NCBI GenBank assembly: GCA_046563655.1
Contig: CM102289.1
Location: forward strand, 2,852,001 to 2,916,000
From: Yuukianura sp. NJ FZ-2021
Lineage: Eukaryota
Length of the DNA stretch: 64,000 bases
Reading direction: 5' to 3'
The translations under genes were made by a program, and so were the position numbers. This document shows positions 1-64,000 of the stretch, piece after piece. The notes below the pieces were generated by a model that searched no databases, was not told the origin of the DNA, and saw only the letters and a program-made list of their open reading frames with translations. How positions within the stretch are numbered: the stretch's first letter is position 1; every line of letters begins with the position of its first letter.

Positions 1-504
1 ATATCGATATTTTTTGCCGATTTTGGACCAAATTTACGGTTTTTTAGACAAATTTTAAACTGAAAACATACAATACACAGGAGGTTTGCTAAAATTGACC
101 AGGATTTCCAACAATCAATAGCTGTTGTCGTTTTTTAACAACGTAAAACCAAAGTCGATATGCCAGCAGCCAAAACTTAAAGACCAATTTAAGTTTAATC
201 ATAGGGCATAACGTTCTGAAATTTGAAAAACAATGCGAAATCTGTGCAAAAGACTCCACTCCACTCATGTCAAGCTTTTCGAAACGTTTGTGGCGAGTGT
301 TTCCCAAGTATACAATTTTCTGAATAATGTATGCAATTTCATAAAGAATAGACGTAAGCAGAACTGTAACATTTTGACCAAAGTAACAGTTCTACGTGGT
401 GATATGGGTAGGTGAAAACGGTTCAGCGTAAAGAATGCTGAAGTGGATCATGTCACCCACTGTTGCTAAGTAACTAACCGTTACGACGACTGTTGGAGGT
501 TGCA

Positions 505-649
505 AGTGAGTTAAATTTTTTGAAAATATATTAAATTTTAAAAAATATTTGCAAAATTAATAAATATTTTAACAAATATTTGGGCGTTTTTTAGTAAATA
601 TTTCAATAAATATATCGGCACTTTTTAGTAAATATTTCTGGGAAGCCTG
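505..649. mobile_element. Probable terminus of a hAT-like MITE (AAATATTT subterminal repeats); start approximate, other end not seen
   Basis: Ends TAAATATTTCTGGGAAGCCTG, similar to the terminus of the complete MITE at 25364-25560 (TAAATATTTTTGACAGGTCTG). Confidence 0.4.
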
Positions 650-678
650 CTTATATCACAGTATTTTAGAGGAGCAAA

Positions 679-1887
679 TTAAATTGCTTTTCGTGTGTTA
701 TTGCTAGTGTAGTTGACCATGGCTTCCAGAACTTCGTTGACTGCATTATGCATGTTCATTTCACTGTTGTTACCTTGATTGCAAGAAGCAATACAAGCAA
801 CTCTTCCCTGGCGATCAATGACCATTTTGGCATAGTTGACCGTATTACTTCCATTGTGCCAAATAGTTAAACCCTGAGCCCAGCTTTCAAACCCATTAAC
901 CCAGCCAAGGGCATACAAATTGTTAAAGGCGCCGGTGTGTAGTCGCTTATAACTTTCCACCGTGAGAAGTCCCGGAATCCCGAGGTCTCCACGGAGATGA
1001 TCGAGTACAAATTTAGCCCAGTCTTCTAAAGAACAGTGAACTGTGCCAGCAGGACTCAAGACAAGAGGATTGTCCCAGTGAACTGGAATACTGGAATTGC
1101 CCACGGGGTAGTGAGCCCACGGTTGATTAACTTCTCCTGGCACGGAAGTGGGTCCGTACCCGGCGCTGGTCATCCCCAGAGGGCCAAAGACATGCGCTGA
1201 CATCAATTCTTCATAGGATTGGTTCGTGACACGCTCCAACATCGCAGCAGCTACGACAATTCTGCAAATGCAAAATTATTTTTAGATACTCCAAATTTTT
1301 TTAATTTGGTTTTGTTTTTACCCCCAGTTTGAATAAACTGTGACCGTTCCGGGTGCTGGAATGGAATCCACTATGTCATTTAACGCCTTGACAGTGTTGA
1401 GCCTTTGCTCAACCAAAGTCGGAGCAGATTCAGACAACGCAATCCAATCCGGGTTGCCTGGAATTCCAGCGGTGTGGCTCAAAAGATGCAAGAAGTTGAC
1501 CGAGTCGAATTCTGTGCGGAGGTCAAGGTCATCGAAGATACTGCCAACAGTGGTTTCCCAAGTAACACTGCCTAATTCTACGAAACGAGCTACGAGAGTT
1601 GCTGTCATTGCCTTTGTACAAGACCCAAGATGCCAAAGGTCATCCGTCGTCACGTTGACCCCTGACCCGCGTTTTCTGGTTCCCGAGGCGCCGATTCGAA
1701 CTACGCCATTCTCGTTCATAAAGAGACCACCGAGTGCTGGAGCATTGTACTTTGCAACGATTGGTTCCAGCAGAAAACTCACATCTTCCACAGCGTTCGT
1801 TTCAATTTTTCTAGCCAAGCCTAGCTCAGCTCTAACAATACAAAGTACGAGTAAACTTTTAAAAATTAAAGCCAACTTGTACTGCAT
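679..1887 (-). CDS. Secreted beta-lactamase-family (class C/AmpC-like) serine hydrolase, 2 exons (1887-1322, 1261-679)
   Basis: Hydrophobic N-terminus; SxxK (GSCTK), YSN and HNG motifs; 60-bp GT-AG intron 1262-1321 joins the two ORFs in frame (YSNWG|IVVAAAMLER). Confidence 0.92.
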
Positions 1888-2766
1888 TTTGCAAAAAAAA
1901 GCAATTGGCTAACTATTAAAAAACAAAATAACGAAACTTTAAAAAATGCAATTTCGAAAATTTGAAAAAAAAATCGTATGAGTCGGGGTTTTGGAAGACT
2001 GGAGAAACTTTGACCGTGTTGTTACGCCTTTATAGCTTGCTTAAATAGGTATTATTTTGTTAGGTTAGCGACAAGATGAGTCAGCTTAGATGATAAGTGT
2101 ATCACAACTGTGATGATCATCTATTGTCAAGTAGTGTCTCAAATTGAAATTTTGAGTGCTTCAGGACAAATTTAGTGAATTAGCACCATTGTACTGTTCG
2201 TTAATTCCGTGGAAATTCTAACTACTTGTATACTTTAGTATCATAAATCACTCGATTTTGTCTATTAATATAAATTGCATCACGCTTTAAATGAAGCCAT
2301 ATTGATGTAGCCTTGTTGAAACGTTATAACACAAGCCTAACCTAACCATTAAAATGATTCAGTAGTTTCTATCTGATTTTTCTAGAAATGATTCAAGTTA
2401 GATAAATTGTTTTTTTTTTAGATTATGGTATCCATTTGAATGTTGTGTAATAGAAATGAGATAACATTTTTTGTAACACTTCAAATAGATTTTTAATCAA
2501 AGCATGCTGTGAAATTGCACAATGTTCGTAAGTTTACGCCAAGGTTCATAGACAAAAAAAATATTCTACACCAGGTTATCTAATAACTCAAAGTTTTTCA
2601 CATTTGTTTGAAAATAGGAAATCTGCCTTTCCGTGGTAACTTTTTTTGCAGGTAATGTAAATCGGCTTGGTGCTAAAATTTGTTTGAAACCAGATTGTTG
2701 AAAATTCTGACTTACTGGACAACCTATTGTAAGAAATCTACAATTCGGTTGTCAAGGAACCTTGGT

Positions 2767-3995
2767 TTATGCTAACGTGGCAATCAGTCGTAGAACCTCA
2801 TCTCCTGCAACAGTCATTGGCCCATCAGCATACAAGGACCCTTGGTTACATGTAGCAAGTGCCGCCACTCTCCCAACAGGGTCAATCACCACTTTGGCGT
2901 AGTTGTACCCATTCATACCAGCATGTTCAAGGGTTGGCCCCTCAGCCCAGTCTTCTGTCCCAATTCCCCACCCAAGGGCGTACCCACCAAACGGGGCTGT
3001 GTGAAGTCGAGTATAACTTTCCAAAGTCAAAAGTCCCGGGAAACCGAGCTCTCCCCGAAGATGATCCAGCACAAATTTAGCCCAATCTTCTAAAGAACAG
3101 TGAACACTGCCGGCAGGGGTGAGCAGTGGGGGAATGTCACGTTGCGTGGGAATTCCCGTGTTACGTAAAGGGAAATGGCCCCATGGCTGGGTTAACTCGT
3201 CTGGTCCAGAAGTGGGGCCATACCCAGCGGTATCCATGTCCAGCGGTCCAAAAACATGAATGGGCATCAGTTCTTCATAGGATTGACCCGTAACGCGCTC
3301 CAACATGGCTGCAGCGACAGTGATACTACGGAAACAAAATTCAGTTTGTTATTAACTTTTTGAATTTATGCCGAAAACAAGATTTTACCAAAAAATTTTC
3401 TGTTTTTATACCCCCAGTTAGAGTAGGTTGTGTTGGTTCCAGGAGCTGGAATTGGATCTACAATGTCATTCAAAGCCCGAACAGTGTTAACCCTCTGTTC
3501 CGCCACAGTTTCAGCTGACTCAGAAAGCGCTTTCCAATCAGCGTCTCGTGGAATTCCAGAGCTGTGACTCAGCAGATGCAGGAAATTGACAAAGTAGAAT
3601 TCGGGTAACAGGTCAAGGTCATTGAAAATGTTGCCAACGGTGTCTTCCCAAGACACTATGCCCAATTCAACAAACCGAGCTACAAGTGTTGCCGTCATTG
3701 CTTTCGTATCTGAACCAAGGTGCCAGTAGTCGTTTGTTGTCACATTGACCCCAGACCCACGTTTTCTTGTTCCTGAAGCAGCGATTCGCACAGTACCGAA
3801 TTCGTTCATAAAAAGACCGCCGAGAGCTGGAGCGTTGTACTCCGCTACAATTGGTTCCAGAAGATGGCTCACGTTTTCCACTGTTGCAAAAGTATTATTT
3901 GTGGAAATTCCTCTTCCAGTGACGATTTCGACTTGAAAAATACTGATTGTTGCCAGCGTACTCAAAAATAAAATCAGCCTAGATTCCATTTTCAT
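2767..3995 (-). CDS. Second secreted beta-lactamase-family serine hydrolase, 2 exons (3995-3412, 3325-2767)
   Basis: GSDTK, YSN and HAG motifs; paralog of 679-1887; 86-bp intron 3326-3411 at the identical codon position. Confidence 0.92.
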
Positions 3996-4944
3996 TTTGA
4001 AAATTCAAATTTTCTAAAATTATGTACACGTTGCTAACTGAAAATTAAATTCGACCTAGAGCTTTGCACTTTGGATAAGTTTTAGCAATTGGGAACGGAT
4101 AAAGTACTTGTGTTTTATATAAGTTAGAGTACGCTTGTACTGAAGGACGTAGATGTGTAATCGCTGTAAGTACTCAGATTAATCACCGAAGTCTCAAAAA
4201 TAGTGATTCACGAGCCAAAGTTTCAATTACCCGTTTTATCCATTACATTACACTTATCCATTTACAGACGAATTACATTTATCCATAACTCCACTCTTAA
4301 ACTTTTCTTTTCTAATCTTCCACTTGGAATTGTCACCGATTCTGATTTACACGGAAATTGACATAACTGGTGCCCAAAACTATCGTAAAATTGCATAAAT
4401 TTCTTATGCTGTAGAGGAAAATTTAACTGAGGATAGAGAATATCAAAAAGGATTTTACATTAAAACATTTCGACGGTACAGAAAAAAATATAAATAGACA
4501 ATTTAGTAACAATACTAACAACATAATACATTAAAGTTGTAATTTGTGCATAATAAATATAGTAATACATATTGCACATGTTGGTTATTGAAATGTTAGG
4601 CAAGCCAAAAAGACAAAAGCTTTCAGTTTTCCTGAACTTATGCGGTCTATCAATTGAAAATTTGAAATTTTAGTGATCTTTACCACAAACCTACTAACTT
4701 AGTTGCTGAACCCGGAAATCATTATAAAAAAATTATAAAGCAACGACTTTCATTGCAATTAGTTCTCAAGTATTTGGAACCGCAAGATGACAATTGATTT
4801 TTAACTAAAATTCTTCTTATTAAGGGCAATTACTATTGATAAGAAGTTCGCCAGTTCTAAATTGAAGCTTAACTGAGGATCAACTGATCTTCTATTGTGA
4901 ATTTAATTTTAAGAATAACAAAAACTACTCGCAGTACCAGCAGA

Positions 4945-5427
4945 ATGGCGGAATTTCGAGACATGAGCGTTGCTTACACAGAGTCGGAGATTCAACAAAT
5001 TATAGCAAATTGTCGTCGGTTTAAATCTTTTGACGGAACGTCAGTCGCTGCCGACGACATTGGACAAGTTTGTAAAGAAATGCGATTTGGGTTAACACCA
5101 CAGCAACTAAAAATCTACATAGCATTCTACAAAAAACATTTGAACGGACGACTAGTAGTACTTGAAGGCACAGGGGGATTGGAAGAAGTTTTGCGTCGGA
5201 TTCATTCGGTAAGACTCTTGGCTGAATTATTCGCTCAAGCTACAGACAAAAATCAAGATGGAATTATTTCCAAAGAAGAATTTCTGGACACCTACGACAT
5301 GCTGGTTACATATTTTCCAAATCTTGCTGGAAGGACTTATGACGCTTTTGTAACTGAAGCAGACAGGGACGTATCAGGGGATGTCAGCGTAGCTGAACTT
5401 GTAGAATGGATTGCCATGGACAACTAA
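4945..5427 (+). CDS. EF-hand calcium-binding protein
   Basis: Two EF-hand loops, DKNQDGIISKEE and DRDVSGDVSVAE; ATG at 4945; AATAAA downstream. Confidence 0.8.
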   Translation: MAEFRDMSVAYTESEIQQIIANCRRFKSFDGTSVAADDIGQVCKEMRFGLTPQQLKIYIAFYKKHLNGRLVVLEGTGGLEEVLRRIHSVRLLAELFAQATDKNQDGIISKEEFLDTYDMLVTYFPNLAGRTYDAFVTEADRDVSGDVSVAELVEWIAMDN

Positions 5428-5667
5428 AGGATAGAAAATTTTTCAAAAAACGTTATTTTGAAAAATTGAATTAGAATAAAATCTTATTTTCAGAAACAAA
5501 TGGTTTGAATATATTTATTATTTAAATACATGGTTATAATCTTCGCTTAAAATTTTTAGTAAGCAGACGAAATACTGAATTGAAAACAATTTGGTGTAAA
5601 TTGTCTGTATGCAATTGTCAAAGGTGGTGAAAGCTCAGTAGCGTATTTTATGAAAGGCAAAATTATT

Positions 5668-7598
5668 TTAATCTTCTTTTTCCTCCGATTCGGAAAGTTC
5701 AGGGAGGCTCCTTGACAATGAGATGTCAAGAGTGCTGTAAGCTGGCGGCAGCACAGCTACATTTAAATTAAAAAAAATTAAAAAACTGAAAGTTTAGTTT
5801 GCAGTTTTGAATATTTCAAATTTTTTCAAATTTGGTTCCATGTGATTTGGTCAGAAAGTGAAAAGATCAAAAGTGAAATGATCAGAAAAAAAAGGTCAGA
5901 AAAGGAAGGAACTTAACCAAACCTAACCTGAGATCTTTTGAATTCTGACCTTTTCACTTCTGATCATTTCACTTCTGACCAAATATTTCTGACCATTTCA
6001 CCTGCTACGTTCAAATTTTTACCGCCCAGAAGTGCCGTACGATAGTCCGGCAATGACGGCGTAAGACTAAGAACTGACATCGAGCGACGACTGCGACTAT
6101 TCAGCTCTTCTGCTGTCATTTCCAGTGGTTCAAATCTTTGCTGCGCTAGAGGTGGGGCCGACCCAGCCATCAAGCCAGTTGCAAAGGCTTTACCGATTTG
6201 GATTGCAAATTCTTCCGAAATTGAAGTTGAACTGAAGTAGCCACCAATTTGCAGTGTGACCTTCATTAACTTTCAAAAATTAAAGAGTTCTTGAAAAATA
6301 TAGATTCAAAATTTAACGTTACCTGCAATTTATAACGGAATTCGATTGCCAAATCAACACTTCGTTCTGCATGTTCCGCAGAAGCTGGAAGTAGCTCAGG
6401 CGTTTCCAAATGTCCACTCCAGACATGCGACGAATTGGATTCCACGGAAGGTCCGTTGTTGATCCCACCAAGGTCATTTCTGTGTGTAGTTTTGTTGGAC
6501 TTCAAGTACACGAGCTTGAAAAAAGTAAAACAAAATTTGGAATTAGTTTCGGAATTCCAAATTTTAGAAAAAAAATATGCAAAACAAAATATGCAATTCG
6601 AGAAGCATATGGTAACACACTACACTGAGCGTACGTTCTGCAGAACAATCCAAATCTTAGACTTTATAAAACTTAGCTTGCTTAGTTCACTTGCCTACCT
6701 GGATCAAGTGAATTTTGATGCATCGAATTTTCTTCGTCCCGCCATTTTTGACTTTTACTGAAAACTCAATTCTTTGCCCAGAAGAATAGCATTTTTGGTT
6801 AGTTTTGAGCCAAACGTGAATACTCGGCTCGGTTCCAGAGGCCACGCCCAATTCCTTGTCTTGGACCATCGGTTGACCTAGGTCATCTTGACCCACCCAA
6901 CTGGACACATAAGTTGGTGTGACATAAACTAGTCTCTCTTGACGCAATGGTAGCAATCCATCCCGGAGTCGATTAGCCACACATCGAACGCTGTACTTTA
7001 GTCGTCCTCCATTTTCGCCACAACTGAACGACGGAGGACACTCTAATGGTACTTGGATTCCAAATTTATACTCACCCGTTCCCAATCCTGTGACATTGTA
7101 GGCTAAAACCGAGTTTTCAACAACAAAAAGACAAATCAAATTGCATGCAATAAATACACAATAAGTTTGAAAATGTGGTCGGATTTTGAAGTTTTCATAC
7201 CGTTTCCCACAATTGCTTTTTTGGTTTGAATAATTTTCAGTCCTTGGGCTTGGTCAGGACTGTTGTAATATTTTCCTTCAAAAACTACCAAGAGGGCTAC
7301 AGTACCAATAAAAACCATTCGTTAAACAACTTAAATGATTATATATAATATGAAGGTATTAAAGTAGTTATGTAATACGATTCTTAAAATGATTTAGTTT
7401 AAGTCTTTAACACTTACCGCAAATTTCCTCCAAGTTCCAGGGAAGTTCCACAATATTTAGCTTTCCCTCGATCACTTCGCCAGGTTCAAAATTTCTTGTT
7501 TCCTTCTCAATTGAAAATTGAAATCTCATATCCGAAATACTGGCTTTCGGTGGAGCACCGCCACCAACATGGCCAATCAGTGTGCATGCTTGTGCCAT
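5668..7598 (-). CDS. Alpha-arrestin (arrestin domain-containing protein), multi-exon
   Basis: FEPGEVIEGKL, LECPPSF..GRLKYSVR and KCYSSGQRIEFSVKVKN arrestin N/C segments; C-terminal LPDY and PPAY motifs (last exon read manually). Confidence 0.82.
5834..6009. mobile_element. 176-bp Mutator-like non-autonomous element in the last arrestin intron
   Basis: 9-bp TSD TTCAAATTT on both sides; near-identical inverted copy at 39070-39245; internal inverted GGTCAGAA/TGATCAGAA repeats. Confidence 0.85.
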
Positions 7599-8706
7599 TT
7601 CTAACAACAGATTTTACACTACTTTTTGAAATTGAAACAGTCCAATTTCAAAGCAAAGTAACCCCGACAGTTTAAGTTTTAAGGTTTGATAGACATTGAG
7701 TCAATAAAGCAATGAATTATATTGAAATTCAGGATGTACAGAGGTTTAGAACAACCTTACAGTTTGGTGAACGCTTCAAAGGTGATGCTTTTCAAAATTT
7801 TTGTTTCCAATTTTCCTTTTCAAATTTGAACATTTGGGACCTAAATGTTCGCAACGGAATTCATTTCGAAGTGGAACCAAATGCTCTTCGCAGGAGAAAA
7901 TTTTGCACGAACTGCAGAGTGAGTCATCCTTCGTTCCAAGAAAAATCAATACTTTCTCCACATGTTCTCGAAAACATTTCTCCCGTTTACTTTCTCGTAC
8001 CTTTGTAATATCCAGCAAGCAATGAGCATGTAAAGATAAAGCTTTTTTTAAAAAGGTTTCGTCAAATTCAAAACATACGATAATTCGAAACAGACGTAAA
8101 TTCGAAAATTTGACTTTATTTGAGCATCAACATCTAGAAAGTTGACCTTGACCTGGACTGTTTTAAAACCTTGCATGATCTTTAGCTTAACAAATATTTT
8201 GTGTTGTGGCCAACTGCCCCTCCTTTACTCGTCTTGTTCTTAGTTTGGAATTGAACTACTTCAATAACTGTGACGCTAACCTTGGCCAATTCTGCACGCT
8301 AGCACGAATGGCCTAAAAATATATATACAAAACCAACCATAAATTTTTTCAATGTAAATTTCATTTAAAAAACTTACATTTCAAACATAGCTTTTCTTAT
8401 TTTTCGTATACAGCGGAAGCATTTTTCACCGCAACCGCAAAGTTCTCACTTCAATTGAAACTGATAAACTAAAGAAAAATATTGTCGTAAAAAAATTGGT
8501 TTCAAGAACAATTTTCAGTATTGCTATTAAAGTCAGTAAAAAAAATTATGATTCTAATTTTGAAGCAATAGGTTTCATTGTTCAAATTTCAAGCGTTTCA
8601 TTTGAAATTTAAAAAATGGAAACTTGAAAGTAAGTTTGAAAAGTTTTGACATTTTTGGATAAAAGGAGTTGTAAATTATCAAAAACAAATTGGATTTGAA
8701 TGAAAA

Positions 8707-10208
8707 ATGACAGCTTCAAGGTAAAATTGTTACTTGATTATTTTTTTCAATTTAAAGCACCTCTTAATTTGAAAAGGTAATGCGATTTTAGAAAGTCCAG
8801 AGTCCTGTGTGGAGCTATTTTAATATTTTGCCTCATTACTTTTGTAATGGTGACTCAAAATCCATCTTATTCAATTGGCCAATTCAATTTTCCACTTCAA
8901 CTGTCTTCGGACGGATTTAAAATGTCTAACGCCTCAATTTCCAAAATTCAAAATTTCGGAGATCTTTTGCTATCATTTGATTGGGCAGGACTTGCAGAAG
9001 CAACATCTCACGGAGGTTCTGAACGACAAATGGAAGAACTTGAACATAAACAACAAGACCTAATAACGCTTTTGACGCCTTATGTCATAATGGAACCTCT
9101 AGTACCCATTGATGAGTCATGTACTGCAAGGCCATTAACACCGCAAGATGAAATCAAATGTGAAGGTCAAGGAAACATTTTCAAAGGTCACCTTCGGTCA
9201 AAACCTATTTCTAAAATTGGAATCATGGTTCAATTTGGATTTGGAGTAGATGTGCTAGAAATTTATTTGAACGAAGTCTATGACGTTGTGGATCGATTTT
9301 TTATACTGGAGTCCACTAGAGCCCATTTCAGAAGTATTAAAAAATCACTCATTTGGGAACGAGTCAAAGATCAACCTAGATTTCAAAAATTTCAAGACAA
9401 AATCGTACATCTTTTGATTGATGACGCCGAGGCAGCACATACGCGCCAAATTTTCAAAAGTTCACCAAACTCCAATCGCATATTTGAAATGGAAGGACTT
9501 CAAGAACGGCTGCGGTGGGCCAAATTTTTGCAATGGAACAACGCTCATAATTTTTTTAACCAATCGGATATCATTGGTAAATTTTTCGTTTTTCTTTTTT
9601 TTTTGAGATTTTTCTTATGATACAATTTATTTCAAAATTTAGGACTTGGAGATGCAGATGAAATCCCAGCTCGAGAATTAATTAACATGATTCGTCATTG
9701 TCACTTTGACGTAGACCGATTCGATGTCGGAATTTGGTTTAGTTTTGGCAATGCCAATTATGCATTCAAAACTGACTGGCCAGTTCCAGGGCATCCGTAT
9801 ACCCTAGGAGATCCAACATTCTGGACAGTTGAAGCTGCTACAAAGTATGGCCAATCAGTTGAACCACCGTCGCGCATGCGTGGTATGTCAGGAGACTTTG
9901 TCCTCGGCGGAATGCATATGACACATTCTGGATATCTCCCGTTTCAACTTGCAAGAAGAACGTCTTGTTCCGAGTGCCGACCATTTTCGAGTTCTGACAT
10001 TAACTTCTTCGTGACAAGCTTGAAAAACGACGATGTAGCTGCAATTGAAGCAAAACTGGCGGAAGTCCCGTCAGATTTGGTTCAGCGTAACAAGAAGCTG
10101 GAGTACGTAAGCGACATGAATGAAATCGCTATTTTACCATGGTTTTATTCCTGTAATGTGAACAGATATCCGTCATGGCAAGGCAACCATGACACAAGAC
10201 TAGATTAG
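8707..10208 (+). CDS. Glycosyltransferase family 17 (MGAT3/GnT-III-like), type II membrane, 3 exons (8707-8720, 8792-9576, 9643-10208)
   Basis: N-terminal TM segment (VLCGAILIFCLITFVM); LEIYLNEVYDVVDRFFILES; GDADEIP DxD motif just after the second splice. Confidence 0.8.
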
Positions 10209-10539
10209 TCGGTGACTAGAGTCATGTTCTGTGCGTAATTTAGTTATTTAGTTGTTCGTACATGAGTAATATCAGGTGTACCATAAGTCCGTTGGATGCT
10301 TTTTCTCTCTGTGTAACTTCTCCATCTCATCTCCTATCTGTCGCTGTGGAGTTTTTGGAGCTTATGAGTTTTGTGTACAGAAAGATCCAACGGACTTATG
10401 GTACACCCGATAGAATTTCTTTCTACAGTTTCACTAAAGTTCAAGTAACCTAACCTTTTACTGTACTTGTTAGCTTTTTTAGACGTAAAGTATGACTCCT
10501 AACTTGCGTAAACAAGATTTTTTTTTGTTTTCGTCGGCT

Positions 10540-11938
10540 TCAATTTGGTGTCGTTCCTCCCGTTTCGGCCGCTCGGAATTGAACCAGAATGATTAAATAA
10601 TCACGTTAAGCATCTCAATTCGATCCGTATACAGGGAAAGCTAATCGCTTAAGTTACCGAAACACAGTCAAATGTGTTAATCCCTCTCACTCAATTCTGT
10701 TAGAACAAAGTTAAATCTAACAGGATAACTTACCGTTGTAAGTAGATATCTGTTGAATACAAGAAACGTTGCGTCTACGCGAGGTGGATCCGTGCTGACT
10801 TTTGTAGCGAACATTTGAAACTCTTGGTGACACTGAAAAGATATGCGATTTTCGACAGCGGCGTACAGCTTGTGCAGCTCGTCTGCAATCTCTGCAGATT
10901 GTGCTGAAGTTTGACTTCCCTCTGTACAAATGCTGTACAGAGGGATGATGAAAATTACCGTTTGAAAAAGCACTGTCACGCAATCGCGAACCTGAATTTT
11001 TTCGTCGTAACTCCAACGAAGTAAAAAGAACGTGCATGTAATTATATTGAGGAAGCTGAAAACGCATTGAGTGAGGAGGCGATATCTGAAATGCGTACAT
11101 AAATCCTTGATTTGCTCGTCAACCTTCAAGTACAGTATGTAGCAACGGTGTAGTTCAGCTTCTATTGTAGTTGTTTCAATGGTGGTGGGTCCTAACTCCT
11201 CGTGTGAGTTTTTGCACAAGTTCGGTGTCATTCCGTCAAGCTGGTTCTGAATATACCCGAGGAGGGCGCTGTACAGTTTCAGAAAAAAACAGATCCAAAT
11301 GGCTTGCGCAGCATACAATAAGACCAACACAAAAGAGACGCAGTTAAAGAGCACGATTAATTTGGTGTAAACAGCGACGTTTGCATTGCTCACAAAAAAA
11401 CCAATTACAGAAAAAAGGATTATGGTAAGTAAAATGAAAAGTGAATTTCGAGTGGAGCGTGCAACCCCTGCCAGGCTGTGATCCAACGTTGATCTTGTTC
11501 TTGTACATGAGAGAAATGCATGAAGAACGTTTGCATTGTTTATCCAAAATTGGAGAGTAGACTTCCTGGACAAAAATCCATAAATTCTGAGAAACGGAGA
11601 AATGGCAAAATTAAAAGAACCAACAACTTGCACAATAAGTCGCTCAGTTTGGCTCAAAGTGCTGACCACATCATATGTCCCGGCCATGTTCATATACAGA
11701 ACAGTTGTTGTGATGCAGTATATAATGTTATTACAAAGTTGCATGAAGAATGAAAGTACTTGCTGGAAAGCTTTCCTTTGACTACGCCCAGGGTCAAGTA
11801 AGTGTTTAACTGAACTGCCAAAATTGCAAACTTCCCAATTTTTGCCAATTCCAACTCTGCGTCAATTACAATTGGTTTGTGCAATTGTGTCTCCTTGACT
11901 TTGCATTTACTGTCGACGTTTATACTTGTGCATGACAT
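10540..11938 (-). pseudogene. Gustatory receptor (7TM), probably frameshifted
   Basis: Multi-TM 355-aa ORF; terminal YLIILVQF GR signature is out of frame with its acceptor; N-terminal part is in another frame. Confidence 0.7.
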
Positions 11939-12203
11939 TGTATACCGACAGTTTACTTTGTGCACCGATTCCTGAACGAAGACTACGAGGGCCTTGGTAA
12001 TTTCATTTCGATATGTACATTGAATGGGCGTGGGCATTTCTGTCGAAAGAAGTATGAAAGATTAAAAAAACACTCTAAGTCAATTAGAACTTCTGCGAAA
12101 GCAGATATCTGCCCAATACAATGCATTAATAAAATTGAAAACCGTAATTTCCGGCAAAAAGTAAAAGAGCAAGCTCTACGTTAAAAAAAATTGTCTTGTT
12201 TAC

Positions 12204-12344
12204 ATTTACTGAAAAAGCTCGAAATATTGACGAAGTTAACATTAAGGGCAGGGAGAAATAAGTAAATATTTAGTAACAAAAAGACACAAAATATTGATTT
12301 TGGTTAGATTACGGCATTGGAACTAAATATTTTTGGCAAGTCTG
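12204..12344. mobile_element. Truncated copy of the hAT MITE family seen at 25364-25560
   Basis: Aligns by eye with the reverse complement of 25364-25505; absent at the matching position next to the SDR paralog (about 16320). Confidence 0.7.
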
Positions 12345-12495
12345 GTCATAATTAAATAATCCACGTTGAAAAAAATTATTTCCAGATAAAAAAAATCCTT
12401 TGGTATCTCATAAAATCACGTCTTATATTTTCATTCAAAATCACAATTTAACGTATGATGCCTACTGTTAGTGATTGCGATGGTGTAATTAAGTT

Positions 12496-13828
12496 TCACA
12501 CGTTCTTTTTGTCGGCCGTGAACTTTCTAATTTTGTCACCAAATTTCATCGCATTTTGAAGCACTGTACTCGGTATGATACTGAAACAAAAGACACAAAA
12601 CCAATTTAGTAATTTACTTTAAGAAAAATCGACCCACTCAAAGCTAAAAGTTTACACCAATTAATAACTTCAAAATTGGTTCTTACGATAACAACAAAAC
12701 AATGACGCGGAAGCCCCAGGAAGGAATCAAAAAGTTTTGATTAGTCAAAATTGCGTCCATCATTTCGTCAACAACTGGCTCCGGATCTCTGATGGGCAAA
12801 AAAGCGGTTGAAGGAGGCAAGTTGTGCTCATGGCCCTTGATAATATTGGTTCGACAAAAATATGGGCATATGACCGTAGTGTTGATCTTGGCATCAGGAT
12901 ATTTCAACTACAGTGGCAAAAATGCAACGTTTTGAAAAAAAATTAAATTAAGCCATTTGGGAAATTCTAGAGTAGATTTCTTTGAACTAAACACTTTGCG
13001 CAGTAGTTTATACCTTCAATTGGTCCTTCAGGGATTCGTGTAGCCCAACTGCTGCATGCTTTGTAGCGCAGTACCCTGGAAGTTTACCTGATCCGACTAG
13101 TCCTGCAACAGAAGCTATGGTCACAACATGTCCAATTCCAGTTGAGATCATTGCTGGAAGAAATTGTTTTATGATCTAAAAAAAATAAAATCGAAATAAT
13201 AATTGGGAAAAAAAGAATTTTTTTTTAAATTTTTGTTAGAGTTAAGTATAAGCCACACTGACTGAACTTTGAAACACTTTACAAATTTACCCAAAAATGT
13301 GCCAAAATGTTGATTTGAAACATTTTCTCAACCAGTTCGTCTTTCCCATTGACAAGATCGGTTTCGGCTCCAATTCCCGCGTTGTTTATTACGATATCGA
13401 CTTTGCCAACTTCGGCTTGCACTTTTTTAGCGGCAGCGTAAATCTGATCTCGAGAGGAAACGTCAACCACGTACGAAAAGCACTTTCCTCCTCCCTTTTT
13501 AATCATTTTTGCAGTTTCATCCATTCCTAAAAAATGACAATTTTTAGCTCAGGCCTGCCATTTCTTTAATTAAAGTAAAATAAAGCCCAAAATTTGAAAA
13601 CTCACCAGCCTTGTTAACATCCCAAATGACAGCAATGGCTCCATGGTCCAAGGCGAATTTCTTGGCCAGCAATTGGCCAAATCCAGAAGCTCCTCCTGTG
13701 ACTAACACGATTTGATTTTTGACATTCTTGTGAACCAATTTTCTTGGCAGAAAGCTGGCGAAGATTGTGTAAAAGAAGCTAACTGGAATCAGCAGCAGTG
13801 CAAGAAAAAAATCAGCCACGGTGTTCAT
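12496..13828 (-). CDS. Short-chain dehydrogenase/reductase (SDR16C; RDH10/17beta-HSD11-like), 5 exons
   Basis: N-terminal TM, TGGASGFG, INNAG and YCATK motifs; canonical splice sites. Confidence 0.92.
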
Positions 13829-13921
13829 CTTGGAAATGGAGTGACAAAATTTCGCAATAGCTACCTCGAAGTTCAATCCGCGTACTTTGCCCGTGATGTT
13901 GACGGCTAATTCTCATTCCAT

Positions 13922-15085
13922 CCCTAGTAGCAAGTCGTAGCGAAACGCTATTCTAAATTAGAGCTGCCGTGGCGTAGCTTTCGCACGCTGTCTGTATGGT
14001 ATCTTTTCTCTGTCCTTTTGTCGAAACTTCTATCGCGTATTTGTCGCGTCAATCGCTTCGAATTTGAAGCGATCAATAAGACGGATCCTAGAAAAGGCGC
14101 TTCATCGCTACTCCTTTCGAAGCCTGAAAGGGAGTGTACCAGAGCTCTCACTCTGAATGCCAGCTTTAAAACTCGAGTTTCGTTCGTTGGTATCATTCGC
14201 TCTTCAAAAATCATTTGAAGTTTTGTTTCCCAAGAAAATAATTTCAAAGTACTGTTAAATGCTTAAAAGTCTCAATGTAATAGTCGAATAACGTCAAGTG
14301 TGTTATGTCTACACCAAGAAGGAAGATATTTAGCAGTAGACATCTACGAAGGAAAGTGGTTCAAGGTTCACAAGCAGTATTTGATTCTCTACAACCTGGG
14401 ACGGAAACATCATCAAGCAATTCAACAGTTACCGGAAATCCTAGCACGGACACCCAATTATTAACGTTTTGCTCAGTAAGGCTATTTGTTTTTCAAAATC
14501 CGCTTAGTCTGAAAAAAAAATCTGAAAGTATTTCTTATTGCAATATTTTTATTTCAGGTGCCTTCATTTTAAATCCTGTGACTGGATCAGGAGCCACTTT
14601 GCGCATGATTGAACAAACTTGTCGAGGAATTTTCAAAAATGCAAGTGACAACATTAGCAAGAAGTCTACATTTCCGTTAACACCGCCTTCCGTTGATGAC
14701 CTGTCAACCTAAATCTTGAAACAGAGGCATCTTACTGACATAGTGTAGCCATAGGTTAGTATATAGACACTGTGACAAATTTACTCGAATTAATAAACTG
14801 TGCGTGCACCTATTGTTATAGCATGAAAATATATCCCGGTATTCCTTTTCGAAAAGTAGTAGTCGGAACGCTAGTTTAAAGACTCCTGTCTTTAGGCCAG
14901 CCTAAGGACGACGCCCACAGAAGCGTGAAGACGCTGCGAAAACTATTGCGTTTCCGCTGACAACGTATAGGCTTGAAGACAGCGGAATGCCAGCTACCGC
15001 TGTTTCACAGCGAGCGTGAAGCCTTCGAGACCGCTTTAGGTAGCGGTCTCCAAGAAACATTTAAGACTGCTTTGTGCTACTAGGG
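13922..15085. mobile_element. 1.16-kb non-autonomous TIR element (CMC/EnSpm-like)
   Basis: 11-bp TIR CCCTAGTAGCA with 2-bp AT duplication; absent from the paralogous SDR upstream region (about 17955). Confidence 0.75.
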
Positions 15086-15319
15086 ATAGATATTAGAGAA
15101 AAACAAGTACAAAAATTATCTCTTGTAGCCTGATTAGATATTCTAATCATTCAGACGTATGTAATATAGAACCACATAAAATTTTGTGTGCTAAAGGTTA
15201 CGTTGAATTCCCAATAGTTTTTGCCCCAATGCAATCCATCTAGAATTGAAAACGCCGAAATTGCTGAGTGCTTTGAACTTGTTTAGAGACTAGATAATGC
15301 ATTTCATAAATTTAAATTT

Positions 15320-15766
15320 CCAAGGCCCGTAGGCCGGGGGGACTAGAGCTCCGGCTCTATCCCACTAACACCTTGGACGGGCGCGGGTTCGAGTCCCGGC
15401 GTCGCCGACACGAAAGTCGTTTTCCAGAAATGGTTTTTCCACTTTCCTAGCCCAGATGGGGTGTTCGGATGATAGGTCAGTTTGGGTTGCTATGGGTACA
15501 TGTGAAGAGGTCAGTAGTTGCTGCTGTCGAAGGGGGACGTGGGCCGGTATGCGTACGATGCTGTTCCTGTCACTTGCCTGGAGCTGTGATATGTGGTAGG
15601 GCCCTAGCCCGTTCAGCTCTAGCAGAAAGCCTTTCGTCCTTCCCTCAGAACTTCTCGCCAACTATCTGACTGTACCACCGCCCCACCTCATAGGACCTCA
15701 ACCCAACCCAGAAATTCCCTAACCCTTGTTGATAGAGCATATGCTAAAGTCAATAAACCCCGCAAA
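15320..15766 (+). mobile_element. tRNA-derived SINE
   Basis: B-box GGTTCGAGTCC in a GC-rich head; 14-bp TSD ATAAATTTAAATTT; empty site visible in the paralogous region (about 18012-18033). Confidence 0.8.
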
Positions 15767-16530
15767 ATAAATTTAAATTTGGTTAGATTGGTTCATTTTT
15801 TTTAAAATAATACTAACAGAAGCTAAAATTTGTAAATTTGTTAATAACTCGTATTGGAAAAAAATTATCTTGTTCACTACTAGGTTTTGATATGCCAATT
15901 CCATAGTAAGAAAAAAGTTGTAGCACACTTAATTTACTCTTGAAATCGTTTTTTTTCCTGCGATTTGTTTAAAAAAAATGCAAGTTTTTCAAAATGGGTA
16001 ACAAGAGTTTTGTTACTTAACAAAACACTTCGACTTCAATTCTAACAGTGAATTGGTTAGCTAATAGGCACGTAGTTTTTATGTATATTTTATTTACATG
16101 TACAAAGCACAACAAATTTGTCCAAGTTGACCACGGTGTAATCAGATGGAGACAGAACCGTACGAATTCATCAATTAGTATTAATTAATTAGTTAATTAA
16201 TTAGTATTGTCAGGGTAATTTTCTAGCTTTTCGTTTTGATTGTAATATATGTTTTCGGGGGGATTTGCAAAACCTACAACGTTTTGTTGAATCAATTTGG
16301 TTAAAAAACACTACATGTTTGTCATAATTAAATATTCCACGTTGAAAAAATATATGTGCAAATAAAAGAAATCATTTGGTATCCCATAAAATCACTTATA
16401 ATTTTACATATAATTATATCTTATGTATCTTATATATTATATATATTATATCTTATATATCGTTTTATATTTTCATTCAAAATCACAATTTAATTATGGC
16501 TACTGTTCGTGATTGCGACGGTGCGAAGTT

Positions 16531-17865
16531 TCACGCATTCTTTTTTTTGACCGTGAACTTTCTGATTTTGTCACCAAATTTCATCGCGTTTTGAAGTACT
16601 GTACTCGGTATGATACTGAAACAAAAGACAAAAACAATTTAATAATTTACTTTTAAAAAAATTCGACACTTTGAAAAAAAGCTAAAAGTTTACACGAATG
16701 CATAATTTCAAAACTGGTTCTTACGATGATATCAAAACAATGACGCGGAAGCCCCAGCAAGGAATCAAAAAGTTTTGATTAGTCAAAATTGCGTCCATCA
16801 TTTCGTCAACGACTGGTTCCGGATCTCTGATTGGCAAAAATACGGTTGAAGGGGGCAAGTTGTGTTCATGCCCTTTAATAATGTTGGTTCGACAAGCATA
16901 TGGGCATATGACCGTAGTGTTGATCTTGGCATTAGGATATTTCAACTACAGTGGGAAAAAAATGCAAAGTTTACTAAAAGAAACATGAAATGAAGCCATT
17001 TGGGAAATTCCAGAGTAGGTACCTAAATTTTTCTAACAAAACACTTTGCACAGTAGTTTATACCTTCAATTGGTCCTTCAGGGATTCGTGTAGCCCAACT
17101 GCTGCATGCTTTGTGGCGCAGTACGCTGGGATTTTACCTGATCCGACCAGTCCTGCAACAGAAGCTATGGTCACAACATGTCCAATTCCAGTTGAGATCA
17201 TTGCTGGAAGAAATTGCTTTATGATCTAAAAAAAATGATCGAAAAAGATCAACATAAGATTTGAGAAAAAAAATTTAAAAAAAAAAGGCCAATCTGAACT
17301 GTGAGACTCTTTGCAAATTTACCCAAAAATGTGCCAAAATGTTGATTTGGAACATTTTCTCAACGATTTCGTCTTTCCCATCGACAAAATCCGTTTCGTC
17401 TCCAACTCCCGCGTTGTTTATAACAATATCGACTTTGCCAACTTCGGCTTGCACTCTTTTAGCTGCAGCGTAAATCTGATCTCGAGAGGAAACGTCAACC
17501 ACGTACGAAAAGCACTTTCCACCTCCCTTCTTAATCATTTTTGCAGTTTCGTCCATTCCTGAAAAACGGATACCAATTTTCAGCGCATTCCTGCCACTTT
17601 TTTTGATTAAGGTGAAATGACGCCCAAAATTTGAAAACTCACCAGCCTTGTTAACATCCCAAATGACAGCAATGGCTCCATGGTCCAAGGCGAATTTCTT
17701 GGCCAGCAGTTGGCCAAATCCAGAAGCTCCCCCTGTTACCAAAACGATTTGATTTTTGACATCCTTGTAAACCAATTTCCTTGGCAGGAAGTTGAGGATG
17801 ATGGTGTAAAAGAAGCTAACTGGAAGCAGTAGGAGTACAAGAACGAAATCAGCCACGGTGTTCAT
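16531..17865 (-). CDS. Short-chain dehydrogenase/reductase, tandem paralog, 5 exons
   Basis: Same motifs and intron positions as 12496-13828. Confidence 0.92.
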
Positions 17866-19214
17866 CTTGGAAATGGAGTGACAAAATTGTGCAACCGATA
17901 CCTCAAAGTTTGATCCGGCTACTTTGCTCGTAATGCTGACGATCAATTCCAATTCTATATATCAGAAAATATATTAGAAAAACTAAACTTTTTTGTAAAC
18001 TAAATAATACCTTTCATAAAATTAAATTTGGTTCAGATTACACGATCGTTTAAAGTAAAACATAATATAACTCCAATAACTCCTAAAATAATTCCAATAA
18101 CAAAAGCTTAAATTTATAAATTTGTCATAACTCGTATTGGAGGAGACGATTAATTTACTGAAGCCAGATTTACTATTTTCGCTAATATAGCAACACATTA
18201 TTATACTTACACTATGTCCATACTCACTAAATGAAATTAGAATTTTAACTTTGCAGCAACTTACAACATGAAAAGTGTGTTATTTTCTCCTCACTACTAC
18301 TAACATTTGTTCTTTAGTTTATTCTTAAAAAAAGACAATAGTTAATTATGATTTCAAAAATGGATAAAAATTTTAATTAGTCATTATTAAATCAAGGTCC
18401 TTTTTTGTGATGGCAGTACTAAATTTTATCACTTCCCGACAAGTTGAATCATATAATATTCACGGTATTAAGTTGTCCCGTTTTCTGAAAGTTATCGATT
18501 CTTATAATTTATTGATGAAGCCAAACTGCTGAGTCAAGGTTCCTCGCTAAACAAACCAATAAACCGCAGATATGGTGAAGTTCGTGACACATTATTTGAA
18601 TTAACCTCATTACAAAATTTTATTTAATTAAAATTATTATGCTAGATTCAAACTCTATAATAACGTTTGACATTTATATATTAACTCGAAACAAGATTTC
18701 AAATTGGGTTCAAAAGTTGGTTTAAAGTCCACTTGATACAGATATACTTTTATCATGCCCTACAATTTGATTAGGTTAATCTCGTGTTCCAATTCCCCGC
18801 AATCGGCACTGGCATTGGCTCGAAAATGCCTAAATATAAATTCGACGCAACCCTCACTTAAGCTCCAATGAAAACGGAAGTGCATTTTTTGCCCAAGAAT
18901 TTGGCAAACCCTATTCTGTTTTTGTGTATCCCATGTGCAAGCAACGACATGGCCATATGATACTAACTTTTCATTTCCATCTGAACAGTTTGCCACTCTA
19001 ATATTTCATAATTTTTGCAACTTTATTTGCACAACTGACTCATCTAAATTCACAAAACGAATTCGAAGTTTTAACACTGTGGACTTAATATTTATCTATT
19101 CTGTCGTTACGACAAGTTTAGGCAACTAAAATAATAGTTTTGCTAATGAAATTAAAGTTGCAAGCCAATCAGTATCAGAATTAGAAAAAGAAGGAAAAGA
19201 AAGTAAAGAGAAGA

Positions 19215-20240
19215 ATGGCGTCTAGAAGTACAAGGAACAGAAAAAGAAAGCAAAGTGACCGAATTCGGTTGGAGCAAATCGCAGGTTTAGGGAAAAGTGC
19301 TTCGGATAATTCCAGTTCGCATTCAGCGCTGCAAATTCCACTTCCAAATTGACCTGTAGAGTTCAGGTTCAATCAGCTGTTTAAAAATATTGAAGAGTGG
19401 GCTCTGGAGGAAGAATTTGAACCACAGTCATTCGATGACTTTAAAACCATGGAACGCTGGAAGGTCACGAGGTCACGGAAAACAATATTTATCTTACCAT
19501 TCGAGTGTGTCAGGTCCACTGGTGTTTCTAATGCCAAAGTCAACCAATCACCACAAGAATTGAATACTTTTGTGGAATTTACGTCTGCCTACTTTAGTTT
19601 ACCAGTGAAAGTTATGGACCCGTGTAAAATTGTTGTTGGAAAGCAACTGAAGTGTTGTTTCTCAGATGGAAAAGAGTTTCGCTTAAAAGGAAACAAGAAT
19701 GAATTTGGCGCTATCCGGTTGAACGTACGCTTAATTCTAGACGCCATGGAAGAAGTAGTTCCATCAAGTGCTTACTGTGTCCTGGGCATTACTACTTGTG
19801 ACATTTACGAATTTGATGAAACAGAAAACATTATCATGGGAAGAGGAACCGGGGATCGCGTTGGCGTATTGTCTCTGTACAGATTTGACCCAAGCTTAAT
19901 TCAAACTGAATTTGAAAACTCTCCCAAAAAAGTTTTCGCAAAAAAATCTAAAAATTGGGTCATCGATGCTTGCAAAACTTTAGCCCATGAAACGATGCAT
20001 ATGTTTGGATTGGACCACTGCACCTACTTTATTTGTGTGATGAATGCAAATGTGGATCCGCATGGAGGTGGAAAAGATCCCATACATTTGTGTCCAATTT
20101 GTCTTAAAAAGTTATATTATTCTATAAAATTTAATATCGACGACAGATACGCTAATTTATTAAATATTTACAAGAAATACGAATGGAGAAAGGAAGTAGA
20201 GTGGTTGGAGGATAGGATAAATTTATTGAAGCCAGGCTAA
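19215..20240 (+). CDS. Archaemetzincin (AMZ2-like, peptidase M54); likely intron 19285-19359
   Basis: HETMHMFGLDHC..CVMN..HLCPICLKKL zinc motif. Confidence 0.9.
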
Positions 20241-20536
20241 CTTTTTTTTAGCTTAACGACAAAATATTATACTGTGCTTAAATTGGGTTACAATGTGAAG
20301 TTTGAAGTAAGAAAATGAAACATATATAGTTGCTTATTTAAACTCAAATCAGGCTTTACCAATTAATTACCAACTAATTAATACTTGATTAGAATAATAT
20401 TAAATATCTTAATTAAAACCTGAGTTTATAACGGAACCATAAGAGGATAGATAAGTGTATGGGACTTAAAATTTTAACGTCTACGTTACAAATTTTAACA
20501 GCAGGAAAATTAGATTCAAATTTAGCTCTTTATTAT

Positions 20537-20698
20537 CAGGGCTGCAAAAAATATTTATTGAAAATCATAGAAATATTTGAATACATACAATATTTACTTA
20601 AAAACCTTGAAATATTTACTAACTTAACATCAAAGGCATGGTAAAATAAATAAATATTTAGTAACCAAAGGAACTCAAATGTTGATTTTGTTAACATC
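20537..20698. mobile_element. Degenerate copy of the hAT MITE family (25364-25560)
   Basis: CAGGGCTGCAAAAAATATTTA terminus and colinear AAATATTT repeats. Confidence 0.6.
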
Positions 20699-20756
20699 TG
20701 GTTATCTCGCGTGTTTATAGAAGTGATGATACTGTTTTTATGTTTTAACATACATT

Positions 20757-22115
20757 TTAATCGAATGTAAGGAGAACATCAACCGTATTGTCGAAAATTA
20801 TGTTGAGGTAAGTAAGCTTCGTAGTGTGTTTTACAATGTAAAAGCTTCCTACAGAAATTCCAAAGGGAAGCAAAGCCCGGAGTCGTTTGATATGCAATTG
20901 GTTTCGCATGTTAGATGCCCGTCTCCACTTGTTCAGCAATGCAGTGCTTTCAACATGCACAGCACCCGCCACACTGTTGAATCCAATTCCCACAACAGAG
21001 TTGATTACTACCACTATGAGGTAGAACATGTATTCGGAAATAGGAACTTTTGAAAACGTTCTTATGGCGACATAGATAGCACGGATCCAACCGATTCCAA
21101 AAATTGTCAACACGCTGGGAATAAATATTTTTCCAAAGTTTTCGTTGAACAGCACGTTCAGCAAGCACTGAATGTTGTAAAAATGGATGTCATCCAAGTA
21201 CGCCTCCTGCCTACGTATATATCACAAACGCGATTAAATGTGTAACCTTTACTATACAATACTTTGCCATTTCGCTTGTATGTTATCAACATTGTCAGAT
21301 CTGTTACGTTATGTCTTACGTTGTTGCGATTGCACGAAGTACGCGCCGTGTCATTACCATATACAACGTGAGTAAGTAGGACATCTGAAGTAGTATACCA
21401 TAAAATACCGCATAAAAGTACAGGTCTGTAAATTCCTCCATGACTCCAAGTGCTCGAAGTTTGTTTCCAAAGAGCATTGGGGTAAGGAAGTGCTTCGGAG
21501 CAGGCCGCAGAATTGCAGTAACACAAGATAAGACATACCCAGTTAGTATAGTTCCACAAAGGAATGCAAATGTTCTGTTTACTTTTTTCCACTGTTTGTC
21601 AAAATGATGGGGAAAAAGATCTAAAAAATAGAAATAAAAATGAGAAAAGCCTTCCAAAAAATTCAACCTAGTCAGACAAACTTATTCCAAATGTTATTTT
21701 TTAACAGTACAAAATTAACTAGCAGAAACCTTTTACCTTCCATTTGCCGCTGGGTTTTGAGAAACTGGTTGATGTAGTAGGTCAGTTCAGATTCCCTGCG
21801 AAAGTACATTAGGCGGCACACCAGGTACAAAGGAAAAGTTGTCGTAAGACGGCGAATAAGAATCGGTACGTCTCTTCTTGGCAAAATAAGCTCGCCAGTC
21901 CACCACTGTGACAGACGATAGACAAAGAATAGAGCGCGAATGAGCACAATGAGGTCAATTGCTCTTTGAATGAACCCGCGCTGTAACCCGTGCCACAAAC
22001 TTGACCCCGGAAGAGGCACAGCTACATGAACCCCTCCTTCGGTTTTCATTTCCATCGGAGTGAAGAATTTCTTTGAGATGAAATTTGTGAGTTTAATAAA
22101 CAAAGTAAGGTCCAT
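20757..22115 (-). CDS. Divergent 7TM chemoreceptor-like protein, 3 exons
   Basis: Three hydrophobic ORFs joined by GT-AG introns; C-terminus LRALLPFGISVGSFY...VDVLLTF. Confidence 0.7.
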
Positions 22116-22789
22116 TTTAATTGTTACTTTCAAGTTGTCTACTGTCTAATAAGGCTTGCGAGTCTAAAATAAAAATTTTGCTTTTTATATCCATAGTTTC
22201 ACGATGTAATTTTATTTTTTGGAAAGGAATAAAATTTGATGAAAAAACCAGATAGTTAGGCGTGGTTTTACTGGCTCCTATAATTACAAATTCAACTGTT
22301 TTTCACTTTTGCAAATTACCTTTTAGCGCTTTGCGACGACATATTTTTTGCTTGTCTTCTTCCCTTATGTCGAACTATAGTTAATTTTTTATTATTATTA
22401 CTTGAACGACATTTGCTGCTGTTGAAATGTAAAAGAAATTGCTCTGGTCATGAAAACATAACGGCAAAGGCTTTATTACATTTTAGATTAAGCTTTCTAT
22501 GCTAGCAAGATATATCTAAGTTTGCTGCATTTATCATTCTGCTAATGATGGCCATGTGTAATTAATGCACCTTGGCAATATATTTCGTCCAAGAAAAATA
22601 TTTTTGTGGGAGGCTATAATTATTTTGGATGCAAATCGTAAATTTTTCGTTAATGTTTTCGAAGGACTAAGAAAATGCCATAACCTTGAGTTTAAAGTTT
22701 GTCTTTTTTAAAATAACTTTCCGTGGGTTATGAACAATACGATGTGGTTTGTTTTACAGTGATGCTTAGAATTAACTACGAACTAAACG

Positions 22790-25700
22790 TTAGCGTAAAC
22801 GCAGAATCGTATCATAGTCGTGAGCGCAGAGCGTGTATCCAACCCTGGTTTCCAAACTTGGCAGTGGACTTCCTTCTGGAAGACTAAATTCAAACTTTTG
22901 CAGCAAACTTGTAATGAATATGAAAATGCTGTCACGAGCCAACACTTCTCCAAAACAATTTCGTTTGCCTAAAATAATTGCAAGAAGGTTGAAGTTAATT
23001 GCACCTTACTTAGGAAAGCTCTCATTTCATTTCTTTTTCAAAATATGTAACCTGCGCCAAATAAAACCTGAATCCGTTCCACTTTTTTTGAATCCAGTTT
23101 TTGAGAAGAATCGAAGAATCGTTCTGGACGAAACACATGCGGATCTCCCCAAAAGGCTTCGTCAAAGAAAATACTATGCAGATTCATCATCATAGCTGTT
23201 CCCTATGAATTAAAAGACTTTCAATAAATTTTAACACTTGCTTTGTTTCAATTAATAAATTTGATTTTACTAACTTTCTTGATACAGTAATTTCGATATA
23301 CAATTGGAGCAAGGGCTTCCTTTGGAACGCCCATAACCACTTCACGACTCCATCGCATACCTTCTAACAAAACGGCTTGAGTATACGGCATTCTAAATAA
23401 AAAAAAAAGTCATCATTGAAAATGGTTAAAAAAACACAACTAACTTCAGGGCTGAATAATTTTTTCAGTTATTACGAAAATTTATCCCCAATGCTGGGAA
23501 TTCCGGTTCCGATGACTTCAGAAATTTCTTTGTAAACTTTGTCTTGTACGGTTGGCATTACTACTAGATGAAGCAAGATAAAATTGACTACGCTACTTGT
23601 CGTTTCCATTCCAGCTTGAAAAATGTCTGCAAACAGTAGGCCAAAGTGGTCCTCTACAAAATAAAATATGTAATTTCTATATTTATATTTACTATATATA
23701 GTTCTAATGTATATCAAATATAAAATAATTCACATATTTATGTCAAACCAAATATTTATAGACATATATAACTACTTGTAATTATGACCTGTATATAACG
23801 GATTTGTTATCCCAGTTGCTGCTGCTTCGTCCATTTTTACCAAAAAGTCGTCCGTAAAGCATGCTGGATTTTTGGCATAATTTCCTTCCTTCCTCCTTTC
23901 TCTAAGGAAATTCTAAGTAAGCGAGGAATTTATATTAAGATATACCATTATTGGGAGTACGCCATTTCATTGAATGAATTTCAACGCAATGAATTACCCC
24001 AATTGAATTTTCCCGAAACCAACCACAACGAAAGTCGAATTACAGCGAAATACCAATTACAACGAAAGTCGTGATTCAACGAAAGAGTTCAACGAACCGG
24101 CACAACTGAGCTGACTATCACTGACTCAGTTGCTAGCATAAAACCGCCCGTTTGGCGCGGAAAAATATGAGTGAATTCACCGAATGAAACCGTTTAGAAG
24201 GTTACCACTTTGATCTGTATCATTCAGTGAAGGCACACTTTCCCCGCGCCGAAGGCGCGGCGTTAGGTTAGTAAGGCTGCACAATAGTGATTGGAAATCT
24301 TTGGTTAGGTTCGGCTGTGTCTGCCTCTTTTTGTGAGTTACAACTTTCATTGTAATTCGATTTCGTTGTAAATCTTGGACTGTAGTTGTAAATTTGCTTT
24401 GGGGTAATTGGATTTTCGTTGTAATTAGTGAAATTCATTCGAAGTAATTCATTTTGTTGTAATTCATTCGTTAAAATCGCATGAAACCCCATTATTAACC
24501 TTCACATTAAGTATAAACAAAGTTCATTGTAAGTTTCTGAATTGTGCTAAATGCGATGAAATTATAATACAAAATTGTGATATAAAAACGTATAATTTAG
24601 GCCCACCAATGCATCCATTCGAAAAGTTTTGACTCCTTTCATTTGCACGTTGTATCCAATGGCATCTGGGAAAATATATCTTAGGAACGGAAACGCAACC
24701 ATGAGACCTGAGGCAAACGTTCCATTTTTTGCCAATTCATTTGAAGATTTGATCAAACTTTGGAACGTCTTGTCGTCGTAAGTATAACGCCGTCCTGTTA
24801 TCCAAGTCGTTATGATGTTTGCAAACGGTAAGTTGAAATAATCCGAATGTATATGGAGGGCTCGGTCGCCGTTGGGCTGCGCATGCGCATCGTCTTCCAT
24901 AAATTTAAGAAATTCAGTCAATTCGTCTATCAACATGTTGCGCATGACTTCTCTTTTGCCGTAACCGTACTTCCCAAGAGTACTTCGACAAAATGTACGA
25001 ATTTTTGTCCATGCGACAGGATCCGGACAGAAAACTAAACCTTCAAAATTAAACCAAATTTTTGAAAAGATCATATTGACCTTTTAGGTTATAGGCGAAT
25101 GAGGTCATCCCATATTTCGCCAACCCGATTGATGTATAAAGGGTTTATTACACTGCATTTGAATCACTTACCAATGTCCTTGCGTCTGAGATTTCTGTCC
25201 CATATAACACCGCTACAAAACCTTCCAAGGGCTTCATCTTTTGAAAAAATCGAACGTACTGCTTCATACGATGATAGTACGACTGTAAAAAGAACATTAT
25301 ACTGTAATATTAACATGATTTTCACTTGTACCTGACTAAACGCCATTCCGCCTGCGTCATAAGCAGACCTGTGAAAAATATTTAGTTCCCATGCCTGTAA
25401 TGTTAACAAAATCCATATTTCGGGTCTTTTTGTTACTAAATATTTAGTTATTTGTCCATGCCCGTAATGTTAAGTTCGTAAATATTTCGACCTTTTTCAG
25501 TAAATATTGTATTTATTTAAATATTTCGCAGGTTTTTAGTAAATATTTTTGACAGGTCTGGTCATAAGTTTACCTGTGTCAACCAATCCCATTTTGATGC
25601 TCATAACGTCTCCATATTTTTGAGCCATTTGATGTAGAGCAATGTGTGCAACTTTAAACTGCATGCCAACCTGGATCAAATTTCCAAACGGAGGAATACG

Positions 25701-25864
25701 AATTGGACCTTGAGAAAGTTTAGTTTCAAAAATAAGACGATAAAGATTTTGTTTAATAAAACTGATTCTAATAAGTTACCAGGCGGTCTTCCCTCATTTT
25801 TGTTTTCAATATACAACAAAATTAAGTAAAGCACTACGAACAGTGTTACCAAAACCTCTATCAT
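22790..25864 (-). CDS. Cytochrome P450 (probably CYP2 clan), multi-exon
   Basis: N-terminal anchor plus PPG; AGMETT I-helix; EGMR; RPERF; heme motif FGAG|KRNCFG. Confidence 0.93.
23954..24488. mobile_element. Mutator-like foldback MITE in a CYP intron
   Basis: Flanks CCATTATTG/CCATTATTA (8 exact, 9 with one mismatch); inverted AACGAA/TTCGTT arrays; terminus GGTTTCATGCGATTT resembles that of the 5834 element. Confidence 0.7.
25364..25560. mobile_element. hAT MITE (197 bp) in a CYP intron
   Basis: TIR CAGACCTGT[G/C]AAAAATATTTA; 8-bp TSD GTCATAAG. Confidence 0.9.
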
Positions 25865-26290
25865 TCTTGGACTTTGCTACAGGAAGGACTGGATCTTATG
25901 TCTGAAAGGTTTAGCCCACAACTAACAGCATCAAGGCCAACACGATGAATTTCATATAAAAACTTTCTTTTCCCTTACAAAATTTGAAACAATACATGTC
26001 AAGGGAAATACAAAACCAATTGTTCGAATTTGATAGCTGGTAAAGCAAACCGTTGTAAAACGCCGTATGGAAGTAGCGAAGGGGACATAAAAGGTTGTAA
26101 ATGCATGCACTCGAAACTGTCTATTCCATGTTTTGGTGTTACCAGGGGTGTGACCTGTGACGGAGCACGCTTGGTTTTTCTACCAGTTGCATGTTGTAGT
26201 AATACGTCGCATAAGGTGCCGAATGCGAAGATCTGCTTCATTGCTTGGTTTTTATTTGATGTTCAAAGTTAACTACGAACAAACTAAGCA

Positions 26291-26393
26291 TTAGCGTAAA
26301 CGCAGAATCGTATCATAGTCGTGAGCGCAGAGGGAGTATCCAATCACTGACTCCTTTGGCGGTGGACTTCCTTCTGGAAGAGGAAATTCAAAC
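26291..26393 (-). pseudogene. Orphan 3' end of a paralogous CYP450
   Basis: Close copy of the CYP C-terminus ([13 protein letters not shown]) with adjacent 3'UTR similarity; rest of the gene is missing. Confidence 0.8.
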
Positions 26394-26485
26394 ATTGCTT
26401 TGTCGGCATTTGAAATTGTAGTTTTTTGAAATTGGCCGCTATTGAAACTGTGGCTTTCGGCACTACGGCCATTTGATCAGCGACG
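26394..26485. mobile_element. Single terminus of a Mutator-like element
   Basis: Reverse complement CGTCGCTGATCAAATGG resembles the CGTAGCAGGTGAAATGG end of the 176-bp element; TTGAAA subrepeats. Confidence 0.45.
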
Positions 26486-27088
26486 TTTATGCTCTTCTTT
26501 TATCCGGTCCGCAAATTTAAAATTCTATTCATTTGAGTAGCAGTAGCGTATGTCAAATTTATGGTTGGGTCCAACGACACAACGGAGATACTTTAGCCTT
26601 ACGTCAACAAATGTTTGACATGGTAGTAGAAACCTTTTTTTTTTCACTCCATTTTTTAGTATTCATAACAAAAACAGTTTTTAAAGGTTAAGCCTGTTAA
26701 CTTTCAGAATTTTCTTAATTATTGTTGAACAAAGGTGAGTGGTGCTATAAGAGAACAAAGAATGAGAATGACTAGTACATGTTTTAACCAACACGTATTT
26801 TCCACAGAGAACAGCTGATGGGTATATCTTCTGCAAACTCGCGAAGGTTGTATGGGAGAGATAGGGAATTTCACCTTCACTCAAAGTAACAGCTCTGGGC
26901 ATCCCACTTCTCCCTATCTCATACATGGGGGCACATTTTAGTTAAAGTTAGGTTAGGTGAAGTTAGGGTAATGAGCGGCCAAAACTAATTACAGATTCGT
27001 AATCAGCGTAAAAAACTGAGCTAATTGAGATTTTTATCTCAGTTAGACTAGCTTCGCGAGTTTGCAAAAGGAGTTCCCAGCTGATGTA

Positions 27089-28757
27089 ATGTCGATGGAC
27101 GGGTCATTCGAGAGGAGGGTCATTGACCTCCAGAACAGCCTTGAACTGCTCCGTACAGAAGTTGACATGAAGATGAAAATCATGGAGGAGATATTAAGCA
27201 CTAGAAATCGTATGTATAAATACTGAACCACAACGTTTTTAAAGGAAATTATTGATTTGAACGTGTAATCATTTTTTCTGTTAAAATTTTGTTTCAGAAC
27301 AATTCCTTGTTCATAAGAAGTTAATTGAACAGGAACAAGTATTGTTTGAAAACGTTTTAAGTCGTTGGAGAAACCCTACTGGGTTTGTTGGTACCGAAAG
27401 CACAAGTAGTACCGACCGCTCTCATCGATATGCCTCCAGAAGCTCCAATACAGAATTCAATACCTTGGAAAGCCCTTCAGTATCGAATTCCACCAAACGT
27501 AGTTCTACAGAAGCGTTTGGTTCAACTTCGGATCGATTAAGGCTCAGAGCCAAACGCCGAACAAAGGCGGCTTCATACGATGACCCGGAGAGTGATCCTT
27601 TGTCGACTTCGGGTACTGCATTTGAAGGAAAGAAAGAAAGATATGGTGACAGTAATAGCGGGGATATTGACGAATCCGCTGACGACACATTGGATGAAAA
27701 TCTCGATTTATTTCAGAACGTTGAAGCTTGCTCAGATGGTGACTCTGATGACGGAGATTTTGGTATAAGATAAAAACACTTTTGCCCTATAAGTCCACTT
27801 TGAGTAAAGTTCTCACGGGTTACAATACAACCTACAACGAAGAATTGTTAATTTAGCTTGTGCTTTTTTGCAGACGAAAGTGTCGACAACAATGGATTTG
27901 AAAAACGGGTGTTTGTAAACTTCTACTCAACTGATCCTGCAGATGGTGAAGGAAGTACTGACCAAATCTGGCAGCATTTCTTGCATGAAGAAAAAGGAAC
28001 AACAGCTCTTTGCAAACACTGTGACGCAAAAGGGTGCCAGAAAATTTATAAACTGAAAAATCCCGCGTTGACAGTACTGCGACGACATTTGAAAAGAAAG
28101 CATAAAATTATAGTAGAGCCGCCAGCAGATCCTACCCCTATGCAACCAGGCGATGAGTCTGGTGAGCATGACATATTTGGTCAATTCAGTACAGTAAGAT
28201 TAATATTTTTTCTTTTTGTGTTGTTTGATGGGTAGTTAACACAGTCGGTCGTAGAAGATCTCAGATGAGGCACAACAATTACATGTACAAGCGGTTCCAT
28301 TTCAAACGTCACATAGAGTATTTCAGATGTCGTGATTATGCAACATGTCGTGGCCGGGCTCAACGACGAAATGGTGTCGTTGAGCAAACTGCGGAACATT
28401 CGTGTCTAACAACGGAAGCAGAGTAAGACATTAGTTAGTACGTATTGCCTCTGTTGCTGTGTATAATTCTAACTAAGTACATGTCGCAGTGTATTTAATC
28501 TTAGGAGTAAAATGTTGTATGAACTTTATAATATTCTATTTGTTAGTTGCGACGCAGTTGAAGTGCGTGACAAAATCCGGGATATGGCGGAGGATAATCC
28601 GACAATGACCCCAGCTGAAATCATTGCTGCTGCAAAGGAAGGCTATTCATCTGAGGTTCTGGATATTCTTCCATCCGATTTACTACTTTCTAGAACAATC
28701 AAACGGATTCGACAAAACATGATGTCGGCAGCTCCGTTGAGTTCTGATTGGACATGA
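27089..28757 (+). CDS. Coiled-coil / BED zinc finger / FLYWCH-like / helical-domain protein, copy 1 (5 exons)
   Basis: BED: IWQHF..ALCKHC..LRRHLKRKH; FLYWCH-like: HNNYMYK..YFRC..CRGR..EHSC; terminal LPSDLLLSRTIKRIR. Confidence 0.8.
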
Positions 28758-29406
28758 AGCGGAAATCAGGAAATGACTGTATCGAAGTTTTTCAATAAAA
28801 AAATCTCGTGAAAATGTTTTTAAAAGTTACATTTCACGATTTTGCTGTAATTTTTAGAAAGTATCCGTACGTTAGTAGTACATAAACCTTGGTTCGTTCC
28901 TGGATTCTTTGTAAAGCTCGTGTTTAATAAGTAGCTTCAAAGTGGCAGTATTTATTAAGTAAAATTTTTGAGAAGATAATTTATGTGCGAACAATTCAAT
29001 TAATTATAAACCGCAACGTGAAAAGAACAATACTTATTTCCTTTGCCTAATTAATACTTATGCAATTTGTTGTTAAAGAAAAATGAAAGTGAAAGTCCCT
29101 GTGCCGTCTTGAGAGAGAAAGTGTCGCTCCAATCCAACTCACTCTCACTAACTTTTGTTTTGAATTTTGATTCACATCATCACATCCTCTTAGCTTTTCA
29201 ACTTTGACTTTTCTTTTTTCTCGTGAAGGTCAAGGTCACAATTTCCATTGTGATCTTTTTCATCAACAAAGTATTATTAAATGTCCAAGTAATTTGGTAC
29301 TGTAGTTTTCAGGAGTGAAAGCAAAGTCAGCTGATTTATTAAAGGTCGAGGTTCTTATTTGAAGGGTTTAACCAGAAAGCGTAGTAATCTGACTACTGAA
29401 TGCATA

Positions 29407-30955
29407 ATGGCCGTTTCAGTAGAGAGACAAGTTCGTGACCTCCAAAACAGCCTGGATACACTTCGAGCGGAAGTGGATTTGAAAATGGAAATCATTGAAC
29501 AAATTCTGGCCACAAGAAACGGTAAGTAAAGAAATTCCACTCTAAAATGAAGCTTTAATATTCATTTCTACTAAACCAACTTTGCATTTGAACAATTTTT
29601 AGAGCAATTTGCCGTTCAGAAGAAACTCATTGAGCAAGAACACGCCCTTTATGAAAAAGTATTAAATCGATGGAGGAATAGGAATAGGGATGACCGAGAT
29701 TACTCCAACCAAAATATCGCAAGACCCTTGCGAATCGCTCCCGAAGTCTCCATCTCGCATACTACAAAACGCAATTCGACGGACGATTTTCCTATGACTT
29801 CAGAACGAATTCGTCTCAGAGCTAAACGTCGACGGACCTCACCAAATGCCGAGTCCTACGACTTTCCGACATCCGTTTCACAAAGCACGAGTTTCATTGG
29901 AAAGATTGAACAAGGAACTGATGGCGGTTCGGATATTGATGATGACACGGTATTGAGCGACGTAGATCCACTAGACGCTGAAACCGAAACGGATGTGCAC
30001 AACGAAGAGGAGTGTGACGACGGTATAAACAAAAGGAATTATAAAATGTTTGTATCATTTTCTGTTTTGGTTGGTTATAAATTCTTTGGCTTATTCAACT
30101 TACAGATCCAGTAATTGATGACAATGGAATGGAAAAGCAAACTTTTGTCAACATTTATTTATCCGATTCCGATTTTTCAAATCAAGCTGACACAAGCGAT
30201 CCGATTTGGTTGCATTTTTTGCATGAAGAAAAAGGAACACGGGCTCTTTGCAAACACTGTAACGAGAAAGGGCTCCAGAAAATCTACCAATGCAAAGATG
30301 CTGTATTGACTGTGCTTCGGACCCATCTCAGAACCAAACATAAAATTACGGTGGAAGCGCCAAAGCCAGCTCCTTCCACCGTAGAAGCAACGGAGTCTGC
30401 ACGTAAATCTGCTCACATAGAATCTCCGGTTTCAATTCCAAAACTACTTTATGACTTGTCATGTTTTTGTAGAAAACGAGCCAGCTTTAGACATTCGGAA
30501 GAGAAATAATTTGAGACACAACAACTACATGTACAGACTCAACGTCACTCGTGGAACCGTCAATTACTTCAGATGTCGAGAGAGCGGCCTTTGTAGCGGC
30601 AGAGTCATAAGACGAAATGGAATCATCGAGGAAACTGCGGAACATTCCTGCCTGACTTCCGCTGCAGAGTATGCACCTAATTACTAATTAATGATAAACA
30701 CTTAAAACTGATCAATTCGAATCAAGTAAACTCAATTACTAATTTCTTAGTTGTGATGCCGTTGAGATTCAAGACAAAATCAGAGATCTGGCAGAGACGG
30801 ACATGCCTGCACAGGATATAATTGCTGCAGCTAAACAAGGTTATTCCAGTGAAGCAATAGCGCTTCTTCCTAGCAATTCTGCGTTGGTCCGATCAATTAG
30901 AAGAATGCGACTCAAATTAGCCGCTGCTCCACCGCTTGATTCAGATTGGACATAG
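29407..30955 (+). CDS. BED-FLYWCH protein, copy 2 (5 exons)
   Basis: Same domain order and intron layout; NLS-like RLRAKRRR. Confidence 0.8.
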
Positions 30956-31235
30956 AACGAAACCTTCTAACCTTACATTAAGTTTAAATTAAGGTACTAA
31001 GAAGTTGTTTCGTTACCATATTTTGTAAACCAAGCTGGGTTAGTTCCTACAACAGGTGAACCTTTATTTCGACTTTAGTAGAAAGTATAACTTTATTAGT
31101 CTGGTTAGAGAATTACAATGTTAAACGAGGGATAAGCATTCATAAAGTTACCCATATAAATTGTATAAAGGTAGTAAAGTTTTATAAGCAAGTGAATTGT
31201 TTGCAAGAATTGTGTGATTCTCTCCAAAATTGTCT

Positions 31236-31475
31236 TTAGCACGCACGATAGGAGATTACACTGTCACCCATTCCAACTTGGCCATTGGCCAATGTAGTCA
31301 TGGCAGCAACTTCCAGGGAAGAACCGAGCAGAGCGTCCTTCGCAGTTGTAATTTTCCCATAGAATGGTGAATTGATTTTCAGTGCTGATTGAAGAAATTC
31401 GATCGTTCATGAAGTCATCGATATTGTTACACTTGTTGCCATCAGCCCATCCGATAGGAGCTCGGTAGAATGGAC
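31236..31475 (-). pseudogene. Truncated, frameshifted copy of the beta/gamma-crystallin-fold gene (exon 2 only)
   Basis: Paralog of 37695-37927; signal-peptide exon absent; 7-bp duplication TGGCCAA shifts the frame. Confidence 0.85.
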
Positions 31476-32055
31476 CTAATGAATTCAAAACATTTTTGGT
31501 TTCGACCAAACATCCTGTCGGCAACTCCGTTGAGTTCTGATTGGACAGGACATATGAAGCGGAAATCAGAAAACGACTGTACTGAAGTTTTTCAACACAT
31601 AAATCTCTTGTAAATGTTTTTAAAAGTTAGATTTCACTTTCTTGCTCTATTTTTAGAAACTATCCTTACGTGTAGGTAGTTATAACTTTACATAGTAAAC
31701 CATGGTTCGTTCCTGGATTCTTTGTAAAAGCTCGCTTCTAATAAGTAGTTTCAAAGTGGCAGTATTTATTAAGTAAAATTTTTGAGAAAATAATTATATG
31801 CGAACAATTCAATTAATTATAAACCGCAACGTGAAAAGAACAGTAACTACTATTTTATTTACCTATTATTAAGTAGCTTTAGCTACTTTATAAATGTGTT
31901 TTTGTCCGTCATCACGTTTTCCGTCTTGTCCCCATAAGGAAAGCCGGTCCGTCATCGCGTTTTCCGTCTTGGCATAGCAGAAAGCATTGTCATTGCGTTT
32001 TCCGTCTTGGCATAGCAGAAAGCATTGTCATTGCGTTTTCCGTCTTGCCCCGTAA

Positions 32056-32784
32056 AGCCTCTTTCACACCGGATACGTCGTAACAACTGCCGACGGCAGT
32101 TGTGACGGCGTATCCATTCACACCAAACCAACTCACCGCCGGTGAGTTGGACGACGGAAGAGAAAGTTGACGGCGGAAGACGGGTGAGGTGTTCACATTG
32201 CCTCACGGCTGCCGCCGTCACATTTTACGCCGTCAACTCTTCCTACAGGAGGAGATGGGACCCCCAAAAGTTGAAAAGTTTCAACTTTTGGACCAACTCC
32301 GGACGGACAGTTCCCATCTCATCCCAGCTGATCATCCTTCCCTCCTTCTTCCTACGTAATCAGCAGTACCGAAGTAGGAAAAACAAAAGTATAACATTGT
32401 TTAAGTGTTAATTAATAGCTAATTGTGCTAATTAGCTATTAATTTGTGTTAATACATCACCCTATAGGGAAATACGTTGGCTACTCCTCCCAAAGCATGG
32501 TAATAGAGCAATTACACATGAATACTTGTAATCATTTGGTTGTTTTCAATTCATTTAGTTCATATGTCTTCCCATATGAAACTGAAAGGCGCCTTTCAAG
32601 AATTGTGACCAAATGAAGCTGTATCACACCGAGACCGGCGTATAACTTTCCGTAGAAAAAATTTACGGCGTAAAAAGAACCGGTGGTGCAGTGTGAAACC
32701 CATCGACAACTATCTACGGCAGTTTGTTACGCCGGCACAACTGCCGTCGGCAGTTGTTGCGGGGTATCCAGTGTGAAAGAGGCT
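32056..32784. mobile_element. PIF/Harbinger MITE nested in the tandem repeats of the Helentron-like element
   Basis: About 55-bp TIR starting AGCCTCTTTCACAC; TAA TSD; an uninterrupted repeat unit is visible at 31921-31959. Confidence 0.88.
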
Positions 32785-33110
32785 TAAGAAAAGCCTGTCC
32801 GTCATCGCGTTTTCCGTCTTGGCATAGGGAACACCATTGAAAAAAGGTGAAAATATCCGCACAATTATCTCGGAAACTACTGGATCGATTTCGTTCCGGT
32901 TTTCACCATTTAACAGCTAATGACCCGGGTGAGATCAAGTTTGCAAAATCATTCCCGTCAGTGACCTCATTCCGGGTCAAAATCGATCTCAAAGTTCACG
33001 TGAATTGTTAGATGGAGGAAGTGTGGGTATAAAAAACTCTGCTTGTGGGATAGGACACCCATAACTTACATTGTGAACTTTGCGTACTAAAAATCAACGC
33101 CCCCAAGCGA

Positions 33111-35053
33111 AAAACTTGTTCCATCTGATGAGTAAAAAATTCTCAAAAAATTTCAGATTTTTAGGTCAACTCTGACCACTCGCCAATCGGGGTCAAAGTT
33201 TAACAAGGGAATTTGGATAAGACGAGGTCACGGATGTACTGTTTTTTTTCCTGCCCCTCGAGTATAATACTAGCTGTCTACAAACTTTCCAAATATGACC
33301 TCAAGGGTATCAGCTACAACTTTTGTTAAGGGGTCACGGTGCTGGGTATAACGTACTGACCCCCAGGGGTCACCAAAGGTCAACTTAATTTCATCCTACT
33401 CCCACCCCAGGCATGTAATATATCATTGGAAAGGGCTCGACTCCCTGAGGCAGAAAATGCATACATTAACCTTGAATGACCTACCCCTTGACCTCCAGGG
33501 GTCAAATTCAGGTCATCTCTAGCAAGTTAGCCATGTAGCATATCGTTGGAAAGGGCTCGACTCCCTGAAACAGAAAATGTATTCATTAACCTTGTATGAC
33601 CTCCCACTTGACCTCCAGGGGTCAAGTTGAGGTCATCTCTAGCAAGTTAGCCATGTAGCATATCGTTGGAAAGGGCTCGACTTCCTGAAACAGAAAATGT
33701 ATTCATTAACCTTGTATGACCTCCCACTTGACCTCCAGGGGTCAAGTTGAGGTCATCTCTAGTAAGATAGGCTTGTAGTATATCGTTGGAAAGAGCTGGA
33801 CTCCCCGTACATTTATAGAGAAAATGTGTATTTTAACAATAATACTTTCTGTATAGGTCGAACACAATGGCAGGTTAGATGGTACCATATTCGAAAATGG
33901 TGAGCGTACGGGTGCTCTAGCGTTCGACCTATTTAGCATGTATTTACATAAAAGTTTGAACCGAATCGAACAACTCTATGTAGTCAACTCTATGTAGATG
34001 ACTATAAAGATGGGCGACAAAGGGCATCGAACCTAGAAGTTGTGAACGACGTTGCTGAGAGGGGGATTGCCTTGATTAAAACGTTCAATCCCATCGTAAC
34101 AACGCAAGAGGAGCAGAAGCAGTTTCTTTTGCAGATTGTGGAGGAAGCTCGAAAAGAACTCCCTCAGGCTACGAAATCAGCACTTTCTAAGCACTACTCT
34201 CAATAGCTAGTACTAATGACAAGGTGTTAATAGATATCATTTTCTGCTTTGGCTTTCATTAAAAGCAATTATTGAGAAAACAAACCTATTGTTGAATTTT
34301 ACCCCCTTATCTTAACCCCTTGAGGTCAAGTGGGAGAATATATACATTTTCTGTTTCAGGGAGTCAAACCCTTTCCGACGATATGCTACATGCCTAATTT
34401 CCTAGAGATGACCTCAACTTGACCCTGGAGGTCAAGGGGGAGGTCATACAAGGTTAATGAATACATTTTCTGTTTCAGGAAGTCGAGCCCTTTCCAACGA
34501 TATGCTACATGGCTAACTTGCTAGAGATGACCTCAACTTGACCCCTGGAGGTCAAGTGGGAGGTCATACAAGGTTAATGAATACATTTTCTGTTTCAGGG
34601 AGTCGAGCCCTTTCCAACGATATGCTACATGGCTAACTTGCTAGAGATGACCTGAATTTGACCCCTGGAGGTCAAGGGGTAGGTCATTCAAGGTTAATGT
34701 ATGCATTTTCTGCCTCAGGGAGTCGAGCCCTTTCCAATGATATATTACATGCCTGGGGTGGGAATAGGATGAAATTAAGTTGACCTTTGGTGACCCCTGG
34801 GGGTCAGTATGTTATACCCAGCACGGTGACCCCTTAACAAAAGTTGTAGCTGATACCCTTGAGGTCATATTTGGAAAGTTTCTTGACAGCTAGTATTATA
34901 CTCGCTGGGCAGGAAAAAAAACAGTACATCCGTGACCTCGTCTAATCCAAATTCCCTTGTTAAACTTTGACCCCGATTGGCGAGTGGTCAGAGTTGACCT
35001 AAAAATCTGAAATTTTTTGAGAATTTTTTTCTCATCATATGGAACAATTTTTT
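33111..35053. repeat. Large inverted repeat (arms about 700 bp) containing 120-bp tandem units
   Basis: Arm 33111 to about 33810 is the reverse complement of about 34320-35053; TATCGTTGGAAAG recurs at 33541, 33661 and 33781. Confidence 0.92.
33997..34206 (+). pseudogene. C-terminal fragment of a DDE-type transposase
   Basis: Translates LEVVNDVAERGIALIKTFN..QEEQKQFLLQIVEE; I recognise VVNDxAERG as an arthropod DNA-transposase motif; no start codon. Confidence 0.65.
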
Positions 35054-35844
35054 CGGTTGGATGGTACGATATTCCAAAATGGTGGAGATGCGGGTTCTCT
35101 ATTGTGGGACTGGAAAGGTAAATGGCATGGGAGTTGGTTTTCTGCTTAGCAAAAAATGTACTACGCAGCAGTTCACCAACACACCCATGCACTGTCCAGT
35201 CCAGTGCCCATTCCTTCTGTTGTTGCTTTATCCATATCCTACCTCTTCACATCTCTGCTTGACCTCACCCCCATTTGCATCGGGGGGGGGAGTGAGAAAG
35301 TGGGGAAAACACTGCCGCACTCCCCCTCGGGTGGCGGGAAAGTGGGCGAAACACCCCCACTCCCCCGGGAGGGGGGTGAGGGAAACAAACTGGGGGAACA
35401 CGCACCCGCCCCCACTTCCACTGGGGGCTGATTAGTCCTGTTTGTTTAAAAAAAAACACCTAAACGCTAAAGCTACTTTTTTATGTGCGGTTTACAACCG
35501 GTTTATTATGCAATTTATGTTGTAAAAAAACTGAAAGTGAAAGTCTCTGTGCCGTCTAGAGGGAGAAAGTGGCGCTCCAATCCAACGCACTAACATTTGT
35601 TTTGAATTTTGATTCACATCTTGATCTTAGCTTTTCAACTTTGACTTTTCTTTTTTCTCGTGAAGGTCAAGGTCACAATTTGCATTGTAATCTTTTTCAT
35701 TGACAAAACATGATTAAATGTCAAAGTAATCTGACACTGTAGTTTTCTGGAGTGAAAGCAAAAGTCAGCTGATTTATTAAAGGTCGAGGTTCTTATTTGA
35801 AACTTTTAACCAGGAAGCGTAGTAATTTGACTACTGAATGCATA

Positions 35845-37393
35845 ATGGCCGTTTCAGTAGAGAGACAGGTTCGTGACCTCCAAAACAGCCTGGTTACACT
35901 TCGAGCGGAAGTGGATTTGAAAATGGAGATTATTGAACAAATTCTGGCCACAAGAAACGGTAAGCAAAGAAATGTCACTATAAATTCTAAAATGAAGCTT
36001 TAACAGTCATTGCTACAAACCAACTTTGCATTTGAACAATTTTTAGAGCAATTTGCCGTTCAGAAGAAACTCATCGAGCAAGAACACGCCCTTTATGAAA
36101 AAGTATTAAATCGATGGAGGTACAAGAATAGGGATGAGCGGGATTACTCCAACCAAAATATCGCAAGACCCGTGAGAATCGCTCCTGATGTCTCCATTTC
36201 GAATACTACAAAACGTAATTCAACGGACGATTTTCCTATAACTTCAGAACGGATTCGTCTCAGAGCTAAACGCCGACGTACCTCGCTAGATGCCGGGTCT
36301 TATGGATTTTCGCCAACCGTGTCACAAAGCACGAGTTTCATTGGAAACATTGAACAAGGAACTGATGGCGGTTCGGATATTGATGATGACACGGTATTGA
36401 GCGACGTAGATCCACTAGACGCTGAAACCGAAACGGATGTGCACAACGAAGAGGAGTGTGACGACGGTATAAACAAAAGGAATTATAAAATGTTTGCATC
36501 ATTTTCTGTTTTGGTTGGTTATAAATTCTTTGGCTTATTCAACTTACAGATCCAGTAATTGATGACAATGGAATGGAAAAACAAACGTTTATCAACATTT
36601 ATTTATCCGATTCCGATTTTTCAAATCAAGCTGACACAAGCGATCCGATTTGGTTGCATTTTTTGCATGAAGAAAAAGGAACACGGGCTCTTTGCAAACA
36701 CTGTAACGAGAAAGGGCTCCAGAAAATCTACCAATGCAAAGATGCTTTATTAACAGTGCTTCGGACCCATCTCAGAACCAAGCATAAAATTAGCGTGGAA
36801 GCACCGAAACCAACTCCTTCGACCGTCGAAGCAACGGAAGCTCCACGTAAATCTGCTCACCTAAAATCTCCAGTTTCAATTCCAAAACTACTTTCTAACA
36901 TAATATTTCTGTAGAAAACGAGCCACCTTCAGACATTCGGAAGAGAAATAATTTGAGACACAACAATTACATGTACAGACTCAACGTCACTCGTGGAACC
37001 GTCAACTACTTCGGATGTCGAGAGAGCGGGCTTTGTAGCGGCAGAGTCATAAGCCGAAATGGAATCATTGAGGAAACTGCCGAACATTCCTGCCTAACTT
37101 CCGCCGCAGAGTATGTACATAACTACTGATGAATTGCAAAATGATGATCTATGCATCTTCCATTTGTGAACTCATTTAATTTTGTTAGTTGTGATGCCGT
37201 TGAGATTCAGGACAAAATCAGAGATCTGGCTGAGACGGGCATGTCTGCACAGGATATAATTGCTGCAGCAAAACAAGGTTATTCCAATGAAGCTATAGCA
37301 CTTCTTCCTAGCAATTCTGCGTTGGTTCGATCGATTAGAAGAATGCGACTCAAACTAGCCGCTGCTCCACCGCTTGATTCGGATTGGACATAG
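35845..37393 (+). CDS. BED-FLYWCH protein, copy 3 (5 exons)
   Basis: Close paralog of copy 2 with open exons. Confidence 0.8.
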
Positions 37394-37694
37394 AACGGAA
37401 CCAAATTCTAACCTTACATTAAGTTTAAATTAAGGTAAGAACTTGTTGCGTTACCATTTTTTGTAAAAATTTACCAAGCTCTGTTAGTTCCTACAACAGT
37501 TTAACCTTTAGTACTAATATTTCGATTTTAACTTTAGGAGGTACAACTTTATTTGTATGTTCTGAATTTCAATTTTAAACGAGGGATAAGCATTCATAAA
37601 GTTACCCATGTAAATTGTATATAAAAGGTAATAAAGTTTTCTAAATAAGGGAATTACTTGCAAGAATAGTGTGAATCTTTTTCCAAAATTGTCT

Positions 37695-38111
37695 TTAGCA
37701 AGCACGATAGGAGCTTACACTGTCGCCCATTCCAACTTTGCCAATGTCGTCATGACAGCAACTTCCTGGGAAGAACCGAGCAGAACGTCCTTCGCAATTG
37801 TAATTCTCCCATAGAACGGTGCATTGATTTTCAGTGTTGATTGAAGAAGTTCGATCGTTCATGAAGTCATCGATATTGTTACACTTGTTGCCATCAGCCC
37901 ATCCTATAGGAGCTCGGTAGAATGGACCTAAATGAATTCAAAAGAGTTTTTGGTTTTAGATTTAATATTGAACGTAAATTTAGATTTTTAGATTTTGCCT
38001 TATAACTAAAATTTTACCGCGAAAAGCAACGTCGTCATAAAAGTACATTGCCTTCGTTTGAGCCGTCAAGCTCAAGAAGACGAAACTTGTGATTGCGAAG
38101 AATTTCAGCAT
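37695..38111 (-). CDS. Small secreted beta/gamma-crystallin-fold protein, 108 aa, 2 exons (38111-38018, 37927-37695)
   Basis: MLKFFAITSFVFLSLTAQTKA signal peptide; FYDDVAFRG..NDRTSS and LWENYNCEG..GDSVSSYR Greek-key patterns; 6 Cys; not in the ORF track. Confidence 0.8.
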
Positions 38112-39069
38112 CGTGATTAATGAAGGAGCTGAAAGACAAGATTTACAATTTAAAGCAAAACCAAAAAAAAAAAAAATTGAAAATTACGAGGAAGCTGTGA
38201 GTGGTTTACCTTGGTTTGTTTTACGGAATGTAGAGCATGAAAAGTTTGAGAAGGTTTGTTACCCTCCCTATCCATTTATACCAAATTTTGAAAGTACATA
38301 GTGGAAAATTTCGAGCTTCTAAAATTATTACTTTCTAAATTTGTTTGGGTTATTCCCTTTTTTGTGAAACGAAAAAAGAGCACCGATTTCAAAAGCGACG
38401 GGGATTTTTTGTCTAAAAAAAGTTTATGTTGACGAAACTACTGCAAGAACAATAGAAGGGGCCCCACATTTTTAAAACTGTATTTAGGTTTACTCTTTTG
38501 GTGAAATGGGTGGATTGTAAAACCCGAAAAATATAATCTGCAAACAAAGCACAGTTTCGAATTTGGTAGCTGAGTTGGCCATAAAAAACGTAAAGTAGGG
38601 GTGGGGTTGGAGGCTGAAATTTTGGCACAGCGTTGATGAAACGCGTAAAAGTAGTACATAGTATGATATCCAAAATTTTTGTGATGCTGCCCCGTACCTG
38701 TCTGAAGGATTTCTGGCCCGGTATTTAGCCACATTTTTTTTCTCACCACCATCTTGATTTTAATTTCCCAAAAAAATTCGTGGGAAAGTACCTACCTACC
38801 CAGTTTTTTTTCGGCGTGTTTATAAAAATTGGAGGTGAATAAGCGAATTTAAAAACCATTTACGTTTTAGTAATACTAACGCAGTACTGTTTCGAATTTT
38901 TGTGTTACTGTGTTTGCCCAAGTCCGGATTTTTTTCCTGGATATTTTATTTCAGCATTTGTTTATGTAACACAAATTTTAATTTCTAAACGCGGAAAAAT
39001 ACGATTTCAATTTTTGCGCCATTTGACAACTACTACATCGTTCTACCTATGATAAGATAACGTGCTAGG

Positions 39070-39245
39070 CGTAGCAGGTGAAATGGTCAGAAATATTTGG
39101 TCAGAAGTGAAATGATCAGAAGTGAAAAGGTCAGAATTCAAAAGATCTAAGGTTAGGTTTGGTTACGTTCCTTCCTTTTCTGACCTTTTTTTTCTGATCA
39201 TTTCGCTTTTGATCTTTTCACTTTCTGACCAAATCACATGGAACC
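39070..39245. mobile_element. Second copy of the 176-bp Mutator-like element
   Basis: 9-bp TSD CGTGCTAGG; inverted relative to 5834-6009. Confidence 0.88.
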
Positions 39246-39379
39246 CGTGCTAGGTATAGGCAGATCAAAGCAATAGCGATTGACCCTGGCAAGGTTAAAA
39301 ATTGCGAAAATACATATTATCCGTAAACAATTAATTTATGCAACTACACAATATTACATTTTATGTACATAAGTCCAAT

Positions 39380-41198
39380 TTATTTGATATATACGTTGAT
39401 GGATACTACGTTGTCATGGTACTTCTGGATAAGATTCATGGCCTTTTCGTCGTAACTGTTTGAGGATACCGGCTGAGAAGGATAAATAACCATTGAATTA
39501 TATTTCAAATTAAAATTTTCGAGAAACAAAATGTTTCCAGGTAAATATTTTTGACAAATTACCGGGTCATCGTGTGTGACAAAAGTGAGTCGTTGGAGTC
39601 GCTGTAGCCTTCCTGTGGCTGAAGCGTACAAAGCAGAACATATGCCGTCCGATATAAAATCAAGTTCAAGGTACTTCAGTTCTGAAAAAAACAACGATCA
39701 AGTACAACCCAAACTTTGGAAGTCAACTTTTTAATTTTTGATTGGGTTAAATATATTTTTCTTTACTTTTAATTTCTTGAATTGGATTCTTAGCAACACC
39801 AAATGTTCTTCCTTCCAAATTTTCGATTTGTCGAAGCACGTAGAGTGATCTATGGCGATTTAAGTTGTTTCTATAAGGTTCGCCAGTTAACACTTCCCAT
39901 GACGTTCCACTGATCTTTAAGTGTTCCAAGTGAGGTAAACTGGTGACCAAGGAGTAGAAAGCATCAAAATCTGAATGCAATGATAATGGTTGTTGACCAC
40001 TGCGATTTGTCCGTATGTATACACTAAGTTTCGTCAAGTTTGGAAATAGCAAATGTGAATCATTTGAAGTTATGTTTGTAACACTGGTCAAGCGAAGTTG
40101 ATGGACAGAGTAGAATGGGTTCGTCGACAGCTCAGGAAAGTCGTCATAATGACTTTCGTTTTGAAAAAACTTGAGTTTGGACAGCGGCAAAGTTTGAATC
40201 CAGTTCCAAATTGATGATTTGAGTGCCAGATCAAGTTCAGTGGGCAGCGAAATTGCAAGGGCAACAATTCGTGGTTGTGGATTTAAAGCCACAAGTTGGG
40301 TACAAACATTTTGAAATGCGTTTGTGATGATTCCAAGTCGAAGTTTTACTTTTGTTGAAGGTGAACGAAGAAGACGTAAAAAATTTGGCAGTTTTTGCAT
40401 TTCCGTTCTGTTCATAGTCTGTTCATGAAAGTTGCTATTTCTGCTGATTTCGTACGTTAGAGCCAGTGGAATGCCTGGATAATTGTAGTCGACTTCGCAA
40501 AAATATGGATAGTACAGTAGAGAAAGTACTTGTAGACGAGGAGAATGCTTGATAATGTTTTCAAATAACGCCGGTTCGGCAGTACGACTGCCGCAGAAGT
40601 CTAGTGCAAATTTGACCTTGAACTTCTTCAATCCTCGGAACGTTTGAGCACAGCTTGCTTCATCTGTGGCCGGAAATTCACATCCGTAGTTAACCACTAG
40701 ATACAGAGATGTTAAATTTGAAGTGCTGAATAGCAACGTGTGCACTGACTGTCCGTAATGTATTCCCCATGAATCACTTTTTACTTTCAAATCCGGATCT
40801 CTGAAAGTCCATCTCTTCCGAATGTTATGTATTAAACTGATTCCAGTAACTTCCGTACTTTTCAAAAAATCTTGAACTGTACTCAGAGCAATGTCTTGAT
40901 CAAACTCGAAAGCAAATTTTGAAAACGGAGTTGTCCCGTGAGTTGTGCGCATGAGCCATGTGAAGTACTTGACCTCGTTGTTGGTGCGGAAGTGAATTGG
41001 CTTGTGACATTTTCGTAGCACGTAAAATATTGCTTGCTCATCCTTCCAATTGCGACAAACGAGACGACAATTCAGAAGGTCGTTGATTGGCAGCCGCGAA
41101 AGTATTTGAACAAAAACCTAACAAAAAAATCTTTAAATAGAAAGAAAGAAGATTTTAAAATTAGTTAAAATAAAAAATACCTCCTGTGGAATCAGCAT
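39380..41198 (-). CDS. F-box protein with degenerate LRR-like repeats (start uncertain)
   Basis: LIPQE|VFVQILSRLPINDLLNCRLVCRNW F-box; LxxLxL repeats. Confidence 0.78.
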
Positions 41199-42075
41199 TT
41201 CCTGCAAATCTGTGGGTTTGATTTGATAATTCGAAAGTCCAAATTTTTTCTGTTCTGATTTTTATCTGCTTGGATATGCTTGGTAAGTTTGTTACTACAA
41301 AGTGAAAATTCTTTACAAAAAGAAAAATGAAAAAATGTTTTGAAAATGCCAAAGGGCGAACAATGCGTTAAAAATAAAATAAAAGCACTTGTATGTGTGA
41401 AGTCAAAAACTTCCGAAGCCCTTTTTTGGAAATTGCTCTTGGCTGAAGAAAATGCGGAAGTTCTTTGCATTACGAGTGCATTAGCAAAAACACAATTTTA
41501 CACAAAATATATTATGTATTTATATGTAATACAATATTGGCGGTCAGAAACAATATAAAACATTAAGTTAAAGTATAAGTTTGTATGCGCCTTATCACCT
41601 ATTGTCATATAATTCAATGCCATTGCTCCGAATGAATTCTCACGAAACTAATTGCTCCGAAAAGTAAATTGCTCCGAAATACTACTATATACCTAACCCT
41701 CAAGGTTTCTATAGCAACGGTTGCTTCATGTGATGTTTTTTCATTTTTGCAATTTTGGAAGGAAAAATATAAAAACCGAGGTATTGCTTAACCTTATGAA
41801 GCAACAACTATTCCGTTGCTATTGAAATCTTGCCTAACCCTAAGTAAATCCAAAATAAATTTCGTACATGCAGCAGAATATATTAAACGCTAGGATTTGG
41901 TTAATTTATTTCTTAAATTTCAATTTTGAAATCATGACAAACGGATCTTCACTGTCGCAATAAATGCTTTTAAGTTAGAATACACAAAATATTGATGCCA
42001 GGCGCTATCAGATATTGTTAAGTCCAAGGAGCGGTAAATCAACTATAATCTCGACCAACTAACAAATCGAAACGT

Positions 42076-43345
42076 TTATTGTCTTCCAAGTAGTAAAAAA
42101 TATTCGCTTCTTTTTGTCACATATGTATCCTCTGCACTTGTCTCGACTTTTAGAATGTTCATAATCCTGCAAAAAGTTTCAAAATAAAAGACTTACTTAG
42201 AAATAACTAAAAAAAAAATAGAAAACTTCTCTTTGACTCAATTTTTTAAACCTTTTAAAAACATTCAAACACTTTACCTCTGCTTGAACTCTGAAAGTAC
42301 TGTAGCTCCTACAGCATCTCCTTTCTTCTTGCACAATTCGCGATATGGCGACCAAGTTGAGACGTAGTTGAACACATCGGACACGCTAATATCAACCTCG
42401 TGATAAAAACTATCGTCTCTACAGTCGACCGAAAATTCATCGTCATCAAAATTTTTATTTTTTGTTCTTTTGAAAATATAATTTCACCTAACCTTGTCAC
42501 ATCGTTCAACGGCAGATCAATGTTTTTGTATCTCTCCAGAGCTAGAAGAAGTGCTGGTGGGCAAGGCCCATCCAATAGTGCCCCTTCTAACTGAAAATGA
42601 AAAAAAAAATTTTTTTGAATTTGTGTCTTTTATTGTTAACTTTCTACCTAAATCCTAACCTCTTGTAATGTGGCACATAGCTTCTCATTCTTTGAAGGAT
42701 CTTCCTTCCAGTGTAATTTGAAAAGTCCGTAGCCGTAAAGTGCCATCACTCCGTTGGGGCATAACACTCTTTTTGCCTCTTCGTAAAATTTGGGAAGATC
42801 AAACCAATGCGCTGCATGAGAAGCAGTGATCAACTGCACAGAGGAATTTTCGGCAGGAATTGATTCGGCCGGTGAAACTCTACAACACATGAAAGATTCA
42901 CGAAAAAATTTTTTTTGGAATCAAAAAAGAAAAAATTGGACACTGATTGTGAGATTTCAAATTCACATGCGGCCGGCCATGCGTTTGACCTTACTCAAAC
43001 TTGACGTTTTTTGAAGAATTATTTGCACGGGCTTCGGTGATCATCGCCTCGCTAATGTCCGTGCCAATGACTTTGTCAAAGTGTTTGGCCACACTGTGCG
43101 TGCTGATTCCTGGTCCACAGCCAACGTCAATGGCAAGCGTCAATGGTTGCTTATACTGTTAATAAACAATCATGGAAATTACTATAATGTTTTTTGCTTT
43201 TTAACTGTCATTTGTGAAAACTGTTTTATGCTACCTTTTCAACAGTGTAGTTGATTATCCGCTGAATCAGTTCTTCCGGTGCAGGTAGTCTGTACTTTAC
43301 ATAAATTTGGGCATGATCAGGTTCTTCAAATCGTCTGTGTGCCAT
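42076..43345 (-). CDS. Class I SAM-dependent methyltransferase (Methyltransf_11-like), 6 exons
   Basis: AIDVGCGPG; TDISEAM; AAHWFD..AKRVLCPNG. Confidence 0.88.
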
Positions 43346-43805
43346 TATTATCAAAATAATAAAAGTTGAAGAGATTTAAGACAGTGCAAGTATCAGTTTC
43401 CGACTAAACCAAAATCTGCTTCTGTAACTTTGGAAGGCACTTTCGAAGCTGATTAATAGTTTATCAGTAAACTTACAAGTTGGAACAATTTTGCCTTGAC
43501 AGTTATAACAAGTACTAACCTATGACTTCAACTGATAAGATTTTATGAAGTTTTCTGTTCCAATTTGTAGTTAGTTCTCTTTCGTAGGCTTTTTTTCATT
43601 TTAGACATTTTGAGACATTTCAAATGCTTCATCACTTTTAGAATGTAAACACACCATGAAACACTTTTAAAATACTAGTTCATTTGGGATGACGTTTTTG
43701 GCATGTCAGTTTTGGTTAGTAATTTATTACTATTTCAAATTAAAGAAAATTTGTTGCAGAAAGGTCGCAAGATTTATTTGAAACATTAAATTTTTGTCCT
43801 GTTTA

Positions 43806-46297
<2,492 letters not shown>

Positions 46298-47404
46298 TTT
46301 TGGTTTCGTCACTCACAAATTAACAACATTTAGGCAACTAACGCTATTTTAATTAACTGTATAGCTAAATTCACTTAACAATACTATTATGGTACCTTTG
46401 CACTGCAGTTGTCACACCATAACTTGGTGTGAACTTTGTATTATCTAATCTAGCCGCCTATTCAAACTAAACTTTGAAGTACTTGAATCAATTTTTCCAC
46501 TTTTTCCAAATCCAATTTCTCAGACTTATTTTTCAAAAAAACATTTGGAAAAAGGCTTGTTTACGTAAACGAAAGTTAAGAAATAGAACTAAATAGAAAT
46601 AAGAAATTGGTTCTGATCCCCAAACAGTTTATTTGTGTATTCAATTTCGTCAAATCTGTTTTTACTGAAAACAACAACTTGTATTAAGAGATTATTTTCG
46701 CTCTGCAATAAACTCTGGCTCATCGATCACTTTACTATCAAAATTTGATAATTTACTTATTCCTTTCAAAATTTCATAAAGTTCAAGGTCTTTTTTTTAG
46801 TAAACAAATAATACGCCAGAAGCGGTTATCTCCATCATATTCAAAAATTTTTGAGAAAAGAACGTTTATGAAATAGCTAAATTTCTCGGTTTATTTCCAG
46901 AATTATCTTCAAATTGCATTCTTGTCAAGTCTATTTCTAAGGCAAGAGCTTACATTGTTTTTGTCTTATTTGCACAATTTTTAGAATAGAGTTAAGAAAG
47001 CCTTACAACGTTGCAAAATTGTTCTGTTTGTCCAATCTCTACACACAAAATTGGGTTTTCTGCATACACTCATTATTGTAAACTCCCCTCGTCAACAAAA
47101 TCAATATTTTTATTATCAATTTTTTTTTATTTCAAAACAGTTTTCATCAAACAAAAACGATAAACATTTCCGATTTAAAGTTGGTTTAGATGACCTTACA
47201 TGCAATATTTCGAAATCGTTTTGTTGGTGTAAGCACAACAAAGAAAATTGGTTTTCCGCCTAACAGTAACAAACATGTGTACCTTTCTTTTCAATAAAAG
47301 ACTTGACTTTTTTCAAAACGACATGTGAAAGGCATTGAGGATTTTGAATCTTGGAGAGCTTTTTTTTCTTGATTAAGTTGTCATTTTTTTTGCATTGGAT
47401 TTAA

Positions 47405-49375
47405 ATGGAAATTGAAATGGAGGTGGGAGGTTATCCATCTCCTACAAGGTGTAACATTTCTGCGGAAACGCTTTCTTATTATATAAAGACCATGAAGCTT
47501 TTGATACTGATGCGGTCAAATCGATTCAAGATCAAATACTTAAAGTCTGCACGCAAAGTTCCGCAAATTCATCTGGGTCAAAGGTCGCTCAAAAATGTTG
47601 TTGTTGGTGACGTAGCAAGCATTCTTGGGTATTTGAGCGCAATCTTTGTGTTCTATGTTCCTTTTGTAAATGCCGTCGCTCAGAATTAGAGCTGTTCACG
47701 GTTCGGTTCCGAAACCGGAACTTTCGTCGGTTCCGGTTTCGTTTCGGTTTCGGTTCCACTGATTTTTGGAAACTGAAAATCGGTTCCGGTTCCGGTTCGG
47801 TTCCAGTTCCATTGTCTGGTGGGCCGGTTTCTTGATGAGGATGGAACCGGAACTGGTTGGCTGCCTCATATTGGCATTTTCGGGCTACTGTTCCAATTTT
47901 CTTCAATCAAACCGTGTAAAACCCAAAGAGCAATATGATTTCTACTGAAGAGGATCACAAACTGCTATCATATTATTAACTAAACTGCGAAACTAAGATT
48001 TCTTTGGCAATTTTTTGTTGATAATTCTGACTTTTCTGTCCAGTAATAATAATTTCGGTTCCGGTTTCGGATCGGTTCCGTTTCGGTTTCGGTTCGGTTC
48101 CGGGTCGGTTTCTTCATATTTTCTCGGTTCCGTTTCCTTTTTCCCGAGACCGGTTTCGGTTCCGTTTCCGTTTCTTCAAGGAACCGGAACCGGATGGAAC
48201 TTGAACAGCTCTACTCAGAATGACGTACCCATCATTCTGTTTACAATTTCACACGTACAGTTAGTTCAGTTTTTTCTCACGTTTAAGATTATGTTAATGC
48301 GTAACGACGCCAGGCTTATAGCGTTCATCAACGCATACTTAAGGAACTGCCTGGAGCGAGGTAACGACTTAAATATACACAATTTCGCTTAAATTCATCA
48401 TTTATAGGCAAACCGTTTTTTTTTTTGTCAGATTTTAGCATAAAAAAAGACGGTTTGGAAGTATTTTTCAAAATTCTTTACTGGGAAGTTGTATTTGCAA
48501 GCAGCTTTGGACTACCATACCTTCAAACACTTATCATCACTGACCAACCCTTTGGAAGAGGTGCAACTGCAACGATTAACATGTTTGTGGATTGGGAACA
48601 CAACAGCTTTGCAATGTACGCAGTCAAGGCCGTTTGGAGCGCATGGCTCTTCTATGGCTGCATAAACTGCGCGCACTGTTTTATATTTTACTGCTTCACG
48701 TCCATGCTCTACATCAATTCAACAAAAATTGCAGTAACCGACATAGGGTACGTATGACTACTTAATATACATATAGTACGTAGTATATATATTTGTACAA
48801 CATATAGTATATATTGTACAAAACGGATATCCGTAACGTTGTTCTACATATTCTTTATAGGTTAGGTTACATAATATGGCTTAGTTCTTTGTTTGTGATC
48901 TAGTGAAACTGGAGGTGAAATGGACACCACAGAAGCTGCCCAAATTTTCAAAGTCTTGGCGCTCAATACGAAAATTTTCAATTCCTGCTTTTCGACCTCC
49001 TTGGGCATACTGCACTTTGAGCTAGTTTGTGTAGTAATTTACCTCACATTTACCATCATAAAGTTCAGTTCAGTTACAGTTTTCATGGTAATTGCATTCG
49101 CACTGCTGAATGTCATTTGCGCATTGGCTGAGTGGATCATCCTAAGGCTTCTGGTTAGCTTGAGGTCGGCTTCGGTCAACACAATTGCAAATCTGCGTAT
49201 GCATGCTGACGCTGGTGATGCAACGTACATGAGTCATAAGAAGGCTTGGCGAGCTGCAAGACCCCTAGACGTTTGGGTAGGAAATTTATTTGTTGTGGAA
49301 AATTCGGAATTTGTGATTGCCCTATTTGGCACTATTGTCATTGGAAACATCATCAACCTCCTCCTGACTTTTTAA
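47405..49375 (+). pseudogene. 7TM chemoreceptor-like gene A1, exon 1 interrupted by a hAT MITE
   Basis: Paralog of 52484-53966; the insertion gives an immediate in-frame TAG. Confidence 0.8.
47687..48213. mobile_element. hAT MITE (527 bp) with GGTTCC/CGGTT arrays
   Basis: 12-bp TIR TAGAGCTGTTCA; 8-bp TSD CTCAGAAT. Confidence 0.93.
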
Positions 49376-50397
49376 TCTTAAAGGTTGCAATTCAAAGAAT
49401 TTTGAAAACAATGAATTTTTAGCACAACTCTTTAAAAGTTAGTTAACCTAAAAGTATTTAATTTTTAATTATTTGTTATATTTAAGCATCTAGAAGTAAT
49501 AGACATTCTATTTTTTATGAACTACTCAACCTGCCTTAAGAAGGCGAGTGTAAACACCTATGCAACATGTTGAAGAAAAAAGTATTTTCTTGTTTACGGA
49601 CCTTGGCAAAAGCCGCACTGGTTTCTTTTGTTCTGAAGTTCGAGAAAGACTTTCGCAAGCAAGTTCAGCAATTAATGAACTTTTTGTGCAGCACTGCCTC
49701 TTGGTAACTCGTCGAAGTAAAACATTCCAAGTTTGTAATAGCATCATTTGGCGTTATTGCTCCCAAATACATAATTCATTTGTTACTAGCATTCTTACTT
49801 ACACTATTAACTGGCAGTTTGTGTGCCATGTGAGGCCAGTTAACGATGATAATGATTTTATATCATTCGAAAATTCTGTTGAGAAACTAATGTAATATGG
49901 CAATTTTCCTTAGTTTGACAATTTTCTAAGGATCCACTGCTGCATTTTAACTAGCAACCTTTGCTAAAATCAATATTAGATCTATTTAAATGCTTCACTT
50001 TGCGGGTAAGTTTCTTTGGTTAATGCAACAAGAATAATCGGGTTGCCAATCTCATAATTTGATATTGATCTTAACACGATTAAGGAGTGCATAATAACCC
50101 AGTTTCATTCCAATAGGACTTAGTTGCGATGTCTACTTGAAAAACAACTAGAATTAAAAAGCTAAAATTGGTTTAATGAAAACCTGTCACCTAACAAAAT
50201 TATTTGGCACTTTCAGCCTTAGAAAATTGTGCTTTAATCGAATTTCTGCAGTTTTCATGAATATTGAATTCGGCTTCATAATAAAAGTCGTGGTTTAGTT
50301 AGTATAACAGACCTTAACTTTAACAGAAGAAAGCATTTGGTTTAACTTTTTTTTGTCAACTTGTGCACATTTGTTTCTTGTTAAGACTGTATTTGAA

Positions 50398-51822
50398 ATG
50401 GAAAATGTATGTAAGATTTCTGAGGCGACACTTGCCTACTTTGTAAAAATTTTGAATTTTTTGGCATTTATTCGCTCAAATCGATTCAATGTTAAGCTTG
50501 TTACTACTGCACACAGTGTTATTCCACAATTAAACCTAGGTCAAAGGTCACTCAGTAATTTTCTCATTGGAGATGTTTTAAGCCTTGTTGGACTTTTAAG
50601 TTCAGTCATGATTTTCTCCGCTCCATGTGTAAATGCCTACGTTGAGAAAGACGTGCTCATCATTCTATTTTCAACTTCAAACCTACAACTTGTGTTTCTA
50701 TTTTTTACTTTTAAATTTTTTTAATCTTTAATGACCACAGGATAATGCAGTTCATCAACTACTACCTGAAACACTGCTTTAAGCAAGGTAATAGTACGCT
50801 GGCACAGTTGCCTCGTGGTCTCTTTTATCAAATGCGTTTCAAAAATATTATATTTTTATATTATATTATTTAAATATTTTGCCATATTTTGATATTAGAA
50901 CCGCCGTATTCAAGAAAAAGGAAAGATGGTTTGGAATTATATTTCAAAATCATTTACTGGGAGGTTGTTTTTACAACTATTTCTGGACTAGCTTACCTTC
51001 TAACAATTACTATGACAGACCAACCGATAGGAAGAGGTGCAACTGCCGTTATCAATCTGTTTGTGACCTTGGAACACCGCAATTGGAAAATGTACTTGGT
51101 CAAGGTCATTTGGAGCATATGGCTAGTCTACAGCGCCTTAAACGGGTTTCTTTGTTTTATACTTTATTCCTTTGTGATCCTCTTATACATCAATTCAACA
51201 AAAATATCTGTTACCGCAATTGGGTAAATACTAAATATTTATTTACTTGAACCTATTTTATGTAATTATTTAATTGCTTTATAGTGTAATTCAAATTAGT
51301 GCATTTTATTCAATTAGTGACAGTTTTGGCGGAAGCGGACAAAAGGCTAGTCAGCAAGACACTGTAATGGATGCCATGGAAGCAGCTCGAGTTTATAAAA
51401 TTCAAGCAATTAACACGAAAATTTTCAATTCCTGTTTCTCAACTGCCTTGGGCACAATGCATTTTCAACTCGTTACTTTAATTATCTATCAAACTTTCTC
51501 CATAATCCAGTTTGGTTCAGCTACGGTTTTCCTTGTAATTGTATTTGCACTGATAAATTTTATTTGTGTATTGGCGGAGTGGATTATTCTACGACTGTTG
51601 GTTGGCCTAAGGTCATCCTCTGTCAAAACAATTGCAAATCTGCGATTGTATGCCAATTCAGGCTGTGTACAGGACAACAGTCTTAAAATGACTTGGCGCG
51701 CTATTAGACCTCTCGACATTTGGGTAGGCAATTTATTTGTAGTGGAATATCCTGAATTTGTGCTGGACCTCTTTGGTACCATTGTCATTGGGAGCATCAT
51801 CAACCTGCTGCTTACCTTCTAA
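50398..51822 (+). pseudogene. 7TM chemoreceptor-like gene B1 with a 1-bp deletion in exon 1 (or an assembly error)
   Basis: T7 run at about 50716-50722 is one base short relative to paralog B2, giving TAA. Confidence 0.65.
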
Positions 51823-52483
51823 GAATGTTGCATTTGCATTTAGCACTTTTTTGACATCTCACGCAGATACAATTCACTTCTGCTAAAGGTAGAACACATT
51901 ATGTTTGCACGCATGAACTTTATTTAAGCATTATTAACTTGCCATTGAAATCATTTTACCTAATTACCTTGTTACTCACTTTTTAAGTAGAAGTAATCAG
52001 TTGTCAATGCCGTAGCTAAGTAGCGAAATCTGGTAAACAACATCAAGTTCGTTGTCAAGCGTTATTTGTTTGCTTAGGCAAACTTTGTGTTTACATCACG
52101 TTTCTCTCCACCCAGCATTAAACAATTTTGAAAATAAACTTATGAAAAGTGTAGGGCGTTGTAAAATTGCTCTACATGTGTAACCTCGGAAAGGAAAATT
52201 GGCTTTTCTGCAAGAGTTTTTCAACCTTTTTCAACAAAATTTGTTTTGAACAATTCATCGTTTAAAGTATAATTTAATTCGGGAGTTCGGTTTGTTTGAG
52301 TAAGCAAAACAAATATAACTGGTTTTCGGCTTAGAAATAGCAAATATGTGTCCTTTCTTTTCAATAAAAGACTGTTTTTTTCCAAACGGCAAGTGAAACA
52401 CATTTCTTGAAAGTTGGCGAGCGATTTCTTTTGTTGATCAAATTTCTAATTTTGCCAAACCAATACTTTTGACTTAAAATAAA

Positions 52484-53966
52484 ATGAACATTGGAAGTTA
52501 TCCATCTTTGAAAACGCGTAACATTTCTGCAGCGACGCTTACCTATTATATAAAAACCGTAAAACTTTTGATACTGCTTCAGTCAAATCGGTTCAAGATC
52601 AAATACTTATCGTCTCCTCAAAAAGTTCCCCAAATTCATCTGGGTCAAAGGTCACTCAAGAGTACTCTAGTTGGTGACGTAGCAAGCATTCTTGGAATGT
52701 TGAGCTTAATCTTAGTGTTCTATACTCCACTTGTGAATGCATTGGCTCAAGGTGACGTGCTCATCATTCTTTTTACAATTTCACATGCACAGTTAGTTCA
52801 GTTTTTTCTTAAGTTTAAGATTATGTTAATGCGTAACGATGCCCCGGTTATAAAGTTCATCAACTCGTACTTACGGAGCTGCTTGGAACGAGGTTGCAAC
52901 TTAAATATACAAAATTTTAATAAAATTCATCATTTATCACTAAATCCTTTTTCATATTAGATTTTAACATCAAAAGAGATGGTTTGGAAGTCTTTTTCAA
53001 AATTCTTTACTGGGAAGTTGTACTTGCAAGCAGCTTTGGGCTGCCGTATCCTCTAACACTTTTGATCACAGACCAACCTTTCGGAAGAGCAGCAACTGCA
53101 ATTATTAACATGTTCGTAAATTGGGATCACAACAGTCTAACAATGTACGCAGTTAAGGCCATTTGGAGCGCATGGATACTTTACGGCTTCGTAAATTGCG
53201 CCCTCTGCTTCATATTTTACTCCTTCGCGTTCATGATCTACATAAATTCAACAAAAATCTCAGTAACTGAAATTGGGCATGCAGACTACTAAATACATAG
53301 TATATATACTATATGTAGTATATATATATAGAATATATAGTACATATAGTATAAGTAATAGATTATACATATACTATATACAGTATCTATAGTACGTATT
53401 GTGCGTATTGTGCGTAACGGATATCCGTAACGTTGTTCTACTATTCATAATATTTCACTTTCATAATATGACCTAGTTTTCTTTTGTGATCTAGTGAAAC
53501 TCGAACTGACATGGACGCCACCGAAGCTGCCCAAATTTTCAAAGTCCTGGCGCTTAATACTAAAATTTTCAATTCCTGCTTTTCAACCTCTTTGGGCATG
53601 CTGCACTTCGACCTTGTTTTTGTAGTAATTTACCTCACATTTACCATAATCAAGTTTCATACAGCTACAGTTTTCATGATGATTCCACTTGCATTGCTGA
53701 ATTTTATTTGTGCATTGGCTGAATGGCTCATCCTAAGACTTTTAGTCAGCATGAGAACAGCTTCCGTCACTACAATTGCAAATCTGCGACTGTTGGATGA
53801 TCTTGGTGGTGCAAGGCACATGAGTCATAAGATGACGTGGCGAGCTGCAAGACCTTTAGACATTAGGGTAGGGAATTTATTTGTTGTGGAAAATTCGGAA
53901 TTTGTGATTGCCTTATTTGGCGATATTGTCATTGGAAACATCATCAACCTACTCTTGACTTTTTAA
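52484..53966 (+). CDS. 7TM chemoreceptor-like gene A2, 3 exons; second donor is GC
   Basis: Hydrophobic exons; C-terminus IINLLLTF; donor GCATGC at 53277 versus GTACGT in A1. Confidence 0.68.
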
Positions 53967-54167
53967 ACGTCGGTATTGTTATCGAATGGATAATTGATTT
54001 GCTACTACCATCCTCACTTAAACTAACTAAGTAAGTGCACGATGTTAACCTAGATAACCATCATTTAGATTTTATTTCATTTGAGATTTTTCTTGAGAAA
54101 ACATATTGTATAAACATCACTGTAGCAATTTTACGTCACTTGGCAATGTTCTCGAGAGACATGCACT

Positions 54168-55212
54168 CAGTGTTCCCAGTTTCGGTCACTTTTTGAAATT
54201 TTGGTCTGAAATGTCCAAAACGACTGAAATGACCGAAATGTCCGACCAAAAGTCACAATGGGCTTTGCGCATGCGCCAGGCGCGAAACTCGACAATTTCA
54301 AATCCAAAATTTCTCTTTGGTTCTATTTTTCTTGTTTACATGTTCACTTTTCGCAATTCCCAGACCTAATTTAGTAAACAAATCGAATTAATTTGGAAAA
54401 TTAATTCGATTAGAGTGGTTTACTGCTAAATATACTTAAAAGAAGGTTTAATATAATTGATTCCTACTTCCTCCTCCTAAAATCAAACATCACTTTTACT
54501 CTAATTCTTAAATAATCTTGCGACTGACTTTGGTGGAAGTATCCCTTGCAACTATCGCTTGACCTGACCTTATCCCAAATGTGTCAGTGCTTGTCACTGC
54601 ACAATGTCAGCGCCATTTGGGTAAGGTAAGGTTGTAAAGGAAGTTCTGTATTTGTTCAAAATAAAAAGTTAAGGATAAACATTACAAAACTTGGTCCTGC
54701 CTTGCCACTTGGTGTGATGTGGAACAAGTACTGCTTTATTTGACAATTGACCTGTGTAGTACCTCTGCCATTGCACAGACGGATAGCCACTATGACGATT
54801 ACCTTAATGAATATGTCACTGGTTAATTGAGATGCACATGAGTCTTTGTAATTTTAGTTAGAAACAACTACTCTCCCAATTTTAGGAACACAAGTACTTG
54901 CCTGCGCTGACACTGATTTCTCAGGCACTGACAAGGCAAGTCACTGGTCCCTTCACCCTTGGTTGAGGTCAGGATTATCCTGAAAGTCAGGATAATGCTT
55001 TGAACAGTTGTTTGGAGCAGTTTTTGATAAATTACTATTTTCCTGGCTACTTATCTAAGTTTCAACCTGCAAATTCAAATAAATTCGCGCCCAATTTTGG
55101 TGAGAATACGTTTCGGTCATTTCGGTCGACTGAAAGGGGTCGGACCGAAATGTCCAAAAGACGCTTTCGGGCGGACGACTGAATTGTCCACTGACTGAAA
55201 CTGGGAACACTG
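54168..55212. mobile_element. hAT non-autonomous element (1045 bp)
   Basis: TIR CAGTGTTCCCAGTTTC[G/A]GTCA; 8-bp TSD CATGCACT. Confidence 0.92.
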
Positions 55213-55669
55213 CATGCACTGTATTCTAACAGGCAATTTTGGCGAAAATCAATATATAAATTGGTTTAAATACTCCGTTTTACAGTTAAATTTCTCTAGT
55301 TAGTATAACAAGAATAAACGTGTTTTGTCAGAGTCTTAAGCTGATATTAATCCTAACACGGACCAGAGTAATCGGCCAGTTTCACTCAAGTACGCCTTAA
55401 TTGCGCGCTCTGCGTTTAAAACAATACCAATTCAAAAGTTAAAATTGTTTAAGTGAAGGCATTTAACCTAACAACAGTGTTTGGTACTGTCAGTCCAAGA
55501 AAATTGGCTTTGCAGCGTAACAAGTGACAAATATTTCCATTTTACTTTTCAATAAAAGTCATAGTTTACTTGCAAATATGGAATTACTTTGATTTGAACA
55601 GGAGAAAGTGTTGGCTTTAATTTCCTCAAGTGTTGTGCACATTTGTTTTTAGTTGCAATCGAATTTGAA

Positions 55670-57068
55670 ATGGAATATTTGTGTAAGATTTCTGCGTCGA
55701 CGCTTGCCTACTTCGTAAAGACCATGAATTTTGTGGCATTTATTCGCTCAAATCGATTCAATGTTAAGTTCGTAACTACTGCACATAGTGTTATTCCCCA
55801 ATTAAACCTTGGTCAAAGGTCACTCAGCAATGTTCTCATTGGAGATGTTTTAAGCCTTGTTGGACTTTTAAGTGCAGTCATGATTTTCTACACTCCATGT
55901 GTAAATGCTTACGCTAAAAAGGACGTGCTTATCATTCTATTTTCAACTTCAAACCTACAACTTGTGTTTCTATTTTTTACTTTTAAATTTTTGTTGATGT
56001 TTAATGACACCAGGATAATAAAGTTCATCAACTACTACCTAAAGCACTGCTTGAAACAAGGTAATAGTAAGCTGGCATAGATTCACTCGAGGTTTTAACT
56101 TTATTATATATATTTCAAAAATATTATATTTTTATATTATATTGCACAAAGATTATGTTATGTTTTGGTTTTAGAACAGCCGTATTCAAACAACAGAAAA
56201 GATGGCTTGGAATTATATTTCAAACTCATATACTGGGAGGTTGTTGGTGCAAGTACTTTTGGACTAGCATACATTCTAACAATTATCTTGACAGACCAAC
56301 CAATAGGAAAAGGTGCAACTGCCGTTGTCAACATGTTCGTGACCTTGGAACACCACAGTTGGAAAATGTACTCCATCAAGGTCATTTGGAGCTTATGGTT
56401 GATCTACAGCTGCGTAAACGGTTTTCTCTGCTTTATATTTTATTCCTTTGCCGTGCTCTTATACATCAATTCAGCCAAAATAGCGGTTACCGCCATTGGG
56501 TATTTCAATATTTATTGGTGTGATCTCATTTTATTTAAATTGTTTTATAACTTATATTATTATATTTTATTCAAATAGTAAAAGATTTGGTGGAAATAGA
56601 CAAGGCACTGCAATGGACGCCACTGAAGCAGCTCGAGTGTACAAAAATGAAGCAATTAACACGAAAATTTTCAATTCCTGTTTCTCAACTGCCTTGGGCA
56701 TAATGCACTTCCAAATCGTTGCTTTAATTATTTACCAAACTTTCTCCATAATCCAGTTTGGTTCAGCCACTGTTTTCCTGGTAATTGTATTTGCCCTGAT
56801 AAATTTTATTTGCGTATTGGCGGAGTGGATCATCCTACGACTTTTAGTTGGCCTAAGGTCATCTTCTGTCAAAACAATTGCAAATTTGCGATTGTACACC
56901 GATTCAAGCTGTGTACAGGACAACATTCATAAATTGACTTGGCGAGCTGTTAGACCTCTTGACATTTGGGTAGGCAGTTTATTTGTAGTGGAAAATCCTG
57001 AATTTGTGCTGGACTTGTTTGGTGATATTGTCATTGGGAGCATCATTAACCTGCTGCTTACTTTCTAA
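55670..57068 (+). CDS. 7TM chemoreceptor-like gene B2, apparently intact, 3 exons
   Basis: Open exons, GT-AG introns, C-terminus IINLLLTF. Confidence 0.75.
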
Positions 57069-57236
57069 AAGTCTTATTAAAAGTTGCATTTTACACTTTT
57101 TTGATAGCTCATGCAGACATAATTCACCAACTTCCGACCATGTAAACTTCATATGTGAAGATTGAAAATGTATCCAGTGGCTCCACATTTATATAGTGTG
57201 CAATAGGCAGACAGACAGACATACAGAAGGACAGAC

Positions 57237-57452
57237 AGACGCATGGGAAACTATAAAGTAGCGAATAATCCCGTCACAATTTTTAGGATCAAACGTAAGT
57301 ATACATTAGATACACTTTGCTCACTAAACTAAAAGCCACTAATTAGACGCATGGGAAACTATAAAGTAGCGAATAATCCCGTCACAATTTTTAGGATCAA
57401 ACGTAAGTATACATTAGATACACTTTGCTCACTAAACTAAAAGCCACTAATT
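57237..57452. repeat. Perfect 108-bp direct tandem duplication after a (GACA)n tract
   Basis: AGACGCATGGGAAAC...GCCACTAATT occurs at 57237 and at 57345. Confidence 0.92.
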
Positions 57453-57648
57453 GTATGACTTATTAAATTGCTAAATACATGACTTGCTTCGAAGATTCAA
57501 TACGTGTAATAGATATTAGAAACATGAAATAAAATATTTCTTTGTCTGCCACAGAATGTGCGTTTACAAGATTACTGTTTTCAAAATAGTTACGGCAACA
57601 CATACACATCCTAAGTTCATGTTAACATTCTGTTGTTTGTAATCTGAT

Positions 57649-58960
57649 CTAGAATGTTAGGAGTAGATCGATGACAATGGCAATGACAGTTTCATGTAGG
57701 AGTACAGCAAAAGAGTTTTCTCGGATATCATAAGCACCACCAAGACTCCATTTCAACGGCGGCGCAGACCGAAGGAACCGCTTCTCCACTTTGAAAAGTC
57801 GTGCATTGTGGGGATACTTTGTTTTGAATTTGGCAGACAAAGTGGTTATATGAGACGCCATTGGCAGGATCGTAGCACAGAGTGCTGATGTTAGAAAGCC
57901 AATTAGGGCAATCAAGCCTATCATTGCAATGCTCAGTGTTGTAGCGAAGCGGAAGATACAAAAAATTGCAGTGGTCATCATTACGCATGCGTTGAGGAGA
58001 GCCAGCGGCAACATAAAAGAAGCGACTTGATTTGCAGCACTGTGAAACACTTGATGTGCTCTGTAGACCAGTCGCAGTTTTGCTCTGGCGTTCTCGGTCA
58101 GGATTTTTCTTTTCATCCTAACATGATATAAACTAGTTTGTAAAATAATAAAATCAAAATTTTGAATTTTTCAGGTCATTTTCTTTACCAGCAGTTTTGA
58201 AAATGAAGCCATCGAGAGATGGAGTTAGTGTCGATGAGCATTTGAGAGCAAAACAACAGTACCAGGAACCAATCGATCGAAGTTACTACCGCAATATGGA
58301 GAGCTCCAAGTTGGCGTCCGGCAGGAATGTACGAAATCACAAGTTTTGGAAACCAAACAACATTCCAATCCTTGCGCATCATTATGTCAAAGGCGACACA
58401 GATTAAGCAGAAGGATACTGCGGGTACGATGAGAAACAAATGCAGAGTCCACTCCAATCCGTCCTTAGATATTTGCTTCTTTCGAAACAGAACTCCTAAT
58501 AATATTTCAAATAATTCAAATTATCAAATAAACAAATTATGACTCTTTAGTACTTTCTCCAAATTTTTTAATTAAAAATGTGATTACCGAGTTTTTCATT
58601 GAAAAGTACTAGGCCGTTAGCATAGCTCAGGATTTCTTCAAATTTTGTCATGAACAGAATATGGACAGCCATGGCCAAAATGCTGGTGGAGATGAAGAGA
58701 ATGAGAAAAATGGCGTCCCGTACTTGGTCACACCAGAGCACGATGTAGGCGCAAAAATAGGTTAGAGCAACGGCGTGATTCATGAATACTCCAACTACTG
58801 CCAGTCGCCAAAATGGAATTTTGTATCCAGGTAAATTTATGGACATGTCATTTGATTTGATGTATCCAATTCCAACGTCGTTTTCATAAGGACTTACAAG
58901 CAGGCAACGCCAAATGTTGTGCGCCATTCGTATGGCTTTGAAACTTTGTTTGGAGATCAT
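57649..58960 (-). CDS. Divergent 7TM chemoreceptor-like protein, 3 exons
   Basis: Three hydrophobic ORFs; C-terminus LRSAPPLKWSLGGAY...VIDLLLTF. Confidence 0.7.
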
Positions 58961-59643
58961 TTTAACTTTTAGCGTAGTTGAGCTAGGCAAATTGGAGAAT
59001 GTTGAGTTTGCACTGCTTTACCGGATAAAAAGTCTCAACTAACCCCAACAAAGCCAAAATCTTCTACTTAAACCTATGAAAATTTTAATACACAAGTGGT
59101 ACTTTAGCAGAAAAACAATATTATGTTTAAGTTTTCAAAAAGCGTTTTTGTAGATTTGGGTAAGATATGAGGAACATGACAAAAGCTTTTCCCTGTTTAT
59201 GGAGGATAAAGGAAGAACACGAAATTTCGAAACTGAAAACATACTTAAGTATTCATAAGAGCTGAAATAAGATTTCTCCGAGTCTCGTAACCTATGATTT
59301 ATGTTTGTACTGCGCATGAACCGATATTTACATATGCTTTATAAACTGATAAAATATCTATGGAAATAAAAAATAGCGTCTAAACAATGAGTCTAAAAAA
59401 TTGAAGTGAAGTCCAATTAACTCAAATTGAAACCCAAAACCACAAGATTTTTTTTTGAATGAACCGCGTTTTTAATTAGTGCTTAAGTAATAGAAATTAA
59501 AAGTTTGCCGCACGCACATAAATGAATGCTAACAGTACATGACCTGATTTGTATTTCCGAATTTCAGTTGTTTACTTTGCTATCTTTATATTTATGTTTT
59601 GTTCTCCAAAGTTTGAATTCACTAAAGTACAAAAATATTGACA

Positions 59644-60940
59644 ATGGTAAACAGTAGTGAAGTTTACGCCGGTAATTTAACAGTTTCAAACTCGTCGCTG
59701 TTTGAACTAAAATTGCATGCTGTTTTGTGTCCCAGAAATCCACTTAACCGTTACGTTTTAGATGGAATTGGAATTTTGCTTATTTCTTTTCCGGGCATTA
59801 TTGCAAACACGATTTCAATGGCTGTGTTGTGTCGTCGTCGTATGAAATCCCAGTTCAACTTTCTGTTGTCAGTTCTTATTTTCTTGAATTCCGTACAATT
59901 GGTCTATTCATTACTCTTGTTCGGCATGAGTCGTGTCCTTGAACAACATTGTGCTGGAATTTTCTACAGATTTTATATTTTACCGCTTTCAACTTTCGCC
60001 ATTTTTGCCATTGGAACTACAGGTGAGTGCAATTTTTACACAAAATGGTCAATCCTCCGAAACCGAAATATTAGTGAGCATTAAAATTTAAAAAATTTTG
60101 CTTTTAACATTTTAATCATCTGCATCTGTAATTATTTTTTTTTTTTTTTAGATTTTTTTAACTTTGTTTTGTTATGAAAATTGCAGCCCACGTCGCTTCC
60201 ATCTACTTGATGTGCTTGGCCAGTTTGGAACGTTATGTCGCAATTTGTTTCCCATTTAAAAGAGCATCTTGGTTCTCATGGCCACGCGCCAAAATGTACT
60301 GTGCAATTTTACTTGTATTTTCTGTTTTGTACAACATTCCGGTTTGGTTTGAACTTACAACGAAAGAGAAATTTGTGAATGATGTTTTTATTGGGTACGT
60401 GAATTCCTACACACCACTTATGCGACACCCTGCGTACAAAACGTACTATGTCAGCTATGGCTCAACAGTAGTCATGCGCATTGTACCATTTACAGTTCTT
60501 GTGGTTGCGAACATACTAACGTATAAAAAGGTAGTAATTTTTGTTATAATTACATAATTTTCTTCAGAAAGTAAAAAAAAGTGATTTATATTTTTTGGAC
60601 TTAGATTCGTGAGATGAACCAAGCAAGAAGGTCAATGACACGAAGCGAATGTCGAGAAATTTCGGTTGCCAGAATTCTGTTTATCATTGTGGCTTTCTTT
60701 TTTGTGTCAAACGTTTTCACTGCCCTTAGTCATATGATTTCCGTATTCTCATCATCTTCATTTCCTTGGATTTCATCCCTATCAAATTTTTGTTCACTAC
60801 TAAATCCTGCTACGGATGCGTTTCTTTATTGTTTTCTAAGTGAAAGATTCCGAAAAGAAATGAAAATTATGTTTACTTGTCACAAAGTTACTAGCGTTCA
60901 TAGAAATTCCACTTATAGAGAATCAGTAACTGCCGTTTAG
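59644..60940 (+). CDS. Class A peptide GPCR (FMRFamide-receptor-like), 3 exons
   Basis: GIIANTIS, ASLERYVAICFP, YNIP, LNPATDAFLY. Confidence 0.85.
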
Positions 60941-61368
60941 GCAACAACTTCTGTGCCCAAATTTTGCAAACCATTTAAAAGAAGTTTTCTTTTTGTTTCA
61001 TGTTCAAATTTTGTTTTCAACACACTAATAAAAGAAATGGTAACAATAAAAAAGAAATTAAACCAAAACTTGTCCAAACAGTTTCGATTTAGTATTCAAC
61101 AAACGATTGGATTAATTTTGCATTAACATTATATGTCTTGGTTTTCGCTTCGTGTTTTTTTTGTACTTACGGCGCAATCTGTTTTCAAAGTTATCTTACA
61201 TTGGTCTCTGCAGGTCAAGCATTTATGACCTTTCACTTGTACATAAATTTATTTCTGCTACCAAACATAAGAAAATATCAAACTTCTGGTCAGAACAGAA
61301 GGAGGTTCAGACAAAATGTGCAAAAAGAGGATTCGCAAAGTAACAAGCGTGCCAGTTAAAATTAAAAA

Positions 61369-62755
61369 ATGACACGACTTGGACTTCTTTTGTTACTGTA
61401 TTCGTCGCTTGGCGTGAGCCAAATTATAGAACCAGGTCAGATTAACTTCTTTTTAAATAGCATTAATTTGAGTATTATATTTTAATCAAATTAATTTTAC
61501 ACAGAGAGTTTAGAGCGTGATTATCCCGAAGAAATTGATTGGAAACGAGGCAACAATATTATGAAAATAAAAAAATCAAGTAAACGAATATTGCCAGCGG
61601 TGACTTTTAAATCATTGGTTCCTTATTCAGCCAATCATGAGGTTCCGCTTGATTTGGCACAAGCGACCATGGGGATGCGGCAAAAGCAAATTTTCAAAGA
61701 TTTCGAAAAATGGTACCCAAGTAGAGAAGAGCCTGGTCGACGGTCGGTTCCGTTCGTTTTGGATTTCGCATACAGTTAGTATTGAATAATTCAAAAAATG
61801 CTAATATTTGTTTTAGTAATTACCACAACTTCTTTTTTGAAAAATTTGTTGAAAATATTAAGCTCTGGAAGAACGTGGGATCATTATTCACGCATTGTCA
61901 GAAATTTCGCAAAAAACTTGCGTGGATTTCATCCATTTTGAATCAGAACGTGACCTTGGAAATTCCGACTTCCTCTACTTTTTGAAACGAACTACAGGTT
62001 GCCAGTCTTGGATTGGAAGACAAGGTGGAAAACAAGTAAGTATTAGGCTTTGGTTTAACCTAACCCACCTAAAATATATTAATACTTCCAGAAACTTTAC
62101 TTAGGTCATTAGACTTTCTGCTCCATGTGTCACTCATCGAATAGTTCTTCACGAGGTGATGCACTCTTTTGGATTTTTTCATCAGCACGCAACTCCGAAT
62201 CGAGACGATCACATAGCCATTGTGTACGATAATATCGAGCCAGGTAATAAAAAAGACGGAACAAATACTTTATAATATTTATAGTCTTATGTATTATGTA
62301 TTACAGTGTGCTTATTTCCGCAAAAAGTAAAGTAACTCATCAGTTCTTAAGAAATTTAAAAAAAAAATATAATCATAGCATAAATAATAAATTTTATAAA
62401 ATTTAAATCTTATGTACAGCAACAGCTCAAGGCAATTTTGAGAAAGTTCCTGACGACATGGACACTTCGTACGGTGCTCCTTATGACTTCAGCAGTGTTC
62501 TACATTACAGAAAAACAGAATTTGCAAAACAAGGAACAGTGGCGTTTTATCCTAAGGTAAAGTTGAAATTTCGATGGGAACATGGTAGTAATGTCGTACA
62601 TAAAATTTATTACATTTTTTTGTTTCGTATTTTTTTTTTGCTTTTAAAACCAGAGTGAAATCAAAGTTGTAATTGGTGAGCGTCCAACCTTGAGTTTTTG
62701 GGATATTTACAAAATTCGTCGACTTTTTGGATGCAACTTTGTTCGACAACTTTGA
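61369..62755 (+). CDS. Astacin-family metalloprotease (M12A), secreted, multi-exon
   Basis: Signal peptide; KTCVDF; GCQSWIGRQGG; HEVMHSFGFFHQH; YDFSSVLHY. Confidence 0.87.
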
Positions 62756-62982
62756 CTACCCTTTAATGTGTATATTAAATATGGCGGTTACTGATTAGCC
62801 ATAGTAGTATTCAGATAATAAGGCTGGTACAGTGCTAGCAAATAAGTCTATGACTTACTTCAACAGTTTACATTGATAGAAAAAGTGAAAATAGAAAGTA
62901 CTTTAGTTTTAATTTTTTTTGAAATTATTTGATTAATAAGATAAAGATTTTTGTTTTGTATAGTAGCCCACTCCGTCCATTT

Positions 62983-64000
62983 CTACTTCTTCACACACTG
63001 TTTCTTATGTGCTTTCCAATGTGCTTTTTGACACATTTTGTCACAGTACTCAGTTTTCTTGCACAGAGCACAACTGAGTAACGTAACAGTTTTGAAATTA
63101 TACCGCAATCCAACGCTGGTTAGGGAAACAACTGGATGAGAACCTTCAATCCAACCGCAGTAGCCACAAAACCGTCTGTCCTTGTACGTCACAAGATTTT
63201 CAGTGAGGCGTGTAATAAATTTAGTAGGTCCTTCGCCTACAAATTGTGGAAAGCATAAAAGAAAGAATTAAACTTTTAAAAAATTCAAGGTTGAGGAATC
63301 TGTGTTTAGTAACTAATTTGAAGAACAAGTTTTTACCCATATAATACATCTCATCAATGTCCGTGTGAAGAACAAATGTCTTGGCTGGCATCCCATGAAA
63401 AGGTATCTGCCTTGTTGAACCAGGATACTGTGCCTTAGTAATTCGTTGAATAATTTTGCCAGGAAATCCTTTTTCGTATTCTTCCCAAGTACCGTGAGCA
63501 ATAAGTGAACCATGGGGTCCTCTGTAGTTGAACTGAACTGACGTCGGATCCACAATATACGTTCCACCGCTTGGCAATTTGGCTTCGATAACGTAGTGTG
63601 TTTTTGTCATGCCTTCCGGGAGGAGTCGACGGTGAAACAAGGCAAGAAATGGCTGAGATTTAAAAAATTCCTCGTCCATTTTCACATATGGTATAACCAT
63701 GTGCACTCCGTTTTCGGGTGTAGTAACCATTCCACCCGTTTGAATGAACCGTCGACTTTGGCCTAGGTATAAGTGCTTCGGAAGTACTTCCAGAGTAGTT
63801 GCCTTCACGTCGTTGAAATCGACCTATGGTAACAAAATGCAAATCAATAACCAACGACGAATAAAAGCTAAGAAAACTAAGACAAAATACCTCAACACCG
63901 TTTGGAAGTAACCATTTCTTGCAGTTCATTTTTTTAGCGGAATCCAATATGCCAGGAACCAAAACTTGAGCTCGATTACGGGTTTTGAGAACCCAGTACC
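62983..64000 (-). CDS. MYND zinc-finger protein (5' end outside the window)
   Basis: CGYC...CALCKKTEYCDKMCQKAHWKAHKKQC; upstream exons join in frame through GT-AG introns. Confidence 0.82.

Follow-up and report, generated by a model that had tools for sequence, protein, structure and literature searches.

Three tandem genes with BED and FLYWCH-like fingers and a module probably captured from a Phantom-type MULE transposase

Three adjoining genes of common design

Within the 64,000-nucleotide stretch of DNA analysed here (the window), three adjoining, intact five-exon gene models were rebuilt from the sequence. These models, called copies 1, 2 and 3 (c1, c2 and c3), encode 420, 410 and 410 amino acids (aa), respectively. 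A previous sequence-only reading had placed three five-exon genes at 27089..37393, and the rebuilt models agree with it exactly, as these ends are the ATG of c1 and the stop codon of c3.

27089..28757, + strand: copy 1 (c1), 420 aa; predicted exons 27089-27209, 27298-27762, 27874-28161 (BED), 28245-28422 (FLYWCH) and 28547-28757 (helical tail, stop TGA)
29407..30955, + strand: copy 2 (c2), 410 aa; predicted exons 29407-29521, 29603-30022, 30106-30402 (BED), 30473-30668 (FLYWCH) and 30751-30955 (helical tail, stop TAG)
35845..37393, + strand: copy 3 (c3), 410 aa; predicted exons 35845-35959, 36047-36466, 36550-36846 (BED), 36915-37110 (FLYWCH) and 37189-37393 (helical tail, stop TAG)

The splice models are predictions from sequence alone. 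All 12 predicted introns begin with GT and end with AG, range from 68 to 124 nt in length, and share the same phases (1, 1, 1, 2) in the three copies. Each frame remains open up to a single stop codon that resides at the same position, immediately after ...DWT (TGA in c1; TAG in c2 and c3). An AATAAA sequence is present 3′ of c1 at position 28794.

The encoded proteins carry the same parts in the same order: a heptad-patterned N-terminus, a basic motif (RLRAKRR), an acidic linker, a BED finger, a FLYWCH-like finger and a four-helix tail. In the best heptad register of the N-terminus, 11 of 18 a/d positions are hydrophobic, compared with 1–4 of 17–18 in the three poorest registers and 9 and 10 in registers 4 and 5. 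Sequence identity between c1 and c2 is 54–67% in the folded parts and 24–32% in the linkers. As had been noticed previously, c1 is well diverged, yet it retains the invariant zinc-ligand columns, the identical intron phases and the DWT end.

Two zinc fingers in each protein

A Pfam scan of the stop-to-stop frames of 13 exons (exons 1–5 of c1, exons 1–5 of c2 and exons 3–5 of c3) found only BED and FLYWCH domains. The zf-BED model (PF02892) matches exon 3 with 24.5 bits in c1, 17.1 in c2 and 18.0 in c3. Its gathering cut-off of 20.6 is passed by c1 only, and the BED exon cores of c2 and c3 are 61% identical to that of c1. The ligands C48, C51, H73 and H78 (C-C-H-H) are invariant in all three copies, as is an I-W-x-H-F motif upstream of them, and the clusters nearest to exon 3 of c2 in Atlas are BED (score 0.96).

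The FLYWCH model (PF04500) matches exon 4 with 22.6, 24.8 and 23.0 bits in c1, c2 and c3, which places c2 above the gathering cut-off of 23.6 and the other two copies just under it. The four ligand columns (C, C, H and C) are invariant. However, the finger deviates from its family in every copy, in that Cys replaces His as the fourth ligand and Phe occupies the place of the name-giving Trp (Y-F-R-C at the first Cys; E-H-S-C at the last ligand). None of the copies therefore has the classic FLYWCH pattern, with Trp at the second position ahead of the first Cys and C-C-H-H as ligands. A profile of this exon, searched against 1.84 billion representatives, yielded 11 matches at E ≤ 0.001 and no close homologue, and no orthologue or close homologue of the c1–c3 gene was found. 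The nearest single-finger match is P0005, a 68-aa fragment that is 40% identical and shares the H-x-C ending.

The sequence-only reading had described the genes as a chimera of two transposon superfamilies, with a BED finger of hAT type and a FLYWCH and helical module of MULE type. The second half of this description stands by profile homology (see below), but the first half is not supported. Neither an hAT catalytic (RNase H-like) region nor an hAT dimerisation domain is present in the 13 exon frames by Pfam. The two-superfamily origin is unproven because the BED exon could be traced to no source transposase when one was sought, and because a BED domain occurs in 0 of 81 Phantom-like relatives. 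Thus, the ‘hAT-type’ label for this finger would seem to express a general association only.

A C-terminal module homologous to Phantom-type transposases

Phantom transposases carry an N-terminal FLYWCH domain followed by MULE, according to the part of PMC3169594 that treats them. The FLYWCH finger and tail of c1–c3 match the first ~130 residues of such Phantom-type FLYWCH-MULE proteins. Specifically, hhalign comparison of the finger plus tail (three sequences) with 31 FLYWCH-MULE proteins (~470 aa) gives a probability of 98.7% (E 3e-16, 121 columns), and the tail alone gives 96.3% against the same 31 proteins (E 1.5e-9, 68 columns). The corresponding scores are 91.5 for the module and 47.4 for the tail, whereas no score above 17.1 occurs in 40 column shuffles of either. 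A comparison with the four modules of P0008, a 4xFLYWCH+MULE protein, gives 96.3% (E 1.4e-9), and MAFFT aligns exon 5 unaided to the same Phantom stretch. These results uphold the earlier proposal that the finger forms, with the helical segment that closes in LP..L.R.I.R.R, one module of the FLYWCH-MULE N-terminus.

Pfam places FLYWCH at residues 7–64 and MULE at residues ~189–282 of the Phantom proteins, and thus the tail lies between these two domains. The shared helical stretch ends in ...LP...L.R.I.RR.R...AP, and the c1–c3 proteins stop only a few residues from the AP(P) motif found ahead of the transposase catalytic region. The conserved tail is covered by no Pfam model. An AlphaFold2 model of exon 5 has four helices and a mean pLDDT of 88.8, and the predicted fold has no convincing match among solved structures.

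The transposase core is absent, as had been claimed. When the 31 transposases are searched against the entire window by tblastn, alignments are confined to their first ~135 residues and to exons 4 and 5. Likewise, MULE (DDE, PF10551) has no Pfam match in the gene exons, and the stop codon follows directly after the tail in all three copies.

Phantom-type transposases of arthropods, nematodes and others therefore offer a FLYWCH finger and a ~65-residue helical stretch that are homologous to c1–c3 column for column. In contrast to these transposases, c1–c3 lack a MULE/DDE domain, inverted repeats and any sign of many copies, add a coiled-coil-like N-terminus, an acidic linker and BED upstream, contain introns, and have Cys instead of His as the last zinc ligand and Phe instead of Trp before the first Cys.

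The same module could be read as part of an old host FLYWCH transcription-factor gene, wherein finger and tail descend from an ancient stock common to FLYWCH factors and MULEs with no separate Phantom capture, and ordinary exon shuffling brought in the BED exon. Identity to the Phantom modules is only ~22%, and the c1–c3 family is not young, because an intron splits the module and synonymous sites between c1 and c2 are saturated. FLYWCH factors overall are also thought to be Mutator-derived in the relevant parts of PMC1702500 and PMC10027918. However, an HMM of the Phantom tail detects the tail at the right position in c2 (32.8 bits), c3 (30.7) and c1 (18.8), but finds no match in the FLYWCH1-like protein P0007 or the 3xFLYWCH protein P0001. 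An HMM of the module covers positions 5–127 in the c1–c3 proteins and only ~10–78 in the finger repeats of P0007. Along with the end of the proteins near the AP(P) motif, this pattern makes descent from a host FLYWCH factor unlikely.

Local duplication of the genes

Self-comparison of the window reveals a tandem segmental duplication, the second unit of which is interrupted by a repeat block.

28705..31502, + strand: tandem segmental duplication, first unit, comprising the end of the c1 last exon, the 3′ flank of c1 and the c2 unit in full
31498..31872, + strand: start of the second unit, comprising a last-exon relic of a c1-like gene (31498-31550) and a copy of the c1 3′ flank; repeat families D12, D15, D16 and D19
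31866..35502, no strand: repeat block of 3.6 kb whose insertion splits the second unit; families I1–I9, D1 and D2
35506..37956, + strand: rest of the second unit, comprising c3 and its flanks

Positions 28705-29054 align with 31498-31872 (83.8%), and positions 29058-31502 align with 35506-37956 (89.5% over 2,485 nt) when assessed by self-blastn. The relic (family D19) matches the final 53 nt of a last exon resembling that of c1; its stop codon has been lost, and the frame at 31458-31613 reads ...SSDWTGH.... A tblastn search of the window finds only c1, c2 and c3, to which the repeat families and self-blastn add this relic. Copy 3 was thus copied along with its flanks, the relic of the c1 last exon and a minus-strand ORF, demonstrating that c2 and c3 arose by tandem segmental duplication and not by transposition. 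The 3.6-kb block is missing from some contigs of the same sample, which carry the joint 31865->35503 (X1 and X5; record 28 of X5 bridges it), and word depth over the block is 10–50 times that over the genes.

A competing explanation is that the c1–c3 unit is an ORF inside a multicopy transposon, encoding a truncated, DNA-binding-only and repressor-like transposase derivative that was copied by transposition. The C-terminal module is indeed transposase-derived and without a core, and multicopy repeats adjoin the genes, both at a boundary at ~27063 just before the c1 ATG and in the block between c2 and c3. However, terminal inverted repeats, which the sequence-only reading had named as a sign to look for, did not materialize: no inverted match at E ≤ 0.1 exists between the two 1.5-kb flanks of any copy, or between those of the cluster as a whole. 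Contig word depth over the genes (109–338 in X1), although not a copy number, equals that of the unique flanks, whereas neighbouring repeats reach 1200–9900. Moreover, each gene has four introns, one of them within the module, whereas the ~470-aa Phantom relatives are encoded in single frames on short contigs. Given also that c3 was copied in tandem with non-element flanks and a c1 fragment, and that purifying selection followed this in-place duplication (see below), we consider a transposon ORF very improbable.

Purifying selection on c2 and c3

The coding sequences of c2 and c3 differ at 46 synonymous and 30 non-synonymous positions (dS 0.190, dN 0.032, dN/dS 0.17; Fisher’s test on sites, p 1e-13), and hence these copies are under purifying selection. 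Neutral evolution, which had been raised together with lack of expression as a reason to abandon a domesticated gene, is not borne out. As expected for a domesticated fusion, the transposase-derived part is itself under purifying selection, with dN/dS values of 0.074 for FLYWCH and 0.091 for the tail, and was duplicated in tandem including its flanks. Between c2 and c3, the exons are 93.8% identical with no gap columns, the introns are 85.1% identical with 14 gap columns, and the flanks are 90.5% identical with 52 gap columns. Selection is also indicated between c1 and c2, whose folded parts have stayed much more alike (54–67%) than their linkers (24–32%) even though synonymous sites are saturated.

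These data bear on the possibility that c1–c3 are duplicates that lack expression or are in decay, with frames kept open by chance or through gene conversion. Since the c2/c3 split, c3 has acquired eight derived residue changes and c2 only two, suggesting that c3 may be less constrained. The c3 changes include two basic residues of the FLYWCH finger, one of which is the Arg before the first Cys that is conserved in 14 aligned Phantom rows. The uneven identity of c2 and c3 introns (98.8% for intron 2 and 61.5% for intron 4) could also reflect conversion. Nevertheless, the dN/dS value, the lack of exon indels compared with 66 gap columns in introns plus flanks, and the retention of ligands, splice sites and stop codon in one copy despite saturation of its synonymous sites against the other two render this reading very unlikely.

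Proposed origin and function

The evidence favours, as the likely explanation, that c1–c3 are three paralogous host genes, arranged in tandem and restricted to their lineage, rather than parts of mobile elements, and that their C-terminal module was captured from a Phantom-type MULE. If this model is correct, exons 4 and 5 (the C-terminal ~125 residues) represent the DNA-recognition module of a Phantom-type Mutator (MULE) transposase, consisting of the FLYWCH finger and a compact four-helix tail with a basic last helix, and ending exactly where the catalytic region would begin. Phase-1 introns would join this module to the upstream heptad N-terminus, RLRAKRR motif, acidic linker and BED finger. 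The family grew by local tandem duplication, with an old split between c1 and c2, as judged by saturated synonymous sites, and a recent split between c2 and c3 (dS 0.19) through the 2.8-kb segmental duplication.

The product is most likely a DNA-binding regulator. We infer that the genes are expressed and that the protein is nuclear and uses two different zinc fingers for sequence-specific DNA recognition, probably dimerising through the N-terminal helix, with the acidic region providing a putative route to transcription regulation. Presumably it first recognised the ends of whichever MULE family the module came from.

The sequence-only reading had suggested a repressor of hAT and MULE ends said to be abundant in the window. 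This suggestion finds no direct support. The adjacent repeats that were analysed carry 8-bp and 3-bp target duplications, and a MULE coding remnant is absent from the window. A more elaborate form of it would make the family a fixed, repressor-type host defence, wherein a dimer combines the Phantom MULE end-recognition module with BED for another element class, sits on subterminal repeats, and blocks transposases or nucleates silencing, while the tandem copies diverge to track element families. We view this scheme as speculative and unlikely. Under it, the changed finger residues of c3 would be such a target shift, and the family would be a rare dual-specificity, transposase-derived anti-transposon gene in an animal and a living intermediate in the birth of FLYWCH transcription factors from Mutator elements.

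Comparison with known domesticated transposase genes

Host genomes are known to gain new regulators by domesticating transposase DNA-binding domains, although to our knowledge few well-resolved animal cases derive from Mutator/Phantom elements. The c1–c3 genes appear to be a well-supported example of a host taming transposon parts, with unusually clean boundaries: the end-recognition module has been retained in full, nothing of the catalytic part accompanies it, and a second, unrelated finger lies upstream. The module is predicted to give a testable definition of the Phantom transposase DNA-binding unit, and the family is a candidate system in which to follow the evolution, by duplication, of a two-finger regulator or anti-transposon factor.

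Host FLYWCH proteins include Mod(mdg4) isoforms, PEB-1 and FLH-1/2/3 of C. elegans, and vertebrate FLYWCH1, as described in portions of PMC1702500 and PMC10027918. Like c1–c3, they are host-gene products that have FLYWCH but no transposase core, and according to these portions they act on transcription or chromatin. Unlike FLYWCH1-like P0007 and multi-FLYWCH P0001, c1–c3 possess the Phantom helical tail, and they have neither a BTB domain nor a tandem finger array. A combination of FLYWCH with BED is not among the host architectures described in those portions of the two papers.

ZBED genes are BED-finger host genes from hAT transposons, according to the section of PMC10027918 concerned with them, and similarly carry a BED finger without transposition machinery. 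In contrast, c1–c3 have no hAT remnant or hAT dimerisation domain detectable by Pfam, and their BED finger lies beside a second finger of probable MULE origin. KRABINER is a host-transposase fusion gene made by transposase capture, as set out in part of 10.1101/2020.05.07.082677. Fusions of this type resemble c1–c3 in that a transposase DNA-binding domain is spliced (as predicted for c1–c3) to non-transposase exons and kept by selection, with a sequence-specific regulator as the expected function. The fusions in that part of the paper are tetrapod genes, mostly with KRAB, and the words ‘MULE’ and ‘Mutator’ occur there 0 times. In comparison, c1–c3 reside in an invertebrate-like genome, have a probable Phantom-type MULE donor, and involve a partner with its own BED and acidic region rather than KRAB.

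The window around c1–c3 is ordinary gene-rich host DNA. Contigs of X3, which bear a second organism label, overlap each of the three copies in part and differ from them at few positions.

Three tandem genes with a common domain order

The window consists of AT-rich eukaryotic DNA (GC 33–44%) crowded with ordinary host genes: beta-lactamase-like, EF-hand, arrestin, glycosyltransferase 17, 7tm_7 chemoreceptor, short-chain dehydrogenase, P450, F-box, carboxylesterase and rhodopsin-type receptor. The beta-lactamase-like (PF00144) gene occurs as two tandem copies at 679–4004 (− strand), with two long open frames per copy. Three further tandem genes, called c1, c2 and c3, were modelled from the sequence.

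27089–28757, + strand: c1, five-exon model from sequence, 420 amino acids
29407–30955, + strand: c2, five-exon model from sequence, 410 amino acids
35845–37393, + strand: c3, five-exon model from sequence, 410 amino acids

All 12 modelled introns (68–124 nt) are bounded by GT..AG, and the intron phases (1,1,1,2) are identical across the three genes. Each model has one stop codon, right behind the residues DWT, which is TGA in c1 and TAG in c2 and c3. No fourth gene copy was found when the window was searched by tblastn with the c1–c3 proteins; the sole extra trace is a 53-nt relic of the last exon at 31498–31550, in which the stop is lost.

Pfam places a zf-BED finger in exon 3 (c1 24.5, c2 17.1 and c3 18.0 bits, of which only c1 exceeds the cut-off of 20.6 bits) and a FLYWCH finger in exon 4 (c1 22.6, c2 24.8 and c3 23.0 bits, against a cut-off of 23.6 bits), and it finds no domain in exons 1, 2 and 5. 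The C-C-H-H ligands and the upstream Trp of the BED finger are invariant in c1–c3, and the Atlas neighbours of exon 3 are BED clusters (score 0.96). Also invariant are the FLYWCH ligands C, C, H and C, the fourth being Cys, and Phe occupies the site of the Trp that helps to give this family its name.

The N-terminal 62 residues exhibit a heptad pattern, in which the best register makes 11 of 18 a/d positions hydrophobic, registers 4 and 5 make 9 and 10 so, and the three poorest only 1–4 of 17–18. This part is followed by a conserved basic motif, RLRAKRR, and then by a linker in which 28 of 120 residues are acidic. A complex prediction for two copies of exon 1 (38 amino acids) scored 0.03, which speaks neither for nor against dimerisation. 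The Pfam matches, ligand columns and heptad registers show that the sequence-only reading had described the proteins accurately, as a coiled coil, basic motif, acidic linker, BED finger, C-C-H-C FLYWCH finger and helical tail.

The finger and tail match a transposase module

A profile of the FLYWCH exon yielded only 11 matches at E ≤ 0.001 among 1.84 billion representative proteins. One of these, P0008, carries four FLYWCH fingers and a MULE domain, and each finger is trailed by a helical stretch that resembles exon 5 and ends in ...P...L.KTIERKR. This repetition behind each of the four fingers suggests that finger and tail constitute one duplicating unit. The nearest single-finger match, P0005, is a 68-amino-acid fragment that is 40% identical and has the H-x-C ending in common; no close homologue of the c1–c3 family was found in the representative-protein search.

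The last module and core of P0008 served as the query with which 81 Phantom-type relatives were collected. Of these, the 31 with 440–530 amino acids, whose listed names are those of beetles, shrimps, mites, aphids and root-knot nematodes, were aligned, and the 50 shorter or longer rows were left out. Pfam assigns FLYWCH to residues ~7–64 and MULE to residues ~189–282 of such proteins and leaves the gap between them unmodelled. Within this gap, a helical stretch (residues ~65–135 of the ~470-amino-acid proteins P0012–P0092) is conserved and is covered by no Pfam model.

The spliced finger and tail of c1–c3 align with the 31 transposases by hhalign at 98.7% probability (E = 3e-16, 121 columns), as does the tail alone at 96.3% (E = 1.5e-9, 68 columns). 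The observed scores of 91.5 and 47.4, respectively, compare with maxima of 17.1 and 16.1 from 40 column shuffles for each query. Independently, MAFFT aligned exon 5 onto the same stretch of the transposases. A Phantom-tail HMM finds its match where expected in c2 (32.8 bits), c3 (30.7 bits) and c1 (18.8 bits) and does not detect FLYWCH1-like P0007 or three-finger P0001, and therefore the tail marks the transposase type of module. These three lines of evidence uphold the earlier proposal that the FLYWCH finger and helical segment correspond to the MULE-type module ahead of the catalytic part. On sequence comparison, the helical tail goes with the FLYWCH finger, and its predicted origin is a MULE transposase.

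An AlphaFold2 model of exon 5, computed with an alignment of Phantom relatives, is a confident four-helix domain (pLDDT 88.8) with helices at residues 2–14, 20–28, 33–37 and 42–58, the last of which is basic. Foldseek returned no match to this fold in the PDB at E ≤ 0.001. The best VIA-align Z was 4.8, with scattered TetR N-terminal domains and transposase DNA-binding regions at Z 4–4.8, which is within noise for small helical models. Sequence searches of solved structures gave only 2rpr (FLYWCH1; E = 0.12) for the FLYWCH exon and no meaningful match for the BED and tail exons. The nearest Atlas clusters of exon 5 are unnamed eukaryotic proteins, and the recognition value of 1950, under the 2300 mark, makes them a lead only. 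A word-indexed search of longer proteins with the exon-5 alignment produced 2330 candidates, none at E ≤ 0.1.

Absence of the catalytic core and source of the BED exon

The MULE core is absent: in tblastn searches, the 31 transposases match the window only via their first ~135 residues and reach only exons 4 and 5, consistent with the claim that the genes lack a transposase core. In the transposases, the lead-in to the catalytic domain begins where the c1–c3 proteins stop, and an A-P-P motif lies a few residues before the end of the latter. A larger gene with more coding exons on the 3′ side was rejected, since the stop holds the same position in three copies despite saturated synonymous sites and MULE-like coding sequence was not found after it. 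Separately, a weak tblastn match at 57748–57840 (− strand; 48% over 31 residues, E = 0.005) corresponds to the start of one Phantom transposase’s FLYWCH finger, and Pfam did not find FLYWCH in the surrounding ORF.

The BED finger had been labelled hAT-type, and this label was not sustained, because protein, solved-structure and Atlas searches did not trace the exon to hAT or any other transposase and none of the 81 Phantom relatives carries BED in the precomputed Pfam column. When longer proteins were searched by word index with the c1 BED exon, no candidate out of 82 reached significance. The exon is symmetric (phase 1-1), which would suit exon shuffling as its source.

Purifying selection on c2 and c3

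The comparison of c2 with c3 counted 46 synonymous as against 30 non-synonymous differences (dS 0.190, dN 0.032, ratio 0.17; Fisher’s test, p = 1e-13). The ratio is 0.06–0.15 in the coiled coil, BED, FLYWCH and tail regions and 0.29 in the linker. Identity is 93.8% in exons (0 gap columns), 85.1% in introns (14 gap columns) and 90.5% in flanks (52 gap columns). The two copies diverged where they now lie, so the selection is on the loci themselves. Synonymous sites are saturated between c1 and c2, and identity is 54–67% in the folded parts and 24–32% in linkers.

Of 29 residue differences between c2 and c3, 8 are derived in c3, 2 are derived in c2 and 19 are not polarisable. The Arg before the first Cys, conserved in the displayed Phantom rows, is lost in c3. 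Intron 4 (c2 30669–30750; c3 37111–37188) is only 61.5% identical, compared with 98.8% for intron 2 and ~94% for the flanking exons; possible causes of this divergence are local replacement, indels or gene conversion in patches.

Duplication history and proposed origin

Self-comparison of the window pairs 29058–31502 with 35506–37956 (89.5% over 2485 nt) and 28705–29054 with 31498–31872 (83.8%). These paired matches indicate that c3 arose from tandem duplication of a ~2.8-kb segment starting inside the last exon of c1 and containing the 3′ flank of c1, c2 with its flanks, and a small minus-strand ORF. The two copies of this ORF, at 31264–31626 (−) and 37695–37937 (−), have sub-threshold Pfam matches to beta/gamma-crystallin (E = 0.01) and to a yeast killer toxin fold (E = 0.007).

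Comparison of flanks revealed no inverted repeats that pair the left with the right flank, either of a single copy or of the cluster as a whole, which answers the earlier call for a check on flanking TIRs. The five sequencing runs that contain this stretch are all DNA contigs and come from two studies. In contig set X1, the summed word depth of the genes (109–338) is the same as that of unique flanks, with 1200–9900 in neighbouring repeats; word depth is not copy number (a tool caveat), and thus the gene depth does no more than agree with a low copy number. Contigs of X3, a second organism label, cover parts of c1, c2 and c3 with few differences. A joint 31490→37985, considered as a haplotype without c3, was set aside, as its shorter side is only 30 letters of paralogous sequence.

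c1–c3 are best read as host genes, not element copies. The best reading of the sequence comparisons is a lineage-restricted host gene family that would have captured a complete Phantom-type MULE end-recognition module. This module would have been joined to the rear of an N-terminal part with a coiled coil, an acidic region and a BED finger, and the family would have expanded by tandem duplication. The predicted product would most likely act in the nucleus, probably as a dimer, as a regulator that binds specific DNA sequences; it may regulate genes or restrain transposons. The underlying process is already known, both as transposase-domain capture (10.1101/2020.05.07.082677) and from FLYWCH and ZBED factors derived from transposons (PMC1702500, PMC10027918). 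No protein with both BED and FLYWCH is described in the passages of the literature on these fingers that the search covered, and the c1–c3 architecture is absent from the protein searches run here.

Repeats within and beside the cluster

The 3.6-kb repeat block at 31866–35502 is bypassed in same-sample contigs that join 31865 to 35503, and it was inserted after the duplication. It includes a foldback-type non-autonomous element (33051–35101) whose 638-nt inverted arms are 98% complementary and made of 120-nt tandem repeats, with an 8-bp direct duplication at its flanks; an empty site in X1, X2 and X5 contigs indicates that this insertion is polymorphic or recent. The 120-nt subterminal repeats at 33409–33805 and 34304–34782 are one candidate target of the c1–c3 proteins. 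A MITE-like element (32053–32785) ends in 58-nt terminal inverted repeats, and its joint has ~3 letters in common; it is skipped in X1, X3 and X5 contigs and is multicopy as judged by its very high word depth.

Another multicopy repeat, at 26811–27087 with imperfect 53-nt inverted ends, ends 1–2 bases 5′ of the c1 start codon, and contigs diverge inside it at ~27063. This position may place the promoter of c1, or its 5′ UTR, within a MITE or on the far side of it.
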